Part shown: one piece after another, positions 1-64,000 of the stretch | Numbering within the stretch: the first letter of the stretch is position 1 | Layout: the number at the start of each line of letters is the position of its first letter | Assembly (NCBI GenBank): GCA_009103225.1 | Contig: RHPI01003516.1 | Span: 86,062-150,061 of the forward strand | Direction of reading: 5' to 3' | DNA length: 64,000 nt | Origin: Chlorokybus atmophyticus | Taxonomy: Eukaryota; Plantae; Mesostigma and Chlorokybus algae | Made by a program: the position numbers and the translations under genes | The notes under the pieces: generated by a model | Told to the model about the DNA's origin: nothing | The model's input: only the letters and a program-made list of their open reading frames with translations | Databases searched by the model: none

Positions 1-12
1 TTTCAACAAGCC

Positions 13-759
13 ATGGCGCAAGCTCGCGCATCCGCGTCCGTTACAGCTCCTGTGGTTGCTCCATCAGCCTCTCGTCATGTGAAGCTACCAAAACCAAAGT
101 CATTCAAGGGTCAAAGGAACGGTGACTGTGTCGAGGAGTGGGTGTTTGCCGTTTCGACATGGTTGAAGCTCACCGAGGTACCCATACATCTCCGGGTCGA
201 TGTGGCTGCTACTTTCTTTAAGGGAGCTGCACTTGTGTGGTGGCGTCATCGTTGTGCTCGTGTAGAAGCTGGTCTTGAGGTTCCTTTCACTACCGTGGCT
301 GAGCTGGCTGCTGAGGTGAAGAAACAGTTCGTACCGGTGGAGAGTGTGAAGACGGCATGCGACCAGCTCTCTACGCTTGTGCAATCGCAGTTCGTGATGG
401 CCTATACCTCTGCGTTTCAGCGTCTTGTGCTCTCCGTACCCAGCGTGACTGAGGAGGAGCAGCTACACCGCTACACGCGCGGGTTGAAGACTCTTTGTCG
501 CAAGGAAGTTGAGCTTCGTGACGCGAAGACTCTTGCGGAGGCCATTCGCATCGCCGAGCGTACGGACGTGTTGTACTTCAAGGGGACTGCCAAATACGCT
601 GATCGTGGACACTTCAATCAGTCTCGTGGAGGTTCGTATCGCTCGTACGCATCTGTTGGGGCTGGTTCGGGAGCTGTAGCAGCTCATGGGGCTGGCTCGG
701 GGCCAATTCCAATGGAGTTGGGTGCTCTCCATGTCTCCAAGAAGGGGACAAGGGGTTGA
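13..759 (+). CDS. gag: Ty3/gypsy gag (retrotransposon capsid), family distinct from G
   Basis: 248-aa ORF with 'LPKPKSFKG...VEEWVF', 'QLHRYTRGL...EVEL...TLAEAIRIAE' and a terminal 'PMELG' motif. A decayed CCHC-like knuckle follows the stop. Confidence 0.85.
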   Translation: MAQARASASVTAPVVAPSASRHVKLPKPKSFKGQRNGDCVEEWVFAVSTWLKLTEVPIHLRVDVAATFFKGAALVWWRHRCARVEAGLEVPFTTVAELAAEVKKQFVPVESVKTACDQLSTLVQSQFVMAYTSAFQRLVLSVPSVTEEEQLHRYTRGLKTLCRKEVELRDAKTLAEAIRIAERTDVLYFKGTAKYADRGHFNQSRGGSYRSYASVGAGSGAVAAHGAGSGPIPMELGALHVSKKGTRG

Positions 760-1020
760 GAAGATTCCAAGGCAGTTCGGAAGTATTGGGAGTGCTCTTC
801 CGCTGATCATGTGCGCTCTAGCTGCCCCATCTTTAAAGCAAAGTCTGCTGCACATGCCCGCAACGCTCGCGGCGGTGGACGCGTGAACATGGTGGAGGAG
901 GATATGTTACAGCCGAGAAACGGCTCACCTCGTAGCTGAAGAGGCTCCTGCTGCGGTGGTGATGCAGCCTCACTATGATGTTGAAGGTCCAGCGGCTGGC
1001 GTGGAAGCATTGTTGGCGGC

Positions 1021-1362
1021 ATGTGCGCAGCGGCAACGCAAAGCGGTGTGGTTCGTGTGCCCGACAAGGCGAGGCAGCTGTTTGGAGTCATGGCTCTGAT
1101 CCGGGAGGGCAATGGGCCTTGGATGGAGTGTAAGATGCTAGTGGATTGCGGCGCGAACAGCAACTTTATAAGTCGTGAGGTTGCGCGTCGGCACAAGTGG
1201 CTGTCATGGGCAAATGCTGGTTCGGTGGCTCTAGCGGACGGCTATGCACCAGTAGGAGGAGCTTCTAAGCAAAGCAAAGAGCTTGAGATGCACGTGGGGA
1301 TGATGAAGGATCGCCTACGCTTTTGCTGCATCGAGGTGAACAATGGCTTTGATGGCATTTTA
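1021..1362 (+). pseudogene. Ty3/gypsy aspartic protease fragment, truncated at about 1362
   Basis: 'MLVDCGANSNFIS' catalytic motif and '...FDGIL' end. The sequence then switches to a G-family terminus. Confidence 0.8.
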
Positions 1363-1463
1363 CTGGTCAGTGACGCGCGGGTCGCCATGCTGGTAAGCCG
1401 GGCGAGGGTCTCGCTGTAGGCATGCCCGATGACGACTGGCATGCCCAAGCGATAGGCATGACA
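1363..1463 (-). mobile_element. About 100-bp remnant of a G-family A terminus inserted into the integrase of another G copy
   Basis: The reverse complement begins TGTCATGCC at 1463 and aligns with the A starts at 2451, 15851, 27120 and 29200. Confidence 0.75.
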
Positions 1464-2168
1464 AGTATGAGAAGAACATCTGGGACGACCACCTTCCGTG
1501 GGTGGCTCCTGGATACCGATTGTCAGAGCAGGCGGATCTGCGCGAGTACAGCCCATACCTGCTGATTGGGCATCCGCCATTGCTTCCGTTTCGTGCATAG
1601 CAGGAAGTAGACCGTGTGGTAAACAACCTCGACGATCTTAACTGGATGCACCACAACATTACCACACGCGCCACGCTGTTCGAGCATACCGTCCCGATGG
1701 CCTTCAACAACTTGCGCATCGCACAGCACCGCGACACCCTGCACTACAAGCGCGTGCGGAGCGGCTTCTATAAGGAGCACCAACGGCGGTTTTAAGCAGG
1801 GGACTTTGCCTACCGCATGGCAGCCACCAAAAACACGCTCGACACCTCCGTGGGCCGCACCGTCTACAAGGTACTCAAGGTGTACCCCACAGGAGTGGAC
1901 CTCCTTGTCAGAGTGGCGAGAGGTGAACTGCGCGCCATGTCACCTTCCTTACATAGCGGGCTTTGCGCACATCTAGCACCCTCGCCCCGCCCGCAGCACA
2001 CGCTGTAAACGCTGCGGCAGTGCCGACGACAACGCACTCATGATGCTCTGCAATGGCTGCTACAAGGGCCTGCATTGCTACTGTCTGGAGCCCCCATTAG
2101 ACGCGATACCCATGAAGGGGTACTAGTGCAATGATTGCTGCACCCACGGTCCTCCTCACCTGGGTTAA
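1464..2168 (+). pseudogene. G-family integrase C-terminus plus PHD finger, decayed
   Basis: Colinear with the 3' end of ORF 17164..21402 (WDDHLPWV..., FEHTVPMAFNNLRIAQHRDTL..., CGSADD..LMMLC.GC..G.HCYCL). Contains stops and frameshifts. Confidence 0.9.
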
Positions 2169-2213
2169 TAGCTGAGCTATGGAGCTGGAACCTCCCTAGA
2201 AGCTCAGGGGGGG

Positions 2214-2448
2214 GGGGCTTGTTGACTGTGTGGCCTACAGCACAGCATGTACACTAAGGAGGACACCGCCTCCACATGTCCGTGTGATTCAGCGACAGCG
2301 GAACTCCACCAAGCACTCCTCGCCATACAAGCTGGGTTATCTTTTATTTTATCTACATATTATGACATGTTGCAGCGACAGGGCTAGCAAGTGTAGCGGC
2401 CCGAGACAGTGTGACCCTCGACTCTCCTCGACCCGGCAGCTGTCATGC
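2214..2448 (+). repeat. G-family B repeat, internal copy B1
   Basis: Follows a G-run PPT and starts with the 14-bp r motif (GGGGCTTGTTGACT). Direct repeat of 3031-3270; homologous to 16879-17118 (minus). Confidence 0.85.
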
Positions 2449-2450
2449 CT

Positions 2451-3044
2451 ACTGCCCACGCATACCAGCTTTCATAGAGCATGGCTACATCGAAACCATC
2501 GCCCGGCCTACCAGCATACCATCGCGCACGTCACTGACCAGTAGCTAGGTCATGACTCCAGAGTAGCTCACGACCATAGCCTACATAGGCACCGCGCGTA
2601 GCTGTTTAGTTGTGAGTTCGGTTATAAGGTGTGTTCTATATTGAGTGACAATCGCTGTGGAAATAGCCTCGATATAACCGTTAGCTTGTGTTCTGAAACA
2701 GTCATGATTTGACCTGTATCAATAGTCAAAGTGTTCACCGGATCAGCTGGTGACACTGTGAGTGCGAAAGCTAAGAGCTTGTGAAACGACTTAAACTGCG
2801 AACACGCCATCCCGGTTACCAAGAACCCCCTCACTGTGTGAGAGCCGGTGCAAGCTCGTGTGTGCATCGTGCTTGTTATCGTTGTGAGCTTGGTGTGCCT
2901 GGTTGCAGTGTGTTTGTTGGCATTAGTCAGGGCATAATATCCACGTGTTGCTTGCCCATTCACCTCACTTAACAGTGTAACACATTTTTCGCTCATGCAA
3001 AGAGCTGTGTAAACAGCACTACCTATAGTAGTGGCTTGTTGACT
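2451..3044 (+). repeat. G-family A repeat, internal copy A2
   Basis: Starts TGTCATGCC, is closely similar to 29200-29792, and ends in r (GTGGCTTGTTGACT, 3031-3044). Confidence 0.85.
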
Positions 3045-3270
3045 GTGTGTCCTACAGCACAGCATGTACACTAAGGAGGACACCGCCTCCACATGTCCGT
3101 GTGACTCAGCGATAGCGGAGCAGCTCCACCAAGTACTCCTCGCCATACGAGCTGGGTTATCTTTTACCGCTGCTACATGTTATAACATGTTGCAGCGACA
3201 GGGCTAACAAGCATGTCTCTTCCTGTAGCGGCCCGAGACAGTGTGACCCTCGACTCTCCTCGCCCCGACA
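3031..3270 (+). repeat. G-family B repeat, terminal copy B2
   Basis: Direct repeat of B1 ending ...CCCGACA. It is followed directly by copia integrase-region sequence on the opposite strand. Confidence 0.8.
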
Positions 3271-5132
3271 GCTCGCATGTTGCTGACGTCTGGGGTCTTC
3301 ACGAAGAACAGCTCCCACGGAGTCTTTGCTTGAACTGCGGTGTGTACGGGGCTGTTGTCTGATGCACAATGCCTTGTGAAGACCAGAATGCGGACAGCTC
3401 CTTGTTCAGGTACTCCCTTCCTCTGTCACTTCTAACTGTCTTCACAAATTTGCCAGACACATTCTTCAACCACAGTACCACCTCTTTCACCACAGCTGGG
3501 ACATCTAACTTGAGCTTCACATGACGCACCAATAACAGCTTGGGGAAGTTATCAAGGAAGGTGACAATGTACGATGCTGACCCCTTCGATGGCTTTGATA
3601 ACGGACTACACACATCTGTGTGCACCAACTGTCCAACGTGCTCGCTGATACTCTTAGACTTTTAGAAAGAATGCTTATGCATCTTGGACAGCACACATGG
3701 CTCGCACAACACACCTCTGGACTGCTTAATTTGCGCCTTGCTTACATTGATGCCTCTGACCTGATCTTTAGCCACCAGATGATGAAGGTTGTTATACCCA
3801 AGGTGTCCGAACCTTCGATGCCATAGTTCAGCTGACTCAGAAACTGTCGCCACCAGCGCCTTGTCAGTCTCAGCTTCTTCTATCAAATAAAGCCCGTCCT
3901 GCTGTTCCCTCGCGATGAGACACACCTTGCCATCAACACGCAGACAGACCTCTGCTCCTTTTCCTCCTCTTTTTCTGGACATATTAGCTCCAGCCTTTAA
4001 CGCAACCTTCATGGAGAAGGCTAGCCTGTGCACGTGGGACATAAAGCCCCTTCTTCAGCTCCACCCTGTACACACCTTCTCCCACCTTGTATTGAGGAAT
4101 TGCCTGGCCTGTACCCGCTACCTCCAGGCTCCCACCCAACACCTCTACAGTGCCGGGACTTGTCTGAACCTTATGGTTCTGTAGCAGCCCAGCATCCGGA
4201 GTAGGATGCTGCGTACAACCAGAATCGAACACCCACCCAGACATTTGTCTTTTTGTGGATGCTGTGAAGGCAACTGCTCCACCCACTCCTCTTTGTCCAC
4301 CCTGCAAATTGCCCTTTGCTAATCTCAGCTGCTGACAATCACTCGTCCTGTGCCCAACTTGGTCACAATGGAAGCACTTCCCTTAAAAGGCTTTTTTTGC
4401 TTCTTCTGATCTACACTCATGTTGCCAATGTTGTTGTTGCTTGTACCAGCTCCTCCAAATGGCTGCGCTCGAGCAGCGAATGCACTGGACTCTTTATCAG
4501 CCTCGTTGCCCTTGATCCTTGATCTGATCTTCAACTGGATTGGTAAAATCTCTTCAAGAGGGCCAGCTTAATTGGTACTAATACCCTCCAACACGATCAC
4601 AACAATATCAAACTCTCGTGGCAACCCAGACAACACATGTAAGCACAGATCAACCTCTGAGACTAACTCTTCTATGGAGGTGAAATCATTTCTGAGCTTT
4701 TGTGCACGTCCCAGTTTCTCTGTAACGGTCTCACTAGCAAGCTTCCTCATGTTGTTAAACACTTGCTTGAGCTCAATCTTACGACAAACAGAGCGTGTAG
4801 AGAATATATTTTTAAAAGCATATTTTTAAAAGCTTCCCATGCATGCTTGGCATCAAATTGCATCTGTAGCGTTGGCCAATGGAATGGCCCAACGTGCATA
4901 CTCATCAAAGGCAAAGCATGCAAACTGCTTCGCATCCATGCAGACTTGTTATTGATTGGCGCACTCCCCTTTGGGTCAACGTAGTCCCACAACTTCTTGT
5001 AGATGAGTTTCATCTTCATATCACAGCTCCAGCTGGCGTAGTTGTCATCTCCTAAAGGTTGGTTGATGGTGAACTTCTCCTTCTCTTATCAAATGGTTGC
5101 CATCCTGCTAGCTTCCTGCTGGCTGAACTTCA

Positions 5133-8100
5133 TGTTGAGGATATTTCTATATCCGGTCAGCCTTGCCCTTCATATAGGCATAGGCATCAACTCTGAAGGT
5201 TTGGCCGTCAGAAGGTTCCAGGCGCGGACTTCATTCAAGAAGGTTTTAGGCGGAGACTCCAGTCGAAGAGAAGGTTCCAGGCATGACTTCCAAGCGCGTA
5301 GAAGAACACTCATAACTTGGTGGTTACTGCACCGATTGGCGCGTGGCTTCGCTTGTTAGAAAGGTCTTAAAGTTAGCTACGTGATGCAAATCAATTCATG
5401 ATGATAGGTAACGTGTAGCGTACACAGTTGCTTCTAGAGTAGATAGGTGTATCTGCAGCGGGTATAAAAGCCCATGCTTGAGTTGTAATCAAGTGAAAGT
5501 GTTGCTCTTGTGTATGCTCTCGCGGTTGTAGAGATGTGTGTGTACATGTCCAGCATCAGCCTTAGCTACATGTGTTGCTAGCTTCTTCAACAGGTTATGG
5601 GCCCACACCACGTGTTAAGGGTGTGGTAGAAGCAGACACTAGTTACTACACTACGGTAGCTTGTGAGTAGCAGAGTCTTGGGTCCCAACTGCCAGAGAGG
5701 AGCAGGCGCGGCAAAGATGGAGACTAGCTACAACAAGGGGTTAATTGCGAAGTTGGACATCGACAACTACAGCACATGGTGTGGAGATGAAGGCGCTTCT
5801 CATCCACAAAAAGATGTGGAAGTACGTGGATCCGAAGGCACCACCACCAATACCAGGGGTGAATACTGTGTGGTCTGAGCGTTCAGCAGAAGCACACGCT
5901 TTGCTTGTGTTGAATTGCAAACCGCATCACTTTCCCATGCTCACCGCATGTGAAGATGGGAGGCAGGCTAGGGAGAAGCTTGCATCCGTGTTCCGGGCCA
6001 AGAACAACGCCAGAAAGCTTACGCTTCGCAAGCAGCTGAGTGCGCTCAAGAAGGAGGGTGGCGAGCTGATCACCAAGTATGTTGTGCGTGCAAGAGAGCT
6101 GTGGGCGGATCTCAACAACGTCGGCCACAAGATGGAAGAGACGGGAGTCGTACTGGCTATCATGGCAGGACTACCAGCAGAGTATGAAGTCGTCACCACT
6201 CTGTTTGAGACATCGTCATCGGAGCTGACCCTGGACGATGTGTTGCCCAAGTTATTGACTGTGGAGCAACGTGTGGTGAAGAAAGACGAGCACGCCGACG
6301 CTGTCGCCTTCGACACAAGCAAGAAAAAACCCTACAACCATGAAGAGAAGAACAAAAGCAGAGGTGGCAACCTCAATAGGCACAAGAACCTCACGTGCAA
6401 CTACTGTGGCTTCAAGGGTCACATCTTGAAAGACTGTCGCAAGCGCCAACGAGAACAAGGAGCCAGCACCAGCACCAACAGCAGCGGCAACGACCAACGC
6501 AAGGAGAAGAATGTTGCCTTCGCTGCATCAAGGGAGATGTCTACCACATCATGGGCGATAGACCCTTGATGCAACCAGCACCTGACACCACACATGGAGG
6601 TCATGGAAAACTACAGGAAGCTGCAAACCACAAGGAAGGTGGAGGGCTTCAGTGGTCATATGCTGGAGGCTGTAGGCGTGGGTGAAGTGCGGCTCAACTG
6701 CAAGGTTGGTGATGGTGTGAGAGAGGTCTTGCTGAGAGAAGTTCTGCACGTTCCTGGGGCTGCTGCTAGTCTATTCTTTGTGACGGTTGCTGCGCGCGTG
6801 GGAGCTGAGATCATCATCATGGAGGGTCGATGCTCTGTGCTCATGGATGGGGTCGTGCATATAATTGGCATCGCGCAAGGAGGGCTCTACATTGTGGAGC
6901 AGCCTCATAGCATCAAGGCCAGCGTGGTGACGGAGAAGGAAACGGCTGAACTTTGGCATGGGAGGTTCGGGCATCATGGCTACAACAACCTCACACGCCT
7001 GGTGGCTAAAGACATGGTCAAGGGCATCCACGTCAGCAAGGAAGACTTTCAGGCGTCTTCAGGTGTGCTATGTGAACCCTGTGTCATGGCCAAGCAGCAT
7101 AGGATGCCGTTCCCGTCATCTTCTTCTAGCAGTCAACATCCAGGCGAGTTGGTACACATGGATGTTTGCGGGCTTATGCGTGTTGTGGCGAAGGGAGGGG
7201 TAAGGTACTTTGCAACTTTCCTCGACGACCATAGCAAGCTGTCCATCATCTACCCTTCATCTGTGAGGTCGGAAGTTGAAGGAGCTGTGCGCAACGTCAT
7301 GGCATTGCTAGAGACACAATCAGGCAAAAAGATGAAGGCAGTGCGCAGTGATCGAGGAGGGGAGTACAGCAATGCCCAGCTGAAGGACTTCTTCGCCAGC
7401 AAAGGCATAAGGCATGAGACGATGGCGCCCTATACTCCACAGCAAAACGAAGCGGCTGAACCGGACCCTGTTGGAGCGTGTGCGGGCTATGCTCAACGAT
7501 TGCAAGATGGAGGACTCTCTGTGGAAGGAGGCAGTCCTCACTGCCAACTACATCTGCAATCGGTCACCTGCGAGCTCTGATCAGAAGACACCGTGGGAGC
7601 TCTTCTATGGAGCTGCACTCAATGTGAGTGGTATGCGTGTGTTTGGTTGCACAGCATACGCACTAGTGCCAAAGCAGCTACGGCACAAGTTGGAGCCAGT
7701 CAGCAAGAAGGGAGTCTTTCTTGGCTACGAACCAGGCTCAAAGATGTACAGGATCTTGCTGGCAGAGAGCCACAAGATCATCGTCAGCAAAGAGGTGGTG
7801 TTCCATGAAGGGTCACTACCAGAAGCGGGCTTCTTTCCAAAGGATGAAGATGAGGCACAGCCACAAGCCGTTCCTGAGAGAATGGAGGCTTCAGACAAGA
7901 CAGACATAATCACAGAGGCGCCGCCTGCAAGGTCTTCAGGCGAGCAGCAGCAGGCGCCTGTTCGTCGCTACCCTGAGAGGGAGAAAAAGCGCCCAGACTT
8001 CTACCACAAGGCACTTGCAGGCGTGTGCCAAGAGGGTGATAGCACAAAGGAGCCAAGTACATACCAAGAGGCACTGCAAGCACCTGATGCAGAGCAGTGG

Positions 8101-10098
8101 CAGCAAGCCATGGATGAGGAAATCGAGTCACTTCATACCAACCAAACCTGGGTACTTGAGAAGCTACCTTCAGGCGAGAAACCAATCCCTGTCAAGTGGG
8201 TCTTTAAGGTGAAGAGAGACGGTCAAGGCAACATAGAGCGCTACAAGGCAAGGCTCGTGACAAAGGGCTTCTTGCAACAAGAAGGCGTGGACTTCAATGA
8301 GGTCTTCGCGCCTGCAAGTAAGCATGCCACATTCCGCACATTGCTGGCCATGGTTGCGGCTGAAGACTTGGAGCTTCACCACCTTGACGTGAAGACTGCC
8401 TTCCTCTACGGAGAGCTTGAGGAAGAGATCTACATCCAACAACCACCAGGATACGAAGAAGGGGAGCCAGGCACTGTTTGCAAGCTCATTAAGGCGTTGT
8501 ATGGGCTGAGACAGGAACCATGCATGTGGTACATCCGCCTCACCAAGGAGTTTGAAGCACTTGGCTTACAGGCGTCCTCAGCAGACCCTGAACTCTTTTT
8601 CCACCCTTAGAAAAAGGTGTACCTGTTGGTGTACGTGGATGACATCATTATGACCGCCAAGCACAAGAAAGACTTGAAAGAGACGAAGAAGGCACTGCAA
8701 CAGGCGTTCTCAATGCGTGATCTTGGAGAAGCCAAGTGGTTTCCTGGCATGGTGATTGAGCGCGACAGAGCGGCGCACACCATCAAGATCAGTCAGGAGC
8801 AGATAATGAAGAGACTTGTCACCAAGTTCGGGCTCAAGGAGGCAAAAACTAAGTCTACTCCACTTACACTCGGCACCCACCTCGTCAAGGCAAAGGATGA
8901 GGAGATTCTTGACAAGGTCAAGTACCCCTACGGTGAACTGGTAGGCAGCATGCTCTATCTAGCAGTGTGCACACGTCAAGACATTGCACATGCTGTTGGA
9001 GTCCTTGCTCGTTGCATGTCTGCACCGAGCATGGAGCATTGGAAGGCTGCAAAGGGTGTACTTTGCTATGTTGCTGGAAGTGCGACTATTGGCATCAAGT
9101 GTGGGAGCGGGAGCTCCGAGTCGGAGGGCTACTGCGACTCAGACTTTGCAGGAGACCTCGACAGCAGGAGGTCCACGACCGGCTATGTCTTCAAGTTGAA
9201 TGGAGGCATCGTGAGCTGGAACAGTAGGCTGCAGCCAACTACAGCGGCATCCACTTCAGAGGCTAAATACATGGCAGCAGCAGCAGCTACAAAGGAGGCA
9301 TTATGGCTTTGCAAGCTGATGGCACATCTGGAGCACTCAATGTCATGCATTACAATCGACTGCGAAGCAAGGCGCCATCAAGTTACTGAAGCATCCCATC
9401 GCCTCAGCAAGGACAAAGCACATCGATGTCATGCATCACTTTGTCCGTGACAGAGTCACAAGGAAGGAGGTCGAGTTCCAGTACTGCAACACCGAGGCTA
9501 TGCTTGCGGACTTCACGACAAAGGCGTTGTCACCAAGCAAGTTTGAGGCGTGTTGTTCGGGACTTGGCATTTGCATGTGATCATGCAGGAGCAGAGACTC
9601 AAGGACTGAAGGATTAGGACAAGCTGCCCGCGTGGGAGTGTTGAGGATAATTCTATATCCGGTCAGCCTTGCCCTTCATATAGGCATAGGCGTCAACTCC
9701 AAAGGTTTGGCCGCCAGAAGGTTCCAGGCGCGGACTCCATTCAAGAAGGTCCAAGGCGGAGACTCCAGTCGAAGAGAAGGTTCCAGGCACGACTTCCAGG
9801 CGCGTAGAAGAACACTCATAACTCGGTGGTTACTGCACCGATTGGCGCGTGGTTTAGCTTGTTAAAAAGGTCTTAAAGTTAGCTACGTCATGCATATCAA
9901 TTCATGATGATAGGTAGCGTGTAGCGTACACAGTTGCTTCTAGAGTAGAGAGGTGTATCTGCAGCGGGTATAAAAGCCCATGCTTGAGTTGTAATAAAGA
10001 GAAAGTGTTGCTCTTGTGTATGCTCTCGCGGTTGTAGAGTTGTGTGTGTACATGTCCAGCATCAGCCTTAGCTACATGTGTTGCTAGCTTCTTCAACA
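5133..10098 (+). mobile_element. Complete Ty1/copia element A with a decayed gag-pol
   Basis: 460-bp LTRs at 5133-5592 and 9639-10098 (TG...CA, about 20 differences by eye), TSD CTTCA at 5128-5132 and 10099-10103, PBS GGTTATGGGCCCAC, and a PPT. Domain order gag-PR-IN-RT-RH (YVDD, GYCDSDFAGD). Confidence 0.97.
5717..9580 (+). pseudogene. Copia A gag-pol, broken by several frameshifts and stops
   Basis: ORF pieces 5745-6569, 6594-7580, 7414-8610 and 8617-9450 carry a CCHC knuckle, IN D,D35E region, RT and RNase H motifs. Confidence 0.9.
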
Positions 10099-10241
10099 CT
10101 TCATAGCTGAACCCCACAGTCCTCCTGCTTGTCCGCTGTATCTCTCACACTTTCAACTAACAGCTTTAACAACCTCACACACAGAGGAGAACACTCTCTC
10201 ACAGTAGCTAGCTCTACACACGTAGATGTGGGCCCATAATC

Positions 10242-10561
10242 TGTTGACTAGAGATGCTGCATGCAAGCATGCACAATAAGCATACACAGCACAGTGGTAA
10301 GAGCAGAGCTACACCGCCAACGAAGTGACCAGAGAAGTGAACTAACCCAATAACCCGCGGCCTGTTGGCTCTGGGCCCTCAGTCTGGGTCCTACTAAAGA
10401 CCAGACTAGATTGTACCAGTCCTAACTGCCTGCAGCCTATACATGCAACTGCAGCCTATGCGTAGCTTATCACCAGCTTAATAAGATGACTGGACAATAT
10501 CACATAAGTGTCATATGCTATACATGTAGAGAACACTGCAAATCATGCTATATTCTCCACA
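10242..10561 (-). repeat. Copia C-family LTR
   Basis: TG...CA ends; reverse-complement homolog of the LTR at 53867-54208. Confidence 0.9.
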
Positions 10562-10910
10562 ACAGTGTCATCCCCTGGTACAAGTGAGTGTCGTGCATCA
10601 GCGTGGCTTGCATTCTTTTAGCGGCGTTAGTTGCACCAGTGTTGTGTTATAATTGCCAGCACATAGTGCATCCACAAGCACTAATGTAGTGAGTGGTGGC
10701 ATTGGGGGAGCACGAGCAGAGCACACACACTCTGCCTTGCTTTCTCCTGCGCTCACCGTGCAACTTGCATGAGTGAGTTTACACCAGTCAGAGTCTCCAC
10801 CCATCGGTGCGGGCTTTCCCCTGTGGCCGAGGAGACCACCAGCGACTCTGATAGTTGGTTGGGCTCGAACCGGATCACCCCAACACCGCGAACACTGTCA
10901 CCAAGATAAT
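10562..10910 (+). mobile_element. Diverged G-like 5' leader and gag start
   Basis: 'ACAGTGTCATCCCC..CAAGTGAGTG...CACAAGCACTA...' resembles the G leader at 26260-26457 and is followed by an ATG. Confidence 0.45.
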
Positions 10911-11445
10911 AAGCGTGCTGAATGAGCAAGGCAAGCACAATGAGGCCGCGGCGTTAAGCAAAAGTGCTCTGGCAATTCGAGTAGCGACAAAAGTCTCTTC
11001 CAACGACCCGTGGTGACCAAGCTAGGCAAGCACAGCGCTTCCGTTGCAACCCTCAACGGTAAGCTAATGACCAACACAAACAGTTCTACTAGTAATCTGA
11101 TCGTGCTTGATATGTCTTGGGTTGATGTGTATTGTGCGTCGGGGATCGAGGTTTTGAATCGATGCTGCGCAACTAACCTTTCTCACCAGCTGATTGCAAG
11201 ACGGCCTTCCCTCAAGGAATTATGCTCCATGAGCCCAGCAACCAGTCAGGTTGCGTGTTGCAGATGGAGACAATATGCCGCTGTCTAAGACTATCTCTCA
11301 CTCTCCCTGCAATGTGTTCCTGAGCCCTAGAGGGCCCGAAGTCAACAGCAGTGAGAAAGAGCCGCCAAGCACAAAAGAACGTCTGCTCAACATTTAGGCC
11401 GCTGCAGAAACCTTTAAATGTGACAAATGTTCCCTCCCAGGTAGC

Positions 11446-12018
11446 ATGCCACAACAAAGACACACCGAACGCGTCAGCTTTTTAAAAGAGGAGACTGAGG
11501 CAATTGCCGGTTACCTGAACAATGTTGATGCGGAGTATATGGGGGTGGATCTCAAATGGCTCGCACATCATGTACATCCAGTCGTTATTGCGGAGCTCTT
11601 GGATACCCTGCGGTCCACGGGCTTTGTTTTGTATAGCAATGATGGGCACGACATGTTGTACATGTCATTAGCATTTTTGAAATGCAGTGAAGCCAGTAGA
11701 ACCCCGGCGTCAACTGCGGATGCATCCAGTGGATTAAGCCAACAGACCACTACCGCAGCAACAAGTTCGTTACATACCAAAGCTGCAACTAGCAGCCATC
11801 CCATGCAGACCCCAACCTCATCTGCAGAGGCGGAGGATAGTGGAGCGTTAGTGGATCAGATGGGGACCAACAGATTTAGCAGTCACGCGGCAAACGCTTG
11901 TCATTACAGTTGTGACATACCGCTTGCTGCAGGCAAATCTGCCATTCGACCAACGACAACAAAGAGCAAGTTCTCAGAGGGCTACCATCTTTCGTACATG
12001 TATAGCAGTGACCTTTAA
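11446..12018 (+). CDS. Unidentified 190-aa ORF, probably part of a decayed gene
   Basis: Open frame with a protein-like N-terminal half and a Ser/Thr-rich linker. No family recognised. Confidence 0.25.
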   Translation: MPQQRHTERVSFLKEETEAIAGYLNNVDAEYMGVDLKWLAHHVHPVVIAELLDTLRSTGFVLYSNDGHDMLYMSLAFLKCSEASRTPASTADASSGLSQQTTTAATSSLHTKAATSSHPMQTPTSSAEAEDSGALVDQMGTNRFSSHAANACHYSCDIPLAAGKSAIRPTTTKSKFSEGYHLSYMYSSDL

Positions 12019-12632
12019 GACGTGCCAGATGGTGGTACATAAATGATGACGGTGGACACTGACCTGGACTTTTGTAGCAGCGGCGACCCTTATCCCCGGG
12101 TAAGACTTAGTGCTGTTTTTGAGCAAATCTTTGTACTAGGATACGAGATTGACTACAAGTGTACTGCGGATGCGTGTTGTTTTGCAAGGTCTTTATGCGA
12201 GATTAACAAAAGACGGTCAAGCCATTGAGAAGACTCGGAGGTGTTAGCCATTGCTGCCATTGTAGCCGTGTACGACCAGAAGTTATAAACTAGGGCATGT
12301 TATGAATGACATCGAGCTTGGTCTAACAATGTACGCTAACGAAGACATAGTACGGGCAAAGTGCAGCAAGCAAGCAAATCAGAGCCGCAACAAGCAAGCC
12401 TTGCAATATGTGATCGTAGGCCCTTGATGCTAATGTCACAGGCGGTGCAGGTTGGATCATGGCTGAACCGTCGCAATTGGTGGGACAATGGCAGCCGGGA
12501 AAGCGGCATCTATGTCTGTTCCGGCAGTGGCAGGGCCCTCACCAGGACAAGTAATTGCTATGAAAGACGACCCCGACTTTGGCACTGAATTGGAGATCAT
12601 GCAGTATGCCAAGGGCGACTTAAAACCTACAC

Positions 12633-13195
12633 TGTAACGTGGGGCTTAGCCGACTAAGCCATGGTAGCAAAAGTCGCTGCCATGAGAGGTTGTGTATTGC
12701 TTATTAATGCTTCATAAGCCCTTCTTAGCCTATTCCACATTAACCGGCATTACATTCAACCCGGCTTTAACCGCGATTGTACCTGCACATCTTGGCCCTT
12801 CATGACCGGCAGGACTTGCTCGCGTCCGGTCATGACCAGCCATTAGCCATTACCGGTCATGCCGCGTAGTTTTCCGCGGCGACTTGCCACGTTGCCGCGC
12901 GCAGGAGCGACTCTGCGCGCCGACTCAGTCAGCTTCACCTCACAGCTTATTATTAACCATTCACACTAACTGCTTTGGATCGTTTCCGACGGTCGCCAAA
13001 AATCTACCCACTCGCGCGCATCTTGCGCCCGGTGGGATTTGATCCCGCGACCTTTAGAGCTCCGATTACCAATGTAACGCGGGACTTAGCCGATTAAGCC
13101 ATGGTAGCAAAAGTCGCTACCATGAGAGGTTGTGTATTGCTGAATGAATGCTTCATAAGCCCTTCTTAGCCTATTCCACATTAACCGGCAATACA
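12633..13195 (-). mobile_element. TRIM (563 bp)
   Basis: 122/123-bp direct repeats at 12633-12754 and 13073-13195 with TGTA...TACA ends, TSD TACAC/TATAC, PBS-like TGGTAATCGGAGC on the minus strand, and no ORF. Confidence 0.85.
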
Positions 13196-13824
13196 TATAC
13201 CCTTGCAAGACGACATGTATATACCAGAGCACCCACTTACGAAACGCCCTCTTACTTTGGTGTGAAAAAGCTTGGTATACGACTATCTGTTCGCAGTTGC
13301 TTGATTGCGCACACAATCTAACACAAGCTGACTTTTGTGCAGATCGTATATCATACAAGAGCGACAAACGCAACAAGGCCTATGTGGAGTTTTATGCTGC
13401 TGTAAACCAGGCGCATGGTGATGTTATCAAAGACATATATAGACCTTGAGATTCAGATGCATGTGAAAGGGAGCGTCTGGTACCAATACCAACTTGACGA
13501 AGCCGTAGTGATACCTTTTACGCCCTTCCGAGCCAGTTTGCATAATGCAGTTTTGCGGGTTTCCGAGCCTGAACGCTTCAGAGTTGTTCGCAGTACTAAA
13601 ACCATGCACGTCCAGCCACTTATCCATGATTAGATCTCCTAGTGATACACATTTTCTATCCCCCATGCCTTCACGAGGTTGAGCACAGACTGCAACACCC
13701 ACGTTAGGAGCGCAATTCCACACAGCCTAACAAGTGCTGTGACAATTGTCACACAGCCCCTATGTGGCTTTTACATTCTGCCAGTTGCTCTCTGGCCATG
13801 CGTTCACACAGTCCAAAAAACTTT

Positions 13825-15851
13825 GGACGGTCCAGGATGCGGGCCCGTCGTGCGGCCGTCTTGATCTCAATCTCTGCAAGGGGTCAGGTTAACGATCACC
13901 AACTCAGGCTCCTCCTCCTCTGCCCTATCGATGGCTGCAGATATAGACAAGCTAGTGACTATAGCGGGAGCGGCATGTGGAAAGACGGCTGCTGGACTAT
14001 GCAGCGACGCAGATGCTATGGTGCTGGCGAGCTCGCCATAGCCATCAATTCGATGCAGATCAGCAACAAACTTGCAGACATCGTGTGCTTCATGGTCCAT
14101 ATACCAAGCAGCAATGTGGAAAGAACTTATCTGATCAGTCTTTGTTCTTCAAAGCTTGATGTCACATCTTAAAATAGAACTTGATGATGAATTCGTCCAA
14201 CGAGGTGGTGCCAGCACGTCTGGAGAATCGCAGGGATGTGGTTGAGCTGGAAGACTCCATCTCGTAGTCATCGCTATCGGACGATTGTGGGAAAGCTCGA
14301 TGGCGAGGAGTAGATTGGAACGGTGGAAGCCGGAGACAGAATGCGAGCCTCTTCTACTGCGATTGCTGCTCTTGTCGCTGGTCCGCTCGTAGATGAGATC
14401 GGAGGTTGGGCTCCAGCTGCTAAGGTCACCCTCTATTAAAGAGAATGGGGTGTGTCACAGCCCATTCAACCACAAAAGACTTAGTGCTTTTATCATCGAT
14501 TTATGGTAATTTAACGTACCTTCCCGTTACATCCCCCCCACTTAAGAACGCTGACGTCCTCGGCAGCTGGCTCGCATCAGCTGGGGAAGCATCCCAGGGG
14601 TCTGATCAGGGTTGGTCACCGGCCCCACTGCCCAAGAACCGGCCAATGTAGGCCCATACCGATCAACGCGCGCATAGTGCGCCGCTGCCGGCCCCACAGG
14701 TCTCGTCGCCGCGATAGGTAGGTCGAGCCCTGCCGCACCGACTGAACTGGTCAGTTCGGCGCGACTGCCATTAGGCAAGTCGCGACCCATCGATAATGGC
14801 ACTTATAAAGTGACCATTTACGATGTTATTAGATGGAGAAACAATGACCGCGGAATTCGTGTGCAAGGCAGGAATCAAACCCGGGTCTCAAGCTCCGATG
14901 ACCAATGTCACAGCCCACTCGACCATAAAAGACTTGGTGCTTTTATGGTCGATTTGTGATAATCTAATTTACCTTCCCGTTACAGGGTGGGCCTGTTCAT
15001 ACTGCTAGTCTACAGGTGAAAGTGTATGCAAGGTAGAGTGCTTGTGCTCTACCGTCTGTCGTGATGCTGCTACCACTGACCACACTAGTGCTTGTGTGCA
15101 CACTATGTGACGACAGTGGCAACGCAAGCACGGAGATGTATCCCCAGGTACAGACTGCACTACATGATTCAGAATGCGACGCACTCACGGAAGCAAAGAG
15201 GATGACACTATGAGTAAACAAGCCACTACAATAGGTAGAGCTGTTTACAAAGTTCTTTGCAAGAGTGGATGATGTACTACACTGTGAAGTGAGGTGAATG
15301 AACAAGCAACTCAGAGATGCTTTGTTCTAATTGATGCAGCAAACACACCATCACCAAGCTTTCAACAATAGCAAGCACAGCGCACAAGAGAATACATTGT
15401 GTCTCACGTGGTAAGGCACTCCTTGGCAACCAGAGGCAATCCTTCCAGTTCAAGTCGCTTCACAAGCTCTTAAAGCCGGAGTCTCTGCTCTTAAAGTTCA
15501 CTCACAGGGTCATCAGCAAGTCTGATGACATGACATCTTACTTATATATGTTAAGTCATGACTGTGCAGTGCCACGCGAGCACCAGGCCAACGGTCACAT
15601 CGAGACCGTATGCTACCACGAAAATGTCTTAAGACCACATATAGCATTTGAGCTAATAATTGATTCCTAACTAATCAGCTACGCTTCCTACAGAGAGGTC
15701 TATAGAGTAGCCCTAGCTACATGCTACATGGAATACGAAGTAGCTAGCAGTGGACTGGGGCGCGCGCAGTCTTTATACTGGTAGCCCGGGCTTGGGGCTG
15801 GATGTAGGCATGCTCGAGGAGGACTAGCATGCGAGGGTATTTGGCATGACA
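13825..15851 (-). mobile_element. G-family copy 2: A end, leader and 5' gag, truncated
   Basis: Starts TGTCATGCC at 15851, has r at 15213-15226, and gag homology to 25336-26256. Interrupted by a TRIM. Confidence 0.85.
14453..14984 (-). mobile_element. TRIM (532 bp) inserted at the G gag start
   Basis: 79-bp repeats at 14453-14531 and 14906-14984, TSD GGGTG on both sides, PPT AGTGGGGGGA (minus, next to 14532) and PBS-like TGGTCATCGGAGC. Confidence 0.92.
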
Positions 15852-17163
15852 ACTGGATGCTGGTGTGCTTAGGGAGCATTATTTCTTTGTGCAGTATCCA
15901 AGTATCCCTGTCTTCCATTGTTTCCTTTGTATCATGGCAAGATTAAAAGCAACTAAGGTGACGTCCACACATTGCTTCTTGCCACAGGGGGTGATATCTC
16001 AAGGAGGTGCCATCCCAATCTCGGTGTCTGCCGGTACTCACCGCGTCTTTTACAATCAAAGACTCTTTTAAATGGTAAAGAGCAATGTATGGAGAAAATC
16101 TAAACACTGGCACATTGTATTACCTACTCGCTAACGAAAGGTTGGCAATGATGAGTCTTAAAGTTGAAGAGTATTTGCAAGCTTTTGCGCATAAGTTGTT
16201 TGAAAAGCTGCCGCGTGTGTGGCAGCGCTAACACCTGCAACACAAAGCGATGCTTGTATACTCCGCATCATTTGCATGTAGGCTCTTGAGCTGCCGGTTT
16301 AGTAATATTTAGTTTCAAGTAAGCACGGTTGTGGTGCCTAGTTTACAGCCTTCATCTTGCAGACAATGTCGGTAACAGCGGTGGTGAAGGCGTCCGTCGC
16401 AACCGGTGAAATCTTGCTTCACACTTCTTATACGAATTTGTTAGCCACAATATTAATCACACCGCGTATAGCATCAGCACAAGCACCACCACGGGTTATG
16501 CTGATCACTTTAGTAGTTCATGGGTCGACAGCAGGAGCATGGGGACCGTCCACATGCATACACGCACAGTTTTGCATCACCAACAAAAGAATTTGGCAAC
16601 AGCACAAACCGCTTATCCATGCTATGCGTTGAGCCGCACCCACCTTCGCCGTGTAGCGCCTCAGTTGCTTGAGCTCAACGCACAACCATTACATGCGCTA
16701 GACCTATAGCGCAGAACTGCAACTGGCGTGAAAAGTGATGACAGGACTGCAAACAGCGTTGTACATAGACGGCATCACAGCAATTGTGCACATGCACCAA
16801 TTACTGGTTGCCAGTGAGTACCACCCCGATCATTACCCCAAGCCTGCGCATTATTTATTCATGCAAACACAAGCACCTTGTCGTGCCTGTCATGGTCGAG
16901 GGCAACCTTGTCTCGGACAGGCTGCAGAGGAGTGCTAGTGCTGCACGCATGCTAGTGCCGTGCACTGCATTGGAGTCATGCAAGCAAAAGACAACCCCCC
17001 AATCGTGGGCATAGGCTTGAAGATGAGCCTACGCGGTGTTTAGTGCAGTGGACGAGCCGATGTTGCTCGCCACCTTTGTGTACAGACTGTGTCGTAGTGC
17101 ACACAGTCAACAAGCCACCCCCCCTGAGATTCTGGGGTAGCCCTCTGCTCCAGAACTCAGTTC

Positions 17164-20100
17164 CTACCGACTGTGTGGGGGACCGTTGATGCGGCAGTCA
17201 TCGCACCAGTACTCCCACAAGGGTACTGCGTCCAGTGGAGGGTCAAGGCAGTAGCAGTGCATGCCTTGATTACAGCCGTCGCATAACATCATCAATGGGT
17301 CGTCGTCGGCGCTGCCACACTTCTCGCATCGGGTGCTGCGCAGCGGACGCGGGTGCTGGATCTTGGTGAAGCCAGCAATGTAGGGGAGATGACAGGGCGC
17401 ACAGTTGACCATGTTGTCCTTCATGCGCTCGCCTCGTTGTCCCAACAGGTCCAGTACCCCTGTGGGGTGCACCTTCAATACCTTGTAAACAGCACGCCCG
17501 ACGGAGGTATCGAGGGTGTCGCGTGTAGACGCCATACGGTAGACGAAGTCTCCTGACTCGAAGCGGCGCTCCCGCTCCTTGTAGAAACCACTGCGCACAC
17601 GCTCGTAACGCAGCGTGTCGCGGTGCTGCGCGATGCGCAGGTTGTTGAAGGCCATGGGGACTGTGTGTTCGAACAGCGCACTGCGCACTGTCAGATCATA
17701 CAACATCTCGTCGGGGTTGTCGAGATTGTCCACCACTCTGTCGACCTCCTGCTGTGCGCGGAAAGGGAGCAATGGCTGCCTTCCGAACAGTAGATAGTAT
17801 GGGCTATACTCTCGCAGGGCTGCCTGCTTGGACAGCCGGTAGCCCATTGCTACCCATGGGAGGTGATCATCCCAGGTATTCTTCTCGTAGGCGAGGACGT
17901 ACTTGCGCAGTGCCTTCTTGATGGTCTGCACGGTACGCTCGGCGAGGCCGTCGGCCTGCGGGTGGTCGCGTGAGGTGCGACGGTGGTCGATGAAGCATCT
18001 GTCGATAAGCTTGTCGAAGGCTCCTCTGAACTCCGTACCCTGGTCGGTGATGACTTCAGCGCAGCTGCCGAAGCGTCCGAGTACATGGGAGAGGAAAGCC
18101 TGGGCTACTCCCTCACTGCTCTTGTCGGGCAGGGGCACCAGCTCCACCCACTTGGAGAAGTGCTCGATCATGACGAGGATGTAGCGGTTGCCTCGCGCTG
18201 AGGGCGCTAGGTCTCCGAGGATGTCCAGTCCCCAGCGGTAGAACAACCCGGAAATGGGAAGGGGATGCAAGGTGGCATTGCGCGTGTTGAGGCTGGCGCG
18301 AACCATGTCACACTGCTGACAGTTGCTGACGAACTCCCGCACCTGTCTGTGCACCCCATACCACCAGTACTGGGTCCTGACCAGGCTGACCGTGCGCTTG
18401 ACACCGAAGTGCCCGAGCTCGGTGTGAAGGGAGGAGATGATGCCTTCACGTGCAGCTGGTGTGGGGACCTCCTGATCTGCATCTTGTATCCGTCGATACA
18501 GCCTGTCGTTGGCCCAGCGGTAACGCTGAGTGCGTTGCCGGACGCGGTCCTTCTCGCGTGCGCTCATGCCTGCTGGAAGTTGTCCAGTCTGAAGCAGTGC
18601 GAGCGATGGCTCGTCCAGCCAGATGTCTTGTCGTGTGTCGGTGGGTGCCAGCTCCTCATCATCCACCTCAGGGTCGGCAGCGATTGCTTCTTCTGATAAA
18701 GGATCGGTGGTGGTGATGGCGGGCTCGAGAGCGGGCATGTCCCCGTCTGCTGCTGCCTCAGCGATCTGAGTCCTGCGTCCTGAGCGTAGCGCAGCGACAG
18801 CGAACATGGTGGCCACACCTGAAGGTGCAGCTGTAGGACCCAACTCATGTCGGGCGCCTGTGGCGTCGTTGGTGCTGAGGTGGGGGTTACGGCTGAGGCC
18901 ATCCGCATCCTGGTTGGCAAGGCCTGCGCGGTGTTCCACCTCGAAGTCGTACTCCTGGAGCAGCAGCGCCCATCGTGCTAACTTTCCTGTCAAGTGCTGG
19001 TTGTTCATTAGCCACTTGAGGGGTTGATGGTCAGTGACCAGTTGGAACTGCCGTCCAAACAGGAAGGGTCGGAAGAAGGAGATGGCCCACACTGCGGCGA
19101 GACACTCCCCTTCGTAACTGCTGTAGTTGGCCTCAGCACTGTTGTTGCTGCGGCTGGCGTACGACACTACGCGCTCCTTCTTGTTGTTGTCGTGCTGTAC
19201 GAGCACGGCCCCCATGCCGAGCTTGCTCCAGTCTGTGTGCAGGATGAACGACCTGGTGTAGTCAGGGCGTTGCAGAATGGGAGCTGTGGTGAGGCGGAGC
19301 TTCAGCTCCTGAAAGGCCTCCTGTTGTGCCTCCTTCCACAAGAACTCGGTGTCCTTCTTCAGTAGTTCGTTGAGAGGCCTTGCGATCTTGGCAAAGTCCT
19401 TGACAAACCGGCGGTAATAGTTGGCAAGGCCGAGGAAGGCCCGCAGCCGCGTGAGGTCTGTGGGGGCAGGGATAGCCACCAGTGCCTCCACTTTGGCCTG
19501 CTGTACGTACACACCATGGGGCACAATCATGTGTCCTAGGTAGGGTACCTTGTGGGTGAAGAAGGTGCACTTGTCAGGGTGCACCGTCATCCCGACTTCC
19601 TTCAGCCTCTGTAGCACCTCTTCGATGTGCTGGAGATGCTCCTCATTGCTGTGACTGAAGATGAGGATGTCGTCGATGTAGCAGCGCGCGAAGTCCAACC
19701 CCTTGAGGGCTTTGTCCATGACGCGCTGGAACTTGGCCGGAGCGTTCTTCAGTCCGAAGGGCATGACCTTCCACTGGTACAGCTGCCGGTTTCCCCAGAA
19801 GGAAGTCTTGTGCTTGTCCTCCTCCTTGATGGCGATCTGGTTGTACCCTTGGCGCATATCCAGGATACTAAAGACCGTGCAGTCTCCTACATCGTCAAAG
19901 ATGCCTTCTGCGGTAGGCATTGGATACCTGTCCTGCTTGGTCTTGTTGTTGAGGGGGCGATAGTCGCCACACATGCGCCGGTCTGTCCAGTTGCCTGCTG
20001 AATCTTTCTTCAGGGGCATGACGGTCGCGGCCGCAAAGTCCGATGTGGACTCCTCGATCAGGCCTGCATCTAGCAGCGCCTTGCACCTCTGTTCCACCAA

Positions 20101-21402
20101 GTCTTCTTCTAGCTTGGAGAGGCGGTACTGTCTTCTGAACACCGGTTCGGTGTCCACTAGTTCAATGTCCATCTGGTATGCTGAGCAGATGCCCAGCTCC
20201 TTCACACTGAAGCTGAATTGGCTCCTCCACTTGTTGAGGAGAGCCTCGAGTTGCTCTCGAGTCTGGCCTGTGGCCAGCGGTCCAATGGCGTGGGACCACG
20301 AGGTAGCGTTGGCGACCACTGGAATGTCTTCCACAGTGACTGCTGCCTGCTCCTCCATGTGGGCGGTCTCGAGGGCGGTGTGTGCTGCTTTGGTCTCTGA
20401 AAAGCGAGCAATCCACCCCCCAGCCAGGTGTTCGAGCTCCTGGAAGGACACATGGCGGTCCTGGAGAGCAAAGCACATTTCCAAGTACCACACCATGCTG
20501 TTCTGATCCATGGCGCGCCCCAACAACTGACATTGTTGACTGGTTGTCAGCGTGGAGCCTGTGATGCTGCTTGGAAAGAATCCCATAGCACGCTCGCGCT
20601 CGCGGGCATTGGGTTCTTCCAGCTGTCCAGTGTTGGAGTCCAACACCATGCCGTCGCCTGCATTGCGGAACGCGTAGGAGCCTGGATAGGATACAAGTGT
20701 GGGTAGCGCGCGGCGCGGCTGACCAGGCTGGTTGCACTGGTAGAAGTGGTGGTGGTCAAGGCGTGTGACTGGTTGCGCTGTGCGTCCAGGGTCCAGGATG
20801 TCATCGACGACGAGATTTCGTGGCCGATTGCTGTATAGGTACTCTGCCAGAAACAGGTCTTCCACAATGGCCAGGTTGGTCCACTTGGCGCGGACGCGGT
20901 GTGCACGAGATCCATGACGCGCGGCGTTGATTTTGAGAGGATGCCCCAGCAAGGAGCATACTTGCCGATAGGCCTTGGCGACGTGGTGCCGCTTGTCATC
21001 CTCGGAGTGCACATTCTCGATGATGTACCCCAAGGGTTTAGCGATCTGACTGATCTGTAGGAGTTTGATGACTCTCATTAGCTCCCAGAACAGCTGTGAG
21101 CGAGGATCCGAGAGCCCTTGGCCTCTGCCTGCCCTGGAGTGCCCTTGACACTCCCACCCTGCTATCAGCAGGTCAATGTTGCCGACTGCCTGCAGGTGAT
21201 CCTTGGTAATCCAGCGGATGTCCTGCGGTAGAGCCTTCTGGCTCCCTTGCAGTGCCGACAGCGGTAGCTGCTGCGGGTAGCGCTGGTGCAGCTGTCGTAA
21301 ATGATGGCTCAGAGCTTCCTGTGCATGAGGCATGAGGGTCAGGGTCACAGTAGAGGTACTTGGTGACTGTTGTTCCTGTGTTGAGGACAGCCGCAAGCCC
21401 AC
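17164..21402 (-). CDS. pol: G pol: C5 cytosine methyltransferase, RT, RNase H, integrase and PHD finger
   Basis: 1412-aa open frame with MTase motifs (GWECQ, ENV, RVRAKWTN, ERERAMGF), RT 'YIDDILIFS', RNase H 'LHTDWS...YEGECLA', IN HHCC plus D,D35E, and a C4HC3 PHD. Confidence 0.95.
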   Translation of the reverse strand: MGLRLSSTQEQQSPSTSTVTLTLMPHAQEALSHHLRQLHQRYPQQLPLSALQGSQKALPQDIRWITKDHLQAVGNIDLLIAGWECQGHSRAGRGQGLSDPRSQLFWELMRVIKLLQISQIAKPLGYIIENVHSEDDKRHHVAKAYRQVCSLLGHPLKINAARHGSRAHRVRAKWTNLAIVEDLFLAEYLYSNRPRNLVVDDILDPGRTAQPVTRLDHHHFYQCNQPGQPRRALPTLVSYPGSYAFRNAGDGMVLDSNTGQLEEPNARERERAMGFFPSSITGSTLTTSQQCQLLGRAMDQNSMVWYLEMCFALQDRHVSFQELEHLAGGWIARFSETKAAHTALETAHMEEQAAVTVEDIPVVANATSWSHAIGPLATGQTREQLEALLNKWRSQFSFSVKELGICSAYQMDIELVDTEPVFRRQYRLSKLEEDLVEQRCKALLDAGLIEESTSDFAAATVMPLKKDSAGNWTDRRMCGDYRPLNNKTKQDRYPMPTAEGIFDDVGDCTVFSILDMRQGYNQIAIKEEDKHKTSFWGNRQLYQWKVMPFGLKNAPAKFQRVMDKALKGLDFARCYIDDILIFSHSNEEHLQHIEEVLQRLKEVGMTVHPDKCTFFTHKVPYLGHMIVPHGVYVQQAKVEALVAIPAPTDLTRLRAFLGLANYYRRFVKDFAKIARPLNELLKKDTEFLWKEAQQEAFQELKLRLTTAPILQRPDYTRSFILHTDWSKLGMGAVLVQHDNNKKERVVSYASRSNNSAEANYSSYEGECLAAVWAISFFRPFLFGRQFQLVTDHQPLKWLMNNQHLTGKLARWALLLQEYDFEVEHRAGLANQDADGLSRNPHLSTNDATGARHELGPTAAPSGVATMFAVAALRSGRRTQIAEAAADGDMPALEPAITTTDPLSEEAIAADPEVDDEELAPTDTRQDIWLDEPSLALLQTGQLPAGMSAREKDRVRQRTQRYRWANDRLYRRIQDADQEVPTPAAREGIISSLHTELGHFGVKRTVSLVRTQYWWYGVHRQVREFVSNCQQCDMVRASLNTRNATLHPLPISGLFYRWGLDILGDLAPSARGNRYILVMIEHFSKWVELVPLPDKSSEGVAQAFLSHVLGRFGSCAEVITDQGTEFRGAFDKLIDRCFIDHRRTSRDHPQADGLAERTVQTIKKALRKYVLAYEKNTWDDHLPWVAMGYRLSKQAALREYSPYYLLFGRQPLLPFRAQQEVDRVVDNLDNPDEMLYDLTVRSALFEHTVPMAFNNLRIAQHRDTLRYERVRSGFYKERERRFESGDFVYRMASTRDTLDTSVGRAVYKVLKVHPTGVLDLLGQRGERMKDNMVNCAPCHLPYIAGFTKIQHPRPLRSTRCEKCGSADDDPLMMLCDGCNQGMHCYCLDPPLDAVPLWEYWCDDCRINGPPHSR

Positions 21403-24400
21403 TGCCTATGCCTCCGAACAGCTCCAGCACGGTGATGCCTTGTCGTCGGCGGAACATGTGGAACTCCACAACTCCCGTAGCTATGTGGTACTGATCCTGT
21501 ACTGTAGCCTGGTCTTTGTAGGCAGGGAAGTGTGCAGTGAGCTGAGGCCTGGTCAGCAGCATGTGTGCTGCTACTTGTGCGCTCCAGCGACGCTCGGATG
21601 GCTCCTGAAAGGCCACTTCTTTGGTGACAGTCTCCTGAGACTCATCGTACGGTGTAGGGGAGTCCTCTTCAGCGTTTAGGCTCGGGCTCGAGCTCGTTGC
21701 AGTTGTCCTTGGCTGCGTTCGGGCACGAGGCACACGTGAGCTTTTTGTAAGACTGTAGGTGGCTGCTGCAGCCGATCTTCGTTGCGAGCGGTCCTTGGCC
21801 ACCAGTTCGAGAGGTAGGAATCCCTGCTCCTCTCCATCGTCCTCATCCCAATGTGGTCGAAACCATGCCTGCTCAGTCCAGCAGTCCAGCCCCATGCCGA
21901 CAGGGAAGTTGCAGTCCTGTCCCAACAGTAGGTCAAAGGACCCGGCATCGGTGACCACACACCTTTGTACAATCTCGGTGCTGTGGGAAGGGTTTAGTCC
22001 GGTGAGGCGGATGCTCACAGCCTGCTTGGTAAGGCCGAGTACCTTGTCACGGTTGCCGGTTGCGGTGTCCAGCTGATAGGGACAGGGAAGCAGCTCAGCG
22101 CTGGTGATGCCGAGATCTCGTGCGAGGTAGCGCCCAATGATGACAGGCTGTGCTCCAGTGTCCAGCATCACGCATTTGGGTGCCCGCCCATTGACGGTCA
22201 CGTGCTTGCCTTGGTTGGCAATCATGGCTGCATTGGCGTTGATGCGCAGCCTCTTGAAGCGACGGAACCTCTTGCGTGGAGAGACTGTTGCTTTATTCTC
22301 ATCTGCGGGGCCTGACCGTAGGGCAGCCAGGGCTCCTCTGCCTGATGGATCTTGTGGGCCTCCTTGTCCTCGGCTTTGTCCAAACCGTCCTTGTCGCGGT
22401 TGCTGGTACACGCGTGGTGGCCTAGGCACTGGAGGTGCTGCTGCCACCTGTCCAAGTGGAGGTGCAGGAGGGTTGACCCTCTGTACAGCTGTTGTCATGC
22501 CAGGAGGAGTGGCCAGTGGCTGTGGCGGGAACCCTGGAGGACCTGGTGTTTGCGGGACTGCCTCTCGTGCAGCCTGCTCCTCTGCATAGGTCCATCGCAC
22601 AGCATGGGCTGCCTCTCTGACTAGTGTACCTTCCCATGTCGCCGTCGCATTGTTGTCCGCATCTATATAGCGATGGTTCTGAGGCATGGGCTGCAGGTAC
22701 ACTGCGCGTAGGAGCCGCGCTCTCATGTCGTGGGTGATGATGGGCACCCTGAGGATTACTGCCATGTAAGCATCCCATCTGCCGTTGACCACTCCCACTT
22801 CCAGCACTGTTATTGCTCGTGTGCGTACAGTGAGCTGGGTCTCTGGCTGTTGAACATGCTGCTCGTAAGCAGTGGCGATGCGCCTGCGCTGACGTCCTGC
22901 CTCCACCCCTGGCAAACTCAGTATCGCCTCCAGAGCTCCCTCCAGAGTGTCAGTGGCGGCGGAAGCCACTTCATCATAGGCTTGCCGTATGGAGCGAAGG
23001 AATGCGTCCACCCACGCTATTCTGGCGCCGAAAGCGAACAACGGGACTGCGGGATGGTTGGTAACCAGCCACGTCACTAACCGTGCGCGTGCCGCGTTGC
23101 CACTGTCTCGCATCCCAAGCATCTGCCGCAGTCCGATGCCTTCTTGCCGATGCAGCATGGTTGCTTGTCGCAACAGAGCAGTGCGTAGTTGTTGCTCTCC
23201 AACCAGTCCTGCTCCATCTCTTTGTGTACACCCTTGTGGTGTAAGGTAGCCCCTCCCTGGCTCCCTTTGGTCCTCAGGTAGATCCTCCACCAGCGCAGGC
23301 AGCAACGGGGCGATCACCCCCCTGGTTTGTTGAGCCAACGCCCTCGCTTGGTCAGAGTTGGTCCCGACGAAGAGCGGAGTGGTGCTGGAGGATGGACCAG
23401 CAGTTGGTGACTGAGGTATTGGTGCACGTGTAGCTTCAAGAGCTTGTTCACGTGCAGCAATGGCGGCAGCTTGATCCTGTCGCCAATGATATGCTTGTTC
23501 CAGTGCGTGGTAGCGCTGATGAAGACGAGCGGTTGTAGGAGGTCCGAGTGCTTCATCAGTGCCCAAAGGCAGGTCGGCTGCGTCGGCGATTCGCTGCTGG
23601 ATGGCGTCTCGGCGGTCCCGATACGTGTCCAACGGGCTGGGTTCAAAGGTGGTGGTTGGCATGCGTGCAGGCTGGCGCGGGGCGGTCTGCATGTTGTTGT
23701 GCAACGCCCAGAACAGCTGCAGAGCCAACTCCAACACTACAGGTGGGCTGTAGCTGATCAAGAACACCCTGTCACGCATCGGGGGTGCAGTGCCAGCAAG
23801 GATCTCATCTTCTAACTGGTGTTGAGTGAGTGCTGGAAGGGTGTGAACCTCTGGCAGCGGGAAGACGCGATCATCGCGGGCGACACGCGTGGTGCGCTCC
23901 CCCCCCCGACCGAAGGCGATGGTAGTGGGGTCTGCTCCGCGCAGGATGGTTTCCCATGCTCGTTCAGCTTGCTGACCAGTTGGGACAGCCTGAGTGACGT
24001 CGAGAGCGGGCAGAGTGGCTGCGCGCGTCGCTGCAGAGACAGCGGGCTCGACGATGGCCATTGTGGCAGTTGCGACGGTATCGGTCAGTGGTGCGAGAGT
24101 TGTCTCAACGCCCCCGGACAGAGGCGCTGCTGCAGTGGGAAGTGCACCGCCCACTGGTGCAGATTCGGTAGTGATGGCGGCTGCTGCCAGTGTGCTCACC
24201 AGCGTTGGCGTCACGGTGCCCACCGGTGTACCAGGTCGTGGTGCAACTGGAGTGGGTAATGCTGACGTTGATGGAGTCGATGTTGTAGCCGGTGTGGCTG
24301 TTGCTGCGGAGGCAGCACCACTGGTGGCTTCGGAGGAGGTGCCTGCTAATGTTGTTGCAGCTTCCCCTCGTGCTCGTCGTGATGGTTGCACGCGGGACGG

Positions 24401-24520
24401 AGTGTTCCTGTCTCTCTCGCGTTTTGCAGCCATCAGCGCCCATCGGGCCGTGTAGCAGGCGCGGTAGTCCTGCTCCTTGTCTTCCTCCAAGCGTGCCATG
24501 CGTGCCATTAGGGCTGCCAT
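21173..24520 (-). CDS. G polyprotein middle part: Ala/Thr/Pro-rich region, unknown domain, aspartic protease and MTase motif I
   Basis: 1115-aa ORF with 'VMLDTGAQPVIIG' and 'VLELFGGIGSG'. It joins the pol frame if the tandem CATGAGG duplication (21324-21337) is collapsed. Confidence 0.9.
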   Translation of the reverse strand: MAALMARMARLEEDKEQDYRACYTARWALMAAKRERDRNTPSRVQPSRRARGEAATTLAGTSSEATSGAASAATATPATTSTPSTSALPTPVAPRPGTPVGTVTPTLVSTLAAAAITTESAPVGGALPTAAAPLSGGVETTLAPLTDTVATATMAIVEPAVSAATRAATLPALDVTQAVPTGQQAERAWETILRGADPTTIAFGRGGERTTRVARDDRVFPLPEVHTLPALTQHQLEDEILAGTAPPMRDRVFLISYSPPVVLELALQLFWALHNNMQTAPRQPARMPTTTFEPSPLDTYRDRRDAIQQRIADAADLPLGTDEALGPPTTARLHQRYHALEQAYHWRQDQAAAIAAREQALEATRAPIPQSPTAGPSSSTTPLFVGTNSDQARALAQQTRGVIAPLLPALVEDLPEDQREPGRGYLTPQGCTQRDGAGLVGEQQLRTALLRQATMLHRQEGIGLRQMLGMRDSGNAARARLVTWLVTNHPAVPLFAFGARIAWVDAFLRSIRQAYDEVASAATDTLEGALEAILSLPGVEAGRQRRRIATAYEQHVQQPETQLTVRTRAITVLEVGVVNGRWDAYMAVILRVPIITHDMRARLLRAVYLQPMPQNHRYIDADNNATATWEGTLVREAAHAVRWTYAEEQAAREAVPQTPGPPGFPPQPLATPPGMTTAVQRVNPPAPPLGQVAAAPPVPRPPRVYQQPRQGRFGQSRGQGGPQDPSGRGALAALRSGPADENKATVSPRKRFRRFKRLRINANAAMIANQGKHVTVNGRAPKCVMLDTGAQPVIIGRYLARDLGITSAELLPCPYQLDTATGNRDKVLGLTKQAVSIRLTGLNPSHSTEIVQRCVVTDAGSFDLLLGQDCNFPVGMGLDCWTEQAWFRPHWDEDDGEEQGFLPLELVAKDRSQRRSAAAATYSLTKSSRVPRARTQPRTTATSSSPSLNAEEDSPTPYDESQETVTKEVAFQEPSERRWSAQVAAHMLLTRPQLTAHFPAYKDQATVQDQYHIATGVVEFHMFRRRQGITVLELFGGIGSGLAAVLNTGTTVTKYLYCDPDPHASCTGSSEPSFTTAAPALPAAATAVGTAREPEGSTAGHPLDYQGSPAGSRQH

Positions 24521-24697
24521 ATGGTCATCAGCTGGTGGGTTGGCTGAAGCCTTGGCGGCAACAGCAGCAGCGCGCGGACGTGTCTCTGGTCCCTTACGCT
24601 GAGGAGGTCTGTTCTTCCCCCTGTAGCCTTGCTCTTCCTTGCGAGCACTGGCATTGTTGTTGTTGTTACTGCCACCAGCGTTGTTGCTGTTGTGGGC

Positions 24698-26256
24698 TCA
24701 AGTGTTGTTGCTATTGTAGCCACTGAAGTGGTTGCCAGTGTGGCCCCCAGTGTTGTTGCTGTTGTAGCCACTGAAGTTGTTGGCAGGGTGGTTGTAGCTG
24801 TTGGCGGGCCTCAACTCTGGGAACTTGAGCCAGCAGACTGACTCCAGATGACCAATCTTGTGACAGTGGTCGCAAACCAAAGTTGAGTATTCTTCGGTGC
24901 ACTCCTTTTGGTAGTGCCCATGCCGTCCACAGCGATGACACAGCACAGGGGCAGCAAGTGCAGCATGAGCTGACCGTTTCCCTTTGTCGCGTGCTGGTGG
25001 AGCGTCCCGGCCACGGTCGCGGCGAGGAGGCTCAGTTGTCGTGCTGACTACAGGCCGTACGGCTCTGCGGTTGGTGTCCAGCACTGCCTTCTCATACACC
25101 AAGCGCTTGTGGATGGCTTGTGCAGTCTCGAAGGCTTCTTTGAGAGTGTAGCCAAGGGGCCTGCTGTAGTTCAGAGTCAGGCGTGTCGACTCGCTCAGAG
25201 CAGCATCCAACTCATTGACGTATATTACTACAGCAGCCTCCTCACTGACAATCTTGTAGTCAGTGTCTTTCAGCAGACCTTCCAGTCTGGAGTATAAGCG
25301 GAGGGGATCCTCATTGGGCTTGCGTCGGAAGCGTCTCAACTCCTCAACCTTGCTGGTGGTCTGAGGAGGGAAGGTACGAGGAGGTAAGGTACGAGGAGGT
25401 AAGGTAGGCGCAGGGCAGCGTACAGGTCCTTGAGTGGAGAATCAGAGATGGCAGCACCTACGGTGATGGCTGGTGCGCGCAGTGCTACTGACCCGAGGGT
25501 GAAAGCGCTGCCTCCTGCACGAGAGCCAGGTGTTGCTGGAGGTAGAGGAGTACCCCACTCTGCGGCTGCCGCTTGCTGTACAGCTCTTTGTTCCTCAATG
25601 ATGATGGCAGAACGGTCAAGGATGCGGACTCGACGTGTGGCCTCCTTGGACTCAACTTCTGCAGGGGTCAAGTTGACAAGTACCAACTCTGGTTCCTCCT
25701 CCTCTGCCTGCTTGAGAGCGGCAGCTATGGTCAAGCCTGTTACTGCAACTGAAGTGGCAGGTGGAATGACACCTGCTGGACGGTGCAGGGATGCAGATGC
25801 TATGGTGCTGGCAAGCTCGCCATAGCCGTCTACTCGATGCAGTTCAGCAACGGACTTCCAGACATCGTGTGCTTCATGATCAAGATACTGAGCAGCAATG
25901 TGGAAAGAGATCTCATCTGACCAGTCTTTGTTCTTCAGTGCTTGCTGCCGCATCTTGGAGTGCCGCAACTTGATGATGAACTCATCCAGCGAGGTGGTGC
26001 CGGCACGTCCGGAAAAGCGCAGGGATGTGGTTGAACTGGAAGATTCCATCTCGTTGTCGTCGCTGTCCGATGATAGTGGAGAAGCTGGAGGACGAGGAGT
26101 AGAGTGGAGCGGGGTGAAGCTGGAGATGGAGCGCGAGCCTCTGCTGCTGCGGTCGATGCTTCCGTCACTGGTCCGCTCGTAAGTGAGATTGGTGGTTGGG
26201 CTCCAACTGCTGAGGTCACCCTCGTCTATTGGGGAGAACGGGGTGGGCCTGCTCAT
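24698..26256 (-). pseudogene. gag: G gag with two CCHC zinc knuckles
   Basis: ORFs 25336-26256 and 24698-25339 are split by a 15-bp tandem expansion at 25371-25400. Knuckles are CHRCGRHGHYQKEC and CDHCHKIGHLESVC. One in-frame TGA (24698-24700) separates this from the next ORF. Confidence 0.88.
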
Positions 26257-28235
26257 ACAGCTGGTCCAGAGGTGAAAGGGTAGAGTGCTTGTGCTCTACC
26301 GTCTATCCTGATGCTGTTACCACCCAACACACTAGTGCTTGTGCGCACTGTGTGATGACAATGATAACGAATGCCCAGCGATGTATTCCTGGGTGCAGAC
26401 TGAACTATCTGATGCAGATTGCAACACACTCACTTGTGCAAAGAGGGTGACACTGTAAGTCAACAAGCCACTACGATAGGTAGTGCTGTGGACACAGTTC
26501 TTTGCATGAGTGGATAGAATGATACACTGTTAAGTGAGGTGAATGAGTGTGCAACACGTGGATACAACACCCTGACTACTGAAACAACACACCACCGTCA
26601 AGCTCACAGCAATGGCAGGCACAGCGCACAAGAGTATGCACCGTGTCTCACGCAGTAAGGGAATTCTTGGCAACCGGGGCAGCGTGCTTCCAGTTCAAGT
26701 CGCTTCACAAGCTCTTTAGAAACAGAGTCTTTACTTCTTGGTACTCCTAGTACTCACAGTACTCACTTACAGTGTCACCAGCCAGTCTGGTGACGTGACT
26801 TCCTACTTATACATGTCAAATCATGACTGTGCAGTGCCACACGGGCACTAGGCCAACGGTCACATCGAGGCCTCATGCTATTTCGGAAATCTCCTAAGAC
26901 TTGATATAGCACATGTGTTCTTAACAGACTTGCAACTGATCAGCTACGCGCGGTCCCTACAGACAGGTCTATAAAGTAGCCCTAGCTACAGGCTACATGA
27001 GTGATACAGTAGCTAGCAGTAGGCTGGGGCTCGCGCGGTCTTTATGCTGGTAGCCCTGGCGTGGGGCTGGGTGTAGGCATGCTTGAGAAGAACTGGCATG
27101 CGAGGGTAGATGGCATGACAACCTTCCTGTGTGCACACAAGTACAGCCTTGCCATATGCATCAAGTAGTCAAAGAAGCCGAGTAGGCAGACAAATCGACA
27201 ATGCAGTCGACGAGAGCACGCTCACCCAACCATTGCAAGACGCCATGACATGACAAATGCTAACCACTCCCTGCTGCAACCCAAGCTGCAATATGGAGTG
27301 GATTCCCTTTCGCATCCATGTCTTTCCCAACCACAACAGTGACAACAACTAACAATTGATTTTGCAAGGCAAGGTAGGTGCAAGTGCACATATGTCAAGT
27401 ATTAGTTGTTGAACTGTGTGCGCTGGGGTGGGGGAGGTGGGGGGTATGTGCTTGCGCACGAGGCATGCATTAGCCATATGTTCACATGATTTATTGCCTT
27501 TTTTGCGACAGCTGCCGCACATGCCGTGTCGCTACACACACATTTTGTGATTGCGACTATTGTTGTTATTGTCGACATACATCTTCTGCTCTGCGGCACA
27601 AGCTGGAAACAAAGAAGCGCTCTCATGGGCTTATTGCCGCAGCCGGGTTGGCAACTGCTATGCATACCGTAGTAAGTGGCAATCAGCGGGCCAGAACAGG
27701 TGGCCACAATCAAATCAGCTGCGCCAGGATGCCAAACAACCGGGCTGCAGGTGTTCGCACACCGGCGGACTTTCATACCATTGCGTGCATTGTTTTGCTG
27801 CTATACACATGTTACATACATATGTTGTCATTCTTTGTGTTTTCGTTCAAGACATGCAGTGCTCAGATCTGCTAAACAGAGCAATCAGTTTGACTTCATC
27901 AATCGCAGTAAGCTCAGTCGGACTGCACAATCTACACCAAATGTATTGCCTTCATATATGTGCATGTATGCACGGCTTACCAAACAGCATGGCATGCTGT
28001 GGCATCAACTGTGCCCAAACTTTTGGCATGTCTTTCCAGAACTCAACGTTGCATCAATTCTTTTTGGTGCACATTGCTTTGTTGACCAAGGTACTGTGCA
28101 CCATAACGTGCACACACTACCTGATTGGCAGTGTGCTGATTGAGCACGTGTGCCAACATCATGCACACCAGATGTAAGCCCATCTCAGGCCTGCGCCCCT
28201 ATTCTTTCCTGGAGCACCTCATGTTACTTCAACCA

Positions 28236-28743
28236 TGTAACAATTAGGGCCCGACCACTAGGCTATCGTAGTAAAAGACACTGCCATGAGTGAGGTCTAT
28301 CACAAGTTATCCCAATTTGTGACATTGCTCCCCAATTTAACCCATGGGTTCCTCATAATCCAATGAGGCACTAGCCCACGTTGCCGTGTTCGCGACCGTA
28401 CCACGATCGATCCGCCCTCGGCCTGTTGGATCCGGCCCACAAACGGTCCTGACCGACCGAACGGCCATCCTCACCGCGCGACCTGCCATCGCAGAGCGAC
28501 CGCTCGCGCGGCCTTAGGCTGAACTAGCTCGGCGCGCTGGTTGTGATCCCGCGCCCAGCCTAGGGCAAGCCGCCCTAAATGTTTTTGTTTTTGCCTTGGA
28601 TCCGCCTCAATCCCCTACGAGAATTGAACCTGAGACGTCAAGCTCCGTAACCATTGTAATAATTAGGGCCCGACCACTAGGCTATGGTAGTAAAAGACAC
28701 TACCATGAGTGAGGTCTGTCACAAGTTATCCCAATTCATGACA
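28236..28743 (-). mobile_element. TRIM (508 bp)
   Basis: 89-bp repeats at 28236-28324 and 28655-28743 with TG...CA ends, perfect TSD AACCA, and PBS-like TGGTTACGGAGC on the minus strand. Confidence 0.92.
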
Positions 28744-29199
28744 AACCAATACAATGCCCACGTGTTGCTTCACATGAGCAAGCATACAAACACAACCGGT
28801 ACACATACACGCAGCGATATTGCTGCCAGCATCGCTGCTGCAGGCAGCGGTATCAACAGCATCTTGTTGGGACGCACTGTATACCTATCGCATTGCCAAG
28901 CGGGTACATACGCGCTCAACAGGTGTTACCATTGCAAGTGCCAGTCATGCCGTCTCGTATAAGACTTTACCATCTTTCCTGCACTCAGACAGGAGTAGAT
29001 GCCTTGCAAGTTGTTGTCCGGCTGTCATTGTAACCCGTTCAGGTGACTTGGCTACAACAACACTGCGTGATAAGTACAATATTTAAGTAACTTTGAACTT
29101 GGGACTACATAAAAACACGCATCGGAGACTTGGACCATGAACCATGGGACTGCAGGCGCCAAATTCCGTGCACCTGTAACTGTCGTGCTTGGGACCAAT

Positions 29200-31576
29200 T
29201 GTCATGCTTAGTGCCCACACATACCAGCCTTCATCGAGCATGTCTACATCAAAACCATTGCCCGGCCTACCAACATACCAACGCGCGCGCGTCCCTGACT
29301 ACTAGCTAGGTCATGACTCCAGAGTAGCTCACGACCATAGCCTACATAGGCACCGCGCGTAGCTATTCAGTTGTAAGTTCTGTTCTATATCAAGTGACAA
29401 TTGCTGTGGAAATAGCCTTGATATGACCGTTAGCTTATGTTCTGAACGGTCATGATTTGACTTGTTTAAGTAGTCATTGTGTTCACCGGGTCGGCTGGTG
29501 ACACTGTGAGTGAGAAAGCTAAGAGCTTGTGAAACGACTTGAGCTGCAAACACGCCATCCCGGATACCAAGAACCCCCTCACTGTGTGAGAGCCCGTGCA
29601 TGCTCGTGCGTGCATCGTGCTTTTCATCGCTGTGACCTTGGTGTGCCGGGTTGCAGTGTGTTTGTTGGCATCAGTCAGGGCATAGTACCCACGTGTTGCT
29701 TGCTCATTCACCTCAATTAACAGTATAACACATTTTTTGCTCATGCAGAGAACTGTGTAAACAGCACTACCTATAGTAGTGGCTTGTTGACTCACAGTGT
29801 CACCCTCTTTGCTATGGTGGGTGCGTTGCATTCTGCATCAGATAAGTGCAGTCTGTATCTGAGGACACGTCCCCGTGCATTCGTTATCACTATCATTACA
29901 TAGTGCGCACATAAGCACTAGTGTGGTGAGTAGTAGCGGCATTGAGACAGGCGGTAGAGCACAAACGCTCTACCCTGCATACACTTTCACCTTTGGACTA
30001 GCTGTATGAGCAGGCCCACCCCGTTCTCTTCAATGGACGAGGGTGACCTCAGCAGCTGGAGCCCAACCTCCAACCTCACCTACGAGCGGACCAGCGACAG
30101 GAGCAATGATCGTAGCAGCGGAGGCTTACGTGCTGTCTCCGACTTCATTCCGTTCCTGTCCACTTCACGGCATCGAGCTTCCCCACTCTCGTCCGACAGT
30201 GACGACTACGAGATGTAGTCTTTTAGCTCAACCACGTCCCTGCGTTTCTCCAACCGTGCTTGCACTACCTCGCTGGATGAATTCATCATCAAGTTGTACT
30301 CCAAGATGCGACAGCAGGCTCTGAAGAACAAAGACTGGTCAGATGGGATCTCTTTTCACATTGCCGCTCAGTATCTGTGTGACGGTGCTCGTGCCTTGTC
30401 ACCTGTGAGTTGGTCCAATCCACAACCCTCTCACCAAGACACGGTATTCACACCGGAACCTTGCCCCCTCTGCCAAGCACACACGCGCGCCCCGCCACTC
30501 GCGTACGCACGCGCATGCGCTCGAAGCTACACACCGACTTGTGTAGCGCCCTGGATCGTCACACAAGCAAGCACACACCAGTGGACACACGCTAGCAACC
30601 CCTTCTAGCCACCACCAAGCTTGCACACAAGAAACTAGGGAGCTAAAGGTTGTATTGCAAATTGTAGATTGTCACTTTTATACCTACCAGTCTGCACATG
30701 CTACTGTAGACGATTCTAGCGCTAGACGGAACAAGAAGCTAAGGTAGTTGCAGAATCTTGTATTACACTTCTAGAGCTTTCCAACGCACCAAAGATCTCA
30801 CAATTTGCTGCTCATATCAGTTATACTACTTGGCGCCAGGCCCTTCCAGAAATCTGGTCGAGCCCTTCTCGACTGGCCCTCCGTTTTTGGCACCTTCCGG
30901 ACTGGTCTTGGGGCCCCGGTCGATATCCGCGGCAAATCTCATAACTCGCCGATATCCGCCACAAGTCATAAAAAAACATGTATCTTACAAATAAGGCCTA
31001 AAACGGCCATGAAAATCATAAAATTTGGCCTTGACTGTTACAATCTGGATCATGAAGCACATGATGTTTGAAAGTCTGTTGCTGAACTGCATCGAGTAGA
31101 TGGCTATGGCGAGCTCGCCAATACCATAGCATCTGCGTCACTGTACAGACCAGCAGCGTCTTTCCACCTACCACTTCCGTTGCAGTCACCGGGTTATCCA
31201 TAGCGGCAGCTATTGACAGAGCAGAGGAGGAGGAACCTGAGTTAGCGATCGTCGACCTGACCCCTGCAAAGATTGAGATCAAGACGGCCGCGCGACGGGC
31301 CCAGATTCTGGACCGAATCTGTTGCCATCCTTGAAGAACTGCAGCCGTTGATGTGGGCACACCCCTACCTATGGCAACACCTAGCTCTCGTGCGGGAGCC
31401 AGTGCTTTCACCCTCGGGTCAGTGGCACTGCGCGCACCAGCCATCACTGTAGGTGCTGCCATTTCTGACTCTCCACTCAAGGATCTATACGCTGCACTTC
31501 GTCGCACCTTCCCACCGCAGACCACTAGCAAAGTGGAGGAGTTGAGGCGGTTCCGGCGCAAGCCCAACGAGGACCC
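29200..31576 (+). mobile_element. G-family copy 3: A end, leader and gag 5' half, cut by copia A'
   Basis: Starts TGTCATGCT, has r at 29779-29792, and gag 'MSRPTPFS' at 30006. Confidence 0.88.
30378..31042. mobile_element. Solo LTR (665 bp) inserted in G gag
   Basis: TGTGAC...GTTACA ends with TSD ATCTG at 30373-30377 and 31043-31047. The gag sequence resumes seamlessly after it. Confidence 0.88.
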
Positions 31577-36723
<5,147 letters not shown>

Positions 36724-37996
36724 CACACGGCTTGACGTTGAAGGACCATGCATGGTCCTTTCACGGACCCCGCGGACCATGCATGATCCGTACTCCACGG
36801 GCCAGGACTGCCTGGTCCGCGGGGGACGGACCGTTCCTGGTCCATTCGGGGCCCCGCGGCCCGTGAATGGCTGGCGCGGCGTCGCGCACCACGCATGGTC
36901 CGTGCCGCACCATCCATGGTGCGGCACGGACCAGTAACGTACGCTGGCCCTTGAACGCGGACCAGGTGCGGTCCCGCAGTCCTGTGGCCCTACTAGCACG
37001 CACCGTACATGGTACCGCACTGTCCGCGTCGCAACATGTACGTTCTGGCACGGACCAGTGACCGCGGCCCTGCCGCTATGTATCATGTATCATGAGTAGG
37101 TAGCAACCTATGCAAGGTACAATAGATTGCCTAACTGCCTGATTGCACAAGTGCACTTTATGTGTTGATTGACAAGCCGCACCGACTGTCGGCTATACAC
37201 CCGTGGACAGCCGCAAGTGCATAGCCGCAAATGGTCGGCGGCTGATTGACAGCCGGCCGGCTGTCAATCAAGCTGTAACGGGCTGTCTATGCAATCAACA
37301 TACTTCATAGTACCGTACGTGTATTTGCAAAAATTTGTGGACATGCACTATTAACATGTTCTATGCGTTTATCTAAGTATCTACGTATATATGAACATTA
37401 TACATGTGCATTGACGTATGCACATGTATAATGTTCATATACGTAGATACTTACATTATTATATATATTATAAAATACCTGTATATAAATGTTAGCGTGT
37501 GCACAAATGAATCTAATCGTATATGCATAGATACGCAGGTTAAGATGATTATATCAGTAGTATTTAGGTTGAGCCGTATACAAGGTATGTCTCATATAAA
37601 AATACGTACAAGAAGTATACATAAATAACGTTACTTATTATAATAGCCTCTTATGAGACCGCAGAATGGTTGACAGCCCCGACCAAGCATTGTGTCCAAC
37701 CAACCAGTAAATACCTACGTTGGTGCCGCAATGCGGTTTTAATATTTATATCATGTAAACGTATATATGTAAGTATACATGATATAAATACTTTATACAC
37801 AAATGCTTACATACATACACATGTAGGTGTGTGTATGCGCACGCAAGCAGGATGTTGACAACCCCTAACAAGGTTACATACTCATGGACAGCCCCCAACA
37901 AAGCATTGTAGTTTATAAATCTTGGCAGCCCCCGAGTTGCGGCTGTCTGTGTCATCAATAATGACCTAAAATAACATAATACCGTTGATTATGCTG
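36724..37996. mobile_element. CACAC-terminated EnSpm/CACTA-like element, long R arm
   Basis: Starts CACACGGCTTGACGTTGAAGGACC, is rich in GGACC/GGTCC subterminal repeats, and is colinear with 57074-58270. Confidence 0.8.
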
Positions 37997-38188
37997 TCAA
38001 TGTTAAAAGGTATTCAACTTTGTCGGCGTTTCATCTATTTTGCTAATTTAGTCATAGTTGACTATGTCGATGCATTGTGTGCAACCGGGCATTTCTAAGA
38101 GGTTGCCCTATTGCGGCAGTCGCCGGTTAGTGCTTGCGCGTCATATGTTTCCATTCCGCGCGGTACCCTACCAGTCGATGGGTGTTTA

Positions 38189-39180
38189 CGATAGTGATAG
38201 TAATAGGGATAGTGCTCGACATAGTGACAGTAATAGTGACTGTTGTAGTGATAGTGGTAATGATAGTGATAGTTGTAGTGATAGCGATAGTGATAGTGGT
38301 AATGGTAGTGGTAGAAGTGGCCATTGTAATCGGGATAGGGCTTAAGATAGGGACGCTTATAGTAATAGTTATAGTGATAGTGGTACCGATAGTGATAGTC
38401 ATAGTAGTTGCTGTTGTCGTAATGGCAGTGATTGTAATAGGGCTTAAGATAGGGATATCAATAGTGATAGTTGTAGTGATAGTGGTGATGATAGTGATAG
38501 GGTTAGTGTTACATGGTAGTGGTGTTGTAGGGATAGTGGTAATGGTAGTGGTAGAAGTGGCCATTGTAATCGGGATAGGGGTTAAGATAGGGACACTTAT
38601 AGTGATAGTTATAGTGATAGTGGTACTGATAGTGATAGTCATAGTGGTAGCTGTTGTCGTAATGGCAGTGATTGTTTTAGGGCTTAAGATAGGGATATCA
38701 ATAGTGATAGTTGTAGTGATAGTGTTAGTGATACATGGTAGTGGTGCTTTTAGTGATGGGAATAGTGACAGTTGAAGGGACATCAATAGTAATAGTTGTA
38801 GTGATAGGGATAGTGGTAGCGATAGTGATAGCTGTAGTGATGATGGTAATTGTAGTGGTAGTATATGACAATTGAAATCGGGACCGATAGTGTAATGTAG
38901 TGGTGACAATTGTAATAGGGATAGGGTTTATGTTAGGCACATCAATATATAGTGATAGTTGTAGTGATAGCGATAATGATAGTGATAGTAATAGGGATAA
39001 TGTTGAACCTGTAGCATTGCATAGCATTGCATAGGGACATCAATAGTGATAGTTGTAGTGATAGTGGTAATGATGATAGTGGTAATGGTAGTGATAGCAA
39101 TAGTGATACAATTGTAATAGGGATAGGGCTTATGATAGGCACATCAATAGTGATAGTTGTAGTGATAGTGATAGTGATAT
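38189..39180 (+). repeat. (GATAGT)n-type minisatellite with a 240-bp higher-order duplication
   Basis: Trinucleotide/hexamer-based low complexity. The block starting near 38293 recurs exactly 240 bp later. Confidence 0.9.
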
Positions 39181-39580
39181 GGTTGAACAAGTAGCATTGC
39201 ATTGATTTCAATTTTGATTAAGAATACGAGGGCTGATTGGTTGTTCATATCATGGTTGAACCAATCGCAACCGACTTTCTGTCATCTGTTGTAATGCATA
39301 TTAGCATTATCATTAATGTACATAAAATATATTTAATATTGTCACAGGCCAACTCCGTATGTCGACCTTGGAATTCTTATGATTCATATAGGGTTTTGTG
39401 AGTGGGCGGACGTTGGGCGGGCACAAGTCGGCGGGCGGCTCCAGCGTGGGCGAGGGCGTGAGCGTGGGGGCGACTTGTTGTGGTGGTGGCATTGGTGGCT
39501 ACTTGGGTGGCAAAGGTGTGTTGTAGGTTATTAATTTTGAGCATGTGATGGCCTTAGAGTGAGCATATAACTTGTGAGCT

Positions 39581-42500
39581 ATGGACATTGTTGATGTTAG
39601 CAATTCCTCTTGGACTTATTCCACTCAACAACTTTGTACATGGATTCAAGAACAACACATGTTTATTGAGGATATGGAATGTTGTGGTTTTTGTGGTATT
39701 ACTTTATTTGGTCAATCTCAGCGCAATAAAATGAGATTATATGATCTTAATCATGAAATACCTCCTTATGCTATTGCGAACATGTTTATGGCCGACTTTA
39801 CTCAAACATCCACTTCAATGCGTGTTTGTCAAACATGTCATAATAAGTCTTCACGCAGATATCACACTGTGATGTATTCTACTGAATACATGCGTAAAGT
39901 ACTATCTGAACATCCTATCGCCGTACTTAGGGCTTCTTAACACTTGTATTCGCTTGGACAATCAAGGCCCTCATAGCTACGGTGTCGGTATAATGGGGGC
40001 AAATTCTTTAATTAAAGGACCATTAATTGTGTGGGACAATTATTGTTTTAGCATTGATCAAGTTCCAGCATCACTTCATGAATTACTCAATGAGTTGCTC
40101 ACTAGCAATGCACATGTTAAAAAGTATTTAACCATGTTGGAATACCCTTCTATTTGTAGTGGGGTACCGGTTGCACATAGCAACATAGTTGAACATATTG
40201 TGCGAGAGCAATGCCGTCGTGGTTTGTTGAATGTCGTCAACAATGAGGAAAGATTACATGTTCTTACCACATTACTTCCTATTAGTACGCCTACCAACAA
40301 TTCACATGTACCTAACAATTTCATTGCTGGTGGATTAACTTGTCGGATTTGTAATGCTCAAACCATCTTACTTCATACTTCAGAGTCTAGTACAAATTTA
40401 ACCTTAACAATTGAAGATGCTTTATTCCCCATGCTATTTCCCCAAGGTGTTGGTAGTTTCAATGGTATACATGTACGTCATTTTACAGATTATATCCAGA
40501 TGCGGTGTTCCATGGCTTTTTCCATGTTCACTCTATATAAACCTTATATATTATTAATGTATCACATACGTCAAGCTTTGATGTTGGTTTCTCAATGCCG
40601 CACCATACTACTCAATAAATCAATTACGAAATATCGAAAAGATCATCCAAATGCTTCAGATGAAGATGCTATACGTCACATTATTAAGTATAAGATTCCT
40701 AATTCTATCATAGGATCACCCGCTTGGCATCGCACGCAATTGGGTGATTTACTTACTTTAGTTGATCATTGGGATATGCCTACATTATTTGTCACATTAA
40801 CTGCTGATGAAGTTAGTGAAACAAAATGGCCCGAGATTGTGGATGTTGAAAATTTTGTTAGTAATATTGGTATCAATTTCACATGGCGTGATGCACCAGT
40901 TGAATGTGCTAGATTATTTCATCATCGATTTACAGTATTTTTCCAAACTTACATCATGCGCAAGAAAATTTTGGGGTCCATGGAACATTACGTGATACGT
41001 TATGAAACTCAACATCGTGGATCTTTACATGCTCATGTTATGTTATGGTTGTGTCCAGATAGTGTTGAACGTGTTTCAAATGAAATTGTCGCATTCATTC
41101 CGGGACATTACGATGACAACACTGAAGCAATGGTTGCACCCACAGATGCACACCAACGTGTTTTGTATGAATATGTGCGGGAAAAACAATTACACATCTG
41201 TAGTCCTGTTGGAACTGGATGTCGTCCGTTCAATAGTGAATGCCGTTACGGTTTTCCATATGATATACAATCAGAGCGTATAGCAAAGTTCAATAGCAAT
41301 AGCAAACGTTATGACTATTATCGACCACGCTATCAAGATCGCAATGTTGTGCCTTATCACACATCCTTGCTGCTTTTATGGGGTGCACATTGTAATGTAC
41401 AAAAAGTAACTAACGATAATTGGTCTTTGTACATACTTAAATATACTATGAAAACCGAACCACTAGGTGCATTGAACATTAATATGGAAAATGCCAAGTC
41501 CTCGGGTCTTCATGGTCTTTCAGAAACAGAATTACGTTTTATCAGTGCCATGTATTTGTCCAAACCGTTAGCTCCTTCAGAAGCTGCCATGACTTGCTTA
41601 GAAATCCCTATCATACAAAAATCAAGTCGTGTGATTTACATTGATTCTCATATGCCTTCAGTGCGTACCAAGCTATTGCAAGGTGCTCAACATATTGTGA
41701 TACATTCAATTGACATTTATTGTGCATGACCACAGGCATTGGAGTTGGTGACTTTCTGCGATTACTTCCGTCAATATCATCGCACCAAAGCTGTGACCAA
41801 GTCAACACGGTACGTGCTTTCAAAAGACATCATAATTGATTCACTTGGTTATATTGTGAACCAACTACAAGAGCTACAAATTGTTAAGTTCACTGATTGT
41901 CATCTTGTGCATAACATGGAAGGATATTTTTTCAATCAGCTATTGGGCAAAGTTCATTTTAGAAGCGAACATGAGTTATTCAGCGATAACAATGAAAATC
42001 GTTCATATTATGAGGAATGCATTATACGCGGATATTTAAATGATGATACAAACACTTTAGAAGGGCATATTATTAACTATTGTACAAAACATTTATTTAC
42101 GGATTATCAAGTACAACAACTTCTTACACAAATGATTGAAAAACAATCTGTTGACACACCGGCACTTAACATCCCTAATACCGAGGAGTTACCTGTAAAT
42201 GAAGTTATAACGCAACAACAAATCGAAGCATTGGGGTACGTGAATGAATTTGAAAATATAGCTCTTGGAGTGTTAAGTCTTGAGCAACAATGCGTTTTTG
42301 ATCAAATAGTTTCACAACATACGGGTTTTCATGTTATATCAGGCACCCCCGGATCTGGAAAAACGTATCTAACCAAAAAGCTTACATATCATTTACGTAA
42401 TCAAGGGTTAAACGTGTTGCTATGTGCATCCACAGGAGCTGCAGCAATCCGGTTAAGTACAACAGCACGCACTGTTCATACAGCATTTGCAATGCCTTGT

Positions 42501-43538
42501 GCTGGCACTTTTCTACCATATTTATCACCAATAGACACACGTTATGTTATTATGAATGCTACTCAAATATTTATTGTTGACGAATATTCCATGTTAACGG
42601 CTGAGATCATCAATTTAATATTTTTACGGGTACAACAACTATATGACCCTACAACATTTCTGGAAAAGGTTCAAATCATATTTGTTGGTGACCATAAACA
42701 ACTACCACCAATTTGCAAACATAGTCGTGGTGAAAACATACAACCGTGTGACAAGTGTCATAGTGGACATAGTCGTTATTGGCATGTAGGTCACAAACAT
42801 ATACTCAATACTTCCATACGTCATGACTCAGATCAAGAATACTTGAGATTTTAAAATGTGATTCGCAGTGATGTACCATCACAAACTCTAGTAGACGACA
42901 CATTACATACTTGTATCATGAACGGTTCATGGGAAAGCAATTTTATTGCGGATACTATCACAATCTGTTCTCATGTCCAAGATGTCATATACTATAATGA
43001 TAAAGCCATCCGTCAATTATTTTCAAAAGATGACATATATGATATCATTTTATATAGTAATGGTATCAATAAAGCTGACCTGACAGACTGGATCAATGAA
43101 CCTAAATTTCATATGTTAACATCAGTTGCACTACATGCTAAAGTAATTTTGCTGGCAAATTTGGATTTAAACATTGGTGCTGCCAATGGTGCTATGGGAG
43201 TTGTAACAAAATTACGCTTCTATCGGACACGTATATCAGCTATTGAAATATGCTTGAAAGACACTCAGAAAACAATTGTGATTACACGCTCCACATATAA
43301 AACACACACTCACAAAGGTCGTTCTTTTTACAAGTCAACATTTCCATTACAATTAGCGTATGCAATCACAGGCCATAAAGTACAAGGTGCTACTCTTAAT
43401 ACTCCAACCATCATCAATATGAGACATGCATTTGTCCCAGGTTTGTGGTATGTTGTATTGTCCAGAGTGACTAACCGTTCTTTGTTGACATTGACGGACA
43501 TGCCTCAAGCCACTGACATGCAACCTATACCTTGGTAA
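39581..43538 (+). pseudogene. Helitron-type RepHel: Zn-finger, HUH Rep and PIF1/SF1 helicase
   Basis: Motifs CGFC..CQTC, 'PTLFVTLTAD', 'RGSLHAHVMLW', 'YILKY', 'GTPGSGKT', 'IVDEYS', 'GDHKQLPP' and 'FPLQLAYAITGHKVQGATL..YVVLSRV'. One frameshift near 39945 and in-frame stops at 41727 (TGA) and 42852 (TAA). Confidence 0.93.
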
Positions 43539-43643
43539 CAGGTAAATTCGAGTTTGGTTCTACCTTTGATTCGATGAGTACGATTGCTGTTGCAAATAAA
43601 TGTTATTCCATTATATTTATTGTTAACATTCACATGAACGCAG

Positions 43644-44471
43644 ATGGCGACCTTCGACTCTCGCGCCATTTTCAAAAAAGTCAAGACTCAGCATGAAGCG
43701 TCCCCAGATCAACGCAAGCGCCCACGCGTGGATGCTTGGGAGCTCTCTAACGCTCAAAAGCTTCTCCTCGACAACAACGGTGTACTCCCAGAAGACTACG
43801 ATGGCATACCATTTACAAAGTCTGAAGCCGACATTTTTATCAAAGATGTCATTCGCTCCAGTGACAAGTTTAAGCAAGAGCACGGAGTTGGCATCATCAC
43901 GGGTACTTATTGATTAAATTTAATTACAACAACTCGTCAACGTCATGTTATTAATACATTGCGTGTGAAATGTGTATTAGGTGGTTGCAAGTATTTCATG
44001 AAAATGTTGGGACATGACCTTCCCTCCAACACCAAACGCACCATTGCCTATGCGGCTTGGAACCAAGTGTTCGCTGAGCTCAATCTCAAGCTCCAAGAAT
44101 CGGGACAGAAGCCAATTCGCGCCCAACAGATGGTTGAGTTGGTGATCATCTACAAAGCGTGCTCATTTGAAGAGGCCAAGGATCTATCCGATGGCGAGGC
44201 TGCTGATTATCTGGACGCCATCCATGAGCAAGACCCCAAGTACAAAAAAAAAGACAACACAACATCGGATGAGGTATATACCATCATTTGAACTATAACA
44301 TTCACACTACAAATACAACTCTGTCGTGCATAAAACATGTGTCATATGCAGGTTGCGAGCGAGGTGCGTGCCTTACTCAATAATAGTCGCATTAATGCTA
44401 CTTTGGCTCTTCCTGCAACACCCTTATCCAAAGCCACTCGCAGCAACCGTGTCGCAAGCGCAAAACCATGA
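43644..44471 (+). CDS. Three-exon gene of unknown function (223 aa)
   Basis: Exons 43644-43902, 43981-44273 and 44352-44471. Both GT-AG introns are 78 bp with compatible phases, and the spliced frame is open. Confidence 0.7.
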
Positions 44472-44820
44472 AGGCTAGTCATGGCTTTGTGTACTTACTA
44501 CGACATATACATGAAGGCAAAGTTTATATAGGACAGACAAGTAACCTAGTGCGAAGATTTCACGAGCACCGACGTCACCCACCCCGCAAGCTGCAGCAAG
44601 ACTTGGACATGGCTCAACCATTTGCAAACCAAGTTGAGATGCGTTCACTCGGGTGGGCTTCAACTAAGGATGAGCTGGATACATTAGAAGCCAAATTCAT
44701 CCAGGAGTATAACTCAGTGGACCAAATGGCTACAATGTGGATCAAGGCAACCCAGCAAAGTTCAAGGCATTTTGGGCACGTTGGCGTAGAAATTCTCATT
44801 TTGGTAGGAAATCACGTTGA
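44468..44820 (+). pseudogene. GIY-YIG endonuclease with one frameshift
   Basis: 'FVYLL...VYIGQT....RRFHEH...LEAKFI'. A 1-nt shift near 44717 restores '..GPNGYN..' and a stop at 44820. Confidence 0.85.
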
Positions 44821-44940
44821 ACAATACCATGGTAGTTGTATTGATCTTATGGTTTTAGCATAATGTTCGCAAATCGCACATTAAACAATACCATGGTAGT
44901 TGTAGTGATTTTATGGTCTGAGCATAATGTTTGCAAAGTC

Positions 44941-45880
44941 ATAGATTACCACTATCACTACATCTATCACTATCAGTATCACTATCATTTCCACTGTCAC
45001 TACAACTATCACTATACGTGTACCTATCCCCACCCCTATCCATATTACAATTGTTACTTGCTATCACTACAACTACCACTATCGCTACAACTACACTTAT
45101 CACTAGCATTACCTCTATCACTAGCATTACCACTATCACTACAACTATGCCTATCGGAGTCCAGCTTTAACCTTCTCCCTATTATTATCACTACCATTAC
45201 CACTACATCTACAACTATGGTTATCACTATCATTACCACTATTACTATAACTATCACTACAAGTGCCCCTATCTTTAGCCCTATCGATATTACAATTGTC
45301 ATCTGCTACCACTACCACTATCACTACACCTACCACTATCAGCACCCCTACATGTATCACTAACACTGTCATCTCCACTATCACTACAACTATTGGTTAC
45401 CCACTCTTAAGCCGGATCCCTATTACTATCCCTATTTCTATCACTACCATTACCACTATCACTACAACTATCACTACAACCATCACTATCATTACCACTA
45501 TCACTACAACTACCACTATCAGAGTCACTATTACTGTCCCTGTGTCGAGCACTTTAATATCACTACAACTAACACTGCCACTACAACTACCACTATTGAT
45601 GCCCCTCAAAGGTCACTATCCCTGTCACTACCATTACCACTACCTTTGCCACTACCCCTATCACTACCACTACATCCTTTGTTCCCTATCATTAATACGC
45701 CCCATCTTCTACCCCTACTCCTACCCTACCCCCTTGTGATTCATACCTATCCCTACACATACACCTACCCCTACCCCAATCACTACAACCCCTACCTTGC
45801 TACTACCACTAGTAGTATTATTATGATATTTCTAACTGTCATGAGCATTTCAACAATTACCACAACTACAATTCGCATAA
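44941..45880 (-). repeat. (ACTATC)n minisatellite, inverted relative to 38189-39180
   Basis: Reverse complement shares units such as GACAATTGTAAT and GATAGGGCT.AAGATAGGG with the upstream array. Confidence 0.85.
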
Positions 45881-46025
45881 TGCATTGACTGATAATCATC
45901 ATGCAATGTAAGTTATACATGAGTCTCTTGCAATGACTTCACAACCACATGTGATAATACATTGTCAATCACATTAATGCCATAGTTACAACTCATACAA
46001 TCATTTGTCCCGAGCAAATACAATA

Positions 46026-46720
46026 TCATTTTACCAACTTAGCTACCACGTGCAGCAACACGCGACAGATCTGTACATACAGAATATTAGAGCAAAACGA
46101 GATAAATCAACCATTGTTTAAGATAGACACATTACTAAGCTCTAATTTGTCTTCCTTGCCGCGATGATCGCGTGGCAATGCTCGCAACTCTTTAGTCATC
46201 TTGAAAACTTCACCGACACTTTTTGGAGCAACAAAGTCCATTGCCAACTTCACGCATGACTACAATGCACACATAAAATCAATAGAACAAGACCGACATC
46301 AACACAGCTTAGCAAAACAATACACCAATCACTTTACCTTCAGATTGCGAACCTGATGTGGACATCCAGCATGAATAAATATAGCATCCCCGACATACTG
46401 GACAATACGCCAAGGTGTAACACCTACAAAACAACAATTAAAGATAAAATAATTATGTACAATTAATCAATTATAATTACTTACACTCTTCGTCCAACCA
46501 CTATCCTTACCATATTGTTCTTGCAGTTCCAATAGATGTTCAACGCGCAAATAAAAAGTTTGGTCATGAATGGGATCGATCACCTACACCAACCAACTCA
46601 TTGTTAAACACCTACTCAACAAAACTCATTCAAATGAAGGCGCTGACAATACATCACTACCTCTTGTAAAGGGAGGTTGTGTAGATGGCGAAACCGATGC
46701 TTGTTTGCGATCAGATATGC
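46026..46720 (-). pseudogene. KDM3/JMJD1-type JmjC histone demethylase, C-terminal part (5 exons)
   Basis: Exons ~46720-46661, 46583-46511, 46423-46338, 46259-46140 and 46070-46026 splice to 'YLIANKHRFRHLHNLPLQEVIDPIHDQTFYL...[42 protein letters not shown]...LPRDHRGKEDKLE'. The last donor reads CT instead of GT. Confidence 0.92.
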
Positions 46721-46721
46721 A

Positions 46722-47082
46722 CGGCTTTCCAAGCCACGCCTCCTAAGGCTTAGTATACGCGGAGTTCTCGCCGTTCTCCCAGGCGTTGGCTGCGTCAGGC
46801 TGCGCCAGCCTCATGAGCAAGTCTGGAGTCTCCTGCTTGGTCATACTCCGCGTAGTGAACTTGATATCCGCAACAGACTTATGACTGATCGATATCAACT
46901 CTTACTAGTAGCGGTATCTCGAAGGCTCATGCCTTAGCCAATTTACAAGCTGATTGGACCAAGCAGTATGCAAGACATGCTCAGGCTAACACTCCCATGC
47001 AGGCAGCTTGGTAGACTCCAAGTCCTCTAGTGCAGTCATGGAACTTCTTCGTCACCAAAGGCTTGGTCATGCAGTCAGCCAT
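46722..47082 (-). mobile_element. Copia 3' fragment E: RNase H end, PPT and truncated LTR
   Basis: 'MADCMTKPL..KKFHDC..GLG', then GCATGGGAG, then an LTR starting TGTTAG at 46991. Confidence 0.75.
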
Positions 47083-50000
47083 TGTTAAAGGACTAGCATG
47101 CACATTTAGTTGAGGCAAGCATGGACACACAGAGACAGAGCTACCGCCACCAGAGCATACACAAGTCACATCACATTTATCTATTACAAGTTGTCCGCTG
47201 GTTCTTATACCAGCTAGTTACACACACGTGTACGTTTGCAAGCACTGCGTAAGCTATACTCAGCTTTTTAACGCGCTCTAAGCTGCGTTGTCTTGCTTAC
47301 AACTAGAGCTTTCCAACAAGCTCTTACACGCCTAATATGAGTAAGTATACGCGGAGATACGAAGCAATTAATAAGGCTCCGGTCTAGAGTCCGGAGTCTG
47401 GTCCGACGACGCCATCTTGCTAAGTCCGGACCTAGTGCTCGTCCTTACGACCTTTTACTCCTGTGTGAAGGGTCGATGCTGATCGTATGTAGGAATGACT
47501 CTCAACGTTCCCACGCGAGCAGATTGACCTCCAACGCTTGCTCCTGTAGTCAAACACAGATGCCAAGTCCTGCGCAACAAGTCTTGAACTTGAGCGGTGA
47601 CAATGGCTTTGTCATGAAGTCCGCCAGCATGCCCTTGGTGTTGCAGTACTGGAACTCCACCTCCTTCCTTGTGACTCTGTCACGCACAAAGTGATGCATG
47701 ACATCAATGTGCTTCGTCCTTGCCGAGGCAATAGGGTGCTTCAACAACTCGATGGCTCCTTGGTTGTCCCAGTTAATGACAGTGCACGCCATGGGGTGCC
47801 CCAAGTCTGCCATGAGCTTGCGAAGACAGAGTGCCTCCTTCACTAATGCTGCCGCTGCCATGTACTCAGCCTCTGATGTAGATGCTACTGTTGTTGGCTG
47901 CAACCTGCTGTTCCAGCTCACCACGCCTCCGTTCAGCTTGAAGACGTAGCCTGTAGTGGACCTCCTGCTTTCGAGGTCACCAGCAAAGTCCAAGTCGCAG
48001 TAGCCCTCCAACTCAGTGCTCCCGCTCCTAAACTTAATGCCGACTATTGCGCTCCCAGCTACATAGCGAAGTACTCCCTTTGCTGCTCTCCAGTGCTCCA
48101 TGTTCGGTGCAGACATGTAGCGAGCAAGTACTCCGACATCATGTGCAACATCGGGACGTGTGCACACTGCCAGATATAGCATGTTGCCTACGAGCTCACC
48201 ATATGGATACTGAGCCTTGTCGAATACCTCCTCATCCTTTGCGTTGATGAGGGCAGTGCCAAGTGCCAGCGGTGTGGTCTTGGTCTTTACATCAGTGAGC
48301 CCGAACTTGGTGACGAGTCTTCTCACCATTTGCTCATGACTGATCTTGATTGTGCGAGCAGCCCTGTCGCGCTCAATCACCATGCCAAGGAACCACTTAG
48401 CCTCTTCAAGATCACGAACTGAGAATGCTTGCTGTAGCGCAAGTTTCGTCTCCTGCAGGTGGTGCATATGCCTGGCGGTGATGAGAATATCATCCACACA
48501 CACGAGCAGCCAGACCTTTTTGTCTAAATGGAAGAAGAGCCCAGGGTTTGCAAAGGATGCGGTGAAGCCAAGTGCCTCCAGCTCCTTGGTGAGCTTGATG
48601 TGCCACATACGCGGTGCCTGTCGCAGCCCGTACAGTGCCTTTATTAGCTTGCACGCTGTGCCTCTCTCCCCTTCTTCATATCCAGGTGGTTGCTCGATGA
48701 AGGTCTCCTCCTCCAGTTTTTCGTAGAGGAAGGCAGTCTTCACGTCGAGGTGATACAGCTTTAGGTCCTCAGCAGCAACCACGGCTAGGAGTGCACGGAA
48801 GGTGGTATGTTACTTGCAGGTGCAAACGCTTAAGTAAAGTCCACCCCTTCCTGCTGCAAGAAGCCCTTTGCCACCAGTCTTGCCTTGTTTCGCTCAATGT
48901 TGCCCTGACCATCACGCTTCACCTTAAAGACCCATTTCACTGGAATGGTCTTCACTCCTTGCGGTAATTGCTCTAAAAACCAAATGTTGTTGGCATGGAG
49001 TGACGCAATCTCCTCGTCCATAGTACGCTGCCATTGCTCCGCATCTGGTGCTAACAATGCCTCCTCGTAGGTGCTTGGCTTCTCATTGTGCACACTAGCG
49101 ACGTGCTTTGTGTAAGAAGTCACGTGCCTTTCTCTCCCTCACTGGGTATCTCCGAGCTGCGTGCTCCTGCTGCAGGTACGGCTCCTGCTGGCCTGCTACA
49201 GCTGAGTCCTGCTCACCCTTGATGTTGATGATGGCCTTGCATGTAGCCTCTACTGTCTCAGGATGCTCCTTTGGCTGTGCTTCATCTTCAGGAAAGAAGC
49301 CGGCTTCTGGTTGTGATAATTCCTCGTGGAAAACCATCTCTGCTCACGATAATCTTCTGAGTGTCCTCGAGCAAGGTTCTGTAAGCCTTGAAACCCGGTG
49401 CATAGCTGACGAAGATGCCCTTCTTGCTGACCGGCTCCAGCTTGTGCCTGAGCTGTTTAGGCACTAGTGTATATGCCGTGCATCCAAACACACGCATACC
49501 ACTCACATCTGGTGTTGCTCCATAGAAGTGCTCCCATAGAGTTTTCTGCTCTGAGCTCACCGGAGACCTGTTGCGGATGTCGATGGCAGCGAGTATCGCC
49601 TCCTTCCACATACTGTCTTCCATCTTTGTGTCATTGAGCATGGCTCGAACACACTCCAAGAGTGTCATGTTGAGGCGTTCAGCTGCTGCATTGTGCTGCG
49701 GGGTGTAGGGTGCCGTTGTCTCGTGGCGTATGCCCTTGCTGGTGAAGAACTCCTTCAAATCCTTGTTGATGTACTCCCCTCCTCGATCACTGCTCATTGC
49801 CTTCATCTTGTTGCCAGACTGAGTCTCCAGCAAGGCCACAACTGTGCGCACAGCTCCAGCAACTTTTGACTTCAGTGTCAACGGAAAGATGACGGATAGC
49901 TTGCTGTAGTTGTCGAGGAATGCAGCAAAATACCTGACCCCTCCCTTCGCCACAATGCACATAGGGCCATAGACATCCATGTGCACAAGCTCGCAAGGAT

Positions 50001-51990
50001 GCTGACTACTAAAAGAGGATGATGGGAATGGCATAGCATGCTGCTTTGCAACCAGGCATGGTTCACAAAGTGCACTCAATGCATTCTTGAGTTCTTTTGT
50101 GCTGGGATGGATGCCCTTGACCATCTTCTCAGCGACAAGGCGAGTGAGGTTGACATAGCTGACATGCCCGAACCTTCGATGCCACAATGTTGGCGACTCC
50201 TTGTCTTTCACCACCATAGCTTGAATGTCAATGTCCCAAGAGTGCTGCTCCACGTGGGTGAGCCCTCCCAGATCAGCGATTCCAACCATGTGCACGACCC
50301 CATTAAGGATGACTGTGCAGCCACCCTTCCGGAACACTATCTCTGCTCCCAAGCGCTCAGCAACTCTTACAGAGAACAGACTCGCAACAGCCTTTGGAAC
50401 ATGCAGGACGTGTCGTAACAACACCTCTCGCTGTGTGTTACCAACATTGCACAGAAGTCGCACATTGCCAACTCCCTCAGCCACTAGTACTTCACCACCA
50501 AAGCCCGCCACCTTGATTAGGGACGTCAGCTTCCTGTAGCCCTCCATCACCTCCTTGTTTGGTGTGAGATGACGATCGCAGCCAGAGTCCACCACCCAGA
50601 GAGCTGTGCCCGCCCTCGAACTGGATGCAGTGAAGGCGACATGTTTCTACTCGTGTTGGTGCTCGTTGCCGCTGTTGCTGGTGCTTGCTCTAGGTTGCCC
50701 ATGTTGTTTCTTTCTACAGTCCTTCACAATGTGCCCCTTCCAACTATACCAATGGCATGTGAGGTCTTTGTGACGAGGATTGCTCGGCTTGTTGCCCTTG
50801 TTCTTCTCTTCATGGTTGCTCTTCTTTCCATGCTTGTTGGTGTAGAAGGCCACGGCATTAGCTTGCTCATCCTTCTTCACAACCCTCTGCTCCACGGTGA
50901 GCAGCTTCGGTAGCACATCGTCAAACGTCAACTCCGATGATGACGTCTCCAGCAGGGTTGCGACGACCTCGTACTCTGCTGGTAGCCCTGCAACAATGAC
51001 CAGCACTACCTCCGTCTCCCCCATGTTGTGGCCGACGTTGATGAGGTCTGCCCAAAGCTCTCTTGCGCGTGCAACATACTTCGTAATAGGTTCTGCTGCC
51101 TCCTTCCTGAGTGCGCTGAGCTGCTTGCGTAGATGCAACTTTCTGGCATTGTTCTTGGTCCAAAAAACGGCTGATAGCTTTTCCTAAGCTTGTCTACCAT
51201 CTTCACATGCAGTGAGCATGGGAAAGTGATGCGGTTTGCTGTTCAACACAAGCAAAGAGTGTGCTTCTGCTGAATGCTCTGACCACATAATGTTCGCTCC
51301 TGGTGTTGATGGTGGTGCCTTCGGATCAACGTACTTCCACACCTTACAGTGGATGAGCAAGGCCTTCATCTCCACGCACCATGTGTTGTAGTTGTCGGTG
51401 TTCAGCTTTGCAATCTGCCCCTTGTCGTAGGTCGCCTCCATCTTTGTCGTGCCTGCCTTCACAGTTGACACCCAAGGCTCTGCTACCAACAAGCTACCGT
51501 AGTGTAGAACTATTATGCACACAAGCTAGTCTCACACTCCTCAAGCGTAGTGTGGGCCTATAACCTATTGAAGGACTAGCATGCACATGGAGTTGAGGCA
51601 AGCATAGACACACAGAGACAGAGCTACCGCCACCAGAGCATACACAAGTCACATCACATTCATTTATTACAAGTTGTCCGCTGGTTCTTATACCAGCCAG
51701 TTACACACACGTGTACGTTTGCAAGCACTGCGTAAGCTATACTCAGCGTTTTGACGCACTCTAAGCTGCGTTGTCTTTCTTACAACTAGAGCTTTCCAAC
51801 AAGCTCTTACACGCCTATTATGAGTAAGTATACGCGGAGATACAAAGCAATTAGTAAGGCTCCAGTCTAGAGTCCGGAGTCTGCTCCGACGACGCCATCT
51901 TGGTAAGTCCGGACCTAGTGCTCGTCCTTACGACCTTCTACTCCTGTGTGGAGGGTCGATGCTGATCGTATGTAGGAATGGCTCTCAACA
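47083..51990 (-). mobile_element. Ty1/copia element B, full length but decayed
   Basis: 425-bp LTRs at 47083-47507 and 51566-51990, PBS GGTTATAGGCCCAC, and gag/IN/RT/RH ORF pieces. No matching TSD. Confidence 0.93.
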
Positions 51991-54208
51991 AACAACCATT
52001 TCATATCTGGTGGACACTGGTTCTAATTCAGAAAGGGAGCTCAGCCTTAAAAAAGTGAGCAGCGCTGCGCGCAGAGATGAGAGGAGTCATCAGCAGCAGC
52101 AAACCCAACAGCAAGGCAGGGGGCAGTATCCTGGGCGCGACAGGAAGGGTCATGTTCGTTTTCATAAGGGATTTGGCTGTATGGCGAGCTCAGATTCACA
52201 AAGTGTGGAGCCAGCGACATATGAAGCACTCCTGAGGACTGATGCAGACAGCTGGCGTTAGGCAATGGATGAAGAGATAGCCTCGCTGCATGCCAATGTC
52301 AATGTCAATTAGCTAATGTCAATCAACATGGGAACTTGAACTTCCACTTGCAGGGGTCAAGCCTATTCCTGTCAAGTGGGTGTTCAAGGTGAAGAGGGAC
52401 GGCAATGGCAACATTGAAAGGTACAAGGCCAGATTAGTTGCCAAAGGGTTTCTGTAGGCAGAAGGAGTTGACTTCAATGAGGTGTTTGCACCGGCGGGGA
52501 AGTTGGCAACCTTCAGAGCTATGGTAGCATACAACCTAGAGTTCCATCACTTGGATGTCAAGCCATCTTGTGTCAGCATACAACCTAGAGTTCCATCACT
52601 TGGATGTCAAGCCATCTTTTCTGTATGGGGAGCTGGAAGAGAGATTGTACATTCAGCAACCAAGAGGGTATCCGGAGGGGCCACCTGGTACAGCGTGCGA
52701 ATGGGTGAAGGCATTGTATGGCTTGACGCAGGCACCATGGGTGTGGCATGCAAAACTGTGCAAACAGCTCCAAAAGCAGGGGTTTACTGCAAGTTTGGTA
52801 GATCCAAGCTTGTTCTACCACGAGAGCAAGCAAGTGTGGCTGTTGGTGTACGTGGACGACGTTTTAATTGCAGCGTCCGGAATGTCAGGGGTGCAGCGAG
52901 TGAAGACTCTGCTGCAGGCTGTGTTCGAGTGCAGAGACTTAAGCGAGACAACATACTTTCTCAACATGGTTGTCACCAGAGATTGAGCTGCTGGAACCAT
53001 CGCCATTACGCAAGAGCAAGCGGTGAAGCAGTTGGTGACAAATTTTGGTCTGGACAACGCGAATGTCAGAGAGGTGCCACTGAGCGTGGGAATTCAGTTG
53101 GTGAGAGCACTGGACAGTAACAAAGAGCTGGACAAGGCAAAGTATTCCTACTGCGAACTTGTGGGGAGCCTTTTCTACCTGTCCATAGCGTCTTGACCTG
53201 ACATTGCCCATGCTGTGGGACAATTGGCAAGGTACATGTCAGCTCCAACAATGCAGCATTGGTTAGCAGCAAAGGGAATACTGCGCCACATGTCAAGGAC
53301 AGCAACAATTGGCATCTGGTATGGGCGGGGCAACTAGGAGTTGCAAGGCTACTGTGATGCAGATTATGCTGGTGACCTAGATACCAAAAGGTCAACCACT
53401 GGATATGTCTTCAAGCTAAATGGTGGAGTGATTAGCTGGAACAGCAAGCTGCAACCAACAGTGGCAGCTTCCACCACAGAAGTAGAGTACATGGCCTCTG
53501 CAGCAGCGACAAAGGAGGCGTTGTGGCTTAGGATATTGCTAGGAGACCTTGGTCATCCATGTGGAAGCGTGGAGATGCGATGTGACAATCAAGGAGCAGT
53601 CAAGCTACTGAAGCACATCCCATTCTCTCGGCAAGGAGCAAGCACATTGATGTGCACCACCACTTTGTGAGAGACTGAGTGGCGAGGAATGAGATTGAGT
53701 TTGTTTTCTGTGGCACTGAAGAGATGCTGGATGACTTCATGACGAAGGGACTGCATGTGAAGAAGTTCAAGGCATGCTGTGAAGGATTGGGCATCGGGAC
53801 AGTGAAGATGAAGACAAAGAAGACCAAGTCCTAAATTCAGAGCTGGCCAAGCTGCCTGCGTGGGAGTGTGGAAAATACAGCATGTTATGCAGTGTTCTCT
53901 ACATGTATAGCATATGACACTTATGTGCTATTGTCCAGTCAGCTTAGCTAGCCCTATTGTAGCTTATTATGCTGGTACTTGATAAGATACTCATAGATTG
54001 CAGTTGTATGTATAAGATGCAAGCAGTTACGACTGGTACAGTCTAGTCTGCTCTTTGGTAAGACCCAGACTGAGGGCCCAGAGCGGACAGGCCGCGGGTT
54101 ATTGTTAATTCACTTCTCTGGTCGCTTCGTTGGCGGCGTAGCTCTGCTCTTACCACTGTGCTGTGTATGCTTGTTGTGCATGGTTGCATGCAGCATCTTT
54201 AGTCAACA
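51991..54208 (+). mobile_element. Copia C-family 3' half: RT, RNase H and 3' LTR
   Basis: 'YVDD' and '[20 protein letters not shown]' motifs, a PPT, and an LTR at 53867-54208. Confidence 0.88.
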
Positions 54209-54335
54209 CTTGTGATGCTGCTTGGAGAGAAGCCCATGGCGCGTTTGCGCTCACGTGCGTTGGGTTTCTCCAGCTGGCCTGTGTTGGAATCCAACACCAT
54301 GCCTGCGCCGTAGTTGCGGAAAGCATATGATTTCG
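54209..54335 (-). pseudogene. Fragment of a G-family methyltransferase domain
   Basis: 'SYAFRNYGAGMVLDSNTGQLEKPNARERKRAMGFSPSSIT' matches the G pol MTase C-terminus. Confidence 0.85.
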
Positions 54336-55170
54336 TGTTGAAGGTATTACATGGGTGATGCTTGTATCCGGTCAGCTTGCCCTTCATACAAGAGTCGAGG
54401 GTCGAAGGTACCAGGAAGAAGCGCGTGGACTCCAGGCTTAGCAAGACGGTCAAGTCATGACGGACTCCGGACCAGGCTGCTTGGTAGAGCCTTGGGAGAA
54501 ATCGCGTAGCTTTGTGAATACGTAAGCTTAGCAGGCGTGGCTTAGCTTGTTGAAAAGCTCTAGTTGTGAGGTAGACAGCATAGCTTACAGAACAGCAATC
54601 GGCTGAGTATAGCGCACGCGGTGCTTGCCAATGTAGACGTGTGTAGAGACTGGCGGGGTATAAAGCCCAGACTTGTTGCAATGAAAAAAAGAGGTCACGA
54701 TGTAGCATGTGTGCGGATGCTATGGCGGCAGTAGCAGTCATGCTCTTGTGTTGATGTTGTTGGCGTGTCACTTGCACGTGTGTATGTCAACAGGTTATGG
54801 GCCCACACATGCTTGTGTAGGTTGATGGAGTGTGTTACAATTGTATGTGTAGCTGTAGTTGCTTTGTGGTAGTGTGGGGTTGTGAGTTCTGTGAGCAGAG
54901 AGGGCAACCAACCAAGGCCACCAGCATGGACGGCTTGAAGATCGCAATTGGACTACTGGACGTTGACGACTACAACACTTGGAGTGTGAAGATGGAGCTA
55001 CTACTGGCCCACAAGGAAATGCGGAAGTACATGGACCAAGAGGAGGAGATGATGGAGATCTTCTGGTGACTGAAGAAGAGTACGTGAAGTACTTGGAAGA
55101 GGAGGCGTCCTTGATACGTGGGAGCTGAAGATGTCAGCTCGTGTTGCTGAGTGCGAGGAATACTTGGTGG
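54336..55170 (+). mobile_element. Copia D: 5' LTR, PBS and gag start, interrupted by a CACAC element
   Basis: LTR 54336-54792 (TGTTGA...TCAACA), GGTTATGGGCCCAC, and 'LDVDDYNTWSVKMELLL'. Confidence 0.85.
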
Positions 55171-57024
55171 CACACCGATTGACGTCAAAGGACCATAAAT
55201 GGTCCGTACCCTCGAACCGGGATTTTCCCCTGCTAAGTGAATTCCGTGGACCATGTCTGGTTGGACTGTCATTGACAGTCCGACCATGCATGGTCCAAAA
55301 CTCACGTGAACGGTCCCATGTTTTTTTGGGGTCGCACCATGTCTGGTCCGGCCTGTTTACGGTCGCGTCAGGACCAGGTACGAGCCAGTCAGCGGACCAG
55401 GGATTTAACAATAACATTTAGTTTAACAATCATTACTGGTCCGGCCAGCGGACCATTGACCGCAATATTTATTCATAAGCATCAGATGTAATGCAAATGA
55501 CGGAAAAGTGCTCTTGAGCCGGCAGCACCGGCCACGCCCGACCTGCGGGGCCGCAGGCTGCAGCGCACGAGGCCGCGGCGTCTTAGAAATGTTTAGTGAA
55601 ACGCATGCATCCACCGAGAGTCGAACCCAAGACCTTTGGAGTACGAACACGACAACCTAACCACTAAGCTACATGTGCACGTACCGGTAGGGACGGTGCA
55701 GTACTTGCATAATAGACTGTACCGACGGCCGCTTGGCGACTGTCGGCGGCGGAAATTGCACAGGAAGTCGGCGTTGTGAATTGACAGGCCCATAGGCAGT
55801 GCATGCGCTATCAATGTGCATAGGCTGTACCAGTATCAATCCACGGTATCACATTATTTTTCGTCATTATTGATGACACAGGCAGCCGCAACTCGGCGGC
55901 TGCCAAGGTGTGTAAACTGCAATGATTTGTTGGGGGCTGCTCATGAGTATGTAACCTTGTTTGGGGTTGTCAATATCCTGCTTGCGTGCGCACACACACT
56001 TCATGTGTATATATGTAAACATTCGTATATATATACATATACACGTTTACATGATATAAATACGAAACGACGAGCATTGCGGCACTACTGTAGGTATCTA
56101 TTGGCTGATTGGACACAATGTTTGGTCGGGGCTGTCAATCATTCTGCGGTCTCATAAGAGGCTATTTTAACAAGTGACGTGACTTATGTATACTTTTTAT
56201 ACGTATGTTTACATGAGACATACCTTGTACACGGCTCACCCCATAATACGGCTGATATAGCCATTTAATATGCTTATAAAGTTTAGATCCATTTGTGCAC
56301 ACGCTAACATTCATATATATATGTATCATATGTTATACATTAAATGGTTGTATATACGCAGATACTTGGATAAACGCATAGAACATGTTAATGGTGCATG
56401 TTCACAGATATTTGCAAATACACGTACGGTACTATGAAGTATGTTAATTGCATAGACAGCCCCTTACAGCTTAGTTGACAGCCGGCCGGCTGTCAATCAG
56501 CTGCCGACCATTTGCGGCTATCCACTTGCGGCTGTCCACGGTGTATAGCCGACAGTCGGTGCGGCTGTCGGCTATGCACGCCGTCAATTAACACGTTAAG
56601 TGCACTTGTGCAATCAGGCAGTTAGGCAACCTATTGTACCTTACGTAGGTTGCTGCTACCTACTCATGATAGCGGCAGGGCCGCGGTCACTGGTCCGTGT
56701 TGCACCGTACGTAGTGCGGCGCGAACCCGTGCGGCACCATGTACGGTGCATGCTGTAGGGCCACAGGACTGCGGGACCGCACCTGGTCCGCATTCAAGGG
56801 CCAGCGTACAGTACTGGTTCGTGCCGCACCATAAAAGGTGCGGCACGGACCATGCGTGGTGCGCGTCGCCGCGCCAGCCCTTCACGGTCCGCGGGGCCCC
56901 GAACGGACCAGGAACGGTCCGTCCCCCGCGGACCAGGCAGTCCTGGCCCGCGGGGGACGGATCATGCATGGTCCGCGGGGTCCGTGAAAGGACCATGCAT
57001 GGTCCTTCAACGTCAAGCCGTGTG
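55171..57024 (+). mobile_element. Non-autonomous CACAC element, copy 1 (1.85 kb)
   Basis: Imperfect TIRs CACACCGATTGACGTCAAAGGACC / CACACGGCTTGACGTTGAAGGACC, GGWCC subterminal arrays, and no ORF. Confidence 0.88.
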
Positions 57025-57073
57025 TTACCACGGGTTGCCTCTCGCATTCCTTAAAGCGCTTCACCACGCTCCA

Positions 57074-58934
57074 CACACGGCTTGACGTTGAAGGACCATG
57101 CATGGTCCTTTCACGGACCCCGCGGACCATGCATAGTCCGTACCCCACGGGCCAGGACTGCCTGGTCCGCGGGGGACGGACCGTTCCTGGTCCGTTCGGG
57201 GCCCCGCGGCCCGTGAAGGGCTGGCGCGGCGACGCGCACCACGCATGGTCCGTGCCGCACCATCCATGGTGCGGCACGAACCAGTACTGTACGCTGGCCC
57301 TTGAATGCGGACCAGGTGCGGTCCCGCAGTCCTGTGGCCCTATTAGCATGCACCGTACATGGTGCCGCACGGTCCGCGCCGTACTATGTACGGTGCAGCA
57401 CGGACCAGTGACCGCGGCCCTGCCGCTATCATGAGTAGCAGCAACCTACGTAAGGTACAATAGATTGCCTAACTGCCTGATTGCACAAGTGCACTTAACG
57501 TGTTCATTGACGGCGTGTATAGCCGACAGCCGCACCGACTGTCGGCTATACACCGTGGACAGCCGCAAGTGGATAGCCGCAAATGGTCGGCGGCTGATTG
57601 ACAGCCGGCCGGCTGTCAACTAAGCTGTAAGGGGCTGTCTATGCAATTAACATACTTCATAGTACCGTACGTGTATTTGCAAAAATCTGTGAACATGCAC
57701 CATTAACATGTTCTATGCGTTTATCTAAGTATCTACGTATATATAAACATTGGATATATATCATATGATACATATATATATGAATGTTAGCGTGTGCACA
57801 AATGGATCTAAATCTTATAAGCATTTTAAATGGCTATATCAGCCATATTATGGGGTGAGCCGTGTAGAAGGTATGTTTCATGTAAACATACGTATAAGAA
57901 GTATGCATAAGTCACGTCACTTAAATTAAAATAGCCTCTTATGAGACCGCAAAATGATTGACAGCCCCGACCAAATATTGTGTCCAATCAGCCAGTAGAT
58001 ACCTACATTAGTGCCGCAATGCTCGTCGTTTCGTATTTATATCATGTAAACGTGTATATGTATATATGTACGAATGTTTACATATGTACACATGTAGGTG
58101 TGTGTATGCGCACGCAAGCAGGATATTGACAACCCCAAACAAGGTTACATACTCATGAGCAGCCCCCAACAAAGCATTGTAGTTTACACACCTTGGCAGC
58201 CGCCGAGTTGCGGCTGCCTGTGTCATCAATAATGACGTAAAATAATGTGATACCGTGGATTAATACTGGTACAGCCTATGCACATTGATAGCGCATGCAC
58301 TGCCTATGGGCCTGTCAATTCACAACGCCGACTTCCTGTGCAATTTCCGCCGCCGACAGTCGCCAAGCGGCCGTCGGTACAGTCTATTATGCAAGTACTG
58401 CACCGTCCCTACCGGTACGTGCACATGTAGCTTAGTGGTTAGGGTGTCGTGTTTGTATTCCAAAGATCTTGGGTTCGACTCTCGGTGGATGCATGCGTTC
58501 TTCACTAATCATGTCTAAGACGCTGCGGCCTCGTGCGCTGCAGCCTGCGGCCCCGCAGGTCGGGCGTGGCCGGTGCTGCCGGCTCAAGATAGAGCACTTT
58601 TCCGTCATTTGCATTACATCTGATGCTTATGAATAAATATTGCGGTCAATGGTCCGCTGGCCGGACCAGTAATAATTGTTAAACTAAATATTTTTGTTAA
58701 GTCCCTGGTCCGCTGACTGGCTCGTACCTGGTCCTGACGCGACCGTAAACAGGCCGGACCAGACATGATGCGACCCCAAAAAAACATGGGACCGTTCATG
58801 TGAGTTTTGGACCATGCATGGTCAGACTGTCAATGACAGTCCAACCAGACATGGTCCACGGAATTCACTTAGCAGGGGAAAATCCCGGTTCGAGGGTACG
58901 GACCATTTATGGTCCTTTGACGTCAATCGATGTG
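57074..58934 (-). mobile_element. Non-autonomous CACAC element, copy 2, inverted relative to copy 1
   Basis: Reverse-complement homolog of 55171-57024 over its whole length, separated by a 49-bp spacer. Confidence 0.88.
58421..58493 (+). other. 73-nt tRNA-like segment with Pol III A and B boxes (also at 55606-55678 and 62474-62546 on minus)
   Basis: A box TAGCTTAGTGG, B box GGTTCGACTC and a T-arm that pairs. The anticodon stem does not pair. Confidence 0.65.
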
Positions 58935-61900
58935 CTGGTGTTGTTCCAGGACCGCTGCTTGGTCCTTGTAGAGAGGGAACCGTGAAATGAGCCGTGGTCT
59001 GGTCAGTAGTAGATGTGCGACCACCTGTGCGCGCCAGCGGCGTTTCAATGGCATCTGCCTGAGACTCGTCGTATAGGACAGGAGAGTCTTGGTTTGAGTT
59101 GTGGGTGACCACCGTAGATGATCTGTTTATGGTTGTCGAACCCGAACTATAGGTGGCTGTCGCAATTGACCTGTTGTTGGTTGCCGATAACGCCTTGTGG
59201 GTGGCTGTTGCAGCTAACCTCCGGTGGGAACGATTGCGAGCCACCAGCTCGAAAGGCAGATATCCTTGAACCCCTTCTCATCTCAATGAGGACGAAACCA
59301 TGCCTTCTCTGTCCAGCGGTCTAGCCCCATACCAACAGGGAAATTGAAGTCATGTCCCAGCAACAGGTCGAAGGATCCTGCGTCGATGACCACACACTTC
59401 TGTATGACCTCGGTGCTGTGGGACGGGTCCACTCCTGTCAAGCGAATGCTGAGGGCTTGCTTGGTGATGCCAATCACCTTGTCGCAGCTGCCGGTTGCGG
59501 TGTCGAGTATGTATGGGCACGGCATCAGCTCAGCGCTGGTGATGCCAAGATCGCGTGCGAGGTAACGTCCGATGATAACAGGCTGGGCTCCAGAGTCCAG
59601 CATTACACGCTTGAGTGCTCGTCTATTAATAGTGACATGCTTGCGCTGGTTGGCGATCATGGCTGCGTTGGCGTGGATGCGCAGCCGCTTGAATCATTGG
59701 TAGCGTGTGCGTGGGGTGTCTGCTGCTGCAGTCTCCTCCGGTGGTGTCGAGCGCAGTGCGGCAAGCGCCCCTCGACCAACTGGGTCTCGAGCACCTCCTT
59801 GACCGCGGCCTGGCCCGAACCGTCCTTGTCTTGGTTGTTGATACACACGATGTGGCCTAGGTGCTGGCGGTGCTGGCTGTGGCTGCCCTGGTTGCGGCGC
59901 AGGGGGATTGCGCCTCTGTGTGGCCGGGGTCATTCCTGGCGGCATAGCTAGTAGCTGTTGGGGAAACCCTGGAGTACCGGGTGTTGTGGGCCCGCCTCTT
60001 GTGCAGCCTGTTCTTCCACGTAAGTTTAGCATACTGCATGAGCTGCCTCCCTGACCAGTGTACCTTCCCATGTGGCTGTTGGGTTGTTAACCACGTCACT
60101 CCAGAGGTGATTCTGAGGCATGGGCTAGAGATACACTGCGCGCGGGAGCCGCGCTCTTATATCGTGGGTGATGGTGGGAACCCTTAAGATCCCTGCCATA
60201 TAGGCATCCCATCTGCCGTTGACCACTCCCACTTCCAACACCGTTGTTGCTCGCGCCCGCACAATGAGGTAAATCTCTCTGGCTGTTGGACATGATGCTC
60301 ATGAGCAGCTGCAATGCGTCTGCTTTGCCGCGCTACTTTCACCCCTGGCGACCTCAGTATGGCCTCTTGTGCTCCTTCTAAAGGTTAGAAGGAGCACAAG
60401 AGGCCATACTGAGGTCGCCAGGGGTGGAGTGTCGGTGGTTGCCAAGGCAACCTCATCATAGGCTTGCCGTAGTAATTGCAGGAAGGCGTCCAACCAGAAC
60501 AATCTGCTGCCGAAGGCGAACAGGGAAACTGCGGGGTGATTGGTAACTAGCCAAGTCACCAGTCTTGCTCGAGCTGCATTATCACCTTATTGCATTCCCA
60601 ACATCCGCCTCAGGCCGATGCCTTCTCGTTGGTGCAGCATCGTTGCTTGTCGCAATAAGGCAGTGCGAAGTTGCTGTTCCCGGATTGAACCTGCTCCATC
60701 TTGTTGTGTCCACTTTTGCGTTGTGAGGTAGCCTCTCCCTGGATCCTGTTGATCGACAGGCAAGTCTTCCAACAAGGCGGGTAGCAGCGGGGCGATCACC
60801 CCCCTGGTTGGTTGGGCTAGCGTCCTCGTCTGGTCATTGTCGGGCCCACCGACGAGAGGTGCCGTACTAGATGATGAGCCAGCAATTGTGAGTTGAAAAA
60901 TGCCAGCGCGAGCGTTGGCAAGAGCGTGTGCTCTTGCATTGATTGCTGCTGCTTGTAACTGTCGCCAGGTGAACTCTTGTTCCAGCGCGGTGTAGCACTC
61001 ATGAAGTCGAACGGTATTGAGGGGCCTCAGTGCTTCGTTGTCACCCAGAGGCATGTCGGTTGTATCAGCGATATGCTGCTGTACATTGGGTTGCCGGTCT
61101 CAATACGTGTCCAGTGGGCTGGGTTCAAAGGGTTCATGACGAACTAGTGCGGGTTGGCGTGACACCGTCTGCATGTCGTTGTGCACAGTTCAGAACAACT
61201 GTAGTGCCAACTCCAGTACAACAGGTGCTCTGACTACAAAGACACGGTCTCGCATTGCCGTGCCAGCGAGGATTTCATCCTCCAGTTGCCGCTGAGTCTT
61301 GTCTGGCAACGTGTGATATTTAAGCAGTGGGAAGACTCGGTCACTGCGTTTAATGCGTGTTGTGCGCTCCCCTCCGCGCCCAAAAGCAATGGTAGTGGGA
61401 TTTGCTCCACACATGATGGTCTCTCAAGCACGCTCAGCTTGCTGACCTCGTGGGACAGCTTGTGTGACGTCGAGGGCGGGTAATGTAGCTGCGCGTGTCA
61501 CTGCAGTGGCAGCATGCTCGACGATGGCACTGCCGGTGGTGGCGAGAGTGCCGCTCAATGGCGCGAGGGTGGTCTCAATGCTTGCTGACATGTGTGTGGT
61601 CTTGCAGTTGGAGCGGGACCGGTGCGACCTACTGCTGCAGGGTCGGTGACAGCAGTGGCTGTTGCCCTCGTGCTCACAAGTGTTGGCGTTATGGTGCTCA
61701 CTGGTATACCAACTTCTGGTGAAATTGGAGCAGCTGCTGCTGACGTTGACGGAGTCGCCATCGTAGCCAGTGTTATTGTTGCTGTTGGTGCAATACTACT
61801 AATGGCTTCAGAGGAGGTGGCTGCTGACGATGTTGCGGCTCCCCCCCTCGAACTCGCCGGGATGGTTAAATGCGCGACGGAGTGCTGATGTTTCGTGCGC

Positions 61901-62032
61901 TTGGGAGCCATTAATGCCCACCGGGCAGAGTAACAGGCGCGGTAGTCCTGCTCCTTGTCTTCCTTCAAGCGTGCCATACGCGCCATGAGGGCAGCCATAT
62001 GGTCATCGGCTGGCGGTTTGGCTGGAGCCTTG
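58935..62032 (-). pseudogene. G-family copy 4: middle polyprotein including protease, decayed
   Basis: 'DDHMAALMARMARL', 'LRTALLRQATMLH' and 'VMLDSGAQPVIIGRYLARDLG' are colinear with 21173-24520. Confidence 0.9.
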
Positions 62033-62701
62033 CACACCGATTGACGTCAAAGGACCATAAATGGTCCGTACCCTCGAACCGGGATTTTCCCCTGCTAAGT
62101 GAATTCCGTGGACCATGTCTGGTCGGACTGTCAATGACAGTCCGACCATGCATGGTCCAAAACTCACGTGAACGGTCCCATGTTTTTTTGGGGTCGCACC
62201 ATGTCTGGTCCGGCCTGTTTACGGTCGCGTCAGGACCAGGTACGAGCCAGTTAGCGGACCAGGGACTTAATAAAAACATTTAGTTTAAGAATCATTACTG
62301 GTCCGGCTAGCGGACCATTGACCGCAATATTTATTCATAAGCATCAGATGTAATGCAAATGACGGAAATGTGCTCTATCTTGAGCCGGCAGCACCGGCCA
62401 CGCCCAACCTGCGGGGCCGCAGGCTGCAGCGCACGAGGCCGCGGCGTCTTAGAAATGATTAGTGAGGAGCGCATACATCCACCGAAAGGCGAACCCAAGA
62501 CCTTTGGAATACAAACACGACACCCTAACCACTAAGCTACATGTGCACGTACCGGTAGAGACGATGCAGTGTTTGCATAATAGACTGTACCGACGGCCGC
62601 TTGGCGACTGTCGGCGGCGGAAATTGCACAGGAAGTCGGCATTGTGAATTGACAGGCCCATAGGCAGTGCATGCGCTATCAATGTGCATAGGCTGTACAG
62701 T
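62033..62701 (+). mobile_element. CACAC element, long L arm
   Basis: Starts CACACCGATTGACGTC, is colinear with 55171-55834, then diverges into unique sequence. Confidence 0.85.
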
Positions 62702-63159
62702 GTTAACTAGGATGGAGGCTGAAAGGTCATCACCCATTTCTGCTTGGGATATGCGGCGGGTTGTTTTTAGTTCAGGGTCTGTTCAGACCATGCGATATGC
62801 GGCGGGTGTTTTTCCCGTTGTTTAAGGTTGTCTCCTGGCGCAGTGACCTGCGACGTCTGGTCGGGGGCGTTTGTGGCGGTGGCGGCGGCGGCGGCCGCGG
62901 CGGGGGCGGTTGTGACGTTGTATCGTTGTAGGGATGTTGGAGGGTTGTTTGTGCTAGGGTTGACGTGTTACACTTGGTGTCAAGGGGATAGGTCTGTTCA
63001 GTTAGTTTAGGTGTGTGGAGCATAGTTGTAGTGACTGGTGGTATGTTGCAGCTTCGGGGCGGCGTGTGAAGGTATGGTATCTGGTGGTGAATGGTTTCAT
63101 TACACATAAGGTAGTTTGTATCTTGCATTTATTGTGGAAGATGGTTCGCAGGTGCTGTC

Positions 63160-64000
63160 ATGGCCTCATTTTGCGAATGGGGTTGTCTTTTTTGCCGGTC
63201 CAATGTGAGAGAGGGTGATATCTTCAAAGTGCGTCAGCATGTGCAGACTGCTACCTGCCGTTACTTCCGTATGCGGTTTCATGGAGGGGGCGAGGAGTCT
63301 GTTGATGATATGAAAATTTTAGCTAAGGCTATTGTTGTTGCAATTCAAGTGAGTATGAACGAACTCTGATGTATTACCTTTTGGCCTTGCCTGGCACATG
63401 CTATCATCTGTATGCTTTGTCAGGCGGGAAAGCGCCCTCCTCATGCATCTCCATTGGAGCGGTCCTTTATGAAACAGCCAGATTTTGTAGGTGTTGCTAT
63501 TGTCTTGGTGTTTTGATTTGTTTAATGTGCCATTGTTGATTCACTATGGTTGTAGTGTGGTGTTACTTGGGCTCGAGCTAAGCGCGCCTTCAAGGTTTGT
63601 ATCTTGTGTTGTGTGTTGTGTGCACTGTGTATGTGCTAATTTTGTGAGTGGAATGGTTGCAGGGCAAAGAAGCTGAAGTTGCTTTAGATTCTGTGGTGGA
63701 GGGGGTTGATGGTGGCATTGCTTTGATGGTTGCACCATCTGCACCGCTAGAGCTGCTTGCGGCTAACTCAGTAAGTGTATGGTGTGCGTGTTTGTTTGGT
63801 TTTGTTGTTGTGGCTAACTTAGCAAGTGTATGGTGTGTGTGCTTCTAGTAACCAGGTTTTGTTTATTTTCAAGGTTCATGAGCAACCTGCAGCTTGTGGG
63901 GGTGAAGTGCGACAGCTGCGTCAGAAGATAAATGACATGGTTGAGAGTTGGGAAGTGTCAAGTTTGATGATGCAGGAACAGCTTGACGTTTGTGAGCAGG
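63160..64000 (+). CDS. Multi-exon gene of unknown function running off the window, inside the long CACAC arm
   Basis: Putative phase-0 exons 63160-63348, 63424-63486, 63663-63770 and 63874-end, with GT-AG introns and an open spliced frame. N-terminal C-x3-C-x2-C...H-x5-C cluster. Confidence 0.5.

Follow-up and report, generated by a model that had tools for sequence, protein, structure and literature searches.

The window analysed here, a stretch of 64,000 nucleotides of the Chlorokybus atmophyticus contig RHPI01003516.1, contains the right end of a broken retroelement copy, hereafter designated G1, in which an integrase-PHD remnant and a G tract are followed by two repeat blocks, A and B, in the order B1-GC-A2-B2. 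This order, proposed in the initial annotation to follow the PHD region and the polypurine tract (PPT), was borne out by the sequence and by repeat alignments, as were the start of B1 (2214), the end of A2 (3044) and the limits of B2 (3031-3270). B1 ends at 2438 and A2 starts at 2441; the values first proposed, 2448 and 2451, were 10 nt too high. The features of the locus and of related copies in the window are as follows:

1361..1463, minus strand: first 103 nt of A, from another subfamily, reversed inside the G1 integrase gene; marks the G1 cut-off
1466..2168, plus strand: 3' part of the integrase and PHD finger of G1, frameshifted and with a premature stop; the 5' part of G1 is lost
2206..2217, plus strand: polypurine tract, a run of A and G, predicted plus-strand primer; at the same spot before B in the full-length copy and in relatives
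2214..2438, plus strand: B1, opening with the motif r (2214-2227, 13/14) and closing in CA; predicted first part of the true LTR
2439..2440, no strand: GC spacer, centre of the att-like palindrome CA-GC-TG
2441..3044, plus strand: A2, opening with TGTC; predicted rest of U3, R and U5
2731..2757, plus strand: hairpin overlapping the self-primer start; stem kept by paired changes in four A copies
2749..2763, plus strand: predicted self-primer of 15 nt, some 30 nt downstream of a TATA-like box; complement of the stretch behind 5' A copies
3031..3044, plus strand: single r common to A2 and B2, predicted joint of two cDNA ends
3031..3270, plus strand: B2, closing with GACA and followed by GCTC; right end of the inserted element
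15213..15851, minus strand: 5' A copy of a further subfamily, with a compensatory change in primer and primer-binding site (PBS)
16879..27120, minus strand: near-intact relative, A-int-B in form, with a 4-bp duplication (AGGT) on its two sides
29200..29804, plus strand: 5' A copy of the G1 subfamily, with r at 29779-29792 and the PBS at 29790-29804

Copy G1 is old and broken, its 5' part having been lost at the reversed A fragment of another subfamily. A self-integration of G1 was considered for this reversed piece (1361-1463) and rejected, as the piece is 22% away from A2 and B1 and B2 differ by just 8%. In the preceding region (1-1360), Gag and protease belong to another Ty3-type element, truncated at the end of the reversed A fragment, and the flank after B2 consists of Copia-like coding sequence on the minus strand. 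In tblastn, the G1 remnant at 1466-2168 exhibited 72-76% identity in two frames to the full-length Pol. Since the 5' end of G1 is gone, there is no left flank in which to look for its target duplication. The likeness between repeats is far beyond chance, with E = 2e-80 for B1 and B2 and E = 0 for A2 and the A copy at 29200. B1 and B2 are separated by 18 substitutions over 224 aligned bases, a 3-nt indel and a 12-nt indel, and A2 differs from the 5' repeat at 29200-29792 by 54 substitutions over 590 bases; A2 also matches two more A copies. At this locus, B1 and B2 are about as divergent (8%) as are A2 and another copy of the subfamily (9%). A TGTT at 2220 was rejected as an ordinary LTR start, the 5' copies being without B.

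A motif of 14 nt, r, terminates every 5' A copy and opens every B copy in the window. It is found at A ends at 29779-29792 and 26471-26458 and, with one change, at 15226-15213, and at B starts at 17118-17105 and, again with one change, at 2214-2227. As claimed in the initial annotation, A2 and B2 are fused exactly through this motif, a single r lying in exact register at 3031-3044. The motif is alike at both sites across subfamilies that are 17-25% apart, and because the A end and the B start are inherited separately, this conservation suggests that r is under selection for exact closure. The B1|A2 junction of the window reads GGCA-GC-TGTC, one base short of a palindrome; the palindromic letter at base 2436 occurs in family contigs of sequencing runs X1 (two contigs) and X2 (seven contigs), and the r letter at base 2215 is read in family contigs of the same two runs. 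The B|A junction is bridged gap-free in one X1 contig (record 2; 2406-2517, 17 other letters) and the A|r|B joint in one X2 contig (record 15; 2957-3080, 19 other letters), the latter in register with the joint of the window, so that both arrangements exist in other copies. The match of runs X1 and X2 (shares 0.18 and 0.15) to the window is at the level of subfamilies; run X3 yielded three family pieces and run X4 none. The readings from these runs cover 40 variant rows out of 260 and 19 pieces out of 406. Folded as RNA, neither the A|B joint nor the B|A junction exceeded shuffled sequences (z -0.6, -0.7).

The coding capacity of the family is best seen in the near-intact relative, which, read from 27120 to 16879, starts with TGTC and finishes with GACA. 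Pfam searches of this full-length copy identified a CCHC Gag, an aspartic protease, a C5 DNA methyltransferase, RT, RNase H, an H2C2-rve integrase and a PHD finger, and the protease, RT, RNase H and integrase follow the order of Ty3/Gypsy elements. The methyltransferase (PF00145, E 4e-10) is located in Pol ahead of RT and is split over two frames, motif I closing the protease frame; motif IV reads W-E-C-Q, versus the usual P-C-Q, a variant common to many homologs. This domain is present in 13 of 15 two-ended related loci. The integrase carries a DDE triad (D1061, D1121, E1156), and its closest solved structures by sequence are the integrases of foamy virus (E 5e-21) and Ty3 (E 9e-21), both of which have one residue more between the second D and E. 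The shorter spacing (17164-21405, minus strand) recurs in 49 of 49 pattern-matched homologs, among the best 120 of the relatives listed, and is a possible clade marker near the target-DNA face. No tyrosine recombinase was detected by Pfam in any of the 21 frames of at least 120 aa of the full-length copy, 17 of these being without any Pfam match. Among 7990 scored candidates, 429 proteins matched Pol at E < 1e-100, and the best 120 of these include proteins of Klebsormidium, Pleodorina and Chlamydomonas eustigma; no relative was found in a collection of viral contigs.

By its domains, ends and duplications, and with RT compared by similarity search alone, the element is classified as Ty3/Gypsy. 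It has TG...CA ends and 4-bp duplications, which are AGGT at the full-length copy and exact in 11 of 15 relatives. Two like terminal LTRs next to the PBS and PPT are not what is found: insertions end in A and in B, and the full PPT-to-PBS unit, B-GC-A, is present once, internally. The Ngaro/PAT-like label first given to the locus is thus apt for the split-repeat layout A1-B1-A2-B2, but does not fit the DDE integrase, the 4-bp duplications and the lack of a tyrosine recombinase in the frames searched.

A scan of metagenome contigs revealed at least 494 relatives among the pattern matches listed (at least 606), and 78 loci were returned. These fell into 64 clusters at 97.5% identity over 800 bp, and the merging by eye of L036 and L043, which share a flank, left 63 insertions: 28 with a B|A junction, 22 with a terminal B and no A behind it (including L011, internally deleted and with an A|B joint) and 13 uninformative. 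All survey statistics concern relatives at 40-60% protein identity that have no r, most of them members of one low-GC family. The window is not alone in having a B-GC-A-B end: the B|A junction recurs in the 28 insertions. The GC spacer, expected to be invariant, is so in length, with 2 nt in all 28 junctions, but not in its letters, which are GC in 6, AC in 9, GT in 8, AT in 2 and AA, TC or TA in the other 3. AC, GT and AT are the products expected from decay of methylated CAG and CTG. Together with GC they account for 25 of 28 spacers versus 13 of the 44 flanks behind a terminal B end (Fisher p 6e-7), where GC itself occurs once. Decay at the spacer is somewhat above that at two other CHG sites in B (G kept in 14/28 and C in 16/28 spacers; 24 to 30/36 at the control sites). 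The spacer is also independent of the flanking DNA, as had been anticipated, being equal to its own B2 flank in just 3 of 22 insertions of relatives; the GC after B2 was rejected as a spacer source on this count, and its occurrence behind B2 in the window is best read as chance. The B|A junction forms a near-palindrome of about 16 bp that is the same in three families with otherwise unalignable repeats.

Fifteen insertions have both ends, eight of the form A-int-B-A-B and seven of the form A-int-B. An exact 4-bp duplication, of varied sequence among relatives, surrounds the whole unit in 11 of them and a duplication with one transition in two more; L007 and L008 are without one. At L007, the flanks hint at a decayed duplication of about 8 bp in place of 4 bp, whose left copy closes with AGC ahead of TGTC, like the att junction. 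In L075/L076, both ends seem to finish in A plus about 14 nt of B, the left one inverted, off the usual att ends. Within one insertion, B1 and B2 are sisters (3.2 transversions and indels, versus 6.2 between insertions; 0 of 100,000 permutations, 18 insertions), which would be expected of two copies made from a single template in the same round. Of the 22 insertions in which both B copies are present, 18 entered this test; left out were L044, L046 and L050, in which B is cut or split, and L068, which belongs to another family. No correlation was observed between A1-A2 and B1-B2 divergence (8 insertions, rho 0.21, p 0.61). Family insertions are A-int-B-GC-A-B units between 4-bp target duplications, and the locus at 2214-3270 is the right end of a broken copy of this kind.

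The A|B joints of relatives are without r, ragged and with an overlap of 0-2 nt; across 23 insertions they vary between blunt ends, a 2-nt overlap, an extra G and deletions, and resemble end-joined 2-LTR junctions. Closure through r, put forward in the initial annotation, is peculiar to the window family; in its relatives, joining is ragged.

Evidence on how the cDNA may be primed comes from A itself. The PBS is formed by the 15 nt behind each 5' A, beginning with the last three bases of r, and is complementary to the predicted self-primer (2749-2763 in A2). Three 5' copies of the window keep this pairing via compensatory changes, and two unrelated families among the relatives have their own primer and PBS pairs at the same place, giving pairings of 12-16 nt in three unrelated sequence families. 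The complementarity is clear in 14 of 17 5' ends and weak or misplaced in L045, L066 and L074. The TATA-like box suggests a putative RNA start at the self-primer. Folding of the hairpin at 2731-2757 gave z values of -2.7 and -2.6 in two A copies and of -0.9 and -1.2 in the other two. A tRNA primer was set aside, with no direct tRNA search, the internal complement accounting for the PBS. In LTR elements, cDNA starts behind the G tract and stops before the PBS. Applied to the positions of the G tract and PBS observed here, this logic identifies B-GC-A as the predicted true LTR, with r carried by both cDNA ends in the window family. The predicted cDNA ends would thus lie at r and not at the ends of the inserted element, which begins and ends at the B|A junction.

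If a 2-LTR circle, with its pair of like junctions, were opened at the other of these, A-B-GC-A-int-B would result. This mirror form was never encountered, against eight A-int-B-A-B insertions (p 0.004, among the matches listed). Upstream of the 23 A starts that lie outside the 3' block, B was absent in every case over 250 bases (158 in L008), and the controls were positive in 5 of 5. The junction behind the G tract is always kept and the junction used is the one on the PBS side. The claim that the end arose from a circle opened at one B|A site therefore stands only in part: it accords with the non-unique end, the flank-independent spacer, the sister relation of B1 and B2, the outer duplication and the L069+L071 insertion (see below), but the missing mirror form (0 vs 8) and the left A starts preceded by B (0 of 23) leave a plain 2-LTR circle incomplete as a model. 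Timing is our guess as to the cause of this polarity: the PBS-side LTR would become double-stranded at once after the second strand transfer, and the other LTR would do so only once some 9 kb of plus strand had been made. A mark placed on the spared junction by the methyltransferase of the element is a purely speculative further cause.

One aberrant insertion, L069+L071, is particularly informative. L069 and L071 are 99.5% identical over a 2755-bp overlap and 88-92% identical to other copies, and thus represent one insertion. Its right side reads int-B-GC-A-PBS, then the first 176 nt of A reversed, stopping exactly at the A start; its left side consists of a reversed B end, with reversed B, G tract and 120 nt of interior, the PBS being joined via 5 filler bases. 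CATT flanks both ends, and the inverted ends (3358-3878 in L069 and 4827-5070 in L071) are halves of one inverted junction. In the simplest reading, plus-strand copying would have run on past the primer site and produced a second, inverted junction, at which integrase would have opened the closed molecule. This insertion supports self-priming and internal cutting at once, as a single event drawn from two samples.

From these observations, the following sequence of events is proposed. RNA would start at the 15-nt primer in A1 and stop in A2. The primer would then fold onto the site behind A1 and self-prime the minus strand, as in Tf1, and the G tract would prime the plus strand. The expected product is a linear cDNA with the true LTR, B-GC-A, at each end, opening and closing in r. 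Judging from the joint sequences, the cDNA ends would be joined via r in the window family and by ragged end-joining in relatives, creating A2|B2; this joining could precede or follow integration. The integrase would cut one junction after CA on both strands and join the halves to a target with a 4-bp stagger, GC being lost. The junction on the PBS side is used in every case observed and that on the G-tract side spared, the timing of the steps being conjectural. A-int-B copies could derive from a 1-LTR circle, from the cutting of both junctions or from later recombination between B1 and B2. Since the RNA start is placed inside A, only copies with a 3' B-GC-A would give RNA with U3 and a repeated R; A-int-B copies, without 3' U3-R, would be dead ends, yet able to supply proteins. 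This dead-end status and the one-step staggered cut, both suggested in the initial annotation, are predictions drawn from the anatomy.

It is likely that the DDE integrase cuts CA-GC-TG inside the LTR and not the predicted reverse-transcription ends. That it probably does so at one internal palindrome of the end-joined cDNA, an internal single-junction integration, is most strongly indicated by L069+L071. The broader account is offered tentatively, as a plausible reading that may well need revision: the att site would have moved from the cDNA ends into U3 in a green-lineage DDE-integrase lineage, each productive insertion would go back to one staggered cut, made in just one internal palindrome of the end-joined cDNA, strand history would pick the junction so that one intact LTR is kept, and r would have evolved for exact closure.

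Several other origins of the B-GC-A-B end were weighed. Reverse transcriptase might jump from the right end of a linear cDNA to its left end, at r in the present family, and recopy B without any circle, the integrase pairing half-sites from two junctions. The observed polarity would result if only the plus strand jumped, and this scheme fits the exact joining through r as well as the abundance of A-int-B copies (22 terminal B ends with no A behind). We nevertheless consider it unlikely: the ragged joints of relatives, with extra bases or deletions, look like end-joining, and L069+L071, with its inverted B at the far end and its PBS join, needs a molecule closed around one junction. Elements of the IS3 type are copied out into a circle, and the A-int-B form could by the same token be the active one, its junction being regenerated by excision or a copy-out circle with a spacer taken from the flank. 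A-int-B insertions are indeed about as common as B-A ends (22 vs 28) and the near-intact copy of the window has this form, but a spacer that is fixed and unrelated to the flank (equal in 3 of 22) renders the idea improbable.

An accident confined to the locus, in which a second element inserted beside the first and the interior was lost by r-r deletion, could explain why B1 and B2 are as far apart (8%) as two subfamily copies and why GC follows B2 as it follows B1. This event should have left a 4-bp duplication around A2-B2, where CAGC on the left and GCTC on the right reveal none. A fixed 2-nt spacer in 28 insertions of relatives, which have no r for such a deletion, the sister relation of B1 and B2 and the one duplication bracketing the whole unit largely refute it for the family, and it appears very improbable. 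Mobilisation of a circle junction by a tyrosine recombinase, the element's own or acting in trans, as in Ngaro/PAT elements, can hardly be entertained: the A1-B1-A2-B2 layout is the same (PMC4157794), but no such domain was found in 21 of 21 frames, and the element has an intact DDE integrase, TG...CA ends and varied 4-bp duplications. The preferred reading thus remains the cutting of one internal junction of end-joined cDNA.

Textbook LTR elements integrate with the ends made by reverse transcriptase, and the circle-junction route has long been rejected as the normal retroviral path. HIV integrase acting on circle junctions has reportedly been the subject of published studies. With the integrase of prototype foamy virus, cleavage of a palindromic LTR-LTR junction in vitro takes place after CA on each strand (Delelis et al. 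2005, PMC1180852), and titles in the reference list of that paper present circle junctions as poor substrates in murine leukemia virus. The cut proposed here from sequence is similar, with cleavage after CA on both strands and two bases lost on integration; the foamy virus palindrome, however, is made by joining cDNA ends, whereas the present element carries its palindrome inside the LTR and its end joint is not the att site (PMC1180852). Self-priming of the Tf1 type has been described (PMC4600332, PMC6317226), and in Tf1/Sushi and Tcn1 elements, as here, the PBS is complementary to a stretch of the 5' repeat that lies some 30 nt downstream of a TATA-like box. Those elements have two ordinary LTRs, in contrast to the permuted repeats, methyltransferase and PHD finger, in place of a chromodomain, found in this family (PMC4600332, PMC6317226). 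By analogy, the element would be copied like a self-priming Ty3/Gypsy and cut as foamy virus integrase cuts a circle junction. PAT/Toc/Kangaroo, Ngaro and Viper elements have similar split direct repeats (A1-B1-A2-B2; PMC4157794), but the present element differs from PAT, Ngaro and Viper by its DDE integrase, G tract, TG...CA ends, 4-bp duplications and absence of a detected tyrosine recombinase.

The closest published relative is KnitGypsy-Dnmt3 of Klebsormidium nitens, for which the legend of Fig. 4c mentions repeats arranged as in DIRS and Gypsy domains (de Mendoza et al. 2018, PMC5890265). Both elements have a DNA methyltransferase inside a Gypsy Pol and A-coding-B-A-B repeats (PMC5890265), an arrangement of which the 3' half is present at the window locus and which is complete in eight related insertions. 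In pairwise comparison, the K. nitens protein P0056 was 40% identical over 1329 columns that include the methyltransferase; the likeness concerns the protein and the published layout. In the literature searched, the name KnitGypsy was found in a single paper, whose passages on the element give no junction sequence, target duplication, priming mode, integration mechanism or PHD (PMC5890265). The layout has thus been in print since 2018 as one legend line, without explanation there. No published mechanism was found in the literature searched, outside of which fall most subscription journals, Repbase reports, the supplementary figures of PMC5890265 and the supplements of the preprint bioRxiv 10.64898/2026.05.21.726589.

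If the proposed scheme is correct, the family uses an obligate circle-junction route and has converged on the PAT/Ngaro layout without a tyrosine recombinase. It would also offer a natural system for asking whether a retroviral-type integrase can normally act on one uncut junction, which has been addressed until now mainly in vitro (foamy virus and HIV circle junctions). Programs that find LTRs by seeking two like terminal repeats would then miss or misread a whole Gypsy clade, and about half of the intact-looking copies, those of the A-int-B form, could not replicate. This mechanism lends itself to direct testing through the junction rule, the self-primer, r, the polarity and the insertion with the inverted junction.

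The window contains several other mobile sequences. A second element of the same family (58929-62007, minus strand) is interrupted by a near-perfect palindrome of 3.8 kb (55170-58935, 95%), whose outer 660 bp are repeated at 62032-62706. Copia elements with ordinary LTRs are present at 5133-10098, 31575-36727 and 47085-51989 and in the 3280-5130 region, one of them enclosing a 50-bp tandem array (34229-34786). Helitron-like Rep/helicase frames (39873-43538) lie between oppositely oriented minisatellite arrays with 12/18-bp units (38168-39180 and 44920-45670). Three small TRIM-like elements (12630-13196, 14453-14984 and 28231-28743) have direct terminal repeats of 80-125 bp and TG...CA-like ends, and a 16-bp palindrome with a CA-AT-TG centre near the end of a gag fragment (13736-13753) may correspond to two small elements back to back.

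Follow-up and report, generated by a model that had tools for sequence, protein, structure and literature searches.

A green-algal Ty3/gypsy-type retrotransposon family with a DDE integrase and split terminal repeats

A retrotransposon in the 64-kb stretch of Chlorokybus atmophyticus DNA analyzed here (the window) raises the question of how an element with a DDE integrase can be bounded by two different ends instead of a pair of LTRs (Table 1). As a preliminary description of the locus had it, the element lies between identical copies of the 4-bp target-site duplication (TSD) ACCT; its + strand termini, TGTCGTGCC...GGCATGACA, are indeed inverted, but match at 8 of 9 positions and not at all 9 as claimed. 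BLAST finds nothing common to the 5' terminal region (A) and the 3' terminal region (B) other than a 14-mer, r, which upholds the view that they are otherwise unrelated. This is the only copy with both ends in the window. The terminal 9-mer TGTCRTGCC occurs eight times there (1.3 expected), and five of these occurrences are predicted element ends. Sequences related to A (26458-27120) are found by BLAST at 15213-15851 (77% identity) and at 29521-29792 and 2773-3044 (about 76%), and the first 49 nt of B (16879-17118) match B copies at 2216-2262 and 3031-3079.

Table 1. Features of the flagged element and of related copies in the window
Feature	Position	Strand	Basis or remark
Whole element, short form A-int-B, 10,242 bp	16879..27120	-	TSD and 8/9 inverted TG...CA termini; BLAST against window
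TSD ACCT (+ strand), left and right copies identical	16875..16878, 27121..27124		Direct reading
A, 5' terminal region, 663 bp	26458..27120	-	Starts TGTCATGCC, ends with r (26458-26471)
B, 3' terminal region, 240 bp	16879..17118	-	Starts with 14-mer r, ends ...GGCACGACA
14-mer r, 3' copy GTGGCTTGTTGACT	17105..17118	-	Immediately after polypurine tract
Polypurine tract (PPT) TCTCAGGGGGG (element strand)	17119..17129	-	Direct reading
Predicted self-priming PBS ACTTACAGTGTCACC	26446..26460	-	Overlaps final 3 nt of A
S, mid-A segment GGTGACACTGTAAGT, complementary to PBS	26765..26779	-	Predicted genomic RNA 5' end
gag region with CCHC zinc knuckle (24893-24940)	24698..26256	-	One frame change interrupts gag
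pol region: protease, C5-DNA methylase, RT, RNase H, integrase, PHD	17164..24520	-	Pfam, structure matches
Aspartic protease	21914..22201	-	PF13650, PF13975
C5 cytosine DNA-methyltransferase domain, DNMT3-like	20851..21243	-	PF00145 E=3.8e-10; DNMT3A/3B/3C and M.HaeIII matches
Reverse transcriptase and RNase H, Ty3/gypsy type	18949..19986	-	PF00078, PF17917, PF17919; Ty3 RT 4ol8 E=1e-77
Integrase: H2C2 zinc domain and rve catalytic core, D,D35E spacing	17962..18459	-	PF17921, PF00665
PHD finger, pol C-terminus	17194..17328	-	PF00628 E=1.4e-6; UHRF1/UHRF2-type PHD matches
Older second copy, long form, 3' part	1466..3270	+	pol 3' end, PPT, B1, GC, A2, B2
Parts of this copy: B1, GC, A2, B2	2214..2438, 2439..2440, 2441..3044, 3031..3270	+	r common to A2 and B2
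A start (5' end) of another copy	1361..1463	-	Nested in pol of 1466-3270 copy
Truncated copy, A (15213-15851)-r-leader-gag	13827..15851	-	BLAST
Truncated copy, A (29200-29792)-r-leader-gag	29200..31576	+	S/PBS pair intact
Diverged internal fragment of further copy, 72% identity	59196..62032	-	BLAST of element against window

The other copies in the window reveal a more complex layout. No B lies upstream of A-r-leader-gag at either of the 5' ends at 15851 and 29200, as described earlier. The 3' end at 17118 likewise reads PPT-r-B as reported, but the one at 2214, for which the same had been said, runs on as B-GC-A-r-B. In this older copy, the 5' part of which is cut off by a nested insertion, B1 and B2 are 86% identical over 247 bp, and A2 is 88.6% identical to 29200-29792. 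As it carries B-A-B, the family has split terminal repeats of the form A...B-A-B, and the statement that there is no LTR pair is true of the flagged copy only. Ty1/copia elements in the same window have normal LTR pairs, which indicates that the repeat search works.

Relatives from metagenomes and from Closterium place this older copy in a wider context. The usual integrated unit of the family is A1-gag/pol-PPT-B1-(2 nt)-A2-B2, with the inverted ends TGTCATG...CACGACA and a 4-bp TSD attributable to a DDE integrase. This long form is seen in about 20 related insertions (including L084 and L085 of Closterium) and in L002, where A1 and A2, as well as B1 and B2, are 100% identical. Perfect 4-bp TSDs, each with a chance of 1/256 per locus, flank A1 and B2 in five of eight loci (GGTC, TGAC, TGTG, ATAA, TCTC), and two more occur at boundaries defined by the repeats (CTTT, CCAC); three tests gave 3/4 or 0/4 matches, and L004 is without a TSD. 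The short form, A-int-B, is present in about nine relatives, three of which have a perfect TSD (L040, TACA; L069/70, AATT; L079, AGAC) at which the A homology begins exactly; six further insertions show PPT-B followed by unrelated flank. Thus, 4-bp duplications are found at both A starts and B ends in several relatives, as the preliminary description had anticipated, and A-int-B does occur among them, but as a minority, A-int-B-A-B being the commonest arrangement. That description had also weighed its layout against a predominance of ordinary LTRs; none of the relatives compared (about 20 long and about 9 short forms) has an ordinary LTR pair. Another reading would take the flagged copy for an ordinary LTR element in which each LTR has been partly lost, or for a chimera between two elements whose LTRs differed, the 4-bp match at its flanks being due to chance. 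All that speaks for this highly improbable reading is that LTR pairs are expected a priori in Ty3/gypsy elements, whereas the A...B layout and the terminal motifs recur in dozens of insertions that are independent of one another and come from several hosts, and perfect TSDs are found repeatedly across them, a recurrence that refutes it for practical purposes.

The protein-coding region supports the assignment to Ty3/gypsy-type elements with a DDE integrase. Pfam searches recover CCHC, protease, DNA_methylase, RVT_1, RT_RNaseH, Integrase_H2C2, rve and PHD domains; the best solved-structure match of pol is Ty3 Gag-Pol (7q5b, E=1.4e-100), and among retroviral integrases that of PFV matches best (E=2e-20). 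Across 12 relatives, D1060 and D1120 of the integrase are invariant and E1155 nearly so. A single in-frame stop separates gag from pol, and pol contains one frame change, while in two relatives (P0001, P0002) a single ORF of about 2,350 aa spans protease to PHD. Relatives of pol include a Klebsormidium nitens protein (P0015, 40% identity) and others in Closterium, Tetraselmis and Haematococcus. The element is hence a copy of a green-algal Ty3/gypsy-type family of the "Gypsy-DNMT3" kind, first reported from Klebsormidium. Split direct repeats (A1-B1A2-B2) are diagnostic of PAT and Ngaro (PMC4157794), and could suggest a DIRS/Ngaro/PAT-type element that integrates via a tyrosine recombinase. However, no ORF has a match to a tyrosine recombinase even at E<=1, the D,D35E integrase is complete, the TSDs are of 4 bp, the ends are TG...CA and the RT groups with Ty3; these features refute such an identity, whose probability we regard as negligible.

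The borders of A and B contain several candidate signals for reverse transcription. With at most one mismatch r is found at six sites in the window, namely three A/leader borders, two PPT/B borders and one A/B joint, and with at most two mismatches there are seven matches against 0.73 expected by chance; it is confined to the family of the flagged element, the relatives being without the 14-mer. The G-run of the PPT is likewise found ahead of B in every relative. The PBS is a perfect 15-nt complement of S, a length equaled in 0 of 200 shuffles, and their pairing closes the predicted RNA fold. In the copy at 29200, S (GGTGACACTGTGAGT) pairs with ACTCACAGTGTCACC, which represents a compensatory change. 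Complementarity of 11–24 nt between S and PBS, reached in 0 of 200 shuffles, is present in eight of the 12 5' ends compared, involving four unrelated sequences, and is absent in the other four. As judged from these comparisons, the complementarity shows conservation and co-variation across families. A behaves like a Tf1-type LTR, as a putative U3 plus R/U5. Further, both at 2436-2449 of the window and in about 20 relatives, B and A meet as CA + 2 nt + TG, i.e. with inverted ends, the motif being ...GACA NN TGTCA..., conserved from the window to Closterium. At the A2|B2 joint, the base that immediately precedes the PBS is fused to the one that immediately follows the PPT, and this is exact in nine metagenome loci, in L002 and in Closterium.

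The RNA start and poly(A) sites of the family, like all its cDNA forms, are inferred. In the proposed scheme, A would act as a Tf1-like LTR with the RNA beginning at S; the first ~15 nt of this RNA would fold back to pair with the PBS and serve as primer for the minus strand, the strong-stop DNA would jump to A2, and the plus strand would begin at the PPT. With the PPT directly preceding B and the PBS directly following A, the LTR made by the RT would be B-A, as suggested earlier, and the B|A junction expected from this is present both in the window and in the relatives mentioned above (about 20). Such a B-xx-A LTR would be circularly permuted, with the integrase sites internal and abutted as in the junction of a 2-LTR circle, so that the integrase would have to cut internally rather than trim two bases. 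Internal cutting has a precedent in the PFV integrase, which acts on 2-LTR circles at the palindromic junction between their LTRs (PMC1180852), and the HIV-1 integrase cuts the 2-LTR junction in vitro (PMC1905944). If the A start of the left LTR were paired with the next B end on its right, the product would be A-int-B, and this pairing would be the sole option on plain linear cDNA or on a 1-LTR circle.

The plain two-jump scheme gives the short form alone, and we could derive the long form only with an extra end-joining step. The long form would require one additional A|B joint with the sequence of exactly joined cDNA ends, which points to circular or greater-than-unit-length cDNA; in the family of the window, r might provide the terminal redundancy that enables the ends to join. 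The downstream A2 (3' R) and B2 (likely a 3'-end-formation element) would be kept in the long form only, and the short form would, if this is true, be a dead-end copy. As to how the flagged copy arose, we consider integrase pairing on linear cDNA or a 1-LTR circle the likeliest route; the full explanation, combining the family and its split-repeat layout as described with a short form that arose when the integrase paired the A start with the first B end, is held tentatively, at somewhat less than an even chance.

More narrowly, the preliminary description had this copy arise by integration of a 1-LTR circle, which the integrase would open at the only B|A junction in it, a palindromic one. This plausible idea would be a special case of the integrase-pairing explanation, and needs a circular substrate. 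At the B-xx-A junction inverted ends abut one another, an arrangement that the PFV and HIV-1 integrases are able to cut (PMC1180852, PMC1905944), and both the 14-mer redundancy and the exactness of the A2|B2 joint in long forms fit the joining of ends into circles. But internal cutting of linear cDNA explains the same data equally, and a metagenome contig flagged as circular (L001; 2.2 identical units of 8,262 bp) is the usual assembler output for any repeat-bounded element. Moreover, by the same logic a 2-LTR circle opened at either junction should give A-B-A-int-B as often as A-int-B-A-B, and the absence of the former among at least 11 insertions with upstream sequence counts against such opening. 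Consequently, we consider the 1-LTR circle unlikely.

Alternatively, the flagged copy might have been inserted as the long form, A1-int-B1-A2-B2, and later have lost A2-B by unequal B1×B2 recombination or single-strand annealing, analogous to the formation of solo LTRs, in which case the original 4-bp TSD stays. The long form is that of the majority of relatives and of the other window copy (1466-3270), the B copies are direct repeats of 180–250 bp only 300–660 bp apart, and closely spaced direct repeats favor repeat-mediated deletions. Short forms retain their TSDs, and the internally shortened B2 in the long form of L017 shows decay in this region. Against this, many long forms keep both B copies at identities of 80–94%, suggesting that deletion is not fast, and the very long open frames of the flagged copy suggest that it is comparatively young. 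Solo A-B, the expected product of A1×A2 recombination, is not seen in about 1 Mb of loci, a sample biased to pol-containing loci. As the metagenome relatives are all old and degenerate, age cannot tell the two origins of short forms apart; we regard deletion as a real possibility, only a little less likely than integrase pairing. A far less probable source of the short form is misassembly, whereby identical B copies in a real B1-A2-B2 locus were collapsed to A-int-B. A young insertion would have identical 240-bp B copies that short-read graphs could mis-thread, but the window resolves many nested repeats at 94–98% identity, suggesting a long-read assembly, and TSD-bearing short forms recur among old, diverged copies that were assembled independently, for which collapse is unlikely.

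The family shares features with several known systems. Ngaro, PAT and TOC-type elements likewise have the order A1-int-B1-A2-B2, with the internal B1A2 being a joined copy of both ends (PMC4157794, PMC7192593). They encode a tyrosine recombinase, whereas the family in the window has a DDE integrase, 4-bp TSDs, TG...CA ends and a Ty3-type RT. To our knowledge, there are no reports of DDE-type 4-bp duplications or TG...CA ends in these elements. The internal complementary region of DIRS-1, which is experimentally essential (PMC7192593), follows the same logic, in that an internal copy of the abutted termini rebuilds the ends from a shorter transcript; DIRS-1, however, combines a tyrosine recombinase with inverted terminal repeats and with cDNA intermediates that are single-stranded, features that the window family does not show. 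In Tf1/Tf2, sushi and plant Tcn1 the RNA start is complementary to a PBS beside the 5' repeat, as predicted here (PMC6317226), and the window family, like these self-priming elements, is without a tRNA-type PBS; they differ in having ordinary identical LTR pairs and usually a chromodomain in place of split repeats and a PHD finger. Yeast Ty3 (7q5b, 4ol8) is the closest solved RT/RNase H relative and has the same domain order, but possesses LTR pairs and a tRNA primer and lacks the methylase and the PHD finger. In the 2-LTR circles of PFV and HIV-1, abutted CA-xx-TG ends are cut internally to yield linear processed DNA (PMC1180852, PMC1905944). This junction cutting is a side path or debated in retroviruses, whereas in the window family the abutted ends are inherited with the element itself. 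In bacterial copy-out-paste-in elements of the IS3/IS30/IS256 type, a DDE enzyme acts on abutted inverted ends a few bases apart; these are DNA-only elements, and their likeness to the window family would be one of analogy alone.

The nearest precedent is KnitGypsy-Dnmt3 of Klebsormidium nitens, for which a figure legend notes the repeat structure of DIRS elements together with Gypsy domains (de Mendoza et al. 2018, PMC5890265, Fig. 4c). As far as this account goes, no TSD, termini, junction, PBS or short form is given, and at the one K. nitens locus examined we find no repeat 3' of pol. KnitGypsy-Dnmt3 resembles the window element in combining a Gypsy-type pol with a DNMT3-like methylase, and differs in its host and in that the K. 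nitens protein is only 40% identical to the window pol. The earlier supposition that this architecture is undescribed for an element with a DDE integrase therefore does not hold: the flagged element is unusual and poorly understood, yet not unprecedented, its split-repeat layout having been noted once, in passing in that legend, for Klebsormidium.

The copy flagged in the preliminary description consists of a 5' terminal region (A), a gag/pol interior and a 3' terminal region (B), and has the TG...CA ends and short target-site duplication (TSD) of Ty3/gypsy elements (TGTCATGCC...GGCACGACA, with ACCT duplicated; TGTCGTGCC...GGCATGACA on the plus strand). The duplication and the ends are as first described, except that the inverted termini match at 8 of 9 positions and not at all nine. 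A and B are indeed unrelated apart from a 14-mer at the inner border of each (r, GTGGCTTGTTGACT), the only sequence they detectably have in common. When no more than one mismatch is allowed, there are six occurrences of r in the window, exactly at the six borders of this element family; with at most two mismatches there are seven, against 0.73 expected by chance. The terminal 9-mer occurs eight times against 1.3 expected, five of these at predicted element ends. The 9-mers resembling the termini at 11645 and 51445 lack A or B homology, and were therefore taken as chance matches. The terminal heptamer is duplicated just inside each end (16879-16910 and 27080-27120, and also in metagenome loci), as CATGACA..CACGACA in B, as two copies of GCATGCC in A, and as two copies of GTCACGACA in the metagenome family; this repetition may point to two integrase-binding sites per end.

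Features of the element family and of other mobile elements in the window
Feature	Coordinates	Strand	Remarks
Flagged copy	16879-27120	-	TSD ACCT (plus strand) at 16875-16878 and 27121-27124
A of flagged copy	27120 down to 26458		663 bp; 5' end in element orientation
B of flagged copy	17118 down to 16879		240 bp; 3' end in element orientation
Second copy, 3' end	B 2214-2438; A 2441-3044; B 3031-3270		Order PPT-B-GC-A-B
Ty1/copia element	5133-9938	+	RVT_2, rve, gag_pre-integrs; ordinary LTR pair (94-95% identity across the three elements)
Ty1/copia element	31575-36727	-	As above
Ty1/copia element	47085-51867	-	As above
Helitron-like ORFs	39954-43538	+	Helitron_like_N, PIF1 helicase; AT-rich island, GC about 0.37-0.40
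Gypsy-type ORF	13-759	+	Retrotrans_gag, Ty3_capsid; at left edge of window; yet another gypsy-type element

At 15851 and 29200, in agreement with the preliminary description, lie 5' ends in the order A-r-leader-gag, B being absent upstream, and an A start at 1463, nested within the pol of another copy, is a fourth 5' end in the window. The order PPT-r-B that had been reported for two 3' ends holds at 17118; at 2214 it proved incomplete, as the sequence continues as B-GC-A-B to 3270. Terminal repeats do exist in this family, then, in a split arrangement. The two B copies of this second element are 86% identical, and its A is 88.6% identical to that at 29200. The GC that follows its outer B (3271-3272) is the same dinucleotide as the spacer between its inner B and A (2439-2440), which may be a coincidence (1/16) or a relic of end formation; the other end of this copy is lost. 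A search for an empty site with each flank of the flagged copy alone (15852-16878 and 27121-29199) found no further copy of either within the window. The LTR pairs of the three Ty1/copia elements provide an internal control: ordinary pairs can be detected in this sequence. Elsewhere in the window, 12-nt-period repeat arrays on both sides of the Helitron-like island (38170-39100 and 44920-45700) are GTGATAGTGATA-like and TCACTATCACTA-like, one being the reverse complement of the other, and dense long inverted and direct repeats (55170-62698, 96-98% identity) surround a diverged internal fragment of the flagged copy's family at 59196-62032.

To characterize the coding content, every open frame of the flagged copy was used as a separate query in domain searches. 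Pfam domains were matched for gag (a CCHC knuckle), aspartic protease, C5 cytosine methylase, reverse transcriptase (RT), RNase H, an H2C2 zinc domain, the rve integrase core and a PHD finger at the C-terminus. The order of these domains in pol (protease-RT-RNase H-integrase, with a Ty3-type RT) is that of Ty3/gypsy elements, as is the D,D35E integrase with its H2C2 zinc domain (PF17921, PF00665). Across 12 aligned relatives, its D1060 and D1120 are invariant and its E1155 is nearly invariant. The best solved-structure relatives are the Ty3 Gag-Pol (7q5b, E=1.4e-100) and the Ty3 RT, and the best retroviral integrase match is that of PFV. The methylase match (PF00145, E=3.8e-10) lies within the pol ORF upstream of the RT and resembles DNMT3A/B/C and M.HaeIII, while the PHD finger resembles those of UHRF1/2. 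No tyrosine recombinase (Phage_integrase or other) was matched at E<=1 in any ORF of the flagged copy, and a recombinase domain is likewise absent from the precomputed Pfam domains of 72 relatives. In relatives, protease through PHD finger lie within a single ORF of about 2,350 aa. The flagged copy has three coding interruptions (a frame change in gag, an in-frame stop between gag and pol and a frame change in pol) and is therefore damaged, to a degree far below that of the metagenomic relatives.

A Klebsormidium nitens protein is 40% identical to the window's pol. Closterium, Tetraselmis, Haematococcus and many uncultured sources supply further relatives, of which the best reaches only 48-52% identity. 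Scanning JGI metagenome contigs with the relatives' alignment gave 80 loci, each of which was compared against itself. About 20 distinct insertions have a long form, pol-PPT-B1-(2 nt)-A2-B2, and wherever their upstream sequence is present it contains an A1 matching A2; about nine others are short forms in which pol-PPT-B is followed by unrelated flank. Among the metagenome loci so compared there was no B upstream of A1, no A-B-A-int-B order (int being the interior) and, as the preliminary description had anticipated, no simple LTR pair. Instead of two identical LTRs around an interior, regions with 14 nt in common bound the flagged copy (A-coding-B), and the order A-coding-B-A-B recurs in the second window copy and about 20 relatives; at the level of the family these are the A1-B1A2-B2 split direct repeats of PAT/Ngaro-type elements. 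Two loci of Closterium sp. NIES-54 likewise have the long-form layout. At one K. nitens locus (L003) no repeat was found 3' of pol, but pol there sits at a contig end, so that this locus is uninformative. A young long form on an ENA contig (L002) has an intact 2,352-aa ORF and A1/A2 and B1/B2 pairs that are 100% identical. Units of a related subfamily flank this young copy (8595-19185; A-B to its left and an A start to its right, with 98% identity between the two), with an inverted A fragment after the right-hand unit and small indels at the B|A joints of the flanking units; the young copy looks as if it had been inserted into the end junction of an older copy or stood in tandem with it there. 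About 1 Mb of loci, a sample biased to those containing pol, held no solo A-B units other than those within long forms.

A second ENA contig (L001, ERZ25067493 ctg159469_5x_c, 1-18357) is made up of one element in tandem, 2.2 copies of an 8,262-bp unit that match each other perfectly, with an intact 2,358-aa pol and one B-A junction per unit; its name appears to mark circularity. Either the assembler generated this arrangement from repeat-bounded elements, or the DNA might truly be tandem or circular; the contig was treated as the former and set aside as evidence of circles.

The termini and junctions are conserved. Across relatives at roughly 45% protein identity, A starts with TGTCATG... and B ends with ...CACGACA, the internal joint reads CA, two nucleotides (GC, AC, AT, TA or CT) and TG, and the A2|B2 joint is exact throughout, the last base before the primer-binding site (PBS) being joined to the first base after the PPT. 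In long forms, whose boundaries are preset by the repeats, perfect 4-bp TSDs lie outside A1 and B2 in 5 of 8 cases (GGTC, TGAC, TGTG, ATAA, TCTC), in line with the initial expectation of TSDs at A-start and B-end boundaries, and two more loci match at 3 of 4 positions. A motif scan added CTTT and CCAC, and three short forms have perfect TSDs (TACA, AATT, AGAC) with A homology starting exactly at the duplication. In all there are ten perfect 4-bp TSDs in relatives beyond the ACCT of the flagged copy, the chance of one such match being 1/256; as a motif-only scan is expected to yield about 0.3 spurious pairs per locus, only pairs at repeat- or homology-defined boundaries were counted. In one long form (L017, 14140-14700), B2 is apparently reduced to about 30 bp, with the terminal motif and a perfect TSD (CCAC) kept. 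DIRS/PAT/Ngaro elements are not known to generate the 4-6 bp duplications that DDE enzymes typically leave, whereas 4-bp TSDs are present here. The position of these TSDs at A starts and B ends indicates that the integrated unit spans from A start to B end, and that it was inserted by a DDE-type reaction.

The priming signals occupy Ty3/gypsy positions, with a G-run as PPT directly 5' of B in the flagged copy and relatives, and a predicted self-complementary PBS directly 3' of A. In the flagged copy, a mid-A segment (S, 26765-26779, 15 nt) is the perfect complement of the A/leader border (26446-26460, 15 nt). In the copy at 29200 both sides differ by a single change, with pairing preserved; L002 has a pair of 24 nt unrelated in sequence to that of the window, and the metagenome family has a third pair of 15 nt, again with a compensated variant. 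Matches of 11-24 nt are present in 8 of 12 5' ends and were reached by none of 200 shuffles; in the four that lack a significant match (the window copy at 15851 and L028, L031 and L075), decay may have erased the pairing. In modelled folds of the predicted RNAs beginning at mid-A, the S/PBS pairing forms the closing stem (z=-1.8 and -7.1). Such an arrangement is known from self-priming elements of the Tf1/sushi/Tcn1 type (PMC6317226). As it would place the RNA start in mid-A, A would correspond to U3 plus R/U5, and the arrangement of these complementary segments suggests that A behaves as a self-priming LTR with a predicted RNA 5' end. In Tf1/sushi-type elements, the primer arises when RNase H cuts the RNA that has folded back on itself.

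From this anatomy we infer the following RNA and cDNA steps. An RNA running from mid-A1 to A2 and self-primed at the PBS would give a strong-stop DNA with A2 as its sole landing site, and with plus-strand synthesis starting from the PPT, reverse transcriptase would produce an LTR of the form B-xx-A (xx being the two spacer nucleotides). This would be an ordinary U3-R-U5 LTR in circularly permuted form, within which the two integrase ends would abut. Because the outer cDNA ends would be neither TG...CA nor inverted, integrase would have to cut the cDNA internally, for which there is precedent in the cleavage of the palindromic LTR-LTR junction of 2-LTR circles by PFV integrase (PMC1180852) and of the 2-LTR circle junction by HIV-1 integrase in vitro (PMC1905944). 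On a linear product or 1-LTR circle, the sole usable pair of ends would be the left A start and the first B end rightward of it, giving A-int-B, the form of the flagged copy. The long form would need one additional A|B joint, whose sequence is that expected of joined cDNA ends, pointing to a circular or longer-than-unit intermediate. In the window's family r might act as a terminal redundancy in end-joining, being predicted at both cDNA ends and found once at A2|B2 (3031-3044); relatives lack it, so that it would not be essential. The long form alone would retain the 3' R (A2), and its B2, which has no counterpart after A1, may supply the downstream part of a 3'-end signal.

Two routes to the long form were rejected. 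Standard two-jump reverse transcription on paper gives only B-A...B-A, and hence the short form alone after internal cutting. A 2-LTR circle opened at random has two equivalent junctions, so that A-B-A-int-B should be as frequent as the long form; as this order was not seen, random opening was rejected as a full account. In its most far-reaching form, the proposal is of a Ty3/gypsy clade with a circularly permuted LTR, in which each integration would proceed by an internal DDE cut from circular or longer-than-unit cDNA and not by the removal of two bases from a linear cDNA; we regard it as rather unlikely in this complete form, and the model as stated is without a directional step that it needs.

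It is quite possible, if short of probable, that the flagged copy is itself a primary short product. Only slightly less likely is an origin by deletion between B1 and B2 of a long form, which would leave the TSD in place; assembly collapse at this locus is possible but unlikely. The longest stop-free stretch of pol was rejected as a proxy for age, since it fails to separate short from long forms, the metagenome copies all being degenerate.

The architecture had been thought undescribed for an element with a DDE integrase, a view contradicted by the legend of a Klebsormidium Gypsy figure from 2018 (PMC5890265). De Mendoza et al. described there the KnitGypsy-Dnmt3 of K. nitens, to which the legend ascribes Gypsy domains together with DIRS-like repeats, and the legend gives the order A-coding region-B-A-B for dinoflagellate DIRS elements (PMC5890265). 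The window's element fits the Gypsy-DNMT3 kind reported from Klebsormidium, of which it is a new member in another host, and has the DNMT3-like C5-methylase domain within a Gypsy pol ORF that marks this kind. In searchable full text on split direct repeats with integrase or on KnitGypsy, this legend was the only description found (PMC5890265). With the architecture already noted there, the present analysis contributes anatomical detail and a statement of the mechanistic problem, and is no first report. To judge by the literature that can be searched, several descriptive points are new: the TSDs, the conservation of the termini and of the junction, the exactness of the A|B joint, the pair of self-priming segments, the recurrence of the short form and a 14-mer specific to this family.

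Textbook LTR retrotransposons and retroviruses rebuild their ends via two identical LTRs, and split direct repeats are treated as a hallmark of tyrosine-recombinase elements. In the present family, which occurs widely among green algae (Klebsormidium, Closterium, the host of the window and uncultured relatives), split repeats are found alongside 4-bp TSDs, TG...CA ends and a DDE integrase of the classical type, so that the strategy of end rebuilding is separable from the enzyme of integration. It is a natural case of abutted LTR-type ends as a heritable part of an element, and bears on the old question of whether circle junctions are genuine integrase substrates. If the proposed mechanism were true, it would be the counterpart, among eukaryotic retroelements, of the circle-junction (copy-out-paste-in) pathway of bacteria, and an independent DDE-based invention of a split-repeat strategy so far tied to tyrosine recombinases. 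Annotation tools relying on LTR pairs are likely to miss or mis-bound such elements, and the methylase and PHD modules are of interest for the interplay of elements with host chromatin.

Taken together, the family resembles Ty3/gypsy in its enzymes and integration but lacks the LTR pair, resembles Tf1 in its predicted priming, and resembles PAT, Ngaro and DIRS in how its ends are stored but lacks their recombinase. The internal B1-xx-A2 has its functional analogue in the B1A2 of PAT/Ngaro elements, which are defined by A1-B1A2-B2 split direct repeats (PMC4157794), and likewise in the internal complementary region of DIRS-1, which experiment has shown to be essential for rebuilding the ends (PMC7192593).

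Follow-up and report, generated by a model that had tools for sequence, protein, structure and literature searches.

The window analysed here, a 64-kb stretch of the Chlorokybus atmophyticus genome, contains on the minus strand of 16879-27120 a dead member of a multi-copy Ty3/Gypsy retrotransposon with a DNMT3-related C5 cytosine methyltransferase domain, arranged as gag-protease-C5 methyltransferase-RT-RNase H-integrase-PHD (Table 1). Motif IV of this domain reads Glu-Cys (EC) instead of Pro-Cys (PC), a trait found across the family. By protein content the element belongs to Gypsy, whereas its ends depart from the canonical LTR plan.

Structure and state of the element

As in other Ty3/Gypsy elements, gag is followed by protease, reverse transcriptase (RT), RNase H and a DDE integrase in that order, and the copy has TG..CA ends flanked by a 4-bp target duplication. 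The canonical LTR layout is not present: the terminal parts A and B share just 12-15 nt, and the polypurine tract (PPT) precedes B1. Read depth falls to zero outside the element boundaries in sequencing runs X1-X4. No Rfam match was found over 16500-27500, and no tRNA genes were found in the window.

The focal copy is dead, with two frameshifts and one stop. The gag frame is shifted by a 29-bp tandem duplication near 25386-25414 (29 bases are absent over 25296-25472 in one X4 contig), and the in-frame TGA at 24698-24700 is likely a private lesion. The other frameshift, the 7-bp tandem duplication of the original prediction, leaves motifs I-II of the methyltransferase in frame with the protease and motifs III-X with RT; the 7 bases are absent from all contigs covering 21323-21337 (depth 62.8/62.8 in X1 and 46.1/46.1 in X2).

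Sister copies also occur in the window. The original prediction placed a second methyltransferase domain at 54209-54335. That sequence does derive from a methyltransferase, differing from the focal copy over 54211-54333 by 14 synonymous and 5 non-synonymous codon changes, but it spans only some 40 codons (273-311 of the 359 profile positions), likely belonging to the decayed sister copy at 59196-62032. It lacks motif IV and is therefore uninformative on EC, and was rejected as a test of it.

Table 1. Positions of the element, its domains and motifs, and related copies within the window.
Feature	Positions	Strand	Remarks
Ty3/Gypsy element, whole	16879-27120	-	10,242 bp; TGTCATG...CACGACA ends; form A-coding-B
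Target-site duplication ACCT, left copy	16875-16878	+
Target-site duplication ACCT, right copy	27121-27124	+
Terminal repeat part A, 5' end	26458-27120	-	last 12-15 nt common to start of B
Terminal repeat part B, 3' end	16879-17117	-
Polypurine run	17118-17125	-	directly before B, not before the TG end; same layout in related loci
gag, first part	25339-26256	-	start codon inferred
gag, second part	24698-25441	-	CCHC zinc knuckle 24893-24940
Aspartic protease	21914-22201	-	LDTGA 22151-22165; Pfam PF13650 E 6e-7
DNMT3-related C5 cytosine methyltransferase domain	20446-21502	-	linear motifs I-X, not DRM-permuted; intronless
Motif I VLELFGGIG	21404-21430	-
7-bp tandem duplication	21323-21337	-	frameshift between motifs II and III; private to focal copy
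Motif IV AGWECQGHS	21136-21162	-	Glu codon 21151-21153, Cys codon 21148-21150
Motif VI IENV	21010-21021	-
Motif VIII AHRVRAKWTN	20875-20904	-
Motif IX ERERAMGF	20578-20601	-
Motif X LLGRAMD	20506-20526	-	Arg aligns with DNMT3A motif X Arg
Reverse transcriptase	19525-19986	-	YIDD 19669-19680; Pfam RVT_1 E 5.5e-34
RNase H	18949-19338	-	Pfam RT_RNaseH E 1.4e-36
Integrase, H2C2 finger and DDE core	17932-18459	-	Pfam Integrase_H2C2 and rve
C-terminal PHD finger	17194-17328	-	Pfam PHD E 1.4e-6; stop codon 17164-17166
Sister-subfamily copy, 3' end, full split layout	1466-3270	+	integrase-PHD then B1-GC-A2-B2
Sister-copy B1	2216-2438	+
Sister-copy GC spacer	2439-2440	+
Sister-copy A2	2441-3044	+
Sister-copy B2	3033-3270	+
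Methyltransferase fragment, likely of decayed sister copy	54211-54333	-	before and including motif IX
gag-protease part of decayed sister copy	59196-62032	-	72% identical

A DNMT3-related methyltransferase in the Pol frame

The original prediction of a C5 methyltransferase between protease and RT was borne out: every motif that it listed was recovered in place on the minus strand, and the piece downstream of the frameshift alone matches Pfam DNA_methylase PF00145 with 40.2 bits against a cut-off of 22 (E 3.8e-10). The domain thus has the features of a C5 methyltransferase (a PF00145 match above cut-off, motif I, the motif IV Cys, ENV in motif VI, RxR in motif VIII, and motifs IX and X), with Glu-Cys in the place of Pro-Cys.

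By profile and fold, its best matches are DNMT3 enzymes. Against PDB sequences, the profile scored DNMT3A/B/C at E 2e-17 to 2e-12, M.HaeIII and M.HhaI at 3e-7 or weaker, and DRM at 5e-6 or weaker. The predicted structure (model pLDDT 83) had only DNMT3 proteins as its top Foldseek and VIA matches (Z 17.5, rmsd 4.0, 244 aligned), the best bacterial chain reaching Z 14.4. The motif order is linear, and DNMT3 stands nearer to the domain than do the bacterial enzymes, DRM or DNMT2. A fish DNMT3 (P0166) was the sole named host enzyme among the homologue-search matches, and the ESM Atlas matches were generic PF00145 clusters only. A bacterial or phage donor was rejected because DNMT3 scores far higher. 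The catalytic domains of mammalian DNMT3A/B/C, which give the best profile and fold matches and share the motif X Arg, differ from that of the element in motif IV (GSPC versus GWEC) and are about 22-24% identical to it; the element lacks PWWP and ADD domains.

Glu-Cys in motif IV is a family-wide trait

Pro-Cys is the textbook motif IV of C5 methyltransferases. Across the copies sampled in runs X1 and X2, only synonymous changes affect the two codons for Glu and Cys (GAG/GAA, TGT/TGC), and all 9 variants listed over 21110-21360 are synonymous, where neutrality would give a synonymous share of 0.24-0.33 (p 5e-5 to 4e-4, counting 7 sites). To judge from this codon variation, EC is kept under purifying selection. 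The dipeptide was read in 39 of 98 homologue rows with a readable motif IV and in 31 of 42 metagenome loci with a readable Cys motif. The Cys, the Glu of motif VI and the two Arg of motif VIII are retained in all 39 EC rows, and catalytic and cofactor residues are conserved equally in EC and PC rows. That Glu-Cys is a family trait, as originally predicted, therefore stands, Glu being kept in other copies; as a point of interest in itself it is weakened by how common it is in the readable rows and by its presence in phage enzymes.

EC and PC have switched more than once, and a single derived EC clade was rejected (AU p=1.3e-4); the simplest reading appears to be that EC is ancestral. The tree backbone is weakly supported once the trait column is taken out, and the starred branches force just 1 change. 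Marchantia has PC, Closterium EC, and Calypogeia both. A motif X Arg tends to accompany EC; this covariation is strong in raw counts but comes down to a single independent pair with support, or four on the best tree.

Phage C5 methyltransferases with a WASPEC motif IV also place Glu before the catalytic Cys, in PF00145 proteins whose context is unrelated to this retrotransposon; EC is therefore not unique. Phage SPEC occurs in at least 120 loci, 114 among those listed having motif I; all 4 that were scanned pass Pfam, and the motif X residue is readable in 1 of the 120 loci listed. In active DNMT5, Ser replaces the motif IV Pro (bioRxiv 2021.10.01.462825).

Split ends and a near-palindromic junction

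Members of the family are laid out as A-coding-PPT-B-(2 bp)-A-B. They begin with TG and end with CA, and the flanking target duplication is 4 bp long (found in 4 of 5 full-length metagenome loci); the focal copy is without the A2-B2 tail. No TGG-type tRNA primer site was seen after A in the focal copy or in related loci. Contigs of X1 and X2 join 27120 to 16879 through GC (depth 91.8 and 59.6), and this B-GC-A junction is best read as the integrated B1-A2 boundary; neither a transcript nor extrachromosomal DNA was observed. A CACGACA-nn-TGTCATG-like junction was found in 17 of 120 metagenome loci, 42 of which reach at least 4.2 kb downstream. The spacer is AC in 6, AT in 5, GC in 4, GT in 1 and TC in 1 of the 17, and we read the non-GC spacers as putative deamination decay.

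The near-palindrome at the B-A boundary suggests cutting by integrase at a junction, either an internal one or one in a circle. Palindromic LTR-LTR junctions are reportedly cleaved by the integrase of foamy virus (PMC1180852). Copies of the form A-B-A-coding-B, the alternative product of a circle with two junctions, were not clearly recognised in the loci examined. The pairing of the methyltransferase with split ends, singled out in the original prediction, is present; it already appears, for KnitGypsy-Dnmt3, in the legend of Fig. 4c of de Mendoza 2018, and it is not specific to EC, as split ends occur with both EC and PC subfamilies.

Relatives and comparison with known systems

Relatives of the element were found in liverworts, a moss, Closterium and chlorophytes. 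A second domain order, in which the methyltransferase follows RNase H, was found as well. The RT tree separates the two architectures, A and B; P0092 has PC. Our literature searches returned no report of liverwort, moss, Closterium or chlorophyte relatives, of the methyltransferase-after-RNase H order, or of the conserved CACGACA-nn-TGTCATG junction. The range over liverworts, a moss and chlorophytes runs counter to the statement that Gypsy-DNMT3-type elements are absent from land plants, made with tracheophytes as the example (PMC6338049), and the listing of Gypsy-DNMT3 as streptophyte (bioRxiv 10.64898/2026.05.21.726589).

The fusion itself is rare rather than new, as had been anticipated: KnitGypsy-Dnmt3 of Klebsormidium nitens has Gypsy domains, a non-permuted DNMT3-related domain in Pol, purifying selection and DIRS-like repeats (PMC5890265). 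By description our element matches this type, with an intronless DNMT3-related domain in a Gypsy Pol frame and A-coding-B-A-B repeats. No K. nitens sequence was among our homologue matches, and the part of PMC5890265 that describes KnitGypsy-Dnmt3 does not mention Glu-Cys, a PHD finger, a junction palindrome or a range beyond K. nitens. Its methyltransferase produced no methylation in yeast, a result that the authors called inconclusive (PMC5890265).

SymbioDIRS-Dnmt3 of Symbiodinium likewise combines DNMT3 with RT in Pol and has A-coding-B-A-B repeats, and its domains methylate CG in yeast; it integrates through a tyrosine recombinase, whereas our element encodes a DDE integrase, and its TG..CA ends are flanked by a target duplication of 4 bp (PMC5890265). 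The split-direct-repeat elements PAT, TOC and Ngaro share the A1-B1-A2-B2 layout but use a tyrosine recombinase, and the DIRS methyltransferase is Dam-like, unlike the C5 cytosine enzyme found here (PMC4157794). Membership of DIRS/PAT/Ngaro was rejected: the four main frames give rve and H2C2 and no recombinase family, and a target duplication is present. The EpiLTRs/DAM-LTRs, which likewise belong to Ty3/Gypsy and combine a DNA methyltransferase with a chromatin reader, differ in that their DNMT is sister to DNMT4 and lies at the pol 3' end, with DAM and a chromodomain (bioRxiv 10.64898/2026.05.21.726589).

Proposed mechanism and alternatives

We consider it fairly probable that the focal copy is the dead relic of an element whose active EC enzyme would methylate the element's own cDNA, and whose ends would arise through longer-than-unit or circular cDNA cut by integrase. 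Of the parts of this reading, activity of the EC enzyme in intact copies appears the most secure and is likely, since no EC row departs from the Cys, the Glu of ENV or either Arg of motif VIII; the activity of SymbioDIRS-Dnmt3 domains and of DNMT5 points the same way. The Glu of motif IV would then be tolerated as a variant of the loop, and it may pair with the Arg that motif X contributes to the cofactor pocket. The structure model carries no side-chain geometry, and a Glu-Arg contact in it is a candidate only.

As Pol domains travel in the particle with the cDNA, the substrate may be the element's own new cDNA, a proposal to which we give an even chance. CpG loss was discarded as a sign of self-methylation: the element (observed/expected 0.69) has no extra loss compared with its Copia neighbours (0.60, 0.68 and 0.61 for three copies in the window).

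For the split ends, the chances of a route starting at the PPT before B1 seem to us slightly short of even. The plus strand would start at this PPT and copy B1-A2-B2, and internal A2 and B1 would serve as templates completing the two ends; the result would be CA-GC-TG junctions, and nicking of each strand behind its CA would produce the TG..CA ends observed. The focal copy, which has a target duplication and no A2-B2 tail, could stem from recombination between B1 and B2, or else from a circle with one junction. DDE integrases normally trim two bases after CA; this chemistry, together with the ordinary TG..CA ends and 4-bp duplications, supports ordinary linear integration, in which template switches would yield a linear cDNA with GC ends for integrase to trim and the B-A junction would be only a template. 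We regard such linear integration as possible but doubtful: the sole PPT lies before B1 and not before A, and nothing resembling a tRNA primer site follows A1, so that neither end would be set by the usual primer removal.

An EC domain that is conserved but slow or non-methylating, which would bind or flip cytosine, trap host DNMT3/DRM partners or SAM, or shield cDNA while only PC lineages methylate, seems improbable. Pseudo-enzymes such as DNMT3L lose catalytic or cofactor residues, whereas EC rows keep every one of them as well as PC rows do; the textbook status of Pro-Cys and the missing CpG-loss signature speak for such a role. The failure of the K. nitens Gypsy domain to methylate in yeast (PMC5890265) favours it too, but DNMT5 is active without the Pro (bioRxiv 2021.10.01.462825), and the phage PF00145 proteins with SPEC are predicted methyltransferases.

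It is just as improbable that an active enzyme has as its main target not free cDNA but RNA, or host chromatin at or near the insertion site, reached via the integrase PHD finger. Both ENV and motif VIII have the form seen in DNA enzymes, with DNMT3 nearest, which argues against such targets; both architectures do have a C-terminal PHD finger, type B places the methyltransferase beside integrase, and in the large PC clade of bryophytes the methyltransferase is soon followed by the end of the frame and so lies on the Gag-protease frame, all of which would suit them. Finally, there is next to no chance that EC arose privately in a decayed copy, or that the domain was captured by chance or is an artefact of assembly: dead as the focal copy is, EC is fixed across copies with synonymous variation and recurs in the homologue rows and metagenome loci counted above.

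At its broadest, the preferred reading would place these elements in an ancient green-lineage Gypsy clade with one DNMT3 capture, a Pro-Cys loop that became Glu-Cys paired with the motif X Arg, a domain that shifted between two sites in Pol, and replication through a DIRS-like circle with no tRNA primer, a scenario that we advance as speculative and rather unlikely. Such a clade would predate the chlorophyte-streptophyte split or have moved across it. If the scenario were true, this LTR-type element would methylate itself and integrate from a circle whose palindromic CA-GC-TG junction its DDE integrase opens.

Significance

The role of retrotransposon-borne DNMT3 domains has been open since 2018, the sole Gypsy example tested having given no activity. 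Natural EC/PC pairs exist in laboratory organisms, so that one can test what the Pro of motif IV does and whether the elements methylate themselves. Through the conserved junction, the way in which an integrase element handles split repeats can be put to a stringent biochemical test; if integrase does cut it, this would be a natural case of circle-junction integration.

A methyltransferase-carrying Ty3/Gypsy element

The window is eukaryotic and rich in repeats, with Copia, Helitron and Gypsy elements all present. Six-frame translation and Pfam searches revealed a minus-strand element with, in order, gag with a zinc knuckle, aspartic protease (PR), DNA_methylase (MT), reverse transcriptase (RT), RNase H (RH), H2C2 and rve integrase (INT), and a PHD finger. 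Every methyltransferase motif named in the original prediction was found, and the suspected C5-methyltransferase domain scored 40.2 bits (cut-off 22); the methyltransferase-carrying element is real. The focal copy itself is dead, since a 7-bp duplication breaks the methyltransferase, and a 29-bp duplication and a TGA break gag. A piece near 54.2 kb, previously taken for a second copy of the domain, comprises only about 40 codons and lacks motif IV. The PHD finger appears to be without the aromatic cage seen in readers of H3K4me3 and probably resembles readers of unmethylated H3K4.

Features of the window
Feature	Position	Strand	Remarks
Element ends	TGTCATG at 27120, CACGACA at 16879	minus	4-bp target duplication
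7-bp tandem duplication	21323-21337	minus	splits motifs I-II from III-X
PHD finger	17194-17328
MT fragment	54211-54333	minus	ends at motif IX
Sister copy	1466-3270		pol-B-GC-A-B
Other Gypsy-family 5'-end fragments	13827-15853, 29200-31576, 1361-1463		all begin TGTCATG; second interrupted by a Copia element
Foldback	55170-58935		3.8 kb, near-perfect (95% self-complementary), within decayed sister copy; arms match 62032-62706 and 36723-37990
Copia elements	5133-10098, 31575-37022, 47085-51989, 52325-53872		ordinary LTR pairs in first three
Low-complexity tract	34001-35000		T-skewed, 24% GC, within Copia copy
Short elements	12630-13196, 14453-14984, 28231-28743		~500-570 bp, 80-127 bp direct terminal repeats; possibly non-autonomous miniature LTR elements
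Helitron Rep/PIF1 helicase gene	39873-43538		37% GC, far more AT-rich than window
Inverted arrays	38170-39150, 44920-45680		6/12-bp G-rich and C-rich repeats, bracketing the helicase gene

A profile built from a 28-row alignment scored DNMT3A/B/C at up to 66 bits, the bacterial M.HaeIII and M.HhaI at no more than 33 and DRM at no more than 29. The first match of a structure model of the focal piece 3' of the frame break (303 aa, without motifs I-II; pLDDT 83) was DNMT3 (Foldseek E 1.7e-11), with Z 17.5 and rmsd 4.0 over 244 aligned residues, as against Z 14.4 for the best bacterial chain.

Glu-Cys is shared among copies

Motif IV of the focal copy reads Glu-Cys (EC) in place of Pro-Cys (PC), which might have been a private mutation. 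Of eight sequencing runs, five contain part of the window and two at least half of its words; contigs of four (X1, X2, X3 and X5) were compared over 21110-21360. All nine variants listed there are synonymous, where neutrality would give 24-33%: the Glu codon varies between GAG and GAA (depths 82.8/167.1 and 33/101.6) and the Cys codon between TGT and TGC. Among the 40 variants listed (909 others), at least six more lie within the domain, five synonymous and one Lys/Arg. Other copies thus keep Glu with only synonymous changes in its codon, and EC is not private to the focal copy; rare PC copies could still exist, because contigs lose rare variants. The 7 extra bases are absent from every X1 and X2 contig spanning 21323, so the frame break is peculiar to the focal copy.

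Homologues, hosts and domain orders

Three homologue searches (49, 36 and 62 proteins) gave 121 different representatives, most matches being metagenome proteins. The alignment held 121 rows (the window and 120 others; fish DNMT3 P0166 excluded): 58 PC, 39 EC, one Asp-Cys (DC) and 23 uncovered or misaligned at motif IV. Pro and Glu codons differ at two positions, yet no Ala or Gln intermediates were seen in these rows. Across all 39 EC rows there is no change at the Cys, at the motif VI Glu or at either motif VIII Arg. Two proteins filed at NCBI under bacterial MAGs (P0055, P0098; Obscuribacterales, Betaproteobacteria) are likely wrongly binned eukaryotic contigs.

Named hosts of homologues
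Host	Group	Motif IV	Remarks
Marchantia polymorpha		PC
Calypogeia fissa		PC and EC
Sphagnum fallax		missing from gene model
Closterium		EC
Hariotina (P0027/P0092)	chlorophyte	PC	type B
Tetradesmus (P0145)	chlorophyte	PC	type B; from transcriptome
Cymbomonas (P0155)	chlorophyte	EC	type B
Haematococcus (P0164)	chlorophyte	outside coverage	type B
Tetraselmis (P0168)	chlorophyte		weak match; type A order

Two domain orders occur: type A (PR-MT-RT-RH-INT-PHD), in the focal element and the named streptophytes, and type B, with MT between RNase H and integrase, in the chlorophytes so marked and in metagenome proteins. They form separate groups in the MT tree (one change) and in an RT-RNase H tree (30 rows; SH-aLRT 99). 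Motif IV is EC in 16 and PC in 35 type A rows; in type B the counts are 21 EC, 4 PC and 1 DC. In a large PC clade including Marchantia (P0001, P0006-P0009, P0013, P0016-P0019, P0021, P0133-P0138) the frame stops some 290-400 residues past motif IV, so that MT shares the frame of Gag and protease and RT lies in a different one; the enzyme could there be made in Gag-level amounts.

On the first MT tree (58 of 90 near-complete rows after thinning, rooted on fish DNMT3) four EC/PC changes were required, and five once the trait column had been taken out together with two long rows. A single EC clade was rejected (AU p 1.3e-4). The simplest reading of these sequences would be one early Pro-to-Glu change followed by several returns, on a weak backbone rooted by one long branch. 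The motif X residue after Gly, equivalent to DNMT3A R887 and M.HhaI N304 in the cofactor pocket (PMC13594970, PMC3526304; partial texts), follows the EC/PC state in raw counts (EC: Arg 20, Asn 9, Lys 2, Gln 2, other 2; PC: Gln 38, Glu 2, Arg 2, other 5), with too few independent pairs for a statistical test.

EC is unusual among DNMT3 yet has precedents. Phage PF00145 proteins share the Glu before the motif IV Cys: a pattern scan found SPEC at this place in at least 120 loci, with motif I in 114 and motifs I and VI in 85 among the matches listed, and all four proteins scanned against Pfam passed. These phage proteins form an abundant C5 methyltransferase family. Active DNMT5 likewise lacks the Pro, having Ser instead (bioRxiv 2021.10.01.462825, partial text). 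Given both precedents, EC is likely compatible with methyltransferase activity.

Split ends and the junction

The two ends of the focal copy share only 12-15 nt. The usual layout is A-coding-B-A-B (A and B being terminal repeat parts), since the sister copy retains B-GC-A-B and X1 and X2 contigs link the focal subfamily's B end through GC to an A start, at a depth similar to that of the element body; the focal copy is without the final A-B tail. A metagenome contig scan returned at least 120 loci from few samples, so that hosts are not independent; among the matches listed, 31 were EC, 10 PC, 1 DC, 30 unreadable and 48 too short. Of the loci listed, 42 extend at least 4.2 kb downstream, and 17 show a CACGACA-nn-TGTCATG-like junction. 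A G-run precedes B1, the B copy next to the coding region, in all ten junction loci listed, and a 4-bp target duplication flanks four of the five loci that are full-length. The proposed pairing of EC with split ends holds in the focal subfamily, but junctions occur in EC (L135, L190, L195, L199) and PC (L123, L152) subfamilies alike, so split ends are not bound to EC.

In split-direct-repeat elements, internal repeats serve as templates for completing the ends. Here, priming of the plus strand at the G-run would yield a copy of B1-A2-B2, from which A could be completed at one terminus and B at the opposite one. The layout of the repeats is that of split-direct-repeat elements (PMC4157794, partial text). 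Because neither end would be fixed by a primer site, the TG..CA ends would have to arise at the CA-nn-TG junction, whose symmetry may let integrase nick after CA on either strand; foamy virus integrase is reported to cleave palindromic LTR junctions (PMC1180852, partial text). The methyltransferase, produced with Pol, would meet the cDNA inside the particle; the element shows no CpG loss in excess of that in three Copia copies of the window, which would have been a sign of such methylation.

Relation to published elements

KnitGypsy-Dnmt3 of Klebsormidium nitens combines a Gypsy-MT fusion with DIRS-like repeats, as in the focal family, and showed no activity in a yeast assay (PMC5890265, partial text). 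The fusion is therefore rare rather than new, as anticipated, and both it and the split ends are already published. The available portions of PMC12344493, PMC6338049, bioRxiv 2026.05.21.726589, PMC9940879, bioRxiv 2021.11.30.470311 and PMC6317226 mention neither the EC state nor the type B order nor the junction, and searches of the literature outside subscription journals yielded no further papers on such elements. In these searches we did not find in print the switching between EC and PC, the existence of two orders of domains, the distribution over green plants or the symmetry of the junction, features that make the role of retrotransposon-borne DNMT3 domains testable.

Follow-up and report, generated by a model that had tools for sequence, protein, structure and literature searches.

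The window analyzed here, a stretch of 64,000 nucleotides from Chlorokybus atmophyticus, carries a Ty3/gypsy element (hereafter G) on its minus strand, with its parts in the order repeat A, gag-like region, protease, C5 methyltransferase, reverse transcriptase (RT), RNase H, DDE integrase, PHD finger, polypurine tract (PPT), and repeat B. Repeat A1 (26458..27120, 663 bp) starts with TGTCATG, and its last 14 nt are identical to the start of PPT/B. It is followed by a gag-like region in two frames (24698..26256), the second of which has a CCHC zinc knuckle, and by a frame with an aspartic protease and the start of a cytosine methyltransferase (21173..24697). A further frame (17164..21405) encodes the remaining DNMT, RT, RNase H, an H2C2 and rve integrase with its D..D..E residues present, and the PHD finger. 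The DNMT, which is thus split over two frames (PF00145, E 3.8e-10), is placed within Pol ahead of RT, and the other domains keep the Gypsy order PR-RT-RH-IN. Several of the frames are interrupted. The G-run of the PPT, AGGGGGGG, lies at 17118..17125 and repeat B at 16879..17118, with the end ...CACGACA; in other copies of the family, this end is joined via GC to the start of A. Target-site duplications of AGGT flank the element (left copy, 27121..27124; right copy, 16875..16878; all features of G are on the minus strand), and G is thus an A-internal-B copy. Pfam profiles gave no match to a chromodomain or to SH3_Tf2 in G at E<=0.01, the PHD finger being found instead. Similarly, no tyrosine recombinase was detected in four frames of G or in 11 proteins of its relatives; the rve integrase was present. 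In a side comparison of the integrase core of P0001, the spacing from the second D to E was one residue shorter in all four matched clade members than in the two matched outgroups, a difference that is possibly tied to junction cleavage.

Three other copies of related repeats occur in the window: copy 1 (1466..3270, plus strand), copy 2 (15201..15851, minus strand), and copy 3 (29200..29804, plus strand). Copies 2 and 3 each consist of a repeat A followed by gag remnants, a single fragment in copy 2 and several in copy 3, and repeat A is 76-83% identical between the families of G, copy 2, and copy 3. Copy 1 contains an integrase/PHD end, a PPT (2207-2217), B1 (to 2438), the dinucleotide GC, A2 (2441-3044), and B2 (to 3270), which gives its 3' end the order PPT-B-A-B. 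Its left end is missing, and its B2 is followed by GC-TCGCATG (3263-3279), which resembles another B|A junction. Sequence comparison also identified a fragment of another repeat-A start (1361..1463, minus strand). The possibility that the A of copy 2 is the 3' LTR of G was rejected on the basis of its 77% identity and of its own binding site and gag downstream. Inside copy 2 lies a TRIM-like element (14453-14984) with 79-bp TG...CA direct repeats and a 5-bp duplication, GGGTG; on the minus strand it has a TGG-type primer site and a G-rich tract, as an ordinary tRNA-primed neighbor.

The surroundings are rich in other mobile sequences. Three copia elements were found (5133-10098, 31575-36727, and 47085-51989), with GGTTAT(G/A)GGCCC after the LTR in the two that were checked, a motif that we take to resemble the half-tRNA-Met site of Osser-type elements. 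One copia element is interrupted by about 552 consecutive T (34229-34780), which extend a short A-run of an intact-looking sister copy (near 7444-7451); this stretch is either a poly(A) insertion or an assembly artefact. Helitron Rep/Pif1 frames (39873-43538) are accompanied by arrays of GATAGT-type hexamers in inverted orientation (38190-39179 and 44945-45673). The region 55170-62706 contains a 3.8-kb inverted repeat (95%) together with a third copy of its 670-bp arm, and 59196-62032 shows 72% identity to the protease-bearing frame of G.

A preliminary description of this DNA had reported a perfect 15-bp inverted repeat in G, and direct comparison of both arms bears this out: GGTGACACTGTAAGT (26446-26460) and ACTTACAGTGTCACC (26765-26779) are exact reverse complements. 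With the shuffled regions picked after the repeats had been seen, 15 bp was reached in none of 300 dinucleotide shuffles of repeat A plus 78 nt (longest perfect inverted repeat: mean 9.2, maximum 13), and a 12-nt complement anchored 0-5 nt past repeat A was reached in 3 of 5000; for two copia LTRs of the window, the anchored test gave scores of 6 and 5. The right boundary of A in G (26458, ...TTGACT) was set from copy 1 and from one G-family contig in which B is joined to A at this position. Since ...TTGACT also terminates the 3' copies of A, the part of the downstream arm beyond the repeat measures only 12 nt and begins with zero spacer. The earlier description needs correcting on this point, as the three other pairs fall inside the repeat. 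For the same reason, A was not accepted as an ordinary LTR with TTACA (26454) as its end. The accessible text of PMC6317226 defines self-priming by at least 10 nt of complementarity to the repeat at a site 0-5 nt past the 5' repeat; G has 12 nt at 0 nt.

These positions give a predicted 12-nt self-primer, GGTGACACTGTA (26768..26779), with RNA +1 at 26779, and a 12-nt primer-binding site, TACAGTGTCACC (26446..26457), which begins 0 nt after repeat A; positions 26765-26767 provide three more pairs. A TATA box sits about 30 nt ahead of a polymerase II start. In G, the TATA-like box TATAAGT (26805..26811) is 32 nt ahead of the primer arm, and the predicted start is of the pyrimidine-purine type. 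The same 32-nt distance separates the arm from TATAAGT in copy 2 and from TTTAAGT in copy 3. A hairpin spanning the predicted start (GTCACCAG/CTGGTGAC, 26774..26794), to which a role can only be ascribed conditionally, could form solely in the 3' copy of A in the RNA. In G, copy 2, and copy 3, the first 8 nt past A contain no TGG-type site, and the 64-kb window has no tRNA gene. Self-priming with a start near 26779, as previously suggested, is supported at the sequence level by the zero spacer, by the TATA-like box at -32, and by the same geometry built from unrelated sequences in relatives.

The copies in the window also covary. The compensatory change described earlier for copy 3 was confirmed: its arms (29497-29511 / 29790-29804; binding site, 29793-29804) form 15 perfect pairs out of 15, with A:T replaced by G:C at pair 12. 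Copy 2, for which double changes had been claimed, does replace G:C by A:T at pair 2 and shares the change at pair 12, but its arms (15514-15500 / 15215-15201; binding site, 15212-15201) also include one mismatch and one G:U pair among 13 Watson-Crick pairs. In all, the three window copies show two compensatory pairs. Copy 1 has the primer arm and no binding site.

In silico folding gave a mixed picture. The primer duplex is the minimum-energy fold in copies 2 and 3 and in most relatives, and shorter leader RNAs of G favor it as well. When the G leader is folded past 26430, another structure is better by 6-12 kcal/mol and the pairing probability of the primer duplex is 0.00. In the folding model, this counts as a real miss against self-priming, though G is a decayed copy.

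More distant relatives were sought in metagenomes, and 79 loci were retained from the best 80 of 356 confirmed stretches; 41 were compared with themselves, and a search for inverted repeats of at least 12 bp covered 32, many AT-rich chance repeats in the flanks being set aside. Pairs of 12-16 bp, of unrelated sequence, occur at the corresponding place in these relatives, and a TATA-like box is frequently present near -30. In six of the eight families tested by shuffling, no more than 1 of 300 shuffles yielded a pair as long as the observed one (14-16 bp); the pair of L062 is weak, being reached by 4 of 300, and that of L059 was reached by 113 of 300, which is chance level. The 14-bp pair of L061 and the 16-bp pair of L051 stand outside this test. 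Within its own set, the arm matched the site at 12 of 12 positions in 10 of 11 sets, and foreign sites matched at a mean of 3.9 of 12 positions (maximum 8; 102 comparisons). The L010/L043/L054 family gives a match of 10 out of 11 nt, and this solely when its copies are combined. In an AT-rich family, the arm, AGTTTTTCTAGA, is preceded by TATAAAAG at a distance of 32 nt in 20 of the 21 A copies that were matched (one of them entering the count twice), and the binding site, the complement of the arm, directly follows A1 without a spacer. TATA-like boxes are also present in L063 and L070 (TATTTAA, -31), L061 (TATATG, -29), and L005 (TATAATG, -26), and none was seen near -30 in L007, L009, L062, or L051. 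The zero-spacer position applies to the families of G and copy 3, to the AT-rich family, and, less cleanly, to L010; it leaves out L005, L007, L009, L061, L062, L063, and L070, in which the boundary of A is not fixed. Among viral contigs, there was no match to P0001, and an alignment query gave two loci, both outside the clade of G. As a separate observation, some relatives have a long extra coding region past the PHD finger (L051:10290-11405, L069:10630-11836, and L071:10550-11580); the two that were scanned, L051 and L071, had no Pfam match there, and by eye the region may be a methyltransferase-like module.

The repeats of these elements are not ordinary LTRs. Two complete TG...CA LTRs are absent from the family of G, whose layout is A-internal-B(-A-B). 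In contigs of two runs, the end of B is joined to the start of A via GC, at rough depths of 59.6x and 91.8x, close to those of internal contigs (37-54 and 52-81), with A contigs deeper. Since both the B|A and the A|B joints are found in contigs, the family can be described as A-internal-B-A-B. The AT-rich family, among the listed loci and with duplicates removed, comprises six complete A-internal-B-A-B elements and four other B-A-B 3' ends, as well as three A-internal-B elements with both ends and seven other single-B 3' ends, some of which are possibly B-A-B ends collapsed in short-read assembly. The elements begin with TGTC... and end with ...GACA, and 4-bp target duplications flank 7 of the 10 elements with both ends, G included; L008 and L033 have no matching duplication. 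In the families of G and of the AT-rich elements, the two ends are also found side by side within the element, as GACA-NN-TGTC, intact or decayed. Junctions of this type are also found in L003, L005, L007, L009, L051, L054, L059, L061, L062, L063, L065, L070, and L071 (of which L003, L065, and L071 end soon after the junction and were outside the inverted-repeat test), and none is found in L069 and L079. The right end of A and the left end of B are without CA/TG ends.

Comparison of repeats within and between elements bears on how they are renewed. A1 and A2 differ by 0.111 within elements vs 0.18 between elements, and B1 and B2 by 0.076 vs 0.12, as for LTRs renewed every cycle; B1 and B2 form no separate slot lineages. 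With transversions only, the pairing of B1 with B2 is weak (nearest neighbor in 2 of 10). The A2|B2 junction varies in length among 10 copies (five flush, three -2, one -1, and one +1), the three -2 copies falling on different branches, two of which have bootstrap values of 96 and 98, and the B1|A2 junction has one length in all 10; at least three length classes are also seen in 59 of 707 alignment windows. The -2 form removes one AT from ATATA and could result from slippage mimicking end-joining. In L017, L034, and L035, a 15-nt tandem unit beside the att end distinguishes B1 from B2 of the same element.

Taken together, these data lead us to propose, with a probability of about 0.7, that the inverted repeat is the self-primer and primer-binding site of a DNMT/PHD Ty3/gypsy element with split repeats, which integrates after its integrase cuts an internal palindrome. 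The RNA would very probably begin at 26779, 32 nt after TATAAGT. With comparable confidence, its first 12 nt would pair with the 12 nt right after A, and RNase H would free the primer, by analogy with Tf1. Strand transfers of the LTR type and priming at the PPT would then produce linear DNA of the form B-A-internal-B-A, neither tip of which is an integrase site. These two tips would likely be joined into an A|B junction, either in a circle or by repair after insertion. Somewhat less firmly, we suggest that the DDE integrase would cut both strands of the palindrome GACA^NN TGTC at B|A, leaving CA-3'OH ends with 2-nt overhangs, exactly those of processed retroviral DNA, and would insert A-internal-B-A-B with a 4-bp duplication. 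Both processed ends from one cut B|A junction would share a single dinucleotide. Copies like G, of the form A-internal-B, would arise from a circle with one repeat or through subsequent recombination between B1 and B2. The order A-internal-B-A-B is a circular permutation of the B-A-internal-B-A DNA, which fits the joining of tips and a cut at B|A. The route is also consistent with the data because A1/A2 and B1/B2 pair within elements, A2|B2 varies while B1|A2 is constant, and no tyrosine recombinase is found.

Two observations fit this route poorly. One is the -2 class of A2|B2, given its possible origin by AT slippage. The other is that a symmetric circle with two repeats should yield A-B-A-internal-B and A-internal-B-A-B equally often, and an upstream B was present at 0 of 15 inspected 5' ends, vs 12 B-A-B 3' ends; this absence is unexplained. 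Our guess is that the left B|A site is favored as the one nearer the DNA tip, B being short. The missing class demands an asymmetry, and so speaks for a variant in which self-priming is right and no free circle exists: either RT jumps from the tip of A to the tip of B, or the left B|A site is cut in linear DNA and the host seals the break. The left site is indeed closer to the tip, B being shorter than A both in G (about 240 vs 663 bp) and in the AT-rich family (about 180 vs about 290 bp), and the 14-nt overlap at A|B in the family of G would favor an RT jump. However, in other families the overlap is only 0-2 nt and one junction has an untemplated base, and neither of these routes alone forbids use of the right site; we consider this variant unlikely, though worth keeping in mind.

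Two further explanations dispense with self-priming. The repeat might merely close a 5' leader structure, with a tRNA fragment or another cellular RNA as primer, and half-tRNA priming does exist in plant copia lineages, according to the accessible text of PMC6317226. A tRNA-bound site would be conserved, however, whereas the site in these elements differs completely between families yet always fits its own arm, and this arm begins at the predicted +1; a cellular primer is accordingly quite improbable. Lower still is the chance of replication like that of DIRS/PAT elements, with priming at the RNA 3' end, A2|B2 inherited from the RNA, and the repeat acting as an ICR-like helper. The repeat order is the same as in PAT/Ngaro elements, and the DIRS primer is described as not known, with a 3' hairpin proposed (PMC7192593, accessible text). 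Against this stand the PPT right before B1, the DDE integrase, the 4-bp duplications, and the lack of a tyrosine recombinase; in addition, B1 and B2 lack separate lineages, and A stops exactly at the start of the paired site.

A broader proposal can be made, to which we give slightly less than even odds: that a green-lineage Ty3/gypsy clade follows an obligatory circle-junction cycle, in which self-priming, the joining of non-att tips, and the integrase cut of a templated palindrome with a shared dinucleotide succeed one another. If true, this would be an LTR retrotransposon operating like an IS3 circle. Calypogeia, Closterium, Klebsormidium, Tetrabaena, and Marchantia are the sources of the closest named proteins to those of G. 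In a tree built from 52 RT-RNase H sequences, with L054 dropped as too short, the clade of G has a support of 1.000 and includes the K. nitens DNMT-RT-IN protein P0047; it excludes the chromodomain- and SH3_Tf2-bearing sequences of that tree, which was built without Tf1 or Tcn1. From its host and domains, we infer that P0047 is KnitGypsy-Dnmt3. Self-priming would be extended to a clade that lacks the chromodomain and has relatives in the five genera named above, and may have arisen there apart from Tf1.

Self-priming and the split-repeat order have each already been published, for different elements. In the literature searched (without subscription journals, Repbase, or supplements), no paper links the two or describes an internal att palindrome, and the name "KnitGypsy" is confined to a single paper; the supplements of PMC5890265 and PMC6317226, outside that literature, may bear on priming in the clade. 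The words "primer" and "split direct" are absent from the accessible part of a 2026 preprint on methyltransferase-bearing retrotransposons. LTR-finder-based catalogues, such as that in the accessible text of PMC6317226, would miss elements like G because paired TG...CA LTRs are absent. For Gypsy elements with DIRS-like repeats, which were depicted in 2018 with no mechanism attached, the present proposal offers a replication route that can be tested. More generally, if the integrase cuts the palindrome, joined-end DNA would be the normal integration precursor here, an idea that has been debated for retroviruses.

The best-matching known element is KnitGypsy-Dnmt3 of Klebsormidium nitens, a Gypsy element with a DNMT in its Pol frame (de Mendoza et al., 2018, PMC5890265) and with repeats that, according to the legend of Figure 4c, are ordered as in DIRS elements. 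In the accessible text of that paper, it resembles G in the Pol-frame DNMT and the A-coding-B-A-B repeats, in addition to the shared RT clade, and no primer, att site, or replication route is given. G and most of its relatives end in a PHD finger, whereas "PHD" is absent from the main text of that paper. In our view, G belongs with KnitGypsy-Dnmt3-like elements; it is Tf1-like in priming, and membership of the Tf1 group is not claimed.

The earlier comparison with Tf1/sushi elements holds for the priming mechanism. In Tf1, the first 11 bases pair with the primer-binding site and the RNase H cut falls between bases 11 and 12 (PMC7175516; PMC4600332; accessible texts), compared with 12 nt in G; in Tf1/Tf2, Tj1, and the Tf1/sushi group including plant Tcn1, as in G, the primer site directly follows the 5' repeat and complements the RNA 5' end, which in G is predicted (PMC6317226, accessible text). 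The comparison does not extend to the rest of the element: G has a PHD finger in place of the chromodomain typical of the plant and fish members of the group, lacks SH3_Tf2, has split A/B repeats rather than two LTRs, falls apart from chromodomain-bearing sequences, and has a primer site that does not follow a CA integrase end. PAT-like and Ngaro elements share with the family of G the order A1-coding-B1-A2-B2, along with the recurrence of the joined ends within the element; the enzyme they use is a tyrosine recombinase (PMC7192593, accessible text), whereas the clade of G has a DDE integrase, a PPT, and 4-bp duplications. Finally, the integrases of foamy virus and HIV are reported to cleave the palindromes of 2-LTR circles, and IS3-family transposases to insert circles (PMC1180852; PMC3219604; accessible texts). 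As in the model for G, a DDE enzyme cuts a palindromic end-to-end junction to give processed ends. In those systems the junction is built from the DNA tips, whereas in the clade of G it would be a fixed, templated site in each repeat unit, the tips themselves not being att sites.

What the first reader, a model, noticed from the sequence alone, without database searches (positions are those of the whole stretch)
46026..46720. H3K9-demethylase-type JmjC gene beside Helitron genes inside a transposon arm
Seen: five minus-strand exons, invisible in the ORF track, splice into the C-terminal JmjC region of the KDM3/JMJD1 family (HPIHDQ-like, [19 protein letters not shown]). The third metal-binding His is kept. 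The 5' part is lost at a junction with a truncated copia LTR. Intron sizes (69-87 bp) and AT content match the neighbouring 3-exon gene. Established: this family includes plant IBM1/JMJ25-type enzymes that remove H3K9 methylation. Inference: transposon-borne anti-silencing cargo rather than a host gene.
Basis: partly seen in the sequence, partly recalled or inferred. Interest (0 to 1): 0.85.

Follow-up and report, generated by a model that had tools for sequence, protein, structure and literature searches.

The report
Dead demethylase gene stub beside Helitron
This is the broken-off tail end of a plant-type histone demethylase (KDM3/JmjC) gene lying next to a dead rolling-circle transposon in a green-algal transposon graveyard; this copy cannot work, but it adds one more case of this gene travelling with that transposon family.

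Summary
Five minus-strand exons (46026-46759, four GT..AG introns of 77/87/78/60 nt) splice into 143 codons. These align without breaks to the C-terminus of land-plant JMJ25/26/27-type KDM3 demethylases (50-60% identity). All four intron positions match an angiosperm KDM3 gene.

Only the last third of the JmjC domain is present. The third iron-binding His (PHQV) is kept. The HxD pair, the 2-oxoglutarate site, the zinc finger and any usable start codon are missing, and no other KDM3 piece lies in the window. Homology stops inside an exon at about 46720-46731, against a truncated copia LTR.

The stub sits 1.2 kb from a GIY-YIG gene and 2.5 kb from a RepHel that carries two in-frame stops. It shares their AT-rich composition (GC3 0.42, against 0.56-0.72 for the retroelements). 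No Helitron end lies in between.

This copy is therefore an inert remnant. That it belonged to the Helitron is likely but not proven here, because the element's 3' end is gone. Linkage elsewhere rests on earlier scan notes (s1-078879, s1-078798, s1-078894), which found the same Helitron-KDM3 pairing on other DNA of this genome. Anti-silencing is inference only; no RNA data exist.

The parts
46026..46070 (-). JmjC fragment exon 5 (ICRVLLHVVAKLVK, stop TGA 46026-46028)
   Evidence: It aligns with the plant KKM.VYA..LVK tail. The intron position is shared with the Cuscuta gene.
46131..46259 (-). Exon 4 (SCVKLAMDFVAPK...KEDKLELSN), the KDM3-specific C-terminal motif
   Evidence: PDB KDM3B/JMJD1C E 3e-3. 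440 hits among 1.84 billion proteins.
46338..46423 (-). Exon 3 ([29 protein letters not shown]), carrying the third Fe-binding His; the conserved Pro of FIPAG is His here
   Evidence: Pfam JmjC positions 78-104 of 114, E 3e-6. KDM3B E 7e-7. A contig of run X1 covers 46332-46427 at 92% identity and reads Pro at this codon.
46511..46583 (-). Exon 2 (VIDPIHDQTFYLRVEHLLELQEQY)
46661..46730 (-). Partial exon 1 (..ESRAYLIANKHRFRHLHNLPLQE). KDM3 homology starts at about 46720. The frame stays open upstream to 46810 but holds no ATG.
46731..46991 (-). Truncated 3' LTR of an older copia. It starts TGTTAG at about 46991 and has no terminal CA at the junction with the JmjC exon.
   Evidence: PPT/LTR-start motif shared with three copia copies. 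Multi-copy contigs of run X1 stop matching at 46731.
46984..47082 (-). C-terminal end of the older copia pol (MADCMTKPLVTKKFHDCTRGLGV..)
   Evidence: Translation. It resembles the end of the young copia pol ORF.
47083..51990 (-). Younger complete copia (LTRs about 425 nt, 95% alike), with no matching target-site duplication
   Evidence: Pfam RVT_2, rve, gag_pre-integrs.
45674..46025 (.). AT-rich spacer (38% GC) between the JmjC stop codon and the minisatellite; no terminal hairpin
44945..45673 (.). 12-nt-unit minisatellite, the inverted partner of 38191-39179
44468..44863 (+). GIY-YIG nuclease ORF (131 aa). Its ATG overlaps the stop of the spliced gene upstream (ATGA).
   Evidence: Pfam GIY-YIG E 1e-11. 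A homologue lies behind a related RepHel in L001.
43645..44471 (+). Three-exon gene of unknown function (introns about 76 and 75 nt)
   Evidence: Read from the sequence.
39954..43538 (+). Helitron RepHel (Helitron_like_N plus PIF1 helicase): one frame with two in-frame stops at 41727 and 42852
38191..39179 (.). Left minisatellite array, inverted relative to 44945-45673

Best explanation
The stretch is the inert 3' remnant (last about 130 codons, five exons) of a plant-type KDM3/JMJ25-like JmjC histone-demethylase gene.

Shown:
- The gene structure is that of an ordinary streptophyte nuclear KDM3 gene; all four intron positions are shared with an angiosperm.
- The gene is cut inside an exon at about 46720-46731, where it abuts a truncated copia LTR.
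- The HxD iron ligands, the 2-oxoglutarate site, the zinc finger and any start codon are gone.
- The neighbouring RepHel is also dead, with two in-frame stops.

Inferred:
- Before the break, the gene was the convergently oriented cargo module of the AT-rich Helitron block. That block runs minisatellite, RepHel, small spliced gene, GIY-YIG, inverted minisatellite, then JmjC.
- It was copied as DNA from a host KDM3 gene.
- In intact copies it could remove H3K9 methylation and so weaken the H3K9me/non-CG DNA methylation loop that silences the element.

A deletion or recombination among nested copia elements then removed the gene's 5' two-thirds together with the Helitron's 3' end.
For: - KDM3 identity.
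- Continuous alignment, with the HxD (LHCD in plants) lying upstream of the break.
- No other KDM3 piece in the 64 kb.
- Intron positions identical to Cuscuta campestris KDM3 (L003).
- No ATG in the open frame before exon 4.
- RepHel domains and in-frame stops.
- Composition: GC3 is 0.42 for JmjC, 0.42 for GIY-YIG and 0.28-0.31 for RepHel, against 0.56-0.72 for copia and gypsy. The spacer and introns are 25-39% GC, and GC jumps to 51% at the LTR.
- No hairpin or Helitron terminus between GIY-YIG and the JmjC stop.
- Junction and truncated LTR.
- A 92%-identical exon 3 in run X1 has unalignable introns, two synonymous changes and the canonical Pro where the window has His. A better-kept copy therefore exists in a close relative.
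- Leads only: earlier notes report the same Helitron-KDM3 pairing at several other places of this genome.
Against: - No Helitron termini could be defined, so 'inside the element' is not demonstrated.
- No second copy of this family could be fetched. The protein and metagenome searches were blank, so I did not test linkage elsewhere myself.
- The window holds no host gene, so the composition argument has no host comparator.
- Another KDM3-type gene is reported 16 kb away at 63160+ (s1-184045), so a local host gene cluster is possible.
- A related RepHel + GIY-YIG contig (L001) shows no JmjC, but it ends about 1 kb past the GIY-YIG gene.
- No RNA run exists.
Confidence: 0.6

Rival explanations
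1. It is the remnant of a host KDM3 gene, perhaps a local paralogue of the gene starting at 63160. Nested copia insertions and recombination destroyed it, and the Helitron merely landed or was left next to it.
For: The window is a pure transposon nest. The break is at a copia LTR. The gene has ancestral plant introns. A second KDM3-type gene is noted nearby.
Against: The AT-rich composition is continuous with the Helitron block and unlike everything else in the window. No element end lies between GIY-YIG and the gene. Earlier notes report the same pairing repeatedly elsewhere, though these are unchecked.
Confidence: 0.22
2. The Helitron picked up only a gene fragment, and perhaps the LTR piece with it, as maize-type Helitrons do. 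No complete demethylase was ever carried by this lineage.
For: Only the C-terminal third is present. It is joined to another foreign fragment, the truncated LTR.
Against: Run X1 contigs of the LTR family diverge from the window exactly at 46731, so the junction is not seen as a repeated unit. Earlier follow-ups describe longer KDM3 genes in sister copies (unchecked).
Confidence: 0.13
3. The stub is still used, for example as an LTR-driven transcript giving a short peptide or a regulatory RNA against KDM3 paralogues.
For: The old LTR lies directly upstream in the same orientation. The frame and all the splice sites are intact.
Against: There is no ATG before exon 4 and no HxD. Positions conserved from human to plants are changed: FIPAG to FIHAG, HPIHDQ to DPIHDQ, DFVSPE to DFVAPK. 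No RNA data exist.
Confidence: 0.04

Closest known systems
Land-plant KDM3/JHDM2-group JmjC demethylases (JMJ25/IBM1, JMJ26, JMJ27)
   Same: 50-60% identity over the C-terminal 115-130 aa. Same motifs ([30 protein letters not shown]). Same four intron positions as a Cuscuta KDM3 gene.
   Different: Only the last third of the JmjC domain is present. There is no HxD, no zinc finger and no start codon. 21 of 67 columns that are at least 90% conserved in angiosperms are changed, including residues that human KDM3B shares with them. The setting is AT-rich and next to a transposon.
Fungal Helitrons and other DNA transposons encoding TET/JBP dioxygenases (PMC12730594)
   Same: A Helitron that carries a gene for a Fe/2-oxoglutarate dioxygenase able to erase a silencing mark. 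An escape-from-silencing role is proposed there too, also by inference.
   Different: There the enzyme acts on 5mC/6mA in DNA and the hosts are fungi. Here the enzyme is a histone H3K9 demethylase type in a streptophyte alga, and the copy is truncated.
DNMT-bearing retrotransposons of Klebsormidium and Symbiodinium (PMC5890265)
   Same: A transposon carrying a host-derived chromatin or methylation enzyme. One such gypsy (DNA_methylase + PHD in pol) lies in this same window at 17164-24520.
   Different: That enzyme is a writer fused into a retroelement polyprotein. This one is an eraser-type gene with its own introns, on the opposite strand of a DNA transposon.
Gene-fragment capture by plant Helitrons (for example maize); own knowledge
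   Same: Host gene DNA with introns found beside or within a Helitron.
   Different: Those captures are usually non-functional multi-gene mosaics in non-autonomous elements. Here sister copies are said to hold a whole gene next to RepHel.

Membership tests
KDM3/JHDM2 JmjC demethylases | JmjC (cupin) domain detectable by profile | tested here: met
   Exon 3 matches Pfam PF02373 positions 78-104 of 114, E 3e-6, 28 bits against a cutoff of 24. Only the C-terminal third of the model is covered.
KDM3/JHDM2 JmjC demethylases | Complete Fe(II) triad H-x-D ... H | tested here: not met
   The third His is present (PHQV). The HxD (LHCD in plant homologues) lies upstream of the break and is nowhere in the window.
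KDM3/JHDM2 JmjC demethylases | KDM3-specific C-terminal extension (SC.K.A.DFV.P ... EDKLE) | tested here: met
   Exon 4 against KDM3B/JMJD1C structures and 440 library proteins; alignment.
KDM3/JHDM2 JmjC demethylases | N-terminal zinc finger (zf-4CXXC_R1/RING type in plants) before the JmjC domain | tested here: not met
   tblastn with 12 full-length homologues finds nothing upstream of 46744. The Cuscuta homologue has the zinc finger.
KDM3/JHDM2 JmjC demethylases | Gene structure shared with plant KDM3 genes | tested here: met
   The four introns fall at the same places as in Cuscuta campestris L003.
KDM3/JHDM2 JmjC demethylases | H3K9me1/2 demethylase activity | not testable with these tools
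   Needs an intact copy and an enzyme assay. This copy cannot have the activity.
Helitron (autonomous) | Rep (HUH) domain plus PIF1-type helicase in one protein | tested here: met
   Helitron_like_N E 4e-24 and PIF1 E 5e-20. The frame has two in-frame stops.
Helitron (autonomous) | Defined termini (5' TC, 3' hairpin + CTRR) enclosing the cargo | tested here: inconclusive
   No terminal hairpin between 44800 and 46100 or between 37950 and 39600. The 3' end is presumably lost beyond 46731. There are no sister copies to align.
Helitron cargo gene | Same gene linked to RepHel in several independent copies | not tested
   Known only from earlier scan notes. My own searches for other copies were blank.

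The most novel reading that the evidence does not exclude
This is one decayed copy of an autonomous Helitron family of a streptophyte alga. The family carries a complete, host-derived KDM3/IBM1-type H3K9 demethylase gene as regular cargo, beside its GIY-YIG nuclease. It uses that gene to strip H3K9 methylation and escape silencing. This would be a histone-level counterpart of the TET/JBP genes of fungal transposons.
Probability: 0.25. Interest if true: 0.75.

Novelty: new variant of a known kind. Interest (0 to 1): 0.42.

Why it matters
Transposons that carry enzymes acting on silencing marks are few: DNMTs in retroelements, TET/JBP in fungal DNA transposons, VANC-type anti-silencers. The 19 papers in the searchable library that mention both Helitron and JmjC, judged by their titles and abstracts, do not describe a transposon-borne histone H3K9 demethylase.

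If the family-level reading holds, it would give a testable case of a transposon attacking the histone arm of plant-type silencing in a close algal relative of land plants. This copy by itself is a pseudogene. Its value is as one more linked copy, and as evidence from the conserved introns that the gene was taken from a normal nuclear KDM3 gene as DNA.

Tried and rejected
- Search for the missing 5' half on the far side of the copia elements: tblastn with 12 full-length KDM3 proteins found nothing elsewhere in the window. The young copia has no matching target-site duplication, so its flanks are not contiguous.
- Search for sister copies or the genome's own proteins:
  - RepHel gave only relatives at 45% identity or less, from other algae and metagenomes.
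  - The GIY-YIG ORF gave nothing.
  - Exon 4 in JGI metagenome contigs gave nothing.
- RNA support: no RNA run holds the stretch. The three runs laid were contigs, and only X1 matched.
- Two contigs with related RepHel (L001, L002): L001 has a GIY-YIG homologue but neither has a JmjC. Both end too soon to decide.
- Conserved-column count (21 of 67 changed): rejected as a test of decay, because all the comparators are angiosperms.
- 'Giant CACAC-ended element': rejected. That repeat occurs at 55.8-58.3 kb without Helitron parts.
- Searches used wrong frames or coordinates and were corrected.

Full report
**What is there.** On the minus strand, five exons splice through four GT..AG introns of 77, 87, 78 and 60 nt into 143 codons, ending in TGA at 46026. 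The exons are 46661-46759, 46511-46583, 46338-46423, 46131-46259 and 46026-46070.
- Exon 3 alone matches Pfam JmjC (positions 78-104 of 114, E 3e-6) and human KDM3B structures (E 7e-7).
- Exon 4 alone matches KDM3B/JMJD1C (E 3e-3) and 440 proteins of a 1.84-billion-protein library.
- The spliced product aligns at 50-60% identity over 115-130 residues with the C-termini of full-length proteins.
- Every one of the 20 best matches I looked up is an angiosperm protein. Where they carry a family name it is JMJ25-, JMJ26-, JMJ27-like or lysine-specific demethylase 3B.
- The alignment runs straight across the first three exon joins, so the exon model is right. The fourth join has a 3-residue insertion.

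**Origin of the gene.** I fetched the genomic locus of a Cuscuta campestris homologue (L003) and mapped its exons. Its introns fall at PLV|VHPIHDQ, EEYG|VEAW, RNLK|SCIK and KEDKLEV|KKM. These are the same four places as in the window. The fragment therefore descends from an ordinary intron-bearing streptophyte nuclear KDM3 gene, copied as DNA. It is not a retrocopy and did not come from an intronless foreign source.

**What is missing.**
- In the plant proteins the HxD iron ligands (LHCD) lie 150-250 residues upstream of the first aligned residue.
- Homology in the window begins only at ..AYLIANKH.. (about 46720), in the middle of what is a long exon in Cuscuta.
- tblastn with 12 full-length homologues finds no other KDM3 piece anywhere in the 64 kb.
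- The frame is open upstream to 46810, but it contains no ATG before exon 4.
- The third metal-binding His (PHQV) is present. The assignment follows established knowledge of KDM3B, and one search shows the aligned motif. It is useless on its own.
- Several residues shared by human KDM3B and over 90% of the plant homologues are changed: FIPAG to FIHAG, DFVSPE to DFVAPK, and the Phe of EF[KR] before LP to Leu. HPIHDQ to DPIHDQ is likewise changed relative to the plants.

**The junction.** Directly upstream on the minus strand lie two pieces of an older copia.
- The last 33 codons of its pol (47082-46984..ADCMTKPLVTKKF..GLGV).
- The start of its 3' LTR. The PPT/LTR-start motif at 46988-47010 is shared with three other copia copies in the window.

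Contigs of a related organism (run X1) show this LTR family to be multi-copy and stop matching the window at 46731. No TG/CA terminal dinucleotide is present there, and the other copia LTRs in the window are about 425-460 nt against 261 nt here. Both the LTR and the gene are cut at one breakpoint, which points to deletion or illegitimate recombination rather than a clean insertion. A younger complete copia (47083-51990, LTRs 95% alike) sits in the older one. It has no matching target-site duplication (gccat against aacaa), a further sign of rearrangement.

**Neighbourhood.** The window is entirely transposon-derived. To the low-coordinate side of the fragment lies an AT-rich block (37-44% GC against about 50%). 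In order it holds:
- a 12-nt-unit minisatellite (38191-39179);
- RepHel on the plus strand (39954-43538), with Helitron_like_N at 4e-24 and PIF1 at 5e-20, in one frame with two in-frame stops;
- a three-exon gene of unknown function (43645-44471);
- a GIY-YIG ORF that overlaps it by ATGA (44468-44863, E 1e-11);
- the same minisatellite inverted (44945-45673);
- a 352-nt spacer;
- the JmjC fragment, convergent with RepHel.

GC3 is 0.42 for the JmjC fragment, 0.42 for GIY-YIG and 0.28-0.31 for RepHel. It is 0.56-0.72 for the copia and gypsy ORFs. The JmjC introns are 25-39% GC, and GC jumps to 51% at the LTR. No hairpin or other candidate Helitron terminus lies between GIY-YIG and the JmjC stop codon. 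Composition and layout thus place the fragment in the Helitron block. The block's 3' end is gone, so enclosure between termini cannot be shown.

**Other copies.** I could not fetch any.
- The genome's own proteins are not in the searchable collections, and the metagenome scan was blank.
- Run X1, whose contigs mostly match at 90-99% and so probably come from a close relative, holds a 181-nt contig covering exon 3 at 92% identity. Its flanks, which are introns here, do not align. Of its three listed differences, two are synonymous by my own codon reading. The third turns the window's His codon back into the Pro conserved from plants to human. A better-preserved copy therefore exists, and the window's copy has drifted.
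- A metagenome contig with a 40%-identical RepHel (L001) has a GIY-YIG homologue downstream. The nuclease is thus an old partner of this Helitron lineage. The contig ends before any JmjC could appear.

**What the scan found before.** Earlier notes on this genome report the same Helitron-KDM3 pairing on other DNA.
- Three of them had follow-ups that concluded 'dead Helitron carrying a KDM3-type demethylase gene' (s1-078879, s1-078798, s1-078894).
- Several more had no follow-up (s1-180949, s1-079775, s1-174169, s1-192619).
- Another note puts a KDM3-type gene at 63160+ of this window, running off its edge (s1-184045). Within the window I see no KDM3 homology there and no second RepHel.

These notes are leads that I could not test. 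They are the main reason I rate 'cargo' above 'host remnant'.

**Mechanism.** Shown: this copy is inert. Inferred: intact sister copies would encode a Fe(II)/2-oxoglutarate dioxygenase of the group that removes H3K9me1/2 in plants (IBM1/JMJ25; established knowledge). Expressed from the element, it could weaken the H3K9me/non-CG methylation loop that silences transposons. The analogy is with TET/JBP genes carried by fungal Helitrons and other DNA transposons (PMC12730594) and, conversely, with the DNMT-bearing retroelements of Klebsormidium (PMC5890265). One of the latter lies in this window. The 19 papers in the library that mention both Helitron and JmjC, judged by their titles and abstracts, do not describe a Helitron-borne JmjC gene.

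**Verdict.** As an object, this is a pseudogene stub in a transposon nest. As a member of a recurring Helitron-KDM3 association, it is a modestly useful extra data point, and it adds the conserved-intron evidence for DNA-level capture from a host gene.

Noticed in passing
window 17164-24520 (-): The pol of a gypsy-type retroelement holds a C5 DNA methyltransferase segment (PF00145, E 4e-10) before the RT and a PHD finger at the C-terminus. This is the charophyte DNMT-retrotransposon type of PMC5890265.
   Followed up: partly
window 38191-39179 and 44945-45673: Two arrays of a degenerate 12-nt minisatellite, in inverted orientation, bracket the RepHel / unknown gene / GIY-YIG module. They may be spacers between gene modules of this Helitron family.
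   Followed up: partly
L001:15738-16037 (+), metagenome contig ERZ25071359: A GIY-YIG homologue (31% identity, E 3e-8) lies about 1.4 kb behind the helicase of a RepHel only 40% identical to the window's. The RepHel-GIY-YIG pairing is therefore old.
   Followed up: partly
window 47083-51990: A complete copia with LTRs 95% alike but no matching target-site duplication (gccat against aacaa). This suggests recombination between copies.
   Followed up: partly
window 36723-37991, 55838-57025, 57073-58262: A repeat beginning CACACGG occurs three times (82% alike). Two copies lie head to head and form the centre of a 3.8-kb palindrome. It is not joined to Helitron parts at 55-58 kb.
   Followed up: partly
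window 44813-44937: A 61-nt tandem duplication (89% alike) that begins within the last codons of the GIY-YIG ORF and runs past its stop, just before the minisatellite.
   Followed up: no
window 52526-52618: A perfect 44-nt direct repeat with a 5-nt gap, inside a plus-strand copia RT fragment.
   Followed up: no
window 39581-39950: A Cys-rich N-terminal stretch (CCGFCG..CQTCHNK) upstream of RepHel in another frame. It is probably a zinc-finger exon joined to RepHel by an intron or a frameshift.
   Followed up: no
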